Part shown: positions 1 to 64,000 of the stretch, one piece after another
Layout of the letters: each line of letters begins with the position of its first letter
Numbering within the stretch: the stretch's first letter is position 1
Assembly: GCA_019748175.1 (NCBI GenBank)
Contig: JAIEPX010000020.1
Span: 5,392-69,391 of the forward strand
Origin: Gammaproteobacteria bacterium
Lineage (GTDB): Bacteria > Pseudomonadota > Gammaproteobacteria > JAIEPX01
Reading direction: 5' to 3'
DNA: 64,000 bases
Program-made: the position numbers and the translations under genes
Notes under the pieces: model-generated
The model's input: only the letters and a program-made list of their open reading frames with translations
Told to the model about the DNA's origin: nothing
Databases searched by the model: none

Positions 1-549
1 TTGGATTGTGAATTTTCAATAGAAGCTCTTTTATTAAGAGTTAAATGTCAATCGTGTCTATGTGATTTTCAAAATGCATCCGATACAGTTTCGTTGATTC
101 AGAAATTAGGAGATAGAAGAGATGCCAGAATTGCAGTATCGTTGGCTGAGATAAAAAAATTCCAACTTGATGCGGCTCTAAGGCAGGCAGAAATCATTGC
201 CTTTCAGTCACAACATGAGCTGAATGATAAAGATACAATTAAAATGGCATTAAACCTGCGGCTACTTCATCAATATGAAAAGGCGCTATCTGTGTTGGAT
301 AGAGTAATGATGAATTGTGATGATGTTGATTTATTGGCCCCTGCTAAATTCATTCAAGCGGAGTGTTATTATTACATGCAACGCTATGGTGATGCTCAAG
401 AAAGCGCGGAGACGAGTAATCAATTAAAAGAACATGATAAAGTAAAGGAATTGCTCCGAAAAATTAAAGTAGCAGTATTTGTTCACTCAAATCTAGATGC
501 ATTATTTGCACACTTAGCCAATAGTCCACCTAGAACAATGATTTTTTAA
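1..549 (+). CDS. C-terminal fragment of a helical repeat (TPR-like) protein; 5' end lies outside the window
   Basis: Open from position 1. Alpha-helical amphipathic repeat pattern (e.g. ...ALRQAEIIAFQSQHEL..., ...AECYYYMQRYGDAQES...). No catalytic motif seen. Confidence 0.35.
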   Translation: MDCEFSIEALLLRVKCQSCLCDFQNASDTVSLIQKLGDRRDARIAVSLAEIKKFQLDAALRQAEIIAFQSQHELNDKDTIKMALNLRLLHQYEKALSVLDRVMMNCDDVDLLAPAKFIQAECYYYMQRYGDAQESAETSNQLKEHDKVKELLRKIKVAVFVHSNLDALFAHLANSPPRTMIF

Positions 550-1005
550 GTTAAACATAAAAAATTAACCTTCAATTCTATAGCAAGATAAAAATATACT
601 CAGCAATTCAATATTGCTATTGATGTCAAATTTTTCTTTGATTTTCATAATGTGATATTCAACGCTACGATTTGAAAAGTTTAAAACCCTCGCGATTTCT
701 TTCGCTGACATAATTAACTTCTAATGTTATTTGGGTAATCTCCTAGGTTACAGTTTATTTGTAATATATTGCTTTCCTAAAATCAGCATAAGCTGAATTA
801 TGAATGAAGTGGTACGAGTCTTAAACAGAGTATATTAGGTTCAAAAAACCACCGTATAAAATACGCAAACGACGAACATAATTCACATGATTAAATTAAC
901 ATATTTATTATAATTATATATTTCATGCTGAGGATAAAGCCATGCGAGATAGCAAAACAATAGGTGAGATTCTTGGGGCGATAACATCAAGTTTGAACGA
1001 ATAAG

Positions 1006-1773
1006 TTAGTCAATCTCGTTTTCTTTAATCCAATATGAGCTTTGCCAATCTATATGGACTATCTTTTCTTTTATATTATGTATTTTACGATAATAATCTG
1101 TGGCCTTTTTTTCATCACAAATGTCTAATCTATAATCATCTAAAACCACATAACCACCTATAGACAATTTAGGATATAATTGTTCCAAAGTCGTAAGTGT
1201 TGACTCATAAAAATCGCAATCTATTCTCAATATAGATAATGATTTTATTTTATCTGTTGGTAGAGTATCTTTAAACCACCCTTTCAAGAAAATAACGTTA
1301 TCAAACAGCAAATTGTATCGCGTGAAATTATCTCTAACGGTCTCTTCTGATATAAAAAGCCTATTCACATCCTCAACATTAGAATTATAATACATTTCTT
1401 TATCTAACTCTGTGTCAGGTATTGGTAATCCACAATAAGAATCTGCTAAAAACAATTTTTTATCTAATCTTCCTAATATGTATAGTATAGCCTGCATATA
1501 TATGGCACATCCACCTCTCCATACGCCACATTCAATTATATCACCATCGACCTTATTGTTTATGGTATTGAAAATAAACTGAAACATACTATCAAGGCGA
1601 GTAATGGTACACATTGAAAGCGCCCTGCCATGCCAGACATGTTGAAACACACGATCTGAAAAAGCGTCTTCCTTATTTTGCGTATCAACAACACCCTTGT
1701 CACAGCGTGTATTGAGTAAATCTAATACGCTGTTCTTGATGAGTTCCAGATAATCTAACTGAAATTGATTCAC
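1006..1773 (-). CDS. TylF/MycF/NovP-family SAM-dependent O-methyltransferase (macrocin-O-methyltransferase-like)
   Basis: Motif DIIECGVWRGGCAIYM matches the family hallmark (E-x-GV-x-x-GG). C-terminal LSILRIDCDFYEST matches the family (L-R-x-D-G-D-x-YEST-like). Size 255 aa. It is the 3'-most gene of a co-directional, tightly spaced operon. Confidence 0.6.
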   Translation of the reverse strand: MNQFQLDYLELIKNSVLDLLNTRCDKGVVDTQNKEDAFSDRVFQHVWHGRALSMCTITRLDSMFQFIFNTINNKVDGDIIECGVWRGGCAIYMQAILYILGRLDKKLFLADSYCGLPIPDTELDKEMYYNSNVEDVNRLFISEETVRDNFTRYNLLFDNVIFLKGWFKDTLPTDKIKSLSILRIDCDFYESTLTTLEQLYPKLSIGGYVVLDDYRLDICDEKKATDYYRKIHNIKEKIVHIDWQSSYWIKENEID

Positions 1774-1815
1774 TATAATGTATCCATTTTTTATAAGCGT
1801 ACAAAAAAGATTCGA

Positions 1816-2493
1816 TTAGCAAGGTTTCTCCAGCAGATCTATATAATCTAATACTTGAATAATATCATATAAAGCTTCGTAATAACCTAGATCATTAAAA
1901 GCGTTAAGGGTTGTATTCCCCGTCAGAATAGGCAGAAAGTCGACCTTAGAGTATGTTGCTACTTTAGCATCAACAATGTTATCGCCCACATATAATATAT
2001 TCTCTGCAGGTACATTCATATGCTGTATAATCTTGTTCATACCTTCGGTGTTTGGCTTATGCTTTAACACATCTTCTCCCCCTATAATACAATCGACAAA
2101 ATGTAAGAGATCATTATCTTCTAAAACTTGACTAATTGTTTCTCTGAGCTTGGTTGATAAAATAGCCACTTTGATTTGGCTATTCTTTAATGATGAAAAC
2201 AATACCCCAACATTGTTATAGACTACCGTACTTTTCCGCATTACTCTACTTGACATAGTTAAAAAATGTTTGACAAATTCAGGTATTTTATCATCTGTTT
2301 CACTACTATGTAACGTATTAAATGTACTAGCAAGATCAAGCCCTATAGTGTTTATAATATCTTCTTTGGGCGGAATCTTTAAGTTTAAAAATCTTGAAGC
2401 ATATTGAATAGACTTAACTATCCCCTTAGAGGAATCAGCTAAGGTAAAATCAAAGTCAAAAATTACTAACTCTTTGGTCATCTTACTAAGCAT
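1816..2493 (-). CDS. HAD-superfamily hydrolase (phosphatase, PGP-like)
   Basis: Motif I VIFDFDFTLADS (DxDxT). Motif III lysine region GGEDVLKHKPN. Motif IV YVGDNIVDAK. Confidence 0.7.
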   Translation of the reverse strand: MLSKMTKELVIFDFDFTLADSSKGIVKSIQYASRFLNLKIPPKEDIINTIGLDLASTFNTLHSSETDDKIPEFVKHFLTMSSRVMRKSTVVYNNVGVLFSSLKNSQIKVAILSTKLRETISQVLEDNDLLHFVDCIIGGEDVLKHKPNTEGMNKIIQHMNVPAENILYVGDNIVDAKVATYSKVDFLPILTGNTTLNAFNDLGYYEALYDIIQVLDYIDLLEKPC

Positions 2494-2505
2494 GCCATAT
2501 AACCC

Positions 2506-3363
2506 TTAGTATGTAACGTCACCGATGATACTAGTTCTATAGAGCAGCCTTTGAAGCTCGATAGGCGTATGAGTACCTCGATGTATAAGTGATGCATTAT
2601 CCCATATTAGTAAATCTCCTTCTAGCCACTTATGAGTATATATGAATTTCTCCTGCACTGAGTGGTCATTCAGTTGAGTTAATAAACTACGGTTTTCGTG
2701 TATATCATCCCCAATTATCTCCTTTATCGTCAGTTGGTTTAGGTAAAGGCTCTTCTTATTATTATGCGGATGTATTCTCACAATGGGGTGAACAACCTCT
2801 GGAAAAAATTCATCTAGATTGTCCTCGTATTTATTATTCCTTAATTCTTTAAATTGATGGCCGAAAGAGTGTATTGCTTTCAAACCAGCGATTTTATTCT
2901 TAACACTATCTGATAAACTGTTATAGGCAGCTCTCATATCTGAAAACATTGTGTCTCCCCCAATAGCGGGTCTTATTTTAGAATGGAGTATCGTATATTT
3001 TGATGGTCGACTTAAGAATGAATTGTCAGTATGCCAAATTTGGGCTGAACTTTTATAATCATAATTTTTTAATCCAATATTTGAAATCATATGCACATGC
3101 TCATTTTCTTGGCTGCGATCCTTCTTATCCCAAGTTATTTCCAGGTCACCAAACATTGAAGATACTTTTATCAAATCGGATTGAGATAAACACTGATTTC
3201 GAAATACTAAAATGTGATAATCATCCAGCAATTTTGTAAACATGCTTGCAAATCGTTCAGCTTCACTATTTAATAAATTACATCCTTTAATCTCTATGCA
3301 GTACCCAGATCCTAACATACTGCTTCTATATGGAAGCTTCGGTTTTGTACATTTAACATCCAT
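2506..3363 (-). CDS. TauD/TfdA-family Fe(II)/2-oxoglutarate-dependent dioxygenase
   Basis: HxD iron triad motif WHTDNSF. Distal His plus Arg in LIHRGTH near the C-terminus. Size about 285 aa. Start may be the internal Met (MLGSGY...), which would remove the 11-nt overlap with the upstream kinase gene. Confidence 0.6.
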   Translation of the reverse strand: MDVKCTKPKLPYRSSMLGSGYCIEIKGCNLLNSEAERFASMFTKLLDDYHILVFRNQCLSQSDLIKVSSMFGDLEITWDKKDRSQENEHVHMISNIGLKNYDYKSSAQIWHTDNSFLSRPSKYTILHSKIRPAIGGDTMFSDMRAAYNSLSDSVKNKIAGLKAIHSFGHQFKELRNNKYEDNLDEFFPEVVHPIVRIHPHNNKKSLYLNQLTIKEIIGDDIHENRSLLTQLNDHSVQEKFIYTHKWLEGDLLIWDNASLIHRGTHTPIELQRLLYRTSIIGDVTY

Positions 3364-3982
3364 AGATCAAATTCGTGTGAATAGCGACTACCTTGCTTTT
3401 AAGCTGAGTTACATTATCGTGAAAATGAGAATCCGATACTACAAAGTCTGCAATGTCTTTATAAGGCGACACATAATTCTCAAACATAGGCTTAATTTTG
3501 GACTCGTATCGACTTAACCCATATTCGACTACGTCAATTCCTCTGCATTTTAAATCTCGATTTAACCTGCGGGATAAGCATATATCTAACGGGGTATCAA
3601 TATATACTTTAATTGTAAACATCTTCGCCAACAAGGAATTCGTCATCAGTAACAAACCATCAACAAGTATGATTGGATTCGGCATAATTTTTTCAGCTTC
3701 TTCCACTCTCAACAATGTTGAAAAATCAAACTTTGGGCTTAAGATTGGAGTTTTTTCACAATACAGTTGTTTTAATTGCGTTATAAGTAATGTATGGTCT
3801 AGAGAGCTTGGGTGATCATAATCAATGTTTCTTCTTTCCTCATATGAAAGCTGATTAGAATTATGATAATAATTATCTTCTTTCAAACATGAACACCCAA
3901 CTTCATTTAATTGTGTTGCCAGAAGGTCCAGGAAAGTTGATTTTCCTGAACCACTGGCGCCGTAAATGGCTACCATAACCAT
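3353..3982 (-). CDS. Uridine/cytidine kinase family (Udk/PRK-type P-loop nucleoside kinase)
   Basis: Walker A IYGASGSGKST. Family motifs EDNYYH...YDHPSSLDHTLL and IKVYIDTPLDICLSRRLNRDLKCRG, resembling Udk D-x-YY...DHPDAFD..LL and DTPLDIRLARRLKRD. Confidence 0.75.
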   Translation of the reverse strand: MVMVAIYGASGSGKSTFLDLLATQLNEVGCSCLKEDNYYHNSNQLSYEERRNIDYDHPSSLDHTLLITQLKQLYCEKTPILSPKFDFSTLLRVEEAEKIMPNPIILVDGLLLMTNSLLAKMFTIKVYIDTPLDICLSRRLNRDLKCRGIDVVEYGLSRYESKIKPMFENYVSPYKDIADFVVSDSHFHDNVTQLKSKVVAIHTNLIYGC

Positions 3983-4004
3983 ACTAATAGCTCACAATTT
4001 ACAT

Positions 4005-4754
4005 CTAATTATTCAGTCCAAAACCTGATTGATGATCATGTTGATGCTGATCCTGAGGAGTTTTGCTGCTATGACTAGAAGCAAGTATTGGAGAATCATG
4101 ACGTATGGAAGCTGTTGAAGTACTGCTTTGTGCAAGTGATCTAATCATCTTAACCTTTTCAATTAATCGCGGATCAGAATTAACCAATAACTGCATAGGT
4201 TCATCACGTTCAAACTGTGTAGTTAAGTACCGAATCATACCAGGAAAGACAAAATCAGTTGCAGCTATTGGTAAAGGTGCCTTGATTTCCATCGATGTTA
4301 TTTTCTCTACCGCTTCTTTCAAATCTTCGACAACCACAACACTAGGATTTTTAACAAATGGATGAGTCCACCCCACAAGATCTTGCCCCAAACATTCTAC
4401 CTTCTTTGGTTTATAATGAGTTCCAGTAGGAGTCCAGCTTACAACTGGAACAGCTTTAAAGTTTGCGAAAGCCATTTCGTATCCAACACCTATCCCTCTT
4501 CTTTCCCTGCAGTCCGCTAATACGCAATCACTCAGATAAACTTGCAGCATATCACGACCAAACAAAGATAACTCATCTGATAAATCATCTGTTCGATGTG
4601 CGGGATTTAGAAAGCCTACTGTAACATCTTTTTCAGCCATCAGAGTCCTTAGTTGTTCTAAATGAAAATCGGTCCAATAAGAATTCTCTTCAGCAGAATT
4701 GCTTTTTTTAATACTACCTGACATATACAGAAATATCGATCTAGCTTTTTTCAT
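4005..4754 (-). CDS. Nucleoside 2-deoxyribosyltransferase-like fold protein (NDT, DNPH1/Rcl, MilB/BlsM-type N-glycosidase or transferase superfamily)
   Basis: N-terminal IFLYMSGSI resembles the YLAGP motif. Central CVLADCRERRGIGVGYEMAFANFKAVPVV resembles the NDT core (vvAnl..D.GT.fEiGyA.a.gKPVv). C-terminal about 90 aa is low-complexity (S/T/Q/H-rich). Confidence 0.5.
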   Translation of the reverse strand: MKKARSIFLYMSGSIKKSNSAEENSYWTDFHLEQLRTLMAEKDVTVGFLNPAHRTDDLSDELSLFGRDMLQVYLSDCVLADCRERRGIGVGYEMAFANFKAVPVVSWTPTGTHYKPKKVECLGQDLVGWTHPFVKNPSVVVVEDLKEAVEKITSMEIKAPLPIAATDFVFPGMIRYLTTQFERDEPMQLLVNSDPRLIEKVKMIRSLAQSSTSTASIRHDSPILASSHSSKTPQDQHQHDHQSGFGLNN

Positions 4755-4830
4755 ATATTACTCCTTTCAAAATAAATAATAATATGCTCGATTATATTCA
4801 TAATCGGGCTTGCCAAAAACAATTAAACTA

Positions 4831-5499
4831 TCAATCTACCCACCAATCAACCACAGGATCTTGTAGCTTTGCTGGTGTGATATACCGAGGCGCCTCATTA
4901 GGAGATTCAAAGATGTCTTCTCTAAAGTAAGTTCGCCCCGTCTCATTAAAGTGCTCTCTAATACTGTTACGAAGCTCAGGATTACTACCACGAGAAATAC
5001 CATGTTTGGCAAATGAAAACTCGGGTTGAAACAATATATATACTTTATTCGAGTCTGAAGCATTTCTTGAGTGATTTTCATCATAACAAGGAGCAAATGC
5101 TTTCACGAATAACCGCATATTTAAAAACGTGAATTGCCACTTCTTATCATTTACCTTTTTAGCGAGTGAATTGCCTTTTGAAGGGTCATTTTGGGATAAT
5201 ATAGATAATGCTTCCTTTGTGGTCTCAGCTAAGCTTTCTACTGAAGTACCGTATTCTGGTGGCATTGCGATGATGTATCCATCTAAATCTTTCTGATCCG
5301 CACTCTGAATAAACATTTCTAATGAAGGAATAATACTTAAGAGATTTTCCGTCAAACTTAAATGATTATTCCATTCAGGGCTGCCCCAGATTTTAGCTTT
5401 GGGAGCAAATGGACATCCTTGCATTTGAACTTTCTTAAATTCCTCCAAACAACCCGCATCCCCCGGGTCAAAACTAGCCTTATCACAAACAGCGTTCAT
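4831..5499 (-). CDS. Hypothetical protein, first gene of the minus-strand operon
   Basis: ORF 4831..5553. The internal Met (MNAVCDKASF...) is preferred as start. No recognisable motif. Co-directional with and 76 nt upstream of the NDT-like gene. Confidence 0.3.
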   Translation of the reverse strand: MNAVCDKASFDPGDAGCLEEFKKVQMQGCPFAPKAKIWGSPEWNNHLSLTENLLSIIPSLEMFIQSADQKDLDGYIIAMPPEYGTSVESLAETTKEALSILSQNDPSKGNSLAKKVNDKKWQFTFLNMRLFVKAFAPCYDENHSRNASDSNKVYILFQPEFSFAKHGISRGSNPELRNSIREHFNETGRTYFREDIFESPNEAPRYITPAKLQDPVVDWWVD

Positions 5500-5808
5500 A
5501 GAAACCTCCTTGGTTAGAAACTTGTATTTTACACAAAAATGCTTTTTCGTCAACTCGACTTTAATTTCGACATTGACACAAAGGGTACGTACACGAAATT
5601 AAAGCGCGATCTCGTTTTGTTCTCGCATGATAACTTGTGAATTCCAATCTGTAGATCTACTCATTGAATTAATATTGAAAATATAACTCTGTTTCTATGT
5701 TAATTTTTTTTCTTTACAGATCTTCAAGCATATGTTATTAATCAAAATACTAATTTACTCATTATTTTTCACAATAGTTAGAAATTTGATTGTGAGAGGA
5801 GAGTTAAG

Positions 5809-6633
5809 ATGAGCAAAAGTTCAGGGGTGAATTTAAGCAAGAATATAGCTATAAATCACAGCAGTATTGTTTCTGAAATATGTGAATCATTAAGTAAAGA
5901 TTTACAATTAACCTATTTCAATTATGTAAAACTCTATCCTGATGGTAAAAGAGCTCTTTTAACCAATCGACCCGAATGGCTGGAAGTGTTTTATGCGAAT
6001 GAGTTGTACAAACTTCCAGAAGTAAAAACAATAGAAAATCATCAGATTGGAGACTATCAACTTTGGGCAACTTATAGTGATCAATCTTCATTCGAAATTG
6101 CTAGTCAAGAACATAATATAGCAAACGGGATAACAATATCGATATCATTGCCTAATAATATCACTGAGCTATATTACTTTGGAACAACTCGTAATAATTA
6201 CCATATGCAAAATGTGTATCTTAACAACATTGATTCACTAGAGAGCTTTATTCGATATTTTAAAAACACAGGTGAAAAAATCATTGCACTCGCTGAATCT
6301 AATCTAATTGTTACTGAGCCAGAACCAAAGATCGAATTATTAGATATGGCATATATCAATGAAAAAATTGAAGAATTCATGAGCGAGTGCAAGGTGTCAA
6401 GTTATACTATTAATGCTAATGGTGTGAAGACGAAAATTACAAAAAATGAAGCGCAGTTCATTCGAGAGCTCGCCACAAACTTGTCTATCAGTGAAATTGC
6501 GCTACGGCTAAACAAATCAAAAAGAACAGCTGATGACTACGTGGAAAGGATAAAAGATAAATTTATGAGTGATAATATATCTCAACTAAGAAAAATAATC
6601 GCTCAAAATAAACTTGGAGATAAGTTGTATTAA
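5809..6633 (+). CDS. LuxR-family transcriptional regulator (C-terminal HTH) with uncharacterised N-terminal domain, no receiver domain
   Basis: C-terminal EAQFIRELATNLSISEIALRLNKSKRTADDYVERIKDKF is a LuxR/GerE-type HTH. Good RBS GAGAGGAGAG 7 nt upstream of ATG. 255-bp AT-rich promoter region upstream. Confidence 0.65.
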   Translation: MSKSSGVNLSKNIAINHSSIVSEICESLSKDLQLTYFNYVKLYPDGKRALLTNRPEWLEVFYANELYKLPEVKTIENHQIGDYQLWATYSDQSSFEIASQEHNIANGITISISLPNNITELYYFGTTRNNYHMQNVYLNNIDSLESFIRYFKNTGEKIIALAESNLIVTEPEPKIELLDMAYINEKIEEFMSECKVSSYTINANGVKTKITKNEAQFIRELATNLSISEIALRLNKSKRTADDYVERIKDKFMSDNISQLRKIIAQNKLGDKLY

Positions 6634-6645
6634 ATTATACAGCTA

Positions 6646-9600
6646 ATGAGTGATAAAATGCGACTAGCTGATTTAAAATTAGGATGCAATAATAATTTGC
6701 TTAATCATATATTAAAGTACTCAAAAATTTCACCTGACAAGACTGCGTTAACTTTCATTGATGACAACAACGAAATTTCTTATACATATGATGAACTATA
6801 TAAAAATATATGTGAACTCTCAGATAAATTGAAATTATATGGTCTTAGTGATTCTACGGCTATTCTTGCATTTAAACCATCAATTGAGTTTGTCATAGCC
6901 TATCTAGCATGTATCAAAGAAAAAATATTGGTTGGAGTTTGCCCAGCAATATCTACAAATAATATGATAAACGTAAACAAATATATTGATTTTTTAACTC
7001 AGGAGCTAAAGACAAGCATCATTATCGTTAATAATGATTCAAAAGACTACATCAACTTGTCGAATGTTAATTTGATAATTTTAAATGATCTTATCTCAAA
7101 TTACAATCGGAAAACTCTCGGCGCTGTAGATATAAATGTGACGGAAGACCAGAATATTCATATATTATACACGTCTGGATCAACCTCAAAACCAAAAGGT
7201 GTTATAGCTACAGAAAGCCAATTGCTATACAACATTAATTACACATCAAAGGTTTGGGGTTTCGATGAGTTAAGTACCAGCCTAACTATCGGTAATCATT
7301 ATCATGCTGCAACTATTGTAGCAGGTATTTTGTTACCATTAGTAAAAGGTGGGAGATGCATTATAATGCCAACTCAGTCCGTTTTAGATGACTCATCACA
7401 ATGGTTGCGGGTAATTTCTAAATACGGAGTAACACATGCTGGCGGCCCCCCTTATTTATATAAACTGTGCATCGATAATATAAAGCTTTTATCAACGGAT
7501 TCAACTCTGAAAAAATGGAAGGTTGCGTTTATCGGTAGTGAGGTTGTTTCTTACTCATTAATAAAGAAATTTTCAACTTTATACAGTAAATATGGTTTTG
7601 ATTACAATAATTTCTGTGTTAGTTATGGGATGACAGAAAGTAATGGATTAATATGTAGCACACCTCGCGACACACCACCTACTACGCAAAAAATTCGTAT
7701 AAATAGAGGGTTAAAGACATTCATGGGTTGCGGAAAAGCATCCCATGGAACACACGTATTAATAGTGAATAATTCAAAGGTGCTTAAGGATAAACAGATT
7801 GGAAAGATATATGTCAATAGCAGTTCGATATTAACTGACTACCACAATAGGTCTGATTCACAATTTTTGTATTATCAATCAAAGCGTTATTTCGACACAC
7901 AAGATTTGGGTTTTAAGAAGAATGGTGTGTTATATGTTATAGGTAGATCTGACAGGACTATAATAGTTAGCGGTCAAAATTATAATTTAGATGTCCTAGA
8001 GCAGGACATGCAATCAAATATTTGTCAAAAATACCATGTTATTAGCACTATTGCGAATTACAATGATTCTAAATTAGTTTTGATTTTAGTTTTCGATAAA
8101 GACAATGATATTGATATGATAGAATTATTTAATCAAGTCAGGATGTATTTGTTTACGTTTTATAGTGGTATAATAATCTCCGATATATACGTTATCCTCC
8201 ATGATGATTTACCCTACTCACAAAATAGAAAACTTCCAAAATTGAAAATTCTTTATATGATTAATGAGAAACATATTATTCCACTAAGACACTTCAGTAT
8301 ATCCACTCCAAGCTGTATAATTGAAAAAATCCTATTATTGTCAAATAAGGTAAGAAAAAATGAAACGCTCTCAGATAGCGAAGTTTTGTCTCTAAAAGAA
8401 TTATTAACATTGGACTCTATTCATTACGCCAATCTTATATATCAGTTAGAAAACATTTTTAATTTACGGTTAAAACTTACAGATATACTGAGTGCCAAAA
8501 CCATTGGTGACTTAATAATAAGTTTGGGTTTTGTTCCCTCAAAAAAACAAAGTGTTACTCTTCAAGCAAAGCCTTGTATAGTTAAGCCGCAATCGAATTA
8601 TGATACTAAAATGCCAAGATTAGATGAGAAAGGATCAACGTGTAACATACTATTAACTGGTGCTTTAGGTTTTATTGGTTCCCACCTGCTAAAGTTTTTG
8701 AGTCAGAACAAAGATAATAATATTTACTGCTTAATTAGAGAAAATAAAAGAACCACGTTTTTTTGCTATTTTTGTAATTCCACTAAAATATGTAATTGCA
8801 AAAATGAGCTAGAAAAAAACAATGTTACATTAATTGCCGGGGATACTGAACTAAAGAATTTTGGAATGAGTATTAAAAAATGGAGAAATCTATGTAATAA
8901 AATTGATGTTATATTTCATATGTCAGAATATGTTAATCACTTTGAAAAATTTGACTCTCTGTGGGCTATATATTCAGCGTCGTTAGATAATGTGCTGCAA
9001 TTTGCTTTTGCTTATAAACCTAAGAAATTAAACTACTTGTCCAGCTTGCCTGTTAATAATATATTAGAGCAAGTCACCACCTTTAATGAATTATTTGAAA
9101 GCCAACAGCTTAGGTGTAATTATTCAGGATACCTGCTTTGCAAGGCTGCTACAGAGTTAATTTTAAGAGACATATCTTCTAAGCACATTGCAATATCAAT
9201 ATTCCGTTTAGGCCAAGTTACATCTACTCTAGAAAAATTTGTGATTAATCAAAAAGATATATTCCATCAGTTGCTGCGATTGATTGCGATGACTGAAAAT
9301 TTGCCATTATCTAGAGCATTATATGTCAACGCTATTCCAATTGATGTATTAGTGGAGAGTATAATTCTACAGAACTTACAACCTATTTATCACAATGAAA
9401 ATTATTTTATATATAATATTTTCAACCCAGTAGAAAAAAATCTCAATCAATTATTCGATATAAATAATAACCCTACTAAAAAAGAAATTTCTTTTTTACA
9501 ATGGATTTCTGAAGCGCAGAAACATTTAAAGCACTTTAATGAGCCTATACGTAGAGTTATTTCTGAGCTATTATCAAATGATAGTAACTCACCGATAAAT

Positions 9601-9729
9601 TTTACAAAATATTTCATGACATATGCTGAATACCAAAATTCGTTATCGGTTATTGCGATGGGTGATGAGAAAGATGCTCTTAACATTTATGATATGTTGC
9701 TAACTAACATTAAGGATTATTTGCTATGA
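6646..9729 (+). CDS. Stand-alone adenylation (FAAL/AMP-binding), carrier protein, thioester reductase enzyme (NRPS-like or carboxylic-acid-reductase-like), 1027 aa
   Basis: A3 motif YTSGSTSKPKGV. A5 YGMTESNG. A7/A8 region YFDTQDLGF...IGRSDRTIIVSGQNY. Carrier-like LTLDSIHYANLIYQLENIF. Rossmann motif of TR domain ILLTGALGFIGSHLL. YxxxK in YLLCK. An unusual Cys-rich insertion FCYFCNSTKICNCKN sits inside the reductase domain. Confidence 0.8.
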   Translation: MSDKMRLADLKLGCNNNLLNHILKYSKISPDKTALTFIDDNNEISYTYDELYKNICELSDKLKLYGLSDSTAILAFKPSIEFVIAYLACIKEKILVGVCPAISTNNMINVNKYIDFLTQELKTSIIIVNNDSKDYINLSNVNLIILNDLISNYNRKTLGAVDINVTEDQNIHILYTSGSTSKPKGVIATESQLLYNINYTSKVWGFDELSTSLTIGNHYHAATIVAGILLPLVKGGRCIIMPTQSVLDDSSQWLRVISKYGVTHAGGPPYLYKLCIDNIKLLSTDSTLKKWKVAFIGSEVVSYSLIKKFSTLYSKYGFDYNNFCVSYGMTESNGLICSTPRDTPPTTQKIRINRGLKTFMGCGKASHGTHVLIVNNSKVLKDKQIGKIYVNSSSILTDYHNRSDSQFLYYQSKRYFDTQDLGFKKNGVLYVIGRSDRTIIVSGQNYNLDVLEQDMQSNICQKYHVISTIANYNDSKLVLILVFDKDNDIDMIELFNQVRMYLFTFYSGIIISDIYVILHDDLPYSQNRKLPKLKILYMINEKHIIPLRHFSISTPSCIIEKILLLSNKVRKNETLSDSEVLSLKELLTLDSIHYANLIYQLENIFNLRLKLTDILSAKTIGDLIISLGFVPSKKQSVTLQAKPCIVKPQSNYDTKMPRLDEKGSTCNILLTGALGFIGSHLLKFLSQNKDNNIYCLIRENKRTTFFCYFCNSTKICNCKNELEKNNVTLIAGDTELKNFGMSIKKWRNLCNKIDVIFHMSEYVNHFEKFDSLWAIYSASLDNVLQFAFAYKPKKLNYLSSLPVNNILEQVTTFNELFESQQLRCNYSGYLLCKAATELILRDISSKHIAISIFRLGQVTSTLEKFVINQKDIFHQLLRLIAMTENLPLSRALYVNAIPIDVLVESIILQNLQPIYHNENYFIYNIFNPVEKNLNQLFDINNNPTKKEISFLQWISEAQKHLKHFNEPIRRVISELLSNDSNSPINFTKYFMTYAEYQNSLSVIAMGDEKDALNIYDMLLTNIKDYLL

Positions 9730-10463
9730 ACACACTGAAGGAAAAGTGCAAAATACTAAAAGATAAGTTCGATATAGATTATTTTTGCTTAACAATGATA
9801 GATGATGATAATAGATCAATCATATCAAATATAGACGAGTTTGATGAGGTATATATTAGCGAAAAAATATTCAATTATGCTCCAGTATTTCAGCTGGAAA
9901 ATTCACAGGATGATATCTATTACATTTGGGACCTAAAATTTGATTATGAGGCTTTTAACATTCTTTCTAAGATTTATGGTGTGAAATGTGGAATAGGAAT
10001 ACATTCCAAAATTTTGAGCTCTAATCATGTGTATTACTTTTTCTCAAATAGCGATGTACCCATTAAGTATTTATATTTATTACATATGAATGGTGTATTT
10101 TATAGATTTGTCAATTATATTTTAGAAGAAATTGATGATAATAACCTTCGATTTGGCAAGCTAAAAATATCGCCCGATCATAATATAGAGGATGGTGTTT
10201 CGATAGCCGTTGATAGCAGCGCACTAAATAACGGTCTTGGCGAAAAGTTTTCTTTTCAAACATCTACTGGGAGCATCATATTAACTCAAAGCGAGCTTGA
10301 TATATTACGTCAGTATATTAAGGGATTATCAGCAAAGGAGATTTCAAGAGTTGTAAATAAATCTTATAGAACTGTTGAGGGCTATATTTCTCGATCTATG
10401 AGAAAATTGATGTGTGATTCAAAAAATCAGTTAATAATTAACTATTCAAGATATTTACTATGA
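9726..10463 (+). CDS. LuxR-family transcriptional regulator, paralogue of 5809..6633 in architecture
   Basis: C-terminal LTQSELDILRQYIKGLSAKEISRVVNKSYRTVEGYISRSMRKL is a LuxR-type HTH. Start overlaps the stop of the upstream gene by 4 nt (ATGA), suggesting translational coupling to the A-T-R enzyme. Confidence 0.65.
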   Translation: MNTLKEKCKILKDKFDIDYFCLTMIDDDNRSIISNIDEFDEVYISEKIFNYAPVFQLENSQDDIYYIWDLKFDYEAFNILSKIYGVKCGIGIHSKILSSNHVYYFFSNSDVPIKYLYLLHMNGVFYRFVNYILEEIDDNNLRFGKLKISPDHNIEDGVSIAVDSSALNNGLGEKFSFQTSTGSIILTQSELDILRQYIKGLSAKEISRVVNKSYRTVEGYISRSMRKLMCDSKNQLIINYSRYLL

Positions 10464-10540
10464 TGGTTATCGGTTCATGGAAAAAATATATCTAAGGTTG
10501 AATTGTATCATTTCTAAATTTTCGAAAAAGGCAAGTTTTT

Positions 10541-11383
10541 ATGTGTCAGCTGATTGGAATTGGATTGAGGCACCCACATATCCGGCAAGTGCTGGAGGAA
10601 TTACCGTCTGTGGGATGGTGGGAAATTCACAGTGAGAATTTTTTCCAGGCAGGCGGCCCTTCTTTAGAAAATTTACTTTCCATTCGAGAGCATTACCGAT
10701 TAAGTCTACATGGGGTAGGGCTTTCATTAGGTTCGTCATCTGGGATTGATGAGCAGCATTTGAGTCGATTGAAAAATCTCATTCAGCAGTTAAACCCATT
10801 TCTTGTTTCAGAACATCTTTCGTGGAGTAGAGTAGGAAATCTTTTTTTACCTGATTTGCTTCCGATTCCTTATACAAAAGAGAGCTTGGAAGTTATTGCT
10901 CGTAATATAGATCAAGTTCAAAGTTATTTGGGTCGAGAAATATTAATAGAGAATCCGTCTTCATATCTTGAATTTGCATCATCAGAAATGGAGGAGGAGA
11001 GTTTTTTGATCACGTTGTGCCAGAAAACGGGTGCAAAAATTTTGTTGGATGTGAATAATATTTTTGTCTCTTGCTCAAATCATGGATGGGATATGAATAA
11101 GTATATCGATTCCGTGCCCCCTGATTTAGTGAGAGAAGTTCATTTGGCGGGCCATTCTATTAAATCCATAACACCAGATCAGAAGATACATATAGACACT
11201 CACGATACAACAGTTGATGGAGCAGTTTGGGCGCTATATGGTTATGCAATATCAAAATTTGGCGCTAAGCCAACATTATTAGAGTGGGATGCACAGATTC
11301 CATCGCTTGACACATTAATAAAAGAATCGAGGAAAGCATTGGATTATCTGCCACAGGAGGTAATGGCAATTGAAAACACTTGA
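10541..11383 (+). CDS. DUF692 family protein (MbnB/TglH/HvfB-like TIM-barrel multinuclear-iron peptide-modifying enzyme family)
   Basis: Characteristic N-terminus GIGLRHPHIRQVLEELPSVGWWEIHSENFF. Length 280 aa. Immediately followed by an overlapping DUF2063 partner. Confidence 0.8.
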   Translation: MCQLIGIGLRHPHIRQVLEELPSVGWWEIHSENFFQAGGPSLENLLSIREHYRLSLHGVGLSLGSSSGIDEQHLSRLKNLIQQLNPFLVSEHLSWSRVGNLFLPDLLPIPYTKESLEVIARNIDQVQSYLGREILIENPSSYLEFASSEMEEESFLITLCQKTGAKILLDVNNIFVSCSNHGWDMNKYIDSVPPDLVREVHLAGHSIKSITPDQKIHIDTHDTTVDGAVWALYGYAISKFGAKPTLLEWDAQIPSLDTLIKESRKALDYLPQEVMAIENT

Positions 11384-12134
11384 GCAGATACAAAAAGATT
11401 TTTGCGATGCGATTCTGCACCAGAAATCCAGTGATTATCATTTTATTTCTTCATCGAATCCTATGGATCGTGTATCTATTTATAAAAACACGATTTTTGA
11501 TGCTCTTCGAAAAGCGCTGGCGGTAACCTTCCCAGGTGTTTGGATCTTATTAGGAGAAGAATGCGCCGATAATCTTGCAAGAGCATTTTGCAGTATCGAT
11601 GCTAATTTGCCTTTTTCAGGTTGTTTAGATGATTGGGGTGCTCAATTTCCTGATTTTATCTATCAACAAGAATCGCTTAAAAATTTATCGTATCTAAAAG
11701 ACTTTGCAGAATATGAATGGCTTAAACATTTATCATACAGCGCAGCATCTGTTATGATGCTCGAGTCAGATGCATTAGTTAGTATTGCGGAAGAAAATGT
11801 TGAAGCACTTGCATTCACTTTGCACCCATCTGTTTTTACAATGATGAGCCCATTTGCTCTCGATGAAATAGTCGACATAATAGAAAATCCTGACAACGCC
11901 ACTGTCAATTCTATTTCTAAGAAAACATACGCCCTAGTCGCCCGCCCGTATAATACCGTATTGACGTTTTGGGAGGGTGCTGATTTGTGGTTATTTATTG
12001 ATACTCTATTGAAAGGAAAAAGTTTGGGAGAATCCTTTCAAGCAGTAAAAAATGAGTTCCAGGATTTTGACTTAACTAATGCCGTACATTTTTTGCTGCA
12101 GCAGAAACTTTTAATCTCTATTGAATATAATTAA
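11370..12134 (+). CDS. DUF2063 family protein (partner subunit of DUF692 enzymes; putative DNA-binding-like fold)
   Basis: N-terminal Q..F..A(I)L...............RVSIYKNTIFDALRKALAVTFPGVW..LGEE.F..LARAF matches the DUF2063 signature. Overlaps the DUF692 gene by 14 nt. Confidence 0.7.
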   Translation: MKTLEQIQKDFCDAILHQKSSDYHFISSSNPMDRVSIYKNTIFDALRKALAVTFPGVWILLGEECADNLARAFCSIDANLPFSGCLDDWGAQFPDFIYQQESLKNLSYLKDFAEYEWLKHLSYSAASVMMLESDALVSIAEENVEALAFTLHPSVFTMMSPFALDEIVDIIENPDNATVNSISKKTYALVARPYNTVLTFWEGADLWLFIDTLLKGKSLGESFQAVKNEFQDFDLTNAVHFLLQQKLLISIEYN

Positions 12135-12626
12135 TTTATTTTTTGCATCAAGTTCTATTCTATCTCCAACTTTAATGTGTTGTTTGTTAAACCATCCAAC
12201 ATTAACTTCCAAAGCGTAAGGATATTCGCCCTTAGAGGCAGTGCTATGTTCGCGGAAAAAAGTTTTTTCAGGGCCCCAGTGCCAGTATTTGTCGATGTCA
12301 GAAAGCTTTTTCACGGGACGGTTGGGGTCCATTTTTTCAGGATAGGCCTTCATGTCGTAGATTTCTCTAATAGTAAAATTACTGTCGATGTAGGCTAAAG
12401 ATAAGTCGATGAAAGTATTGAACATCCAAAAATTTAATTTTTGAGCAGGATGGTAAATAAATAGCATTCCACTATTTTCAGGCAGAGAAGTTCTTCCCAT
12501 TAATCCCCATTCTCTTTCCGCAGAAGTTGCCGCCAATTCCACAGATAGGACTATTTTTTCCTCAGCGTAAGTAGCTATTGAGAGAAAAAAGAAAATCGTA
12601 AATAAAATTCGAGACACTGATTTCAC
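12111..12626 (-). CDS. DUF192 (COG1430) secreted protein
   Basis: Signal peptide MKSVSRILFTIFFFLSIATYA. Core SGMLFIYHPAQKLNFWMFNTFIDLSLAYID resembles DUF192. Lies 24 nt downstream of the PaaK-like gene in the same orientation. Confidence 0.45.
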   Translation of the reverse strand: MKSVSRILFTIFFFLSIATYAEEKIVLSVELAATSAEREWGLMGRTSLPENSGMLFIYHPAQKLNFWMFNTFIDLSLAYIDSNFTIREIYDMKAYPEKMDPNRPVKKLSDIDKYWHWGPEKTFFREHSTASKGEYPYALEVNVGWFNKQHIKVGDRIELDAKNKLIIFNRD

Positions 12627-12650
12627 CCTCTTATAAAATCTCCATAAATA

Positions 12651-13997
12651 TTATATTGAATTTAGTTTTGAGTCAAATGGTGTTAAGGATACAAATTCTT
12701 CGAATTTTCCGTTGGGTTGTCGAGGGATGTCGCTGTGAAATGTGAGTTCGATATCGAAAGGATAACCGAGATTTTTTTTGATTAGCTTTGAGTAACGATT
12801 TTTTTGGTCTGGTGTTAATGGGTTGTCCACAACAAGTTTGCATTCTATTTTTTTCAGATCATGCTGAATCATTTGGAATTTCTTTACAGCTTTGGTGATA
12901 TGACGATATTCTTCTCTTTCGCCAAGGTATGGAAATCGACTTTCGCCGTTAGGAAAAATAATGCGATTGCGTTTACGACCGCATATTTTTTTTATTGTAG
13001 GTAGAGCATCACGTCCACAAGGACAGGCGGTGTCCAGTTGGGCGTAGTCTCCAATGTCGTAACGAAGCAATGGTGTGGCGAAATTATGCAAACTAGTTAA
13101 TATTATGCGACCTTCTTCGCCTAATGCACTTGGTTTATCGTCATCATTTAAAATTTCTATGATGACATTTTCTGATTGTACATGATAATTATGGTATTCT
13201 GGACATTGAATTGCAATTATTCCAAATTCTTCAGAACTGTAAATATCCGTGAATTTAACAGGGTAGTTTTTTGACATTGAGATAAGTTCTGGATCTACGG
13301 TTTCTCCTAAACTTCGAATTTCTAGAAGATTTTGCAGTAGAATTTTTTGATCGATAATTTCTTGCAATACAATTTTAAGTTGCGATGGATAACTTAAAAG
13401 ATAATGAGGATTGATCATTTGAAGCCATTTGAGCTGGCTTTGTGTAGATGAAGCAATATTGAGAAAAAAGCCGGCACCAGTATTGATGATCCCTTCTGTT
13501 ACACTTCCCCAGTGTTTGTTGGTTTCGCCCAGTGGTGGTAGCGCTTCATTGCGTTTTGCCCAACGAATGGCGGCCAAAGTTTTGCTAAAGTCGCGTTGAT
13601 GCCACAAATGTTCTCGCATGGAGAGAGCTTGCCAGTAACAGGTGGTGTCAAAAGTCCCAATTAATCGTACAGCAACGCCCGTTGAACCCGATGTTACGAT
13701 CGGATAAGTGAAATCGTCAGCTTGCAGGGCAGTACTTTTTAAGGTGGTGTCTTGACCCGATTGCAGTTGTTGACGTGATAAAATCGGGAGCGACGACAAA
13801 AATTCTTGAGTGAGTGGTTGTGAAGGTTGGTAATTAGAATGTTCAAGATATTCTCGGTAAAAAGGCACAGTATTAAATGTGTGGGTAATAATTTGTTCTA
13901 GTCGAGTGAGCTGCCGAGTCCGCATGTAATCTGGTGAATACCACTGTGATTTCTCGAGAGATTCGATAATGTTTTTTACAACAGTTGTTTTATCCAT
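12651..13997 (-). CDS. Phenylacetate-CoA ligase (PaaK)/coenzyme F390 synthetase-like adenylate-forming enzyme
   Basis: Motif VTSGSTGVAVRL (TSGSTG). Length 448 aa and overall PaaK-like layout. Confidence 0.7.
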   Translation of the reverse strand: MDKTTVVKNIIESLEKSQWYSPDYMRTRQLTRLEQIITHTFNTVPFYREYLEHSNYQPSQPLTQEFLSSLPILSRQQLQSGQDTTLKSTALQADDFTYPIVTSGSTGVAVRLIGTFDTTCYWQALSMREHLWHQRDFSKTLAAIRWAKRNEALPPLGETNKHWGSVTEGIINTGAGFFLNIASSTQSQLKWLQMINPHYLLSYPSQLKIVLQEIIDQKILLQNLLEIRSLGETVDPELISMSKNYPVKFTDIYSSEEFGIIAIQCPEYHNYHVQSENVIIEILNDDDKPSALGEEGRIILTSLHNFATPLLRYDIGDYAQLDTACPCGRDALPTIKKICGRKRNRIIFPNGESRFPYLGEREEYRHITKAVKKFQMIQHDLKKIECKLVVDNPLTPDQKNRYSKLIKKNLGYPFDIELTFHSDIPRQPNGKFEEFVSLTPFDSKLNSI

Positions 13998-14010
13998 AGG
14001 TTAATTTATC

Positions 14011-15210
14011 TTACTGTGAATTTTGTATCATTAATCGAGTGATATATCTCAAGCTTGTAATGTTCCCCCATGCAGTTTGATTTGGAACTAATTTTGCTTC
14101 AGGTAAAATTTTAATAAATTGCTGTAGGGCAATCTCAGTTTCAAGTCTTCCAAGTACAGAGCCTAAACAAGTGTGTATCCCTTTTCCAAAGGCTAAATTT
14201 AATTGTTCTCTTTTTATATTGAGGCGATGAGGATCGTCAAAAATTTCAGGGTCTCGATTGGCAGCATTTAAAAGAGGCACAACGAGGGTATTTTCAGGTA
14301 TTTCAGTTTCATTAATGGTCACTGGGGCTGTGGTCCAACGAGATAACTTATTGAAAGGGGTTTCATAGCGTAAACATTCTTCTACAGCTTGAGTTATGAG
14401 GTTGGGGTGATTTTTTAATAATTCGATTTGATCAGGATGACGTAAAAGACTATAGATTGATAAACTGATAGCCAGTCGGGTGGTTTCATGTGCCGAAAAT
14501 ACTATAAAGGTTGTTGCGTCTGCTATTTGAGTATCATTTAGAGGCTCTTCCATTAAAGCATTATTTTCTATCACGTAGGATAAAAAGTTACTTTGAGGAT
14601 TATTTTTATAATCCGCTAGATAGTCGTGAAAAAATTGTCTTAAAGTAGGAAGTAATGTTTGTATGCTATAAACCTTATCAGATGAGCCGGTATCCAGATT
14701 TTGAGTAATGGTATCAGAATATAATTTAATAAATTGATTTTCGTGTGGCGGTAATCCACTAAGATCGCATACTACAGCCAAGCTGAGAGGCCCAGCGAAT
14801 TCAGATACAATATCAAATTGATCACGTTTTTTTAGTGACTGTAGTAAATGTTCAGATAAGGCTGAAATTGTATCAGCACGGGCACGAATAAATTTAGGAT
14901 TGATGGCTTTAGCGAAAAATTGGCGCATTTGGGTGTGTTTTGGCGGGTCTTGAAATATTAGCCAGTTCATCAAAAAGGCATCCATATCATTCTCACGTAA
15001 TTGCTCTTGAGTGAGTGTCTTGAAATGATGCGGTGGTCTTCGTGAGGTGTTTTTATTCGTTAATAAAGCAACCACGTCTTGGTATTTGGTTAGATAAATA
15101 ACACCGCTGTCATCTTGGTAAACAGGTTCTTTTTCTTGAATAAGTTGATAAGTGGGGTAAGGGTCGGCGATAAAATCAGGGTCATAAAAATCAAGTTTAA
15201 TTTTTTGCAT
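14011..15210 (-). CDS. Cytochrome P450
   Basis: Heme-thiolate loop FGKGIHTCLGSVLGRLE (FxxGxxxCxG). ExxR in ETPFNKLSRW region. I-helix-like FSAHETT. 399 aa. Confidence 0.85.
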   Translation of the reverse strand: MQKIKLDFYDPDFIADPYPTYQLIQEKEPVYQDDSGVIYLTKYQDVVALLTNKNTSRRPPHHFKTLTQEQLRENDMDAFLMNWLIFQDPPKHTQMRQFFAKAINPKFIRARADTISALSEHLLQSLKKRDQFDIVSEFAGPLSLAVVCDLSGLPPHENQFIKLYSDTITQNLDTGSSDKVYSIQTLLPTLRQFFHDYLADYKNNPQSNFLSYVIENNALMEEPLNDTQIADATTFIVFSAHETTRLAISLSIYSLLRHPDQIELLKNHPNLITQAVEECLRYETPFNKLSRWTTAPVTINETEIPENTLVVPLLNAANRDPEIFDDPHRLNIKREQLNLAFGKGIHTCLGSVLGRLETEIALQQFIKILPEAKLVPNQTAWGNITSLRYITRLMIQNSQ

Positions 15211-15888
15211 TTATTTTTTTCCTGGTGCGTCATTGGTGATATCATGAACGACGATAGCGGAATAGCTTAGGCTGTCTGAGTGCTCATAATAATTTTCAAT
15301 GATGTGACGTTGATCAGGAACATGAAAATGAATGCGACGATATTTTTCTAGTAGGGGATCTATGAGGCGTTTGCCAATGCGTATTTGAGCATAGTCTTGT
15401 GCAGATATAGCGCCGTTTTGTTTAATGTAGTTAGCGTAACCAGGTAAAATTGCACCCGCAATAATATAGTTAAGTTTTAATTTTTGTGCCAGCGCTAATA
15501 AATGAGGATATGGAGCTCCAAACAAATTATGTTGTTGGAAGGACTGTTCCACTACACCTGAAACAATATAGAGCGCGTTAGCATTTTGTGGTGGTTCCTG
15601 GTCGGCAAGAAAACCATTGTTGGTGATGTGATCCCAGCTACTGAAATTACTGAGGTTTTCGGAATTATAATGAACACAACATGTGCTGATAATATACGCC
15701 AATTGATTGTCAACGTAAGTTAAAAAAAATCCCTGCTCAAACTTTTCTATGCGTGATCGCATTTTTTCGATAGAGGCATGATGTTTGGGGTCTAGTGAAA
15801 AACTTTTTTCTACTTGCATGATTTCATTGAGATCTTCGAGTTTTGCCGTTCTTGTGTAAATATTATTTTTTGACATTGAATTACTCAA
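15211..15888 (-). CDS. GNAT-like N-acyltransferase (tentative)
   Basis: N-terminal AKLEDLNEIMQVEKSF is typical of GNAT proteins. No strong Q/RxxGxG/A motif identified. Its stop abuts the P450 start codon with 0 nt gap. Confidence 0.3.
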   Translation of the reverse strand: MSNSMSKNNIYTRTAKLEDLNEIMQVEKSFSLDPKHHASIEKMRSRIEKFEQGFFLTYVDNQLAYIISTCCVHYNSENLSNFSSWDHITNNGFLADQEPPQNANALYIVSGVVEQSFQQHNLFGAPYPHLLALAQKLKLNYIIAGAILPGYANYIKQNGAISAQDYAQIRIGKRLIDPLLEKYRRIHFHVPDQRHIIENYYEHSDSLSYSAIVVHDITNDAPGKK

Positions 15889-15939
15889 TTATTTATTTTA
15901 GAGGGGGCATATAAAATATGCCCCTCGATAGGCGATTTA

Positions 15940-16716
15940 TTAAAATGTGTAGACTAAACCAATTTTGAATACGTTGGTATCGACTCGAAGTTTGCGATGC
16001 TTAATGAAGTTTTGGAAATTATCGTTTCCATTTGATGGGTTTCCTTCGACGCCGTCAGATAAATGTTTGCTGCCGTAATAAGTATATTGGTAAGAAGTGA
16101 ATAACCCAAAGTGATTACACAGTTGTTTATGCGCCCCAGCACCTAACACAAACCCGTATACATCTTTGCTATCATTAAATGTCAATGGACTCGATCCAGC
16201 TAATGCAGGAACAAGATTTTTAAGTTTGGTTTTTAATTTCGCTGTCGAAACGCCAAGAATTCCGTACAGTTCAGCTGAGTCGGAGATCAGTACACCTGGT
16301 TTAAATGTGAGATCAACTGTATATCTTATCTTCCAACTTTCTTGGAAATTAATAAGATCAGGTAACCCAGCATCTGGTGTGAAATTCCAGAAGGTTTGAT
16401 TAGCAGTATTTGAGAATGCATTACCGCTCAATTCTATTCCGTATACATATTCACGATCAGCATAGAAATTCCAGCCTAGTGATATTCCACCATTGTAACC
16501 TCGGGCGCTGTCTTCATCGCGATACCGAGTGGTTGAACTCACTGGATTTATAAAATTCACTCCCGTGATTAATTCGCTATTTGTTTGTCCTGTAACGAAT
16601 GAAGCGCCAGAATTGAGGCCAATGTAGAAACCTTTGTGGAAATCTTGAGCTAAAGCGGTACCGGATGATAATGCAAAAAGAACAGATGTGGCTATCTTAG
16701 CCTGATTCATGGACAT
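15940..16716 (-). CDS. Outer-membrane beta-barrel protein (OmpA-like/porin-like small barrel)
   Basis: Start reassigned to internal ATG (MSMNQAKIATSVLFALSSGTALA is a signal peptide) with AAGGAG RBS 5 nt upstream. Alternating amphipathic beta-strands. C-terminal ...KIGLVYTF with terminal Phe is typical of OM barrels. Confidence 0.55.
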   Translation of the reverse strand: MSMNQAKIATSVLFALSSGTALAQDFHKGFYIGLNSGASFVTGQTNSELITGVNFINPVSSTTRYRDEDSARGYNGGISLGWNFYADREYVYGIELSGNAFSNTANQTFWNFTPDAGLPDLINFQESWKIRYTVDLTFKPGVLISDSAELYGILGVSTAKLKTKLKNLVPALAGSSPLTFNDSKDVYGFVLGAGAHKQLCNHFGLFTSYQYTYYGSKHLSDGVEGNPSNGNDNFQNFIKHRKLRVDTNVFKIGLVYTF

Positions 16717-16824
16717 ATTAACTCCTTTTAACATGAATAGTGAACAATGTTGGGCTAAAATATTCAATGTCGTGAACATTGTCAAGGGTATTATTAAATT
16801 ATAATATCAAATTTGCAAAACCTC

Positions 16825-17259
16825 TCACAACTCAAGACGCGACGCCTGAGATTGTAACCAGCTTTCTAGGATGAGTTTGGCAGAATAGCTGTCGATAGCG
16901 GTTTTGTCGAGGGCCTTATAGCCTGATAAGTCAAATAATTGTTGTTTGGCTTCAACTGTGGTGAGGCGTTCGTCAACGCGATGCACGGGTAATTTGAATT
17001 GGGCCTCTAGTCGATTGCCGAATTTTTTTGCTGCGGCTGTGATGGGCTGTTCAGTGCCATCCATATTGAGTGGAATTCCGATGACCAGTGCTCGAGCGTT
17101 CCAGGTGGTGATAATTTTTGCAATTTCATCCCATTTGGGGATGCCATTTATGGCTTTTAGGCTAGTAAGAGGATTTGCAGTGCGTGTGATTGTTTGCCCT
17201 ACCGCTACACCAATGTGTTTCATGCCAAAATCAAAACCAAGCACTGTAATATTGGACAA
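16825..17259 (-). CDS. ruvX: Holliday-junction resolvase-like nuclease YqgF/RuvX
   Basis: N-terminus VLGFDFGMKHIGVAVGQ (RNase H-fold YqgF signature). 144 aa. Confidence 0.85.
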   Translation of the reverse strand: MSNITVLGFDFGMKHIGVAVGQTITRTANPLTSLKAINGIPKWDEIAKIITTWNARALVIGIPLNMDGTEQPITAAAKKFGNRLEAQFKLPVHRVDERLTTVEAKQQLFDLSGYKALDKTAIDSYSAKLILESWLQSQASRLEL

Positions 17260-17284
17260 AATGAGATCCTATGTCGCTTGGAAT

Positions 17285-17854
17285 TTATGCATGACCGGCT
17301 TCAGAAACAAAACGGCTGAATTCTAATCCAATTGAGGCTGCTGCTGCGTTCCAGCGATCTTCATAGGGGACTTCAAACAAAATTTTGATATCTAAAGGTG
17401 CAACAAGCCAAGAGTTTTCTTTGATTTCGTCCCATAATTGCCCTTTGCTCCAGCCTGCATAGCCTAAAGTGATGAGCATGTTGCTGAAAGACGCTTGAGG
17501 AAAAGTAATGAGATCTTGTTTTGAAGCAGAAATGATGAGGTTGTTAGCTGGGTCTGTGAGAAGTCCTTGTCCCAGAATTTTTTCTCGGTGAATAATGAAA
17601 CCATGTTCGGGTGCTACAGGGCCACCACGAAGAACGGGATAATTGTTGAAGTCAGGATTATCAGCGGGAATTTCGAGATGCTCCAGAATACTGGCCAAGG
17701 TAATTTCCATTGGTTTATTGATCACAATCCCCATGGATCCATTGTCGTTGTCTTCAAAGATATAAGCGACTGATTTTGAAAATATCGAATCGTCCAAATC
17801 TGGCGTTTTTATGAGAAGTTTGTTTTTAAGCGATTCTGCTGGTTTCTTACTCAT
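17285..17854 (-). CDS. yqgE: YqgE/AlgH family protein
   Basis: Conserved gene order yqgE-ruvX. Start trimmed to MSKKPAES. About 190 aa, family-typical. Confidence 0.7.
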   Translation of the reverse strand: MSKKPAESLKNKLLIKTPDLDDSIFSKSVAYIFEDNDNGSMGIVINKPMEITLASILEHLEIPADNPDFNNYPVLRGGPVAPEHGFIIHREKILGQGLLTDPANNLIISASKQDLITFPQASFSNMLITLGYAGWSKGQLWDEIKENSWLVAPLDIKILFEVPYEDRWNAAAASIGLEFSRFVSEAGHA

Positions 17855-18013
17855 GGCAGGACTCTCTGAGGGTGAATTTGGATCGATTATACACGTGTTT
17901 GCCCAGAATCTCAAAATGTTTAAATTGCCTGTATTGCTCTACGAGATTGAGATATCGGGGTAGTTCTGAGATAATCATTGTTTTATCAAAAGTGACCGCC
18001 AGAGGAGAGTAAA

Positions 18014-19567
18014 ATGAGAGAATTATCAGCACCCACTGTATACAAAGATTTATCGGTGGCGGAATTGGGTGAATTGGCGTTAAAACTGGGTGAAGTATCG
18101 CCTTGTCTTAATGGGGCGTACGTCGCAACAACGGGCAGCCGTACGGGACGTTCGCCAAAAGACCGCTATTTGGTCAAGGATTCCCTGACGGAAAACACAG
18201 TAGATTGGGGTGAAATCAATCAACCCATTGACCCTGCCCTTTTTGCAAAATTATGGTCGCGCGTGACGGAATATCTTGAAGATAAAGATACGTTTGAATC
18301 GAATTTGTCAGTGGGGTCAGATCATCGTTATTCATTACCTATTAAAGTGATTACCGAATATGCATGGCATGCAATATTTGCTCAACATATGTTCATTCGA
18401 GCTCAAGAAAGAGAAAGCATTGAACATCCACAATGGACAATTCTCAGTGCGCCTGGATTTAGTACAGATCCAGCGCGTGATGGTGTGAGAAGTGAAGCTT
18501 CTTTAATTATTAATTTTACTGAGCGGAAAGTTTTGTTAGCAGGTCTTCGTTATGCCGGTGAAATGAAAAAAGCCATGTTTTCTGTGATGAATTTTTTGTT
18601 GCCACCTAAAGGTGTTCTTCCTATGCACTGTGCTGCGAATGTTGGCCAAGACGGTGATGTGGCGTTGTTTTTTGGATTATCTGGAACGGGGAAAACGACG
18701 TTATCTGCTGACCCAGATCGTTTTTTAATTGGTGACGACGAGCACGGCTGGAGTGAAAATGGAGTATTCAATTTCGAAGGTGGTTGCTACGCCAAGTGTA
18801 TTAATTTGTCACAAGAGAGAGAGCCGTTAATTTGGGATGCTATTCGTGATGGCGCCATCATGGAAAATGTCGTATTAAAAGATGATGGTCAACCTGATTA
18901 TGCAGATGATCGATATACTCAAAATAGTCGGGCAGCTTATCCACTTGAGCATATTGAAAAACGTGTGATTGCAAATCAAGCGGGTGAGCCAACGGCAGTG
19001 ATTTTTTTAACGTGCGATCTTTACGGCGTGTTGCCTCCCATTTCGCTCTTGAGTAAAGAGCAAGCCGCTTATCACTTTTTGAGTGGGTACACCGCATTGG
19101 TTGGAAGTACTGAAGTGGGCAGCACAGCAGCAATTAAAGAAACGTTCAGTCGATGTTTTGGGGCGCCTTTCTTTCCGCGACCAGCTAGCGTTTACGCTGA
19201 ATTGTTGATGCATCGCCTTGATCAGAGCGGTGCTCAGGTATATTTAATTAATACCGGCTGGTCTCGCGGTGGTTATGGAAAAGGTGGAGAGCGTTTTTCA
19301 ATTCCAACAACTCGTGCCGTTGTGAGTGCAGCAGTGAGTGGTGAATTAAAGATAGAAGACACGGTTTTGTTGCCGGGTTTTAATTTGCGAATTCCTACAT
19401 CGGTGAAGGGAGTGGATCCAGATTTGTTGAATCCTTCATTAAATTGGAAAGATCAAAATGAATATCAGCAAAATTTGCAAGAGTTGATTAATCGGTTTGT
19501 GGGGAATTTCAAAAAGTTCACCGTTTCTGAAGCGATTTTAAAAGCGGGGCCAGTTATTTCAGAATAA
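18014..19567 (+). CDS. pckA: Phosphoenolpyruvate carboxykinase (ATP)
   Basis: Kinase-1a motif [13 protein letters not shown]. 517 aa. PckA-typical HCAAN region ([10 protein letters not shown]). Confidence 0.9.
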
Positions 19568-19631
19568 TGTGTGTGGCAAAGAAGCTGGTTTTTTGTTGGT
19601 AGATTTAAAGATTTTTTATAGAGGATAAGTT

Positions 19632-20453
19632 ATGGACGGACGAAAAATTGCGTTTATTGGTGCAGGAAATATGGGGGCCAATTTAATTGCTGGACTCATA
19701 AATGATGGATATGATCCTCAGAAAATTTATGCTTCTTCGCCTGATGTTGCTGGTTTGCAAAAGCTCTCAGAACATCTCAATATTCATATTTCAACTGATA
19801 ATAAATCAATTGCAGCAGTGACTGATGTGATTGTTTTGTGTGTGAAACCGCAAATAATTTCTGTTGTTATTGAAGAGCTTGCTCAGACAATTCAGGAACG
19901 CCAGTTGTTGGTGATTTCAATTGCTGCTGGTGTCAGAGCGGAGCTTATTCAAAAAAAACTCGGATTCAATTGTGCAATTGTTCGATGCATGCCTAATATC
20001 GCTGCGTTGGTTCGTAGTGCTGCCACTGGCTTATTCGCGAATGAGAATACGTCTGAAATACAAAGAGAGATAGCAGAAACATTATTGCGATCGGTTGGTG
20101 TCACCGTTTGGGTTGATGATGAATCTAAATTAGATGCAGTGACAGCGTTGTCGGGTAGTGGTCCCGCTTATTTCTTTTTGTTAATTGAAGCGATGCAAGA
20201 AGCCGCTACTAAATTAGGACTTTCGGAAGGTGAGGCGAGTTTGCTCAGTTTACAAACGGCGCTAGGCGCAGCAAGATTAGCCTTGGAAAGTTCTGATTCT
20301 GTGATAATGTTACGTGAACAAGTGACTTCACCAGGAGGCACTACAGAGCAAGCTATCAAGACTCTGGAATCAGGAAGTTTGCGAAAATTGGTTTATGATG
20401 CAATGACGGCTGCGGCTGTTCGTGCACGAGAATTATCTGAAGGTTTAAAGTAG
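19632..20453 (+). CDS. proC: Pyrroline-5-carboxylate reductase
   Basis: Rossmann motif IAFIGAGNMGANLIAGL. C-terminal SPGGTTEQAIKTLE motif. 273 aa. Confidence 0.85.
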   Translation: MDGRKIAFIGAGNMGANLIAGLINDGYDPQKIYASSPDVAGLQKLSEHLNIHISTDNKSIAAVTDVIVLCVKPQIISVVIEELAQTIQERQLLVISIAAGVRAELIQKKLGFNCAIVRCMPNIAALVRSAATGLFANENTSEIQREIAETLLRSVGVTVWVDDESKLDAVTALSGSGPAYFFLLIEAMQEAATKLGLSEGEASLLSLQTALGAARLALESSDSVIMLREQVTSPGGTTEQAIKTLESGSLRKLVYDAMTAAAVRARELSEGLK

Positions 20454-20475
20454 CCCATTTATAGAAGGATTAGCG

Positions 20476-21078
20476 ATGTCGACAATTATTGCCTCTTTAT
20501 GGTCTTTATTAGACACCGTTTTTTCGTTTTACATCATGTTACTTTTGTTGCGATTATTGCTGCAAAAATTGCACGCAAATTATTATAATCCTCTTTGTCA
20601 GTTTGTAATTCGTATTACGACACCTGCAGTTAAAGCGTTGCAGCACTGGTTGCCTACTTGGCGAGGAATCGATTTTGCAGTGCTCGTTGTTATTGTGACT
20701 TTAACAGTAATGAAATTTATTTTTATGGGATGGATGCTATTTTCCAGCTCGCCTCGTTTATCAGGGATTATCGTGTGGTGTCTTGGCGATTTACTACAAA
20801 ATGTATTCCACTTATTTATTTATCTAATCATTGGTCGAGTGATTTTATCCTGGATTCAAAATGCGCAACTAGCTCCCGTTTTGGAAGCGATTTATAAACT
20901 AACGGAACCTAGTTTAAGGCCTGTGAGACGATTAATCCCGCCCATAGGAGGTCATGATTTATCTCCCTTGTTTTTAATTCTCGCTTTACAGCTGCTGGTT
21001 ATTTTGATTGCATCACCTTTGGAGGGCTATGGGCAGCTGCTCGCTTTCCAGATTAGGCCGCCAGCATCTCTCGGTTAA
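20476..21078 (+). CDS. YggT family inner-membrane protein
   Basis: Duplicated YggT-like segments. Motif RPVRRLIPPIGGHDLSPLFLIL. Position after proC as in other gammaproteobacteria. Confidence 0.65.
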   Translation: MSTIIASLWSLLDTVFSFYIMLLLLRLLLQKLHANYYNPLCQFVIRITTPAVKALQHWLPTWRGIDFAVLVVIVTLTVMKFIFMGWMLFSSSPRLSGIIVWCLGDLLQNVFHLFIYLIIGRVILSWIQNAQLAPVLEAIYKLTEPSLRPVRRLIPPIGGHDLSPLFLILALQLLVILIASPLEGYGQLLAFQIRPPASLG

Positions 21079-21162
21079 GGATTTTGGGTATTTTAGTCGC
21101 TCAATGCCCTGTATTGATGAGTGTTGATTTTAAAACCGAGAGATGCTTCCTTTAATATATTT

Positions 21163-21204
21163 AGGGGAGAGAATCACGATTCTCTCCCCTAAAACCCCTC
21201 ATCG
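21163..21204. repeat. Small palindromic repeat element (AGGGGAGAGAATCACGATTCTCTCCCCT plus AAAACCCCTCATCG tail); inverted copy at 46745..46787
   Basis: Near-perfect 12-bp-arm hairpin. The whole 42-bp unit recurs in reverse-complement orientation at 46745..46787 with 2-3 mismatches. Confidence 0.6.
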
Positions 21205-21342
21205 CAAAAGGAATCTCTTCTATCACCTTGAATGCAAATGATTTCTATTAGCCGGGGACTGCTGTTGTAATCCCAGTTAAGTTGTTTTTTTGGCAATAAA
21301 AGAGTAAAATGTGCCCTTTATGGGTTTGTATGAGAGATAATA

Positions 21343-22758
21343 ATGCGAGCATTAGAAGAAGATAGTATAGAGAATGGTGGTGGTAGCAACGAAACGGGCT
21401 TGCAGTTGGCTGTCGTTGAACGTGATGACGATGAAATTTTAGAAATTCCACGCTGGCCAGAGAATGAATTTTTTCCACCTACACAACCCGCCCCATTAAA
21501 TTTAGTTAGTTTTACAACCTCAGCAATTTTCATCGGTTTTGTTTTTCGTGCATTAGTCACTTACGCAAATTCTTTCGAAGAAGTTCTAAGTATTTTTGAC
21601 CTTATATTATTATTAGGTTATCCGCTTATTGGTGACAACCGCATTCTTGCGATGTTTTTCACGTTATGGTTTTGTGGTACGGCTTATGTAACGTGGCGAT
21701 TTTGGACACCTGCAATCCAAGAATATACTGCCCATGGTGTAGATTGGTTGGCGAATAGATTTAGAACGCCTATTGCAATATTTGTTCCCCCGTCAAATGC
21801 TTTTGTGTCTTTTATCAATAGACGATATCTTTCCCCTGTTTTTGAAACAAGAGCTTGGTTAGGTTATGTTTCTGTCGCATCATGTGTCGCTCTCGCAGGA
21901 TTAGTCGCTAACGAAAATGAAGAAGGCACTCGAGAATTTTGGAATATTTCAAGTCGATCCTTTTTAACGATTGGGTTTAGTTTATTATTGGCGGGTTTCG
22001 CGGTGCTATTTTCCATTTGCTCTGATTTGCGCATGATTTGGCGAGATCGATATGCGGCGGAAGGAAGACCTTTTCCCCCGCAAAGACCGGGTACCGGAAC
22101 CTATATTATCGTTACATTAGGTATGCTGGAGCTCGTTTATCGTACGTATATAGTAATCTATAATACAGCATTTGAGTTCACAGGAAGTCGAGGGTGGGCG
22201 AATGCTAACGCGTTCATTTTTACATTTTTTGGTACGATTCAAAATTTTTGTTTTCAGGCTATTTATGCCCTGGAAGGTTCGCCCGTAATTGGAATAATTA
22301 ATCGCATGATTTTGAGAATGCCGGTACCCGTTAAGATTGTATTTTTAGGGTTAAATGGTGTCACGATTGTGGTCATTAATATGGCTTTGTCAACGTATAA
22401 TATCCAAACACTGTTAGTGTCAAATTTTGGAACACCTTTTCTGGTCGCAATTATAGTTGGTGGGTCGCATAGTATTTTTATTGCATCCGGCGATTTTATT
22501 ACGAGCTATTTAGATGGCGTTGTGAGAATTACAATGGGATGGGATTTATCCCCTGAGATGCGTTTTATTCAAGGTGATAGAAGTCCTGCGGCTTTAGATA
22601 ATTTGGTAAGGGCGGGACGATTTAGAGTGGCCTATGCGGGTGGTCAAGAACGAAACAATTTGCCCGATAATCAAGCAGTTGAGTTGTTAAGCTTAGAGCA
22701 TGGTCAGGCCGACAATGCGGCAGATACTCAAAGAAATGGTGGCTTGGGAAATCTATAG
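21343..22758 (+). CDS. Polytopic integral membrane protein of unknown function with hydrophilic acidic N-terminal domain
   Basis: About 90 aa acidic N-terminus (EEDSIENGGGSNE..DDDEILEIPRWPENEFF) followed by at least 10 hydrophobic helices. No family motif recognised. Confidence 0.35.
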   Translation: MRALEEDSIENGGGSNETGLQLAVVERDDDEILEIPRWPENEFFPPTQPAPLNLVSFTTSAIFIGFVFRALVTYANSFEEVLSIFDLILLLGYPLIGDNRILAMFFTLWFCGTAYVTWRFWTPAIQEYTAHGVDWLANRFRTPIAIFVPPSNAFVSFINRRYLSPVFETRAWLGYVSVASCVALAGLVANENEEGTREFWNISSRSFLTIGFSLLLAGFAVLFSICSDLRMIWRDRYAAEGRPFPPQRPGTGTYIIVTLGMLELVYRTYIVIYNTAFEFTGSRGWANANAFIFTFFGTIQNFCFQAIYALEGSPVIGIINRMILRMPVPVKIVFLGLNGVTIVVINMALSTYNIQTLLVSNFGTPFLVAIIVGGSHSIFIASGDFITSYLDGVVRITMGWDLSPEMRFIQGDRSPAALDNLVRAGRFRVAYAGGQERNNLPDNQAVELLSLEHGQADNAADTQRNGGLGNL

Positions 22759-22930
22759 TACAATAATTCTTAACTGAGACGTGCTTTCAGGCTTGCTTTT
22801 TCTGAAATTAGTGCCTATGCTTATAGAGTCCTAGCTCGGCAGACCCGAGAATTCCCATTTGATTAATCCCCTTTATCAGTGAATTCAACAAAATTTTACG
22901 TGGTGAAGGTTAATTTTAGAGGCTTAAGTA

Positions 22931-23257
22931 ATGAGTAAAAACACAGTAGCTGTTACCGATGCATCATTCGAAACGGAAGTGCTAAAAGCACAGGGCCCAG
23001 TGTTGGTTGATTTTTGGGCTGAGTGGTGTGGGCCATGCAAAAGCATAGCGCCAATTTTAGATGAGGTTTCTGTAGAATATTCAGATCGACTAAAAGTTGT
23101 GAAACTAAATACTGATGAAAATCCTGATGTGGCTGTAAAATATTCTGTGCGTTCAATTCCGACATTAATGATATTTAAAAATGGCGTAAATGAAGCGACA
23201 CGAGTAGGTGCATTGACAAAATCCCAATTAACGGCCTTTGTTGATGAGTATCTTTAA
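22931..23257 (+). CDS. trxA: Thioredoxin
   Basis: WCGPC active site. 108 aa. Conserved trxA-rho linkage. Confidence 0.9.
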
Positions 23258-23319
23258 ATTAATTTCTATAACTAATTTTGTTTCATGCAAAATTTGTTCT
23301 ATAACGAGAGAGAAAAATT

Positions 23320-24612
23320 GTGGTTAAAGTCAAAGTTGAAAGTATAAATGTCGCTGATCTCCAGCAAAAAAGACCCGAAGAGTTAATGGAAATGGGCAGG
23401 CAATTGCAAATTGATAACCTTGCCGGAAAGAGCAAACAAGTTTTAATTTTTGAAATTTCAAAAAAATTAGCTCTTGAGCATCCTGAGCTAAAGACAGCGA
23501 TTCATGGGAATGGTGTACTTGAAATATTACCCGATGGATTCGGGTTTTTACGATCTCCCAAAATGTCTTATTTGCCGGGTCCTGATGATATTTATGTTTC
23601 ACCTAACCAAATTAGACGATTTAATTTAAGAACAGGTGATAGTGTTGTCGGTATTATTCGAGCGCCAAAAGAAGGCGAACGATATTTAGCCCTGATAGAA
23701 GTAGAAAAAATTAATTTTGACTCGCCTGAAGTTGCGAAAGATCGTGTGGCATTCGAAAATTTAACTCCAGTGCATCCTGATAGTCGAATTATTATGCAAC
23801 GCGGTAACGGTAGTAAAGAAGATGTTACTCCGCGCATCATTGATTTGGTGGCGCCTATTGGTAAAGGACAACGAGGTTTGATCGTTTCTCCACCAAAAGC
23901 GGGTAAAACAATGATGCTTCAAAATATAGCAGCATCAATTGCGAATAATTATCCTGAATGTTATTTGATTGTATTGTTGATTGATGAGCGCCCTGAAGAA
24001 GTAACTGAAATGGAGCGGTGCGTTAAAGGTGAAGTCGTTGCGAGTACTTTTGATGAGCCTGCAACACGTCATATTCAAGTTGCTGAAATGGTAATTGAAA
24101 AAGCGAAGCGCTTAGTCGAACACAAACTTGATGTTGTTATTTTATTGGACTCTATTACTCGTTTAGCACGTGCTTACAATACTGTTGTTCCTGCTTCAGG
24201 AAAAGTCTTAACGGGTGGTGTTGATGCCAATGCATTACAACGGCCGAAACGATTTTTTGGTGCTGCTCGTAATATTGAAGGTGGTGGAAGTTTAACAATT
24301 TTAGCGACCGCGTTGATTGATACGGGTTCAAAAATGGATGACGTTATTTACGAAGAATTTAAAAGTACGGGTAACAGTGAAATTCATTTGGATCGCGCTA
24401 TTGCCGAAGGACGAACTTTCCCGGCAATTAATATTCAACGTTCAGGTACTCGTCGTGAAGAATTGATTACAAATGCGGAAGAGCTGAATAGAATGTGGAT
24501 ATTACGAAGAATACTCCATAATATGGGTGAAAAGCCTTCTATTGATTTCTTGTTGGAAAAATTGGGTCATACCAAAACTAACGAAGAATTTTTTGATACG
24601 ATGAAGCGCTAG
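23320..24612 (+). CDS. rho: Transcription termination factor Rho
   Basis: Walker [17 protein letters not shown]-terminal CSD/RNA-binding region. 430 aa. GTG start as in ORF track; exact start uncertain. Confidence 0.9.
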
Positions 24613-25370
24613 AATTTAAATTCTTGCCCTTTTTTCACGAACCCCAAAAAACCGTGCTCTTTTGCATCGGGGAGATGTCCGGGATTGTAATGATAAAGCC
24701 ACATTTTCATTTTTATCGATTCAGGAAGTGTGGCCAGATCACTGAAATGAGCATGCACGCCACTATGTTGTGTTGCTGTCTCGCAATCTTGAAAAATAAC
24801 ATCAGCTTCGGTGTAGAATCGCATAAGTAATTGCGGGCAAAATTGAGTGTCTGCAGTGTAGTAAATTTTAGTTTGATTGGCTTTGAAAAAAAGACCGTGG
24901 CAAGGCGCTAGTGTAAATCCATTCATAACATGAGCTGTTTGAACTACACGAAATTCAATTCCGTTCCAATGAAATGTGTCATTTTCTTTAATTCCGATGG
25001 GGTCAAAGTATGTGTTTAAATGACACAATTCGCCTTCAAGTGATTCCATGCTTCCTGAAAGTGATTTTTCCCATAAATCATGCATAAGTGATTCGCTGAT
25101 GTAGAGTTTTGGTCTGTCACACTGATCATCGAATTTGCGAGTGAACCCGAGCCATTCTAATCCACCCATATGGTCTGCATGTAGATGAGAAATATACACG
25201 TCTGTAATATCACGGTGTGCCATTTTCAGTTCATAGAGCGCATGACGTGCATCAGACCCGCAATCGATCAATAATTTTTTGTTATCATCGGTTACCAGTA
25301 AAACATTCGAATGATAATTATTTGCGCCTATAGTGAAGGCGGTCCCTGATCCTAAGAAAATCATTTTCAT
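24609..25370 (-). CDS. MBL-fold metallo-hydrolase (possible class II-like cyclic-nucleotide phosphodiesterase)
   Basis: HxHxDH motif [10 protein letters not shown]. Start trimmed to MKMIFLGSG, 1 nt after the stop of the upstream cNMP-binding gene (translational coupling). Confidence 0.65.
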
Positions 25371-25371
25371 G

Positions 25372-25845
25372 TTATACAATCGCCGATAAATTATCTCGTG
25401 ACAGAGAGGCCACAAGCGCATTCGCCTTTTTTAATCGCTCTGAAAGTGTTAGTGCGACGTTGTGACTGATTTGCAGTGCATTGGGATCCTTGTCTTCGAT
25501 ATCACGTAAGAAATGTTTAGCGTCAATATAAAGTAATTTCGCTCTATTTTTGGCATGGACGCCCGCCGTCCGTTCTTGCGGTGATAACATACAAACTTCA
25601 CCCACGTACTCTCCGGGTTGAAGCGTTGCAAGGACTTTAATTATTTTTTGGCGATTGTCAGTTTCAAGAACCACATCGATAGTCCCTTCGACTAAGATAT
25701 ACATCCCTTTGCCCAAATCGCCTTGATGGAATAGAAACTCGCCCGGATCTAAGTTAACTTCAACCCGGTTAGCAACCATCATTTGTAAATAATCTTCCGA
25801 CACATTATGGAAGAGGCTGTTATTAGCCAATGTTTCAAGAATCAT
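25372..25845 (-). CDS. Stand-alone cyclic-nucleotide-binding (CAP-effector) domain protein
   Basis: Motif GEFLFHQGDLGKGMYILVEGTIDV and phosphate-binding cassette-like GEYVGEVCMLSPQERTAGVHA. 157 aa. Confidence 0.7.
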   Translation of the reverse strand: MILETLANNSLFHNVSEDYLQMMVANRVEVNLDPGEFLFHQGDLGKGMYILVEGTIDVVLETDNRQKIIKVLATLQPGEYVGEVCMLSPQERTAGVHAKNRAKLLYIDAKHFLRDIEDKDPNALQISHNVALTLSERLKKANALVASLSRDNLSAIV

Positions 25846-25945
25846 AGTAAATCCCTCATTACCTTAGTTGACGTATCAACTTCTAATACCCCTTATAGCA
25901 ATTATAGACCTTTTTTGGACTTTGGCCTATTTGGTATAATCTGTA

Positions 25946-28027
25946 TTAGTCCTTAGTTGTATACCTCCATACACCATCCCAATCCGCTGGGGGTGGATTT
26001 CGCTTAAAACGTTTGCATCGTTCAAGCAATACTTTAGCGGCTTTATCATCCGAATGTTCTTTAAGCAGTTCGTTTAATAGATTAATCGCGTCTTCCCACC
26101 GTTGTTGTTGGTAGGCATTAAATGCGTCATCATAAAGTTTAACATAGTTCAAAATCGAAGAGTCTGTCGTAGAGGTTCGTTCGCAAATTAGTTCATATAT
26201 TTTATGATGAACGGCTTGCCCCTTGACAGTGATAGAATCAAGAATTCGAAAAACAAAAAAATCATTTACTACAGCCACAACGCTGTCGCTGACGATTATT
26301 TTTGTGCCATAGATTCGATTAATATTTTCCAAGCGACTCGCTAGATTTATGTTGTCACCAATTGCTGTATAATTAACACGAGTTGATGAACCGAGGTTGC
26401 CGACGATTGCATCGCCTGTATGAATGCCAATTCGCGTCGGGAATTCTGGTCTTCCGGATTCTTTCCATACCTTGTTCAGTTGTTTCAGTTTATGTTGAAA
26501 TTGTAACGCCGAAATACAGGCATGGTAGCAATGCTTGTCATCAGGCAAGGGGCTATTCCAAAATGCCATAACGGCATCACCAATATATTTATCTATGTTC
26601 CCAAGATTTTCGCGAATAATTGTGCTCACGACGTCAAAATAATCGCAGAGATGTTGCATTAGTTCTTCGGGTGGGATTTTTTCTGCGATCGTAGTGAAAC
26701 TTTTTATATCCGAAAAGAAAATAGTGATATCTTTTCTTGACCCCCCAATCTGATCCCCCATGCCTTTGTGCACTAAAATTCGAACGAGATCAGCGGGGAC
26801 ATATTTTTGAAAAGAGCGTAGCCCTGTTCGCATTGAATAGATAGCTTCACAGAGGTAGGAGATCTCATGAATATGAGTATCTATAGGCGGTGTTTCTGCT
26901 AGGTCGAATTCGCGGATTTTTCCGGTGACTGCGACGAGTTTCCCCAAAGATTTTGAAATTTGTCGTGAGTAAAAGGTAATGAGAATAATACCGAAGAATA
27001 ATATTAAGGCGCAAATCTTTATGGTCATAATATTAGCATTTTTTAATTCCCCAACAAAATCATCTTCGGGTACAACGACAACAATACGCCAAAGCTTATC
27101 TTGAAATCCCGGGATGTTCTTAATTGAAGCGAGGTAGCTCAGTTTTTTGTCATAAAAAATAAATTTCTCTTTGCCGGATTTTTGAAATTCATCGAATGCT
27201 TTTTCTTGCCAGGAGGGTAGTTCCTTGACAGAGCTTAATTGGGCGTCTTTATTATTTTGAATGTTAACGAGACTGGGGTGCGCAATTAAATTTCCTGACG
27301 CACCGATGATGTATGCTACGCCTGTTTTTCCAATAACTTGGGTTTTTAAAAATTCAGACAAACTTTTTAACTTCATATCAATACCCACAACACCTTGCAA
27401 AACATTATTTTTATATACGGGTTGTGCTGCTGTTACGCCAAGTGTTTTTCCAGCGCCTGAAAAAAATACGTAGGCTTTAGACCAAATAAATGCTTTTTTA
27501 TTAACAGCATCTTGGTACCAAGGACGAGAGCGTGGGTCATACGTGATTTTAGGTTGAGCCACTATTTTAATTACTTTTTCTGACCTGTCGCGATAAATAT
27601 AGTTGTCAGTGGGTGGAGTTGCGCCTCGATTAATAATTTCTGATGATATAGTGTTATCGGATTCACGTCGTGAAACAATAAAGTTTCCTTGAGTATCTCC
27701 CCAATACACCATTGCAGCATTAGGGATTGTTTTGAGAAGTTCTAAAGAAAAATCTTCCATTTCGGCCGTTGTGTTCAGATCGACGGTGTTCGATCCAATT
27801 AATTTTACGGCGAGGTTGCTTGATTGCTCTGCGGGATGTAACACACCGATCAGTTCACGCTGTACTTCCCTTGCAACGGTTTCCATTTGTTGATCAGAAA
27901 TAACCATTTGGGATCGATAAAATCGAAATGAGGTGATTAGTACAATTGTTAATATTGTTGCAATGAACAATGTTAGGAATAGTCCTAGAACACTCACTTT
28001 TAAAGATACTTTGAAATCTTTGATCAT
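25946..28027 (-). CDS. Membrane-anchored class III adenylate/guanylate cyclase with periplasmic Cache/CHASE-like sensor domain, HAMP-like linker and C-terminal TPR-like tail
   Basis: Two TM segments flanking an about 280-aa periplasmic domain. Cyclase motifs ITIFFSDIKSFTTIAEK and IGIHTGDAIVGNLGSSTRVNYTAIGDNINLASRLE. Confidence 0.8.
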   Translation of the reverse strand: MIKDFKVSLKVSVLGLFLTLFIATILTIVLITSFRFYRSQMVISDQQMETVAREVQRELIGVLHPAEQSSNLAVKLIGSNTVDLNTTAEMEDFSLELLKTIPNAAMVYWGDTQGNFIVSRRESDNTISSEIINRGATPPTDNYIYRDRSEKVIKIVAQPKITYDPRSRPWYQDAVNKKAFIWSKAYVFFSGAGKTLGVTAAQPVYKNNVLQGVVGIDMKLKSLSEFLKTQVIGKTGVAYIIGASGNLIAHPSLVNIQNNKDAQLSSVKELPSWQEKAFDEFQKSGKEKFIFYDKKLSYLASIKNIPGFQDKLWRIVVVVPEDDFVGELKNANIMTIKICALILFFGIILITFYSRQISKSLGKLVAVTGKIREFDLAETPPIDTHIHEISYLCEAIYSMRTGLRSFQKYVPADLVRILVHKGMGDQIGGSRKDITIFFSDIKSFTTIAEKIPPEELMQHLCDYFDVVSTIIRENLGNIDKYIGDAVMAFWNSPLPDDKHCYHACISALQFQHKLKQLNKVWKESGRPEFPTRIGIHTGDAIVGNLGSSTRVNYTAIGDNINLASRLENINRIYGTKIIVSDSVVAVVNDFFVFRILDSITVKGQAVHHKIYELICERTSTTDSSILNYVKLYDDAFNAYQQQRWEDAINLLNELLKEHSDDKAAKVLLERCKRFKRNPPPADWDGVWRYTTKD

Positions 28028-28220
28028 AATCCCTGCTCTGCGAATCCATATGCAGCGGAAACCGCTGATACGTTAATAATAGCATATGAACCCGTAATTA
28101 GCCCATTTGTAGGAAGGGCTTGCTTGTAGAGGGGGAGAATCATTATACTACCCGTTTGTCGCGAAAAGGCGTACGGCCAGGCATCGTTATTTAGATGCAC
28201 ATCAGAACTAGGAGGGTTTC

Positions 28221-29519
28221 ATGCGACTTCGACATTGGAAGGTTGTAGGGGCAGGGCTATTGTTGAGCATTTCAGCTCAGACATATGCTGTCACATTATC
28301 AGAAGTATCTCGCCAAACGCTTGCCACGAATCCCGAAGTGCGCGCTTCTTTAGCGAATCGAACCGCCCGAGCTTATGAAGTTAATCAGGCAGTAGGTCAA
28401 TATCTTCCGCAATTTAGTGCTCGTGCCGCTGGTGGTCGTGAACGAGCTGTCAATCCTACAGTGAGAGCCTTGAAAAATTCAAAAGGCCATTTGACTCTAG
28501 ATCGCTCTGAATTTTCTTTGACAGCCAGTCAATTAATTGTTGATGGCTGGGGTGTGGGCAGTTCTATTCATGAGCGTGTTTTTGATTCACGTAGTGCCAA
28601 ATTTGATTTACGCAATACCTGCAACAATGTGATGCTACAGATGGCTGAGGCTTATCTGAATGTTAAGCGACAGCGGGAAATTTTAGTGATTGCGCAAAAA
28701 AACGTTAATTCACATAAAGAAACCCTGAGAAAAGTTCGATTACGATTCAAGGGTGGGGCAGGTACACGTGTTGATGTTGAGTTGGCTGATGCTCGATTAG
28801 CTCGATCAGAAGCTCAATTCCGCGAGTCTAAAAGGTTGTTGGAAGAAGCTGAAACCCGTTATTGTACAGTCGCGAATCAAGCTCCTGCGGTCGATTTAGC
28901 AATGCCAATACAGCCTGTAAGATTCCTTCCTCGAAATCTTTTTAATGCAGTTACCATTGCGATGGAAAATAATCCTGCCATTTTAGCATCGATCAATACT
29001 TCTCAAGCAGCAAAGGCGCATATTGGAGTTATACGCTCCCGTTTTTACCCCAGGGTTGATGCAGAATTAACGGCTAGAGCAGACAATAATCTCAGTGGTG
29101 TAGAAGGCTCTGATGGTTCTGTGATGGGGATGGCCGTCTTGTCGTATAATTTTGTTGCAGGCGGAAGTGATGTCGCTGCTTATAATACTGCGGCATTCGA
29201 TCGTGTACAGGCTCAGCAAAAATCTCTCGATATTGCACGTAAAGTGAGAGAGCGAGTGCGTGATGCATGGTCAAATTTTACATCGAGTCGTGACTCCATA
29301 TCCATATTCAAAGGGTCCGTAAACGCTAATACACAGGTTGTGCGGGACTACATTAAACAATTCGAACTCGGTCAGCGAGAATTATTTAATGTGTTAGACG
29401 CCCAAGATGATTTATATGCCGCGCAAAATGCTCTTGTTAGCGCTAATTATGATAACGCCATAGCGTATTATCGTGTCTTGGAAGCGATAGGAACAATAAG
29501 TCTTCAATCTTTAATCTAG
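28221..29519 (+). CDS. TolC-family outer-membrane channel, component of a type I secretion system (LssA-like)
   Basis: Signal peptide. 432 aa. Repeated coiled-coil/beta-barrel TolC layout. Followed by HlyB- and HlyD-family genes. Confidence 0.75.
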   Translation: MRLRHWKVVGAGLLLSISAQTYAVTLSEVSRQTLATNPEVRASLANRTARAYEVNQAVGQYLPQFSARAAGGRERAVNPTVRALKNSKGHLTLDRSEFSLTASQLIVDGWGVGSSIHERVFDSRSAKFDLRNTCNNVMLQMAEAYLNVKRQREILVIAQKNVNSHKETLRKVRLRFKGGAGTRVDVELADARLARSEAQFRESKRLLEEAETRYCTVANQAPAVDLAMPIQPVRFLPRNLFNAVTIAMENNPAILASINTSQAAKAHIGVIRSRFYPRVDAELTARADNNLSGVEGSDGSVMGMAVLSYNFVAGGSDVAAYNTAAFDRVQAQQKSLDIARKVRERVRDAWSNFTSSRDSISIFKGSVNANTQVVRDYIKQFELGQRELFNVLDAQDDLYAAQNALVSANYDNAIAYYRVLEAIGTISLQSLI

Positions 29520-29705
29520 TAGGATAGGGCACCAGCACTCTTGTGCTTCTCGCTACGATTGGTGGCGCTCTATCCAGGCTCTCCTCGCAAACACATTTTC
29601 CCGTCAAGTGGCGAGATCTGTCACTATGTTCTACACTTTCATCAAGGGGTCTAGATAACTATATCTAATACCCAATTGTGTTTCCTAGGATGGGAGGTAG
29701 TATCA

Positions 29706-64000: not shown

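Follow-up and report, generated by a model that had tools for sequence, protein, structure and literature searches.

Organization of the Operon and Its Control Region

The window analyzed here (64,000 nucleotides of the gammaproteobacterial contig JAIEPX010000020.1) carries six open reading frames, all on the minus strand, at positions 1006-1773, 1816-2493, 2506-3363, 3353-3982, 4005-4754, and 4831-5553, with spacing of 42, 12, -11, 22, and 76 nt, as originally claimed. The upstream boundary of the operon is 5499, and not 5553 as first proposed, because the YqcI gene starts at an ATG at 5499, with an AAGGAGG ribosome-binding site upstream. The gene caller likewise picked the 222-amino acid form, and residues 1-24 of the long ORF, which extends to 5553, are disordered in the structure model. 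The start of the TauD gene is ambiguous (3363 or 3318, the latter giving 270 amino acids), and therefore the -11 overlap may be a gap of +34. No exporter or reductase genes were found within the operon, a point against a biosynthetic role.

The divergent intergenic region at 5500-5808 contains a promoter-like site on the minus strand (5553-5526) and, just upstream of it, a perfect 11-nt inverted repeat (5559-5569/5594-5604); since the promoter scan overall was not enriched compared to shuffles, both are candidates only. On the plus strand, LuxR1 (5809-6633), a GerE-type regulator whose N-terminal domain spans about 200 amino acids and whose GerE match in Pfam is weak, is probably the regulator or receptor of the pathway. 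It is followed by a gene (6646-9729, plus strand) encoding a FAAL-like adenylation, carrier, and thioester-reductase (A-T-R) protein of 1,027 amino acids (AMP-binding 2.4e-39 and NAD_binding_4 8.7e-33 in Pfam), which in NCBIfam best matches models of fatty acyl-AMP ligases and thioester reductases. A second GerE-type regulator, LuxR2 (9726-10463, plus strand; GerE 7.9e-11 in Pfam), overlaps the end of the A-T-R gene and is 24% identical to LuxR1. The A-T-R gene adjoins the operon within the same low-GC island (29-36% GC at 1-10.5 kb, compared to 37-45% in the remaining window), which is itself adjoined by other specialised-metabolism genes; no A-T-R homologue was found near any related YqcI locus.

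The six-gene operon is known from one uncultured gammaproteobacterial lineage only. No homologous six-gene operon was found in the collections searched, and the full gene set is therefore without comparative support; in agreement with the original prediction, the searches made found no described pathway of this composition either. A second strain (L014) is 99.6% identical to the locus across 9999 bp. Of the changes that separate the two within the operon, 12 are synonymous and 6 non-synonymous, as compared to an expectation of 75% non-synonymous (binomial P = 2e-4), which indicates purifying selection. Judging from the sequences, the catalytic motifs are intact in all of the operon proteins.

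Enzymes Encoded by the Operon

Pfam searches confirmed the original assignments to the TylF, HAD, TauD, and uridine kinase families. The final gene (1006-1773) encodes a TylF/NovP-type SAM-dependent O-methyltransferase of 255 amino acids (PF05711, 1.4e-66), which matched NovP (2wk1, 3.3e-46) and MycF (1.5e-41) and carries the motifs ECGVWRG81, DCDFYES185, and DDY212. The HAD-IA phosphatase (1816-2493; 225 amino acids; HAD_2, 3.1e-36) carries DxDxT at D13/D15 and GDNIVD170, while H111/D113/H261, GGDT135, and R272 are present in the TauD/TfdA Fe(II)/2-oxoglutarate dioxygenase (2506-3363; 285 amino acids; PF02668, 2.2e-52). The closest solved structures to the latter are TfdA-like and taurine dioxygenases (7.6e-36), and no relative above 38% identity was found in the collections searched, its own record MBX9587299.1 excepted.

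The first gene (4831-5499), originally considered hypothetical, encodes a YqcI/YcgG-family predicted thiolate-heme N-oxygenase of 222 amino acids (PF08892, 44.9 bits; cutoff 27), a key enzyme that had been overlooked. Cys47 (long-ORF numbering), located within a CPFA motif, is invariant. The structure model (pLDDT 85.8) matched AglA structures only (E 1.7e-5 to 3.5e-4; TM 0.61-0.65), at 16-17% sequence identity.

The kinase (3353-3982; 209 amino acids; PRK/uridine kinase, 2.1e-25 in Pfam) is predicted to be a ribonucleoside 5'-kinase of the uridine-cytidine kinase family with an altered base pocket. In line with the original family assignment, its matches to solved uridine kinases (1e-24) are stronger than those to phosphoribulokinases (2e-13); in NCBIfam, it scored 184.4 bits with NF004018 udk (cutoff 180) and 158 with TIGR00235 (cutoff 220). 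The family, the P-loop, the catalytic Asp, and the ribose-binding Asp and Arg are common to Udk, UCK2, and ttCK. K14, S15, D36, Y39, D56, R139, R142, and R147 are kept, and the catalytic, Mg, phosphate, and ribose-OH residues of UCK2 are retained (residue roles: PMC9163393, PMC5614712). Both residues by which UCK2 reads the pyrimidine C4 are replaced (Tyr112 by F85 and His117 by L90), as are Arg176 (I149) and Gln184 (R158). At the C4-reading position, uridine activity needs His or Gln, and an aliphatic residue results in a higher cytidine KM (PMC5614712, PMC9163393). Whereas Udk, UCK2, and ttCK hydrogen-bond the C4 substituent, the two corresponding residues of the operon kinase are hydrophobic and the Arg176/Gln184 equivalents are changed, so that a substrate other than ordinary uridine is predicted.

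The remaining gene (4005-4754) encodes a putative DNPH1-like nucleoside-5'-monophosphate N-glycosidase of 249 amino acids. Its original assignment to the NDT superfamily holds at the fold level only, with no sequence match in Pfam, NCBIfam, or PDB. The fold matches include BcmB and MilB, but the suggested link to MilB/BlsM is unsupported, because the MilB/BlsM/BcmB clade motif F-L-(G/A)-(G/A)-P-F-x-x-L (PMC4081090) is absent and the DNPH1-like motifs GSIKK and GVGYE are present instead. The fold and a Tyr/GSI(R/K)/Asp/GVGYE pattern are common to the DNPH1/Rcl 2'-deoxynucleoside 5'-phosphate N-hydrolase, although sequence similarity is not significant (profile search E 2.2). In a tentative alignment to DNPH1 (hhalign probability only 27%), GSI(K/R) corresponds to a phosphate-loop-like motif and GVGYE to the catalytic one; the residues of both are conserved across the NDT-like family. 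Unlike DNPH1/Rcl, the protein has an additional C-terminal helical domain of about 70 amino acids, a disordered S/T/H/Q-rich tail, and invariant residues specific to its family (R54, D57, D60, R67, R83, and H131).

Relatives of the YqcI Protein and Gene Co-occurrence

Analyses of related proteins revealed that a MazG-type NTP pyrophosphohydrolase is fused to YqcI in 52 of the 149 nearest cluster representatives and in 14 of the 20 closest relatives; the operon protein itself has no MazG domain. Four MazG-fused relatives (P0071, P0083, P0124, and P0170) also have a HAD domain homologous to the operon HAD (29-33% identity, 1e-26 to 1e-34). At loci L044 and L074, a cytidine-deaminase-family gene, a HAD-MazG-YqcI fusion, and a LuxR1 homologue form a conserved module (42-48% identity between loci), which is plasmid-borne at L074, and LuxR1 is homologous over its full length to both regulators (26%, 8e-21 at L044; 28%, 1e-23 at L074). 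Locus L055 follows the same logic with non-homologous parts: there, YqcI is accompanied by a PNP_UDP_1 protein, two methyltransferases, and a 5'-nucleotidase of the HD/YfbR-like type. Downstream of the fusion at L075 are genes for a Fer2 protein, a nucleotidyltransferase of the PolyA_pol family, and an MFS transporter, YqcI is fused to a methyltransferase at L050, and one relative adjoins a MOSC/YiiM gene. A neighbor at L053 resembles Orn/Arg decarboxylase, and, as a point against a nucleotide substrate, no nucleotide link was found at L045, L047, and L053, which are contexts of close YqcI relatives. The YqcI clade is recurrently associated with nucleotide-processing domains and LuxR1-type regulators. 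The operon brings to light a previously undescribed branch of heme N-hydroxylases with repeated fusions to such domains; no mention of the MazG/HAD fusions was found in the literature searched.

The co-occurrence of partner genes that the original prediction had put forward as a test was observed in part: HAD, YqcI, and a LuxR1-type regulator are the sole combination recurring in other loci. No partner genes were found near the NDT-like homologues in 42 other loci, so that by this test the NDT-like gene counts against the prediction. Being a singleton whose NDT-like gene lacks partners elsewhere, the operon could represent a chance adjacency or a decaying mosaic of six genes without a common pathway. 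We consider this highly improbable in view of the shared strand, the gaps of at most 76 nt, the intact motifs, the purifying selection, and the recurrence of HAD, YqcI, and the regulator in independent loci, where HAD and YqcI are even fused.

Nucleotide house-cleaning is a classic function of the MazG, HAD nucleotidase, DNPH1, and cytidine deaminase families, which speaks against a biosynthetic role. In sanitation or catabolism of a non-canonical nucleoside or nucleotide, the kinase would trap the aberrant nucleoside for breakdown by the DNPH1-like protein and HAD, the base would be detoxified by the oxygenases and the methyltransferase, and the MazG-HAD-YqcI fusions would be house-cleaning enzymes. 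The MOSC/YiiM neighbor would fit, as this family detoxifies N-hydroxylated base analogues (PMC3831636, PMC5818509), and so would the NDT-like family, which is solitary in host-associated bacteria and once adjoins a TLC nucleotide transporter. Such a role is nevertheless unlikely: two oxygenases and an O-methyltransferase follow the logic of anabolic tailoring, L055 has two methyltransferases and L075 a nucleotidyltransferase and an MFS transporter, and the low-GC island that contains the operon is set among specialised-metabolism genes and LuxR-type regulators, with a plasmid-borne module at L074.

The same plasmid location, the nucleotide targets of the enzyme set, and the possible self-protection given by cytidine-deaminase-family and MOSC neighbors would also suit a chemical defense against phages or competitors through in situ production of a nucleotide analogue that is mutagenic or terminates chains (e.g., an N-hydroxylated pyrimidine nucleotide), analogous in principle to prokaryotic viperins. 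This is decidedly improbable, as PADLOC models matched P-loop and HTH noise only, phage genes are absent nearby, and LuxR-type regulation and biosynthetic neighbors better fit secondary metabolism.

Comparison With Known Systems and Proposed Pathway

The YqcI protein shares its Pfam family, an invariant Cys near the N terminus, and the sandwich fold of AglA with the heme guanidine N-hydroxylases AglA, DcsA, GntA, ChmN, AmbT, and Mhr24; unlike these, the operon clade shows MazG/HAD fusions and a link to cytidine-deaminase-family genes. As a point against a nucleobase target, every characterized YqcI/YcgG enzyme has an arginine-type guanidine as its substrate (PMC12866846, PMC10849742). Mhr24 serves the pathway of the nucleoside antibiotic miharamycin, which also uses the GMP N-glycosidase MihI (PMC11188666, PMC8976061), but its target is the arginine part and not the nucleoside. 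In guanitoxin biosynthesis, the N-hydroxylase GntA, kinase GntI, methyltransferase GntJ, and 2OG enzyme GntB cooperate in a combination that the operon also holds (PMC12371840). A guanidine/arginine-derived product is thus conceivable, where YqcI N-hydroxylates the guanidine, the P-loop kinase phosphorylates, the methyltransferase O-methylates, and TauD hydroxylates the carbon skeleton, and the decarboxylase-like neighbor at L053 is consistent with it. It is rendered improbable by the retention in the kinase of the catalytic Asp of nucleoside kinases and of the Asp and Arg that bind the ribose 2'/3'-OH, the absence from the operon of PLP, ATP-grasp, or NRPS amino-acid-handling enzymes (Pfam), the lack of a role for the NDT-fold protein, the MazG and HAD fused to the closest YqcI relatives, and the low identity to AglA.

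The altered kinase pocket, the YqcI fusions, and the L044/L074 neighbors favor a nucleoside or nucleotide as the putative substrate, and together with the DNPH1-like motifs they strengthen the original proposal of a modified nucleoside or nucleotide pathway distinct from salvage, an interpretation that is partly supported overall. We give about even chances to the reading that the operon was acquired horizontally and serves the biosynthetic modification of a ribonucleoside or ribonucleotide, probably under LuxR1 control, the product most likely being an N-oxygenated, O-methylated small molecule derived from a nucleoside or nucleobase. The genes with their intact motifs, the protein folds, the purifying selection, and the associations of the YqcI clade are what the analysis shows, whereas we infer the substrate, the N-oxygenation site, the product, and the sequence in which the steps run. 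The Udk paralogue would phosphorylate the 5'-OH of a ribonucleoside whose base is not read as ordinary uridine/cytidine at C4, after which the YqcI thiolate-heme enzyme, dependent on an external reductase that is not encoded within the window, would N-hydroxylate an amidine- or guanidine-type base nitrogen. The TauD/TfdA dioxygenase would then hydroxylate a C-H of the anionic intermediate, and the TylF-type enzyme would O-methylate one hydroxyl. Finally, the DNPH1-like N-glycosidase may release the modified base and ribose 5-phosphate, like MilB and BcmB, or alternatively the HAD phosphatase may yield the modified nucleoside.

In bacimethrin, mildiomycin, and blasticidin S biosynthesis, a pyrimidine nucleoside monophosphate is modified and an NDT-superfamily N-glycosidase then frees the base (PMC4081090). 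The likeness to these pathways (MilA/MilB, BcmA-D, and BlsM) lies in this sequence of nucleotide modification and base release; in contrast, their ThyA-like CMP hydroxymethylase has no counterpart in the operon, whose TauD, YqcI, HAD, and Udk-type enzymes form no part of them. The bacimethrin cluster also includes an O-methyltransferase and a kinase.

Organization of the operon and selection on its genes

The six minus-strand open reading frames were found at 1006-1773 (methyltransferase), 1816-2493 (HAD protein), 2506-3363 (TauD dioxygenase), 3353-3982 (kinase, protein 4), 4005-4754 (NDT-like protein 5) and 4831-5553 (protein 6), with spacings of 42, 12, -11, 22 and 76 nt, in full agreement with the original prediction. 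Pfam searches likewise bore out the families that it had assigned to the first four genes, namely TylF (1.4e-66), HAD_2 (3.1e-36), TauD (2.2e-52) and PRK/uridine kinase (2.1e-25). Gene 6 begins at the ATG at 5499, because this codon has an AAGGAGG ribosome-binding site, residues 1-24 of the long reading frame are disordered in the structural model, and the public gene call takes the same start. A strong ribosome-binding site was also present at the start of gene 5 (4754), and the start position of the dioxygenase gene was ambiguous.

The same locus was recovered from a slightly different strain on a Logan contig (L014; ERR12387328), with 99.6% identity over 9999 bp. The six operon genes showed 12 synonymous and 6 non-synonymous differences between the two sequences, and all nine genes showed 13 and 7, respectively. 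Compared with the 75% of non-synonymous differences expected without constraint (binomial P ~2e-4), this excess of synonymous changes indicates that the genes are maintained by selection. A non-coding stretch of about 300 bp downstream of the operon (661-952) contained 10 of the 30 differences and the sole indel (near 795), a density that no other part of the 10-kb comparison approached.

The GC content was 29-36% up to 10.5 kb and 37-45% in the rest of the window, a compositional shift which suggests that this segment is an acquired island. No riboswitch or other RNA was detected with Rfam in 1-12000, and a promoter and terminator scan performed no better than on shuffled sequences. A candidate operator is present at 5559-5604 as a perfect inverted repeat of 11 nt, and LuxR1, the regulator encoded on the plus strand at 5809-6633, probably controls the divergent promoter region. 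The 12-mers GTTAGAAAYTTG and TATTTTWCACAA lie beside both divergent start codons (5513-5536 and 5763-5788) in swapped order; they could be sites for a regulator or, the DNA being AT-rich, have arisen by chance.

A predicted heme N-oxygenase and its fused relatives

[quoted passage not shown] The characterized members AglA, DcsA, GntA, ChmN, AmbT and Mhr24 are thiolate-ligated heme enzymes that perform guanidine N-hydroxylation. [quoted passage not shown] A sequence search of the PDB returned no match for protein 6; its structural model (pLDDT 85.8) matched only five crystal structures, all of AglA (E 1.7e-5 to 3.5e-4, TM 0.61-0.65; next match E 0.22), with only 16-17% sequence identity. Protein 6 is, by motif and modelled fold, a predicted heme N-oxygenase.

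A word-indexed search with protein 6 returned only the protein itself, and an exhaustive search returned 621 relatives (best identity 43%), many of them fusion proteins. The metagenome scan was run with an alignment subset (A3), the alignment A2 being too diverse. In the YqcI fusions, the N-terminal domain of about 175 amino acids was identified as a MazG-type NTP pyrophosphohydrolase: 14 of 15 members matched PF03819, and the profile of the fused domain retrieved, at 1e-15, YpjD and a structure described as a "nucleotide pyrophosphohydrolase" and, less strongly, MazZ and dCTP pyrophosphatase 1. Of the 149 cluster representatives nearest to protein 6, 52 carry this domain, as do 14 of the 20 closest. 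Four YqcI relatives also carried an N-terminal HAD domain, 29-33% identical to the HAD protein of the operon.

Genomic context analyses revealed that in two other loci (L044 and L074) a cytidine/dCMP-deaminase-family gene is followed by a HAD-MazG-YqcI fusion gene, which it overlaps in L074, and then by a convergent GerE regulator. As the proteins are only 42-48% identical between the loci, this arrangement is a conserved module. LuxR1 showed full-length homology to both GerE regulators (8e-21 for L044 and 1e-23 for L074). The presence of Rep3, TraL and Arc in L074 suggests that this contig is a plasmid; no full HAD-MazG-YqcI fusion was found among PLSDB plasmids. In L075, the fusion gene is followed by genes for a Fer2-domain protein, a PolyA_pol-family nucleotidyltransferase and an MFS transporter, and the Fer2 protein is a plausible redox partner of the YqcI fusion, by analogy, since AglA works with a PDR/VanB reductase.

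A compact cluster from a soil metagenome (L055, 1009-6886) encodes a methyltransferase, a 627-aa PNP_UDP_1 protein of the nucleoside phosphorylase superfamily, a YqcI protein, an HD/YfbR-like 5'-nucleotidase, an O-methyltransferase and an unannotated 205-aa protein. This cluster is analogous but not orthologous to the operon, with non-homologous parts reproducing the same logic. A YqcI-methyltransferase fusion was found in L050 (650-1930), and the YqcI contexts of L045, L047 and L053 lacked a nucleotide link. In a single observation (L046), a MazG-YqcI fusion gene is divergent to a MOSC/YiiM-family gene (6666-7376), which may by analogy confer self-protection because this family reduces N-hydroxylated base analogues (PMC3831636, PMC5818509). 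No paper naming YqcI and MazG together was found in the literature searched. The MazG/HAD-fused YqcI clade, which is undescribed, ties N-oxygenation to nucleotides and is the most informative comparative signal of the analysis.

Among the remaining relatives, fusions of an Arf-family small GTPase domain with a YqcI domain were found on two short metagenome contigs (L059, 3666-5096; L061, 41-1504), possibly of eukaryotic origin, and one relative (P0075) had a C-terminal DUF1801.

The kinase, methyltransferase, phosphatase and dioxygenase

The kinase scored above the cutoff of the uridine kinase equivalog NF004018 (184.4 bits against 180) and below that of TIGR00235 (158 against 220.3). Among solved structures, it matched uridine kinases at 1e-24 and phosphoribulokinases at 2e-13, and with NF004018 above its cutoff a phosphoribulokinase identity was ruled out. 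No relatives were found in the contig scan of species-representative genomes.

Residues were mapped to human UCK2 through the HMMER alignment. The P-loop Lys33 (K14 in protein 4), the Mg ligand Ser34 (S15), the catalytic Asp62 (D36), Tyr65 (Y39), the ribose-binding Asp84 (D56) and Arg166 (R139), Arg169 (R142) and Arg174 (R147) are kept, whereas the C4-reading Tyr112 and His117 are replaced by F85 and L90, Arg176 by I149 and Gln184 by R158. In UCK2, base specificity is set by His117 and Tyr112 and ribonucleosides are selected by Asp84 and Arg166 (PMC9163393). The C4 substituent is hydrogen-bonded in uridine-cytidine kinases by His117 (or Tyr/Gln) together with Tyr112 (PMC9163393, PMC5614712), and L90 and F85 stand in place of this base-reading pair; at position 117, His or Gln is needed for uridine activity and aliphatic residues lead to a higher KM for cytidine (PMC5614712). 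Given these residue roles, the retention of the ribose-binding and catalytic residues and the change of the C4-reading ones, protein 4 is best described as a putative ribonucleoside 5'-kinase specialized for a base differing at or near C4.

The methyltransferase, phosphatase and dioxygenase have intact catalytic motifs. The methyltransferase belongs to the TylF/NovP family (PF05711, 224.9 bits; NovP, 3.3e-46) and retains the SAM-binding and acidic metal-binding motifs ECGVWRG, DCDFYES and DDY. The HAD protein is a HAD-IA phosphatase (HAD_2, 125.6 bits) with DxDxT at D13/D15 and motif IV GDNIVD170. The dioxygenase, a TauD/TfdA family protein (PF02668, 179 bits), has the iron triad H111, D113 and H261, the GGDT135 motif and the 2OG-binding R272; apart from its own entry (MBX9587299.1), no relative above 38% identity was found. 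A UMP dioxygenase of the LipL/Cpr19 type was also considered as a possible role for it.

Protein 5 and its family

The NDT-superfamily assignment of the original prediction was upheld at fold level only, by the flavodoxin-like NDT fold found for protein 5; no Pfam or NCBIfam family matched at E <= 0.01 and no PDB sequence at E <= 10, and the profile of its family gave only a non-significant match to Rcl. A profile comparison with human DNPH1, which serves as a lead only since the DNPH1 sequence was not taken from a database (E 6.7e-4, probability 27%), aligned LYMSGSIKK with LYFCGSIRGG and GIGVGYEMA with SLGVGYELG. At the same scores, E93 corresponds to the Glu of GVGYE in DNPH1, the position of the catalytic Glu nucleophile after the glycine-rich turn. 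Across the family, E93, D68 and the glycines do not vary, and Y10 is almost invariant.

The proposed link to MilB and BlsM did not hold. The MilB/BcmB/BlsM clade carries the motif F-L-(G/A)-(G/A)-P-F-x-x-L, bearing Phe22 and Arg23 (PMC4081090), and protein 5 has F-L-Y-M-S-G-S-I-K-K at this position (family consensus IYLSGSIKK); membership was ruled out by the absence of the motif. We conclude that protein 5 is a predicted member of the NDT superfamily whose active site resembles that of DNPH1, and that it most likely acts as a nucleoside-5'-monophosphate N-glycosidase.

The family is small, with 38 clusters in a set of 5.8 billion proteins, none of them annotated, and is an orphan family with a predicted DNPH1-like active site. 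It occurs in 29 species-level genomes and is hardly seen outside Chlamydiota and other bacteria with a host-associated or predatory lifestyle; the genome-scan loci were mostly from Chlamydiota, with a few from Gammaproteobacteria and Alphaproteobacteria, Verrucomicrobia-labelled MAGs and one Bdellovibrio. No homologue was found among PLSDB plasmids. In L005, the homologue lies between an isoleucyl-tRNA synthetase-like gene, whose end it overlaps, and a TLC nucleotide transporter. Residues 216-249 of protein 5 (4005-4106) form a low-confidence S/T/H/Q-rich C-terminal tail without counterpart in most homologues.

Orthologous loci that always lack the partner genes had been named beforehand as a sign of chance adjacency. 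For protein 5 this pattern was found: in the 42 other loci examined (L001-L013, L015-L043), the gene was always alone, with no Udk, TylF, HAD or YqcI homologue within 8-10 kb (0 of 42), and searches of dioxygenase, kinase and protein 5 loci did not find the six-gene operon conserved elsewhere. In contrast, HAD, YqcI and a LuxR1-type regulator recur together, with HAD and YqcI even fused, which argues against chance adjacency of the operon core. As a rival reading, chance adjacency is disfavoured by the gene spacing, the selection and the recurring module.

Proposed pathway

The operon is real, selected and a singleton, composed of known enzyme families in a combination new to description, and would belong with the nucleoside-type biosynthetic clusters. 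The original reading as a modified nucleoside or nucleotide pathway is partly supported, with the nucleotide tie provided by the MazG/HAD-fused YqcI proteins; protein 5 is DNPH1-like and not MilB-like, and the predicted heme N-oxygenase had been missed. The set of genes, their motifs and folds, the selection on them and their recurrent associations were observed; the substrate, the oxygenation site, the order of steps and the product are inferred. The kinase, heme N-oxygenase, 2OG dioxygenase and O-methyltransferase would tailor a ribonucleotide, and an N-glycosidase or phosphatase would then free the modified base or nucleoside, much as happens in mildiomycin and bacimethrin biosynthesis. Pathways of that type have a ThyA-like CMP hydroxymethylase with the N-glycosidase, whereas none of the six operon proteins has a thymidylate-synthase-like domain in Pfam.

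The strongest competitor of a biosynthetic role is one in sanitation or catabolism, because MazG, HAD, DNPH1-like, deaminase and MOSC proteins all belong to house-cleaning families. A guanitoxin-like guanidine pathway fits four of the six operon families (PMC12371840) but clashes with the ribose-binding kinase, the NDT fold and the MazG/HAD fusions. A defence system found no support in PADLOC, where no component model was matched and only P-loop and HTH noise appeared.

Within the biosynthetic reading, we propose tentatively, and as a rather improbable possibility, that the MazG/HAD-associated YqcI/YcgG clade, including protein 6, represents the first nucleobase/nucleotide N-hydroxylases. Their products would be natural N-hydroxy compounds (in this operon O-methylated to N-methoxy ones), either nucleosides or bases of the pyrimidine or purine type such as N4-hydroxycytidine-like molecules, and would serve as mutagenic antimetabolites or as signals that co-conserved LuxR1-type receptors detect, with self-protective cytidine-deaminase-family and MOSC genes. 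If true, the operon and its relatives would be an unexplored route to N-oxygenated nucleoside/nucleobase metabolites, and the chemistry of the recently recognized thiolate-heme YqcI/YcgG enzymes would reach beyond arginine guanidines and take in nucleotides. Bases with an N-hydroxyl group are strong mutagens and serve as antiviral pharmacophores and, to our knowledge, have no known natural biosynthetic source; enzymes making them would therefore find use as biocatalysts. Because a LuxR1-type regulator recurs beside these enzymes, host-associated bacteria may possibly possess a nucleoside-derived signal together with its receptor, and the putative DNPH1-like active site offers testable predictions for the orphan, mostly chlamydial family of protein 5.

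Neighbouring genes

The A-T-R protein (6646-9729, plus strand) combines a FAAL-like adenylation domain with a thioester reductase, and its gene lies within the same low-GC island as the operon; no homologue was found in any related YqcI locus. Directly after LuxR2 (9726-10463, plus strand), 10541-12134 encodes a BufB-type MNIO RiPP maturase (NF050167, 363 bits; cutoff 310) and, after it, a DUF2063 protein, which together look like a bufferin-type RiPP maturation pair. On the minus strand, 12111-16785 encodes a DUF192 protein, a PaaK-like AMP-dependent ligase, a cytochrome P450 with its best match to the cyclodipeptide-synthase-associated subfamily (TIGR04538, 2e-48), an unannotated 225-aa protein and an outer-membrane beta-barrel protein. 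This is possibly another small biosynthetic cluster, of which the 225-aa protein could be the synthase. Housekeeping genes start at about 17.3 kb, and two of the three salvage genes that the original prediction placed away from the operon were found elsewhere in the window, pdxY-like at 46919-47767 and deoB-like at 54935-56155.

Follow-up and report, generated by a model that had tools for sequence, protein, structure and literature searches.

The question raised by this locus is whether two LuxR-type receptors sense the product of the adenylation-carrier-reductase (A-T-R) enzyme whose gene lies between theirs. LuxR solos are more numerous than LuxI/LuxR pairs, ligands are known for only a handful of them, and the solo ligands that have been solved (photopyrones, dialkylresorcinols) came via the neighbouring synthase. 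To our knowledge, the bacterial group concerned, which has relatives in Legionella, is not known for LuxR-type quorum sensing (QS). The window referred to below is the whole 64-kb stretch of DNA that was analyzed.

Organization of the locus

The original prediction described three consecutive genes, and these were recovered as three ORFs, all on the + strand:

5809-6633, + strand: LuxR1 ORF, 274 aa, QS-type LuxR receptor
6646-9729, + strand: A-T-R enzyme ORF, 1027 aa
9726-10463, + strand: LuxR2 ORF, 245 aa, translationally coupled to the enzyme

LuxR1 is preceded by the ribosome-binding sequence AGGAG, and the spacing between LuxR1 and the enzyme gene is 12 nt. The ATGA overlap noted earlier is present: the TGA stop codon of the enzyme shares bases with the ATG of LuxR2, with an AAGGA sequence 12 nt upstream. 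LuxR1, A-T-R enzyme and LuxR2 thus form a tightly packed, translationally coupled unit, which is the + strand half of a divergent low-GC cluster of ~10 kb (about 565-10463; 30-32% GC in the cluster block versus ~40% elsewhere in the window). Nine consecutive ORFs in this cluster are intact, and the presence of an uninterrupted reading frame of 1027 codons in DNA of 31% GC argues for selection. The cluster was found once (in one MAG and one read-set assembly), and a search for a second example of the LuxR-A-T-R-LuxR arrangement returned none.

The predicted LuxI-less ("solo") setting agrees with the ORFs scanned: Autoind_synth, the LuxI domain, matched none of 37 ORFs scanned in the 64-kb window, the long ORFs being covered up to ~22 kb. 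A PPTase was likewise not seen in the window. The trio had been seen as a signalling circuit rather than a classical biosynthetic cluster; this opposition is not supported, as the three genes face a six-gene tailoring operon across a 255-bp divergent promoter region, and the low-GC block in its entirety resembles a small biosynthetic cluster that brings its own regulators.

LuxR1 and LuxR2 are diverged members of one receptor family

The two receptors show the following domains and hexad motifs:

LuxR1: ligand-binding domain at ~aa 15-165, GerE-type HTH at aa 210-260, hexad WFPEWG
LuxR2: canonical GerE HTH (Pfam GerE E 8e-11), hexad FYAPWG

Pfam GerE scored above its cut-off of 23.5 bits for LuxR2 (41.9 bits) and below it for LuxR1 (16.5 bits), whose HTH is in register with the family and whose modelled C-terminal helices match those of QS receptors. 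The AF2 model of LuxR1 has a well-formed fold (pLDDT 92.8), and its top 50 Foldseek matches were QS receptors without exception (50/50; among them SdiA, RhlR, LasR, QscR, TraR and CviR). SdiA, RhlR, QscR, TraR and CviR were matched full-length, and comparison with the ligand-binding domains of LasR and YenR gave TM scores of 0.6-0.66. A degenerate receiver domain at the N-terminus of LuxR1 was ruled out, as the model matches SdiA, RhlR, LasR and TraR instead. Pfam Autoind_bind matched 10 of the 50 receptor-family members and gave no direct match for LuxR1 or LuxR2; the receptor-family profile aligns with the ligand domains of TraR (residues 29-135), SdiA and RhlR. LuxR2 aligns full length to receptor-family members in an exhaustive HMMER search, and by this homology it is predicted to carry an autoinducer-binding-type domain. 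The N-terminal domains, described at first only as non-receiver domains, thus share their autoinducer-binding fold with QS LuxR receptors, for LuxR1 according to the AF2 model and for LuxR2 according to homology.

The full-length alignment of LuxR1 with LuxR2 (24% identity, E 1e-15) agrees with the paralogy proposed before. This proposal can be refined: because LuxR1 is 33-38% identical to proteins from other metagenomes and only 24% identical to LuxR2, the two are old paralogues and not the result of a recent duplication. Both are diverged members of one family of QS-type LuxR receptors.

The role of the hexad motif in LuxR receptors has been described (PMC4414361); the canonical AHL hexad is WYDPWG, formed by W57, Y61, D70, P71, W85 and G113 in TraR numbering. 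It occurs in none of the 50 receptor-family members, in which the motif varies widely. The AHL-anchoring Asp70 is absent from both LuxR1 and LuxR2, which makes an AHL ligand unlikely, and the position of Y61 is occupied by Phe in LuxR1. The hydrophobic W57/W85/G113 positions are largely retained across the two proteins, with all three present in LuxR1. Conceivably, the receptors might eavesdrop on foreign AHLs or related acyl signals in the manner of SdiA and QscR, with the enzyme being a mere target gene. The presence of SdiA and QscR among the best structural matches and the retention of W57, W85 and G113 in LuxR1 would fit such a role, yet the exchange of Y61 for Phe and the lack of a direct Autoind_bind match to either receptor speak against it, and we regard it as very unlikely.

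The A-T-R enzyme contains a FAAL-like adenylation domain

The predicted A-T-R architecture was corroborated by matches to Pfam AMP-binding and NAD_binding_4 with a carrier serine between them:

6646..8280, + strand: adenylation (A) domain, aa 1-545, FAAL-like by sequence
8338..8565, + strand: putative carrier (T) domain with Ser591 of LTLDSI (nt 8416-8418) as predicted phosphopantetheine site
8650..9729, + strand: thioester-reductase (R, SDR) domain with TGALGFIG, Ser799/800, Tyr829 and Lys833

The enzyme is a sequence orphan with at most 30% identity to anything found, and no close orthologue was detected in 5.8 billion proteins. Its A domain (Pfam AMP-binding at residues 29-399, E 2e-39) had been credited with complete motifs; A3 (YTSGSTSKPKG), A5 (YGMTES), A8 (GRSDRT) and the A10 lysine (NRK) are indeed present, but A7 reads TQD and not TGD. 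The reading as a generic NRPS-type domain is not supported, and the evidence points to a FAAL-like domain. The best specific NCBIfam matches are FAAL models, all scoring under their cut-offs (PRK09192, 154.9 versus 600), and the best PDB matches are the FAAL domains 7r7f, 3kxw and 3pbk. In a neighbour-joining (NJ) tree the domain groups with FAAL-like genes of the related clusters described below with 100/100 bootstrap support, and it has the derived motifs H[AS]A, YGMTE, GCGKAS.GT and GRS in common with them. The A domain is thus, judged by sequence, FAAL-like and highly diverged. An amino-acid-type A domain was rejected (TIGR01733, 89.5 bits versus a cut-off of 317; A4 HYHAATIVAG lacks Asp). 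The FAAL-specific insertion between A5 and A6 is not kept: the stretch running from YGMTE to GCGK has 30 residues versus ~50 in aligned FAALs, a deletion of ~20, which is no argument against carrier loading since the carrier domain is fused in cis. Long-branch attraction could also account for the NJ grouping with the cluster FAALs, and the HMM scores are not discriminating here.

The claimed carrier serine was located as Ser591 in LTLDS591, aligned with the DS serine of FAAL-ACP proteins, but the domain around it stays below the Pfam threshold: PP-binding gave no match when the whole enzyme was searched and 18.4 bits versus a cut-off of 20.8 on the excised linker (E 0.0026, aa 587-624). The R domain is matched by Pfam NAD_binding_4 well over the cut-off (residues 670-906, E 9e-33, 114 bits) and by TIGR01746 under the cut-off (148 versus 213 bits); among its PDB matches are MxaA 4u7w, the best solved relative (E 2e-18), and 8v1x. 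The predicted YxxxK motif is present as YLLCK, the Ser/Tyr/Lys set is intact, and an alignment with 10 other R domains places TGALGFIG, Ser799/800, Tyr829 and Lys833 in register, while the HxGAxVN and NVxGT motifs are diverged. The supposed Cys-rich insertion FCYFCNSTKICNCKN (aa 706-720, nt 8761-8805) proved not to be one: in the alignment with the 10 other R domains its length equals that of the variable helix after the CLxR strand, and the Cys-rich segment stands in place of this helix. As originally suggested, an aldehyde or alcohol is the expected release product.

The divergent operon encodes six tailoring enzymes

On the opposite strand the following genes, of nucleotide- and guanidine-tailoring type, were identified:

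1006..1773, - strand: TylF-family O-methyltransferase (Pfam TylF E 1.4e-66), last gene of the divergent operon
1816..2493, - strand: HAD-family phosphatase (Pfam HAD_2 E 3e-36)
2506..3363, - strand: TauD/TfdA-family Fe(II)/2-oxoglutarate dioxygenase (Pfam TauD E 2e-52)
3353..3982, - strand: uridine (cytidine) kinase (NCBIfam NF004018, 184.4 bits, cut-off 180)
4005..4754, - strand: nucleoside 2'-deoxyribosyltransferase / nucleotide N-glycosidase-fold protein (Pfam-less; AF2 and Foldseek)
4831..5553, - strand: YqcI/YcgG-family protein (Pfam YqcI_YcgG E 1.5e-11, 44.9 bits, cut-off 27), first gene of the divergent operon

The YqcI/YcgG family comprises heme-dependent guanidine N-hydroxylases (PMC12866846). 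The 3' end of the uridine kinase gene overlaps the TauD start by 11 nt, and the best PDB relatives of the latter protein are TfdA- and TauD-type enzymes. The protein encoded at 4005..4754 matched neither Pfam nor any PDB sequence; it has 37 homologues, all hypothetical, in which Glu93 in a GxGxE motif is invariant, and a search for conserved gene context among them found none. Its AF2 model (pLDDT 89.7) gave as top Foldseek matches NDT, PDT, DNPH1 and the CMP N-glycosidases BcmB and MilB, with E-values of only ~1e-4. The likeness to BcmB, MilB and DNPH1 thus consists of the predicted fold and the conserved GxGxE glutamate, with kinase, methyltransferase and phosphatase genes alongside, but without sequence-level similarity and without a hydroxymethylase. 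The combination of nucleosidase-fold protein, nucleoside kinase, methyltransferase and phosphatase is reminiscent of modified-pyrimidine pathways, e.g. that of bacimethrin.

Related loci in other metagenomes

The closest relatives of LuxR1 (33-38% identity) sit in FAAL-HAD-LuxR-TauD-UPRTase operons of other metagenomes; as related clusters we considered the loci L004, L010, L012 and L014 and the P0123 contig. Among the six other lineages with usable context, four have a member of the LuxR1 subfamily and an AMP-binding/FAAL-like enzyme in one operon; in two of these four lineages it is a FAAL-HAD-LuxR-TauD-UPRTase operon with overlapping stop and start codons, and the P0130 locus also counts. 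As the coupling of LuxR and acyl-adenylating enzyme recurs in other loci, a functional link between receptor and enzyme gains comparative weight. Like the window, the related clusters encode a FAAL-like enzyme, a HAD protein ('HADa' of L004 and L014 is 28-30% identical to the HAD phosphatase of the window), a TauD-family dioxygenase, a UMP-forming salvage-type enzyme, a methyltransferase and, beside the receptor in every related cluster, a second GerE-type regulator. The subfamilies of TauD, salvage enzyme (UPRTase-like versus uridine kinase in the window) and methyltransferase differ, and BLAST found no similarity between the TauD protein of the window and those of the related clusters. GATase, 2OG-Fe_Oxy_2, NUDIX, HD and MFS genes are present in the related clusters and not in the window; conversely, the YqcI/YcgG and NDT-fold proteins are present only in the window. 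The FAAL-like enzyme of the related clusters is a stand-alone protein of ~587 aa without T or R domain, whereas that of the window is fused to T-R. It is thus the adenylating enzyme that is conserved as partner of the receptor, and not a reductase.

These loci also bear on the idea of a housekeeping or envelope-lipid function, in which the enzyme would supply fatty aldehyde or alcohol for the synthesis of a wax, ether or glycolipid, with the LuxR genes as unrelated neighbours. In mycobacteria and other bacteria, lipid metabolism makes use of FAAL-T-R and CAR-like enzymes, and FAAL-T-R architectures also occur elsewhere, e.g. in P0104 and P0014. However, the enzyme gene is coupled to LuxR2 through ATGA and lies only 12 nt from LuxR1, which speaks against chance adjacency, the LuxR-FAAL linkage recurs, a low-GC island is atypical for core lipid genes, and the enzyme has no close orthologue among the 5.8 billion proteins searched; this role is therefore most improbable.

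A stronger competitor is an ordinary specialised-metabolite cluster in which nine genes make a bioactive product, such as a lipid-tailed or a pyrimidine- or guanidine-derived antimetabolite, and in which the LuxR proteins respond to a cue other than this product (e.g. a metabolite from a host or amoeba, an AHL-like molecule of foreign origin or a precursor of the pathway), with no cell-cell signalling involved. The six tailoring enzymes opposite the trio, the MFS exporter and the many enzymes of the related clusters, which exceed the needs of a simple signal synthase, and the high variability of the hexad over the receptor family are consistent with this, and solos sensing exogenous or host compounds are well documented (PMC10134790). 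Against this, in several lineages overlapping codons tie the receptor gene into the enzyme operon, an arrangement better explained by autoregulation through a pathway product than by the sensing of an external cue. In addition, signal and bioactive roles are compatible; photopyrones and dialkylresorcinols have both (PMC10134790). Overall, a cluster of this kind appears possible if rather unlikely.

Beyond the last gene of the divergent operon lies a further feature:

565..711, - strand: GerE/LuxR-type HTH remnant, 48 aa, helices 2-4 only

It shows 48-52% identity (tblastn) to GerE proteins of 88-136 aa of L004, L014 and L012, and the frames upstream of it are full of stop codons; from these alignments it probably derives, by decay, from a copy of the small GerE protein of the related clusters. 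Together with the low GC content, the finding of a single cluster and the degenerate A7, R-domain NAD motifs and LuxR1 HTH, this pseudogene could point to a decaying, horizontally acquired island in which ORFs are intact while function has eroded, so that the arrangement would have no current role. Such erosion is hard to reconcile with nine intact ORFs in a row, one of them with 1027 codons, in stop-prone AT-rich DNA, with the retention of the catalytic Lys, Ser, Tyr and Lys residues and with the very confident, well-formed model of LuxR1, and we attach scant likelihood to it.

Shared promoter region and candidate operator

The two operons are separated by the following region, whose sequence was inspected:

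5554..5808: divergent intergenic (promoter) region between the operons, 255 bp
5645..5666: candidate operator, 22-bp imperfect palindrome CAATCTGTAGATCTACTCATTG, 9/11 pairs

The palindrome resembles the tra/lux-box core TG.AGATCT.CA. It is marginally significant: such a palindrome was found in 2-9% of Markov simulations of the region, and there are 21 in the window. Comparison with related loci showed that it is not common to them; their candidate operator, ACCGTA-N14-15-TACGG, differs from that of the window. Promoter scans were uninformative in the AT-rich region 5554..5808.

A possible make-and-sense circuit

It is plausible that the cluster is a make-and-sense circuit for a non-AHL small molecule, all steps past domain assignment being inferred; for the mechanism in full we see a little less than an even chance. 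The A domain would adenylate a fatty or other non-amino carboxylic acid, which would be loaded onto phosphopantetheinyl-Ser591 (requiring a PPTase in trans) and freed by the R domain with NAD(P)H as an aldehyde, or as an alcohol after a second reduction. The lipid-like product might serve as endogenous non-AHL ligand of LuxR1 and/or LuxR2, either on its own or after coupling to, or modification by, what the divergent operon provides (guanidine N-hydroxylase, nucleotide N-glycosidase-fold protein, uridine kinase, TauD dioxygenase, HAD phosphatase and O-methyltransferase). Ligand-bound receptors would then act on the shared 255-bp divergent promoter region, and since the receptors are co-transcribed with the enzyme, positive feedback would follow. 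This would follow the logic of "class C" LuxR solos, in which a synthase other than LuxI lies next to the receptor gene, here within a small biosynthetic cluster. Several observations count against this circuit: the single cluster, the lack of T and R domains in the related clusters, the degenerate motifs (A7, HxGAxVN, NVxGT), the sub-threshold T domain and LuxR1 HTH, the marginal, non-conserved operator, possible long-branch attraction, TauD proteins without BLAST similarity and the fact that no PPTase was seen in the window.

A more far-reaching proposal is that Legionellales-like or other host-associated bacteria contain a so far undescribed family of cell-cell signalling cassettes, to which the window and the related loci would belong and which would make and sense a new chemical class of autoinducer. 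In such cassettes an Asp70-less receptor would be translationally coupled to a FAAL-like enzyme and to pyrimidine-nucleotide/guanidine tailoring, the autoinducer would be e.g. fatty aldehyde- or alkyl-derived and possibly nucleobase-linked, and the variant of the window would have gained reductive release through the fused T-R and a second receptor. Taken jointly, these assumptions are unlikely.

With three genes plus six, and with receptor and enzyme physically coupled, the locus is a compact and testable candidate whose receptor pocket has departed from AHL chemistry and whose related clusters show the coupling to be no isolated case. Should the ligand prove to be this product, it would represent a new class of autoinducer, and the FAAL-like A-T-R enzyme a new type of synthase for LuxR signalling. 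Otherwise the locus is an orphan biosynthetic cluster all the same, small and with an uncommon set of enzymes (a YqcI/YcgG N-hydroxylase, an NDT-fold protein of a Pfam-less family and an orphan reductase).

Comparison with known systems

Many LuxR solos are predicted to sense products of adjacent synthases, and PluR/PpyS and PauR/DarABC of Photorhabdus are a precedent for "class C" solos with endogenous non-AHL signals (PMC10134790). Like the window, these systems combine a QS-type receptor with substituted WYDPWG and an adjacent non-LuxI enzyme. They lack LuxI, as do the ORFs scanned in the window, and in Photorhabdus the adjacent enzyme makes the cognate small molecule, a compound that can double as a bioactive one (PMC10134790, PMC4414361). 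In contrast to the receptors of the window (WFPEWG, FYAPWG), which have lost D70, PluR (TYDQCS) and PauR (TYDQYI) keep Y61 and D70. Furthermore, their synthases are of the ketosynthase type and not FAAL-like A-T-R enzymes, and the window encodes a pair of receptors, of which LuxR2 is translationally coupled to the enzyme.

With carboxylic acid reductases (CAR; Nocardia Car, mycobacterial FadD9-type) the enzyme has in common the A-T-R organization and the expected ATP activation, phosphopantetheine thioester and NADPH-dependent aldehyde release. It was rejected as a CAR equivalog: NF041592 scored 76 bits versus a cut-off of 1300, in the R domain only, and the protein is shorter, with an identity to known proteins that does not exceed 30%. 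PvfC/MgoA of the Pseudomonas pvf system is likewise a stand-alone single-module A-T-R enzyme; PvfC makes autoinducer precursors, its aldehyde being the precursor of autoinducer-like signals (PMC10512218). PvfC activates leucine, whereas the A domain of the window is FAAL-like, with no Asp in the aligned A4 and a low TIGR01733 score. We know of no readout of pvf signalling by an adjacent LuxR. In tambjamine biosynthesis, a fatty acid is adenylated and carrier-loaded by TamA (A-ACP) and reductively released as aldehyde with the thioester reductase TamH (PMC9594044). Compared to the window, TamA/TamH and the terminal reductase MxaA lack receptor genes and belong to pigment or polyketide pathways in which the reductase is either a protein of its own or the last part of a PKS/NRPS assembly line.

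Organization of the locus

The trio consists of three plus-strand genes with the boundaries of the original prediction, and six minus-strand genes form a divergent operon across a 255-bp intergenic region (5554-5808):

1006-1773, minus strand, TylF-type O-methyltransferase
1816-2493, minus strand, HAD phosphatase
2506-3363, minus strand, TauD/TfdA-family dioxygenase
3353-3982, minus strand, uridine kinase (over the NCBIfam cut-off)
4005-4754, minus strand, NDT-fold protein without a Pfam family (model pLDDT 89.7)
4831-5553, minus strand, YqcI/YcgG-family protein
5809-6633, plus strand, LuxR1 (274 aa)
6646-9729, plus strand, adenylation-carrier-reductase (A-T-R) enzyme (1027 aa)
9726-10463, plus strand, LuxR2 (245 aa)

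LuxR1 is preceded by a strong AGGAG and separated from the enzyme gene by only 12 nt. The enzyme gene ends with the codons GAT TAT TTG CTA TGA, and its TGA shares TG with the ATG of LuxR2, which is the ATGA overlap proposed earlier; an AAGGA is located 12 nt upstream of this ATG. Both the translational coupling of the trio and the domain identities of its products are demonstrated here. A 24-nt unit present in 1.9 copies (TAACATTAAGGATTATTTGCTAAC; 9681-9726, plus strand) covers the final enzyme codons together with the LuxR2 ribosome-binding region, at the ATGA junction.

The trio proteins are annotated at NCBI as MBX9587303.1, MBX9587304.1 and MBX9587305.1 ("MAG: Gammaproteobacteria bacterium"), and the organism is identified by this label and by the taxonomy of distant relatives. 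Outside the NCBI record each of the three was found only in one Logan read-set assembly, in which the enzyme has the same 1027-aa form. Scanning the GTDB species genomes with the enzyme and with the LuxR1 subfamily alignment retrieved no match from either, and a metagenome scan yielded three contigs only, each of at most 2.3 kb and without useful gene context.

The LuxR regulators belong to the quorum-sensing receptor family

LuxR1 and LuxR2 are paralogs, as had been predicted (full-length alignment, 24% identity, E 1e-15). Pfam detects only the C-terminal GerE HTH in both, clearly in LuxR2 (41.9 bits) and below threshold in LuxR1 (16.5 bits, cut-off 23.5). A search of 5.8 billion proteins retrieved 11 LuxR1 relatives (29-38% identity), and LuxR2, used in an exhaustive HMMER search, had 248 matches, most of them end-to-end alignments with proteins of 260-290 aa. 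A profile of 50 family proteins matches best, among solved structures, the quorum-sensing (QS) receptors RhlR, TraR, SdiA, CviR and QscR; it also matches their N-terminal domain separately (TraR 29-135), and ten of the 50 proteins reach the Pfam Autoinducer-binding domain. An AlphaFold model of LuxR1 built on the alignment of this family is very confident (pLDDT 92.8), and when it was compared with the PDB by Foldseek, the top 50 matches all came from QS LuxR receptors and their ligand-binding domains; TM values on the LasR and YenR domains were 0.6-0.66. The structure model covers LuxR1 alone, and LuxR2 is placed by sequence alignment. The proposed non-receiver nature of the N-terminal domains is thus supported by the family profile, the Autoinducer-binding matches and the LuxR1 fold; the Foldseek search rules out a degenerate receiver domain. 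As a rule, QS LuxR receptors require their ligand for folding.

In TraR, six hallmark residues line the ligand pocket (W57, Y61, D70, P71, W85 and G113; PMC4414361). Mapped via the family HMM, this hexad reads WFPEWG in LuxR1 and FYAPWG in LuxR2, so that the hydrophobic Trp and Gly positions are largely retained. Asp70 is present in only 14 of the 50 family members, and the canonical hexad in none. The AHL anchor is lost in both receptors, and the family appears to represent a diversified, non-AHL branch of the QS-LuxR proteins. The receptors might instead eavesdrop on AHLs, for which the structural matches to SdiA and QscR speak; with this anchor gone, that reading is less likely. No LuxI was found among the 37 open reading frames of the window that were scanned.

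The broader LuxR family is also present, in different contexts, on a plasmid of Legionella adelaidensis and in a Megaira endosymbiont. One metagenomic locus (L001, 10001-11718) encodes two adjacent, convergent paralogous LuxR-family genes (290 aa and 275 aa) that adjoin a NUDIX-HAD fusion, a flavoprotein and a methyltransferase; receptor pairs are thus a recurring feature of the family, even where no acyl-activating enzyme is encoded.

The enzyme is a FAAL-like orphan

Pfam recognizes an AMP-binding domain (residues 29-399) and an NAD_binding_4 domain (670-906) in the enzyme. Its best specific NCBIfam matches are fatty acyl-AMP ligase (FAAL) models and a thioester-reductase domain model, all under their curated cut-offs, and it scores far under the cut-offs of the carboxylic acid reductase (CAR) and amino-acid-adenylation models. 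The best solved relatives are the FAAL domains 7r7f, 3kxw and 3pbk and the terminal reductase of MxaA. In the protein search the enzyme was a sequence orphan: other than itself, its matches reach at most 30% identity, and they do so over the A domain only.

The set of adenylation motifs, described as complete in the original prediction, holds in an alignment with FAALs for A3 (YTSGSTSKPKG), A5 (YGMTES), A8 (GRSDRT) and the A10 lysine (in NRK) and departs at A7, which reads TQD in place of TGD. The A4 region (HYHAATIVAG) lacks the Asp for an alpha-amino group, and the FAAL-specific-insertion segment is about 20 residues shorter than in FAALs. As to the carrier, the predicted serine is probably Ser591 in LTLDSI, which aligns with the DS serine of FAAL-ACP proteins; the PP-binding match itself is weak and remains under the cut-off even when the linker is scanned alone (E 0.0026, 18.4 bits, cut-off 20.8). 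The reductase domain and its Tyr/Lys pair were predicted correctly: TGALGFIG, Ser799/800, Tyr829 and Lys833 line up with their counterparts in an alignment to ten other R domains, whereas the HxGAxVN and NVxGT motifs of the enzyme have drifted. The same alignment rules out a Cys-rich insertion; FCYFCNSTKICNCKN sits at the normal variable helix without extra length and is a compositional oddity of an AT-rich gene.

Receptor and FAAL-like enzyme are linked in other clusters

Gene contexts were obtained for eight LuxR1 relatives. Five of these (L004, L010, L012, L014 and the P0123 contig), which fall into two lineages by LuxR identity, are embedded in a conserved cluster encoding 2OG-Fe_Oxy_2, GATase, (MFS), FAAL-like (about 587 aa), HAD, LuxR, TauD and UPRTase-like proteins together with a NUDIX-methyltransferase, a short GerE-only protein and an HD nucleotidase. 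In these clusters the LuxR gene and the enzyme genes beside it overlap. At P0130 the LuxR gene follows those of an AMP-binding enzyme, a flavodoxin-like protein and a class I/II aminotransferase, and at L001 and L003 it has no acyl-activating neighbour. The linkage of receptor and FAAL thus recurs. The enzyme might instead have a housekeeping role in lipid metabolism, with the LuxR genes as unrelated neighbours; next to this recurrence we regard such a role as less likely.

In a neighbour-joining tree the window A domain groups with the FAAL-like enzymes of these clusters (100/100), a placement possibly affected by long-branch attraction, and both have derived motifs in common (H[AS]A instead of HDMG, YGMTE, GCGKAS.GT, GRS..). 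HMM scores do not discriminate (237 bits with the cluster model vs 276 bits with the generic FAAL model), and the grouping therefore relies on tree and motifs. The window HAD has 28-30% identity with one cluster HAD. For the TauD proteins, a test of orthology gave no BLAST similarity between window and clusters even at E<1, so that the combination of TauD with a UMP-forming enzyme is shared at the family level only; the UMP-forming enzymes and methyltransferases belong to different families. From these comparisons, a common theme of receptor, FAAL-like enzyme, phosphatase, 2OG-dioxygenase, pyrimidine-salvage-type enzyme, methyltransferase and second GerE protein holds at the family level and is orthologous only in part.

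A possible make-and-sense circuit

We tentatively propose a model, plausible although somewhat short of an even chance as a whole, in which the enzyme makes the ligand of the receptors and these drive the divergent promoter. The A domain would adenylate a fatty or other non-amino acid and load it onto holo-Ser591, and the R domain would release an aldehyde or alcohol. This product would be the ligand of one or both receptors, either by itself or once products of the divergent operon have been joined to it or have modified it. The receptors would then act on the divergent promoter and in this way regulate their own operon. The main alternative, a small biosynthetic cluster of the ordinary kind with resident LuxR regulators that answer to something else, seems somewhat less likely to us; the six tailoring enzymes and the exporter of the related clusters speak for a "real" metabolite and thus in its favour. 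Such a cluster and the make-and-sense circuit are compatible and not mutually exclusive.

In its logic the locus is similar to the class C LuxR solos PluR/PpyS and PauR/DarABC, and many LuxR solos are predicted to sense products of flanking uncharacterized synthases (PMC10134790). The chemistry expected of the enzyme resembles that of CARs, of TamA/TamH and of PvfC, an A-T-R enzyme making an autoinducer precursor; in contrast to CARs, FAALs and amino-acid A domains, it remains under the curated membership thresholds of each of these families. Among the papers covered by full-text searches, none describes two QS-type LuxR genes flanking a FAAL-like A-T-R, or the LuxR1/LuxR2 family in Legionella-like bacteria. 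Judged from sequence, the arrangement, known as a single MAG locus, would be a variant of known solo logic, and it lends itself well to experiments aimed at de-orphaning a LuxR solo.

Among the divergent genes, the YqcI/YcgG-family protein belongs to a family of heme guanidine N-hydroxylases (PMC12866846). The confident model of the NDT-fold protein has a nucleoside 2'-deoxyribosyltransferase (NDT) / nucleotide N-glycosidase fold; such transferases, DNPH1 and the CMP N-glycosidases BcmB and MilB match it best, and the Glu of its GxGxE motif is invariant. Its 37 homologues, all hypothetical and from MAGs including Chlamydiia and Alphaproteobacteria, form a family without a Pfam model, around which no conserved gene context was found. 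For the TauD protein, a LipL-type UMP dioxygenase and a ScoE-type isonitrile synthase were considered; neither is supported, because its PDB and NCBIfam matches are to generic TfdA/TauD types.

The divergent intergenic region contains one palindrome, imperfect and 22 bp long (CAATCTGTAGATCTACTCATTG, 5645-5666), the core of which we take to resemble tra/lux boxes. With its marginal significance and no counterpart in the related loci, it is a weak candidate operator. Promoter and terminator scans were uninformative, and no Rfam family was detected in window 1-16 kb. Four related clusters each contain exactly one ACCGTA-N14-15-TACGG inverted repeat (L004, 10218-10243; L010, 4768-4794; L012, 3430-3456; L014, 8797-8822) in a promoter region that precedes either the 2OG-oxygenase operon or the short GerE gene, a candidate operator for their regulators; the repeat is absent from the window, L001 and L003.

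The island and its surroundings

The GC content is 30-32% in the trio, 33-38% in the minus-strand genes and about 40% in the rest of the window, and the trio and divergent operon together look like an acquired island. At its edge, a 48-aa GerE HTH remnant (565-711, minus strand) shares 48-52% identity with the short GerE-only proteins encoded in the related clusters. Stop codons abound in the frames upstream of the remnant, which is apparently a pseudogenized third regulator. Decay of the island as a whole, for which such a remnant might be taken as a sign, is less likely in view of the nine consecutive intact reading frames and the retained catalytic residues.

On the other side, a BufB-type MNIO bufferin maturase (NCBIfam NF050167, 363 bits, cut-off 310) and a DUF2063/HvfC-like partner (10541-12134, plus strand) begin 78 nt past LuxR2 on the same strand, without an intervening terminator and without an adjoining DUF2282-type precursor ORF. 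As the GC content rises to 37-40% there, the pair is probably outside the island, from which it may be read through. Further on, three genes in a row (12651-15888, minus strand) encode a 448-aa protein that faintly resembles AMP-binding proteins (E 0.007), a 399-aa cytochrome P450 and a protein of 225 aa that matches no family; they may constitute a second small tailoring or biosynthetic unit beside the island. Elsewhere in the window, a protein with a DOT1-like (eukaryote-type histone) methyltransferase domain (38357-39097, plus strand) hints at a host-associated, Legionella-like lifestyle, and an Apyc1-like metallo-beta-lactamase adjoins a cyclic-nucleotide-binding protein (24609-25845, minus strand).
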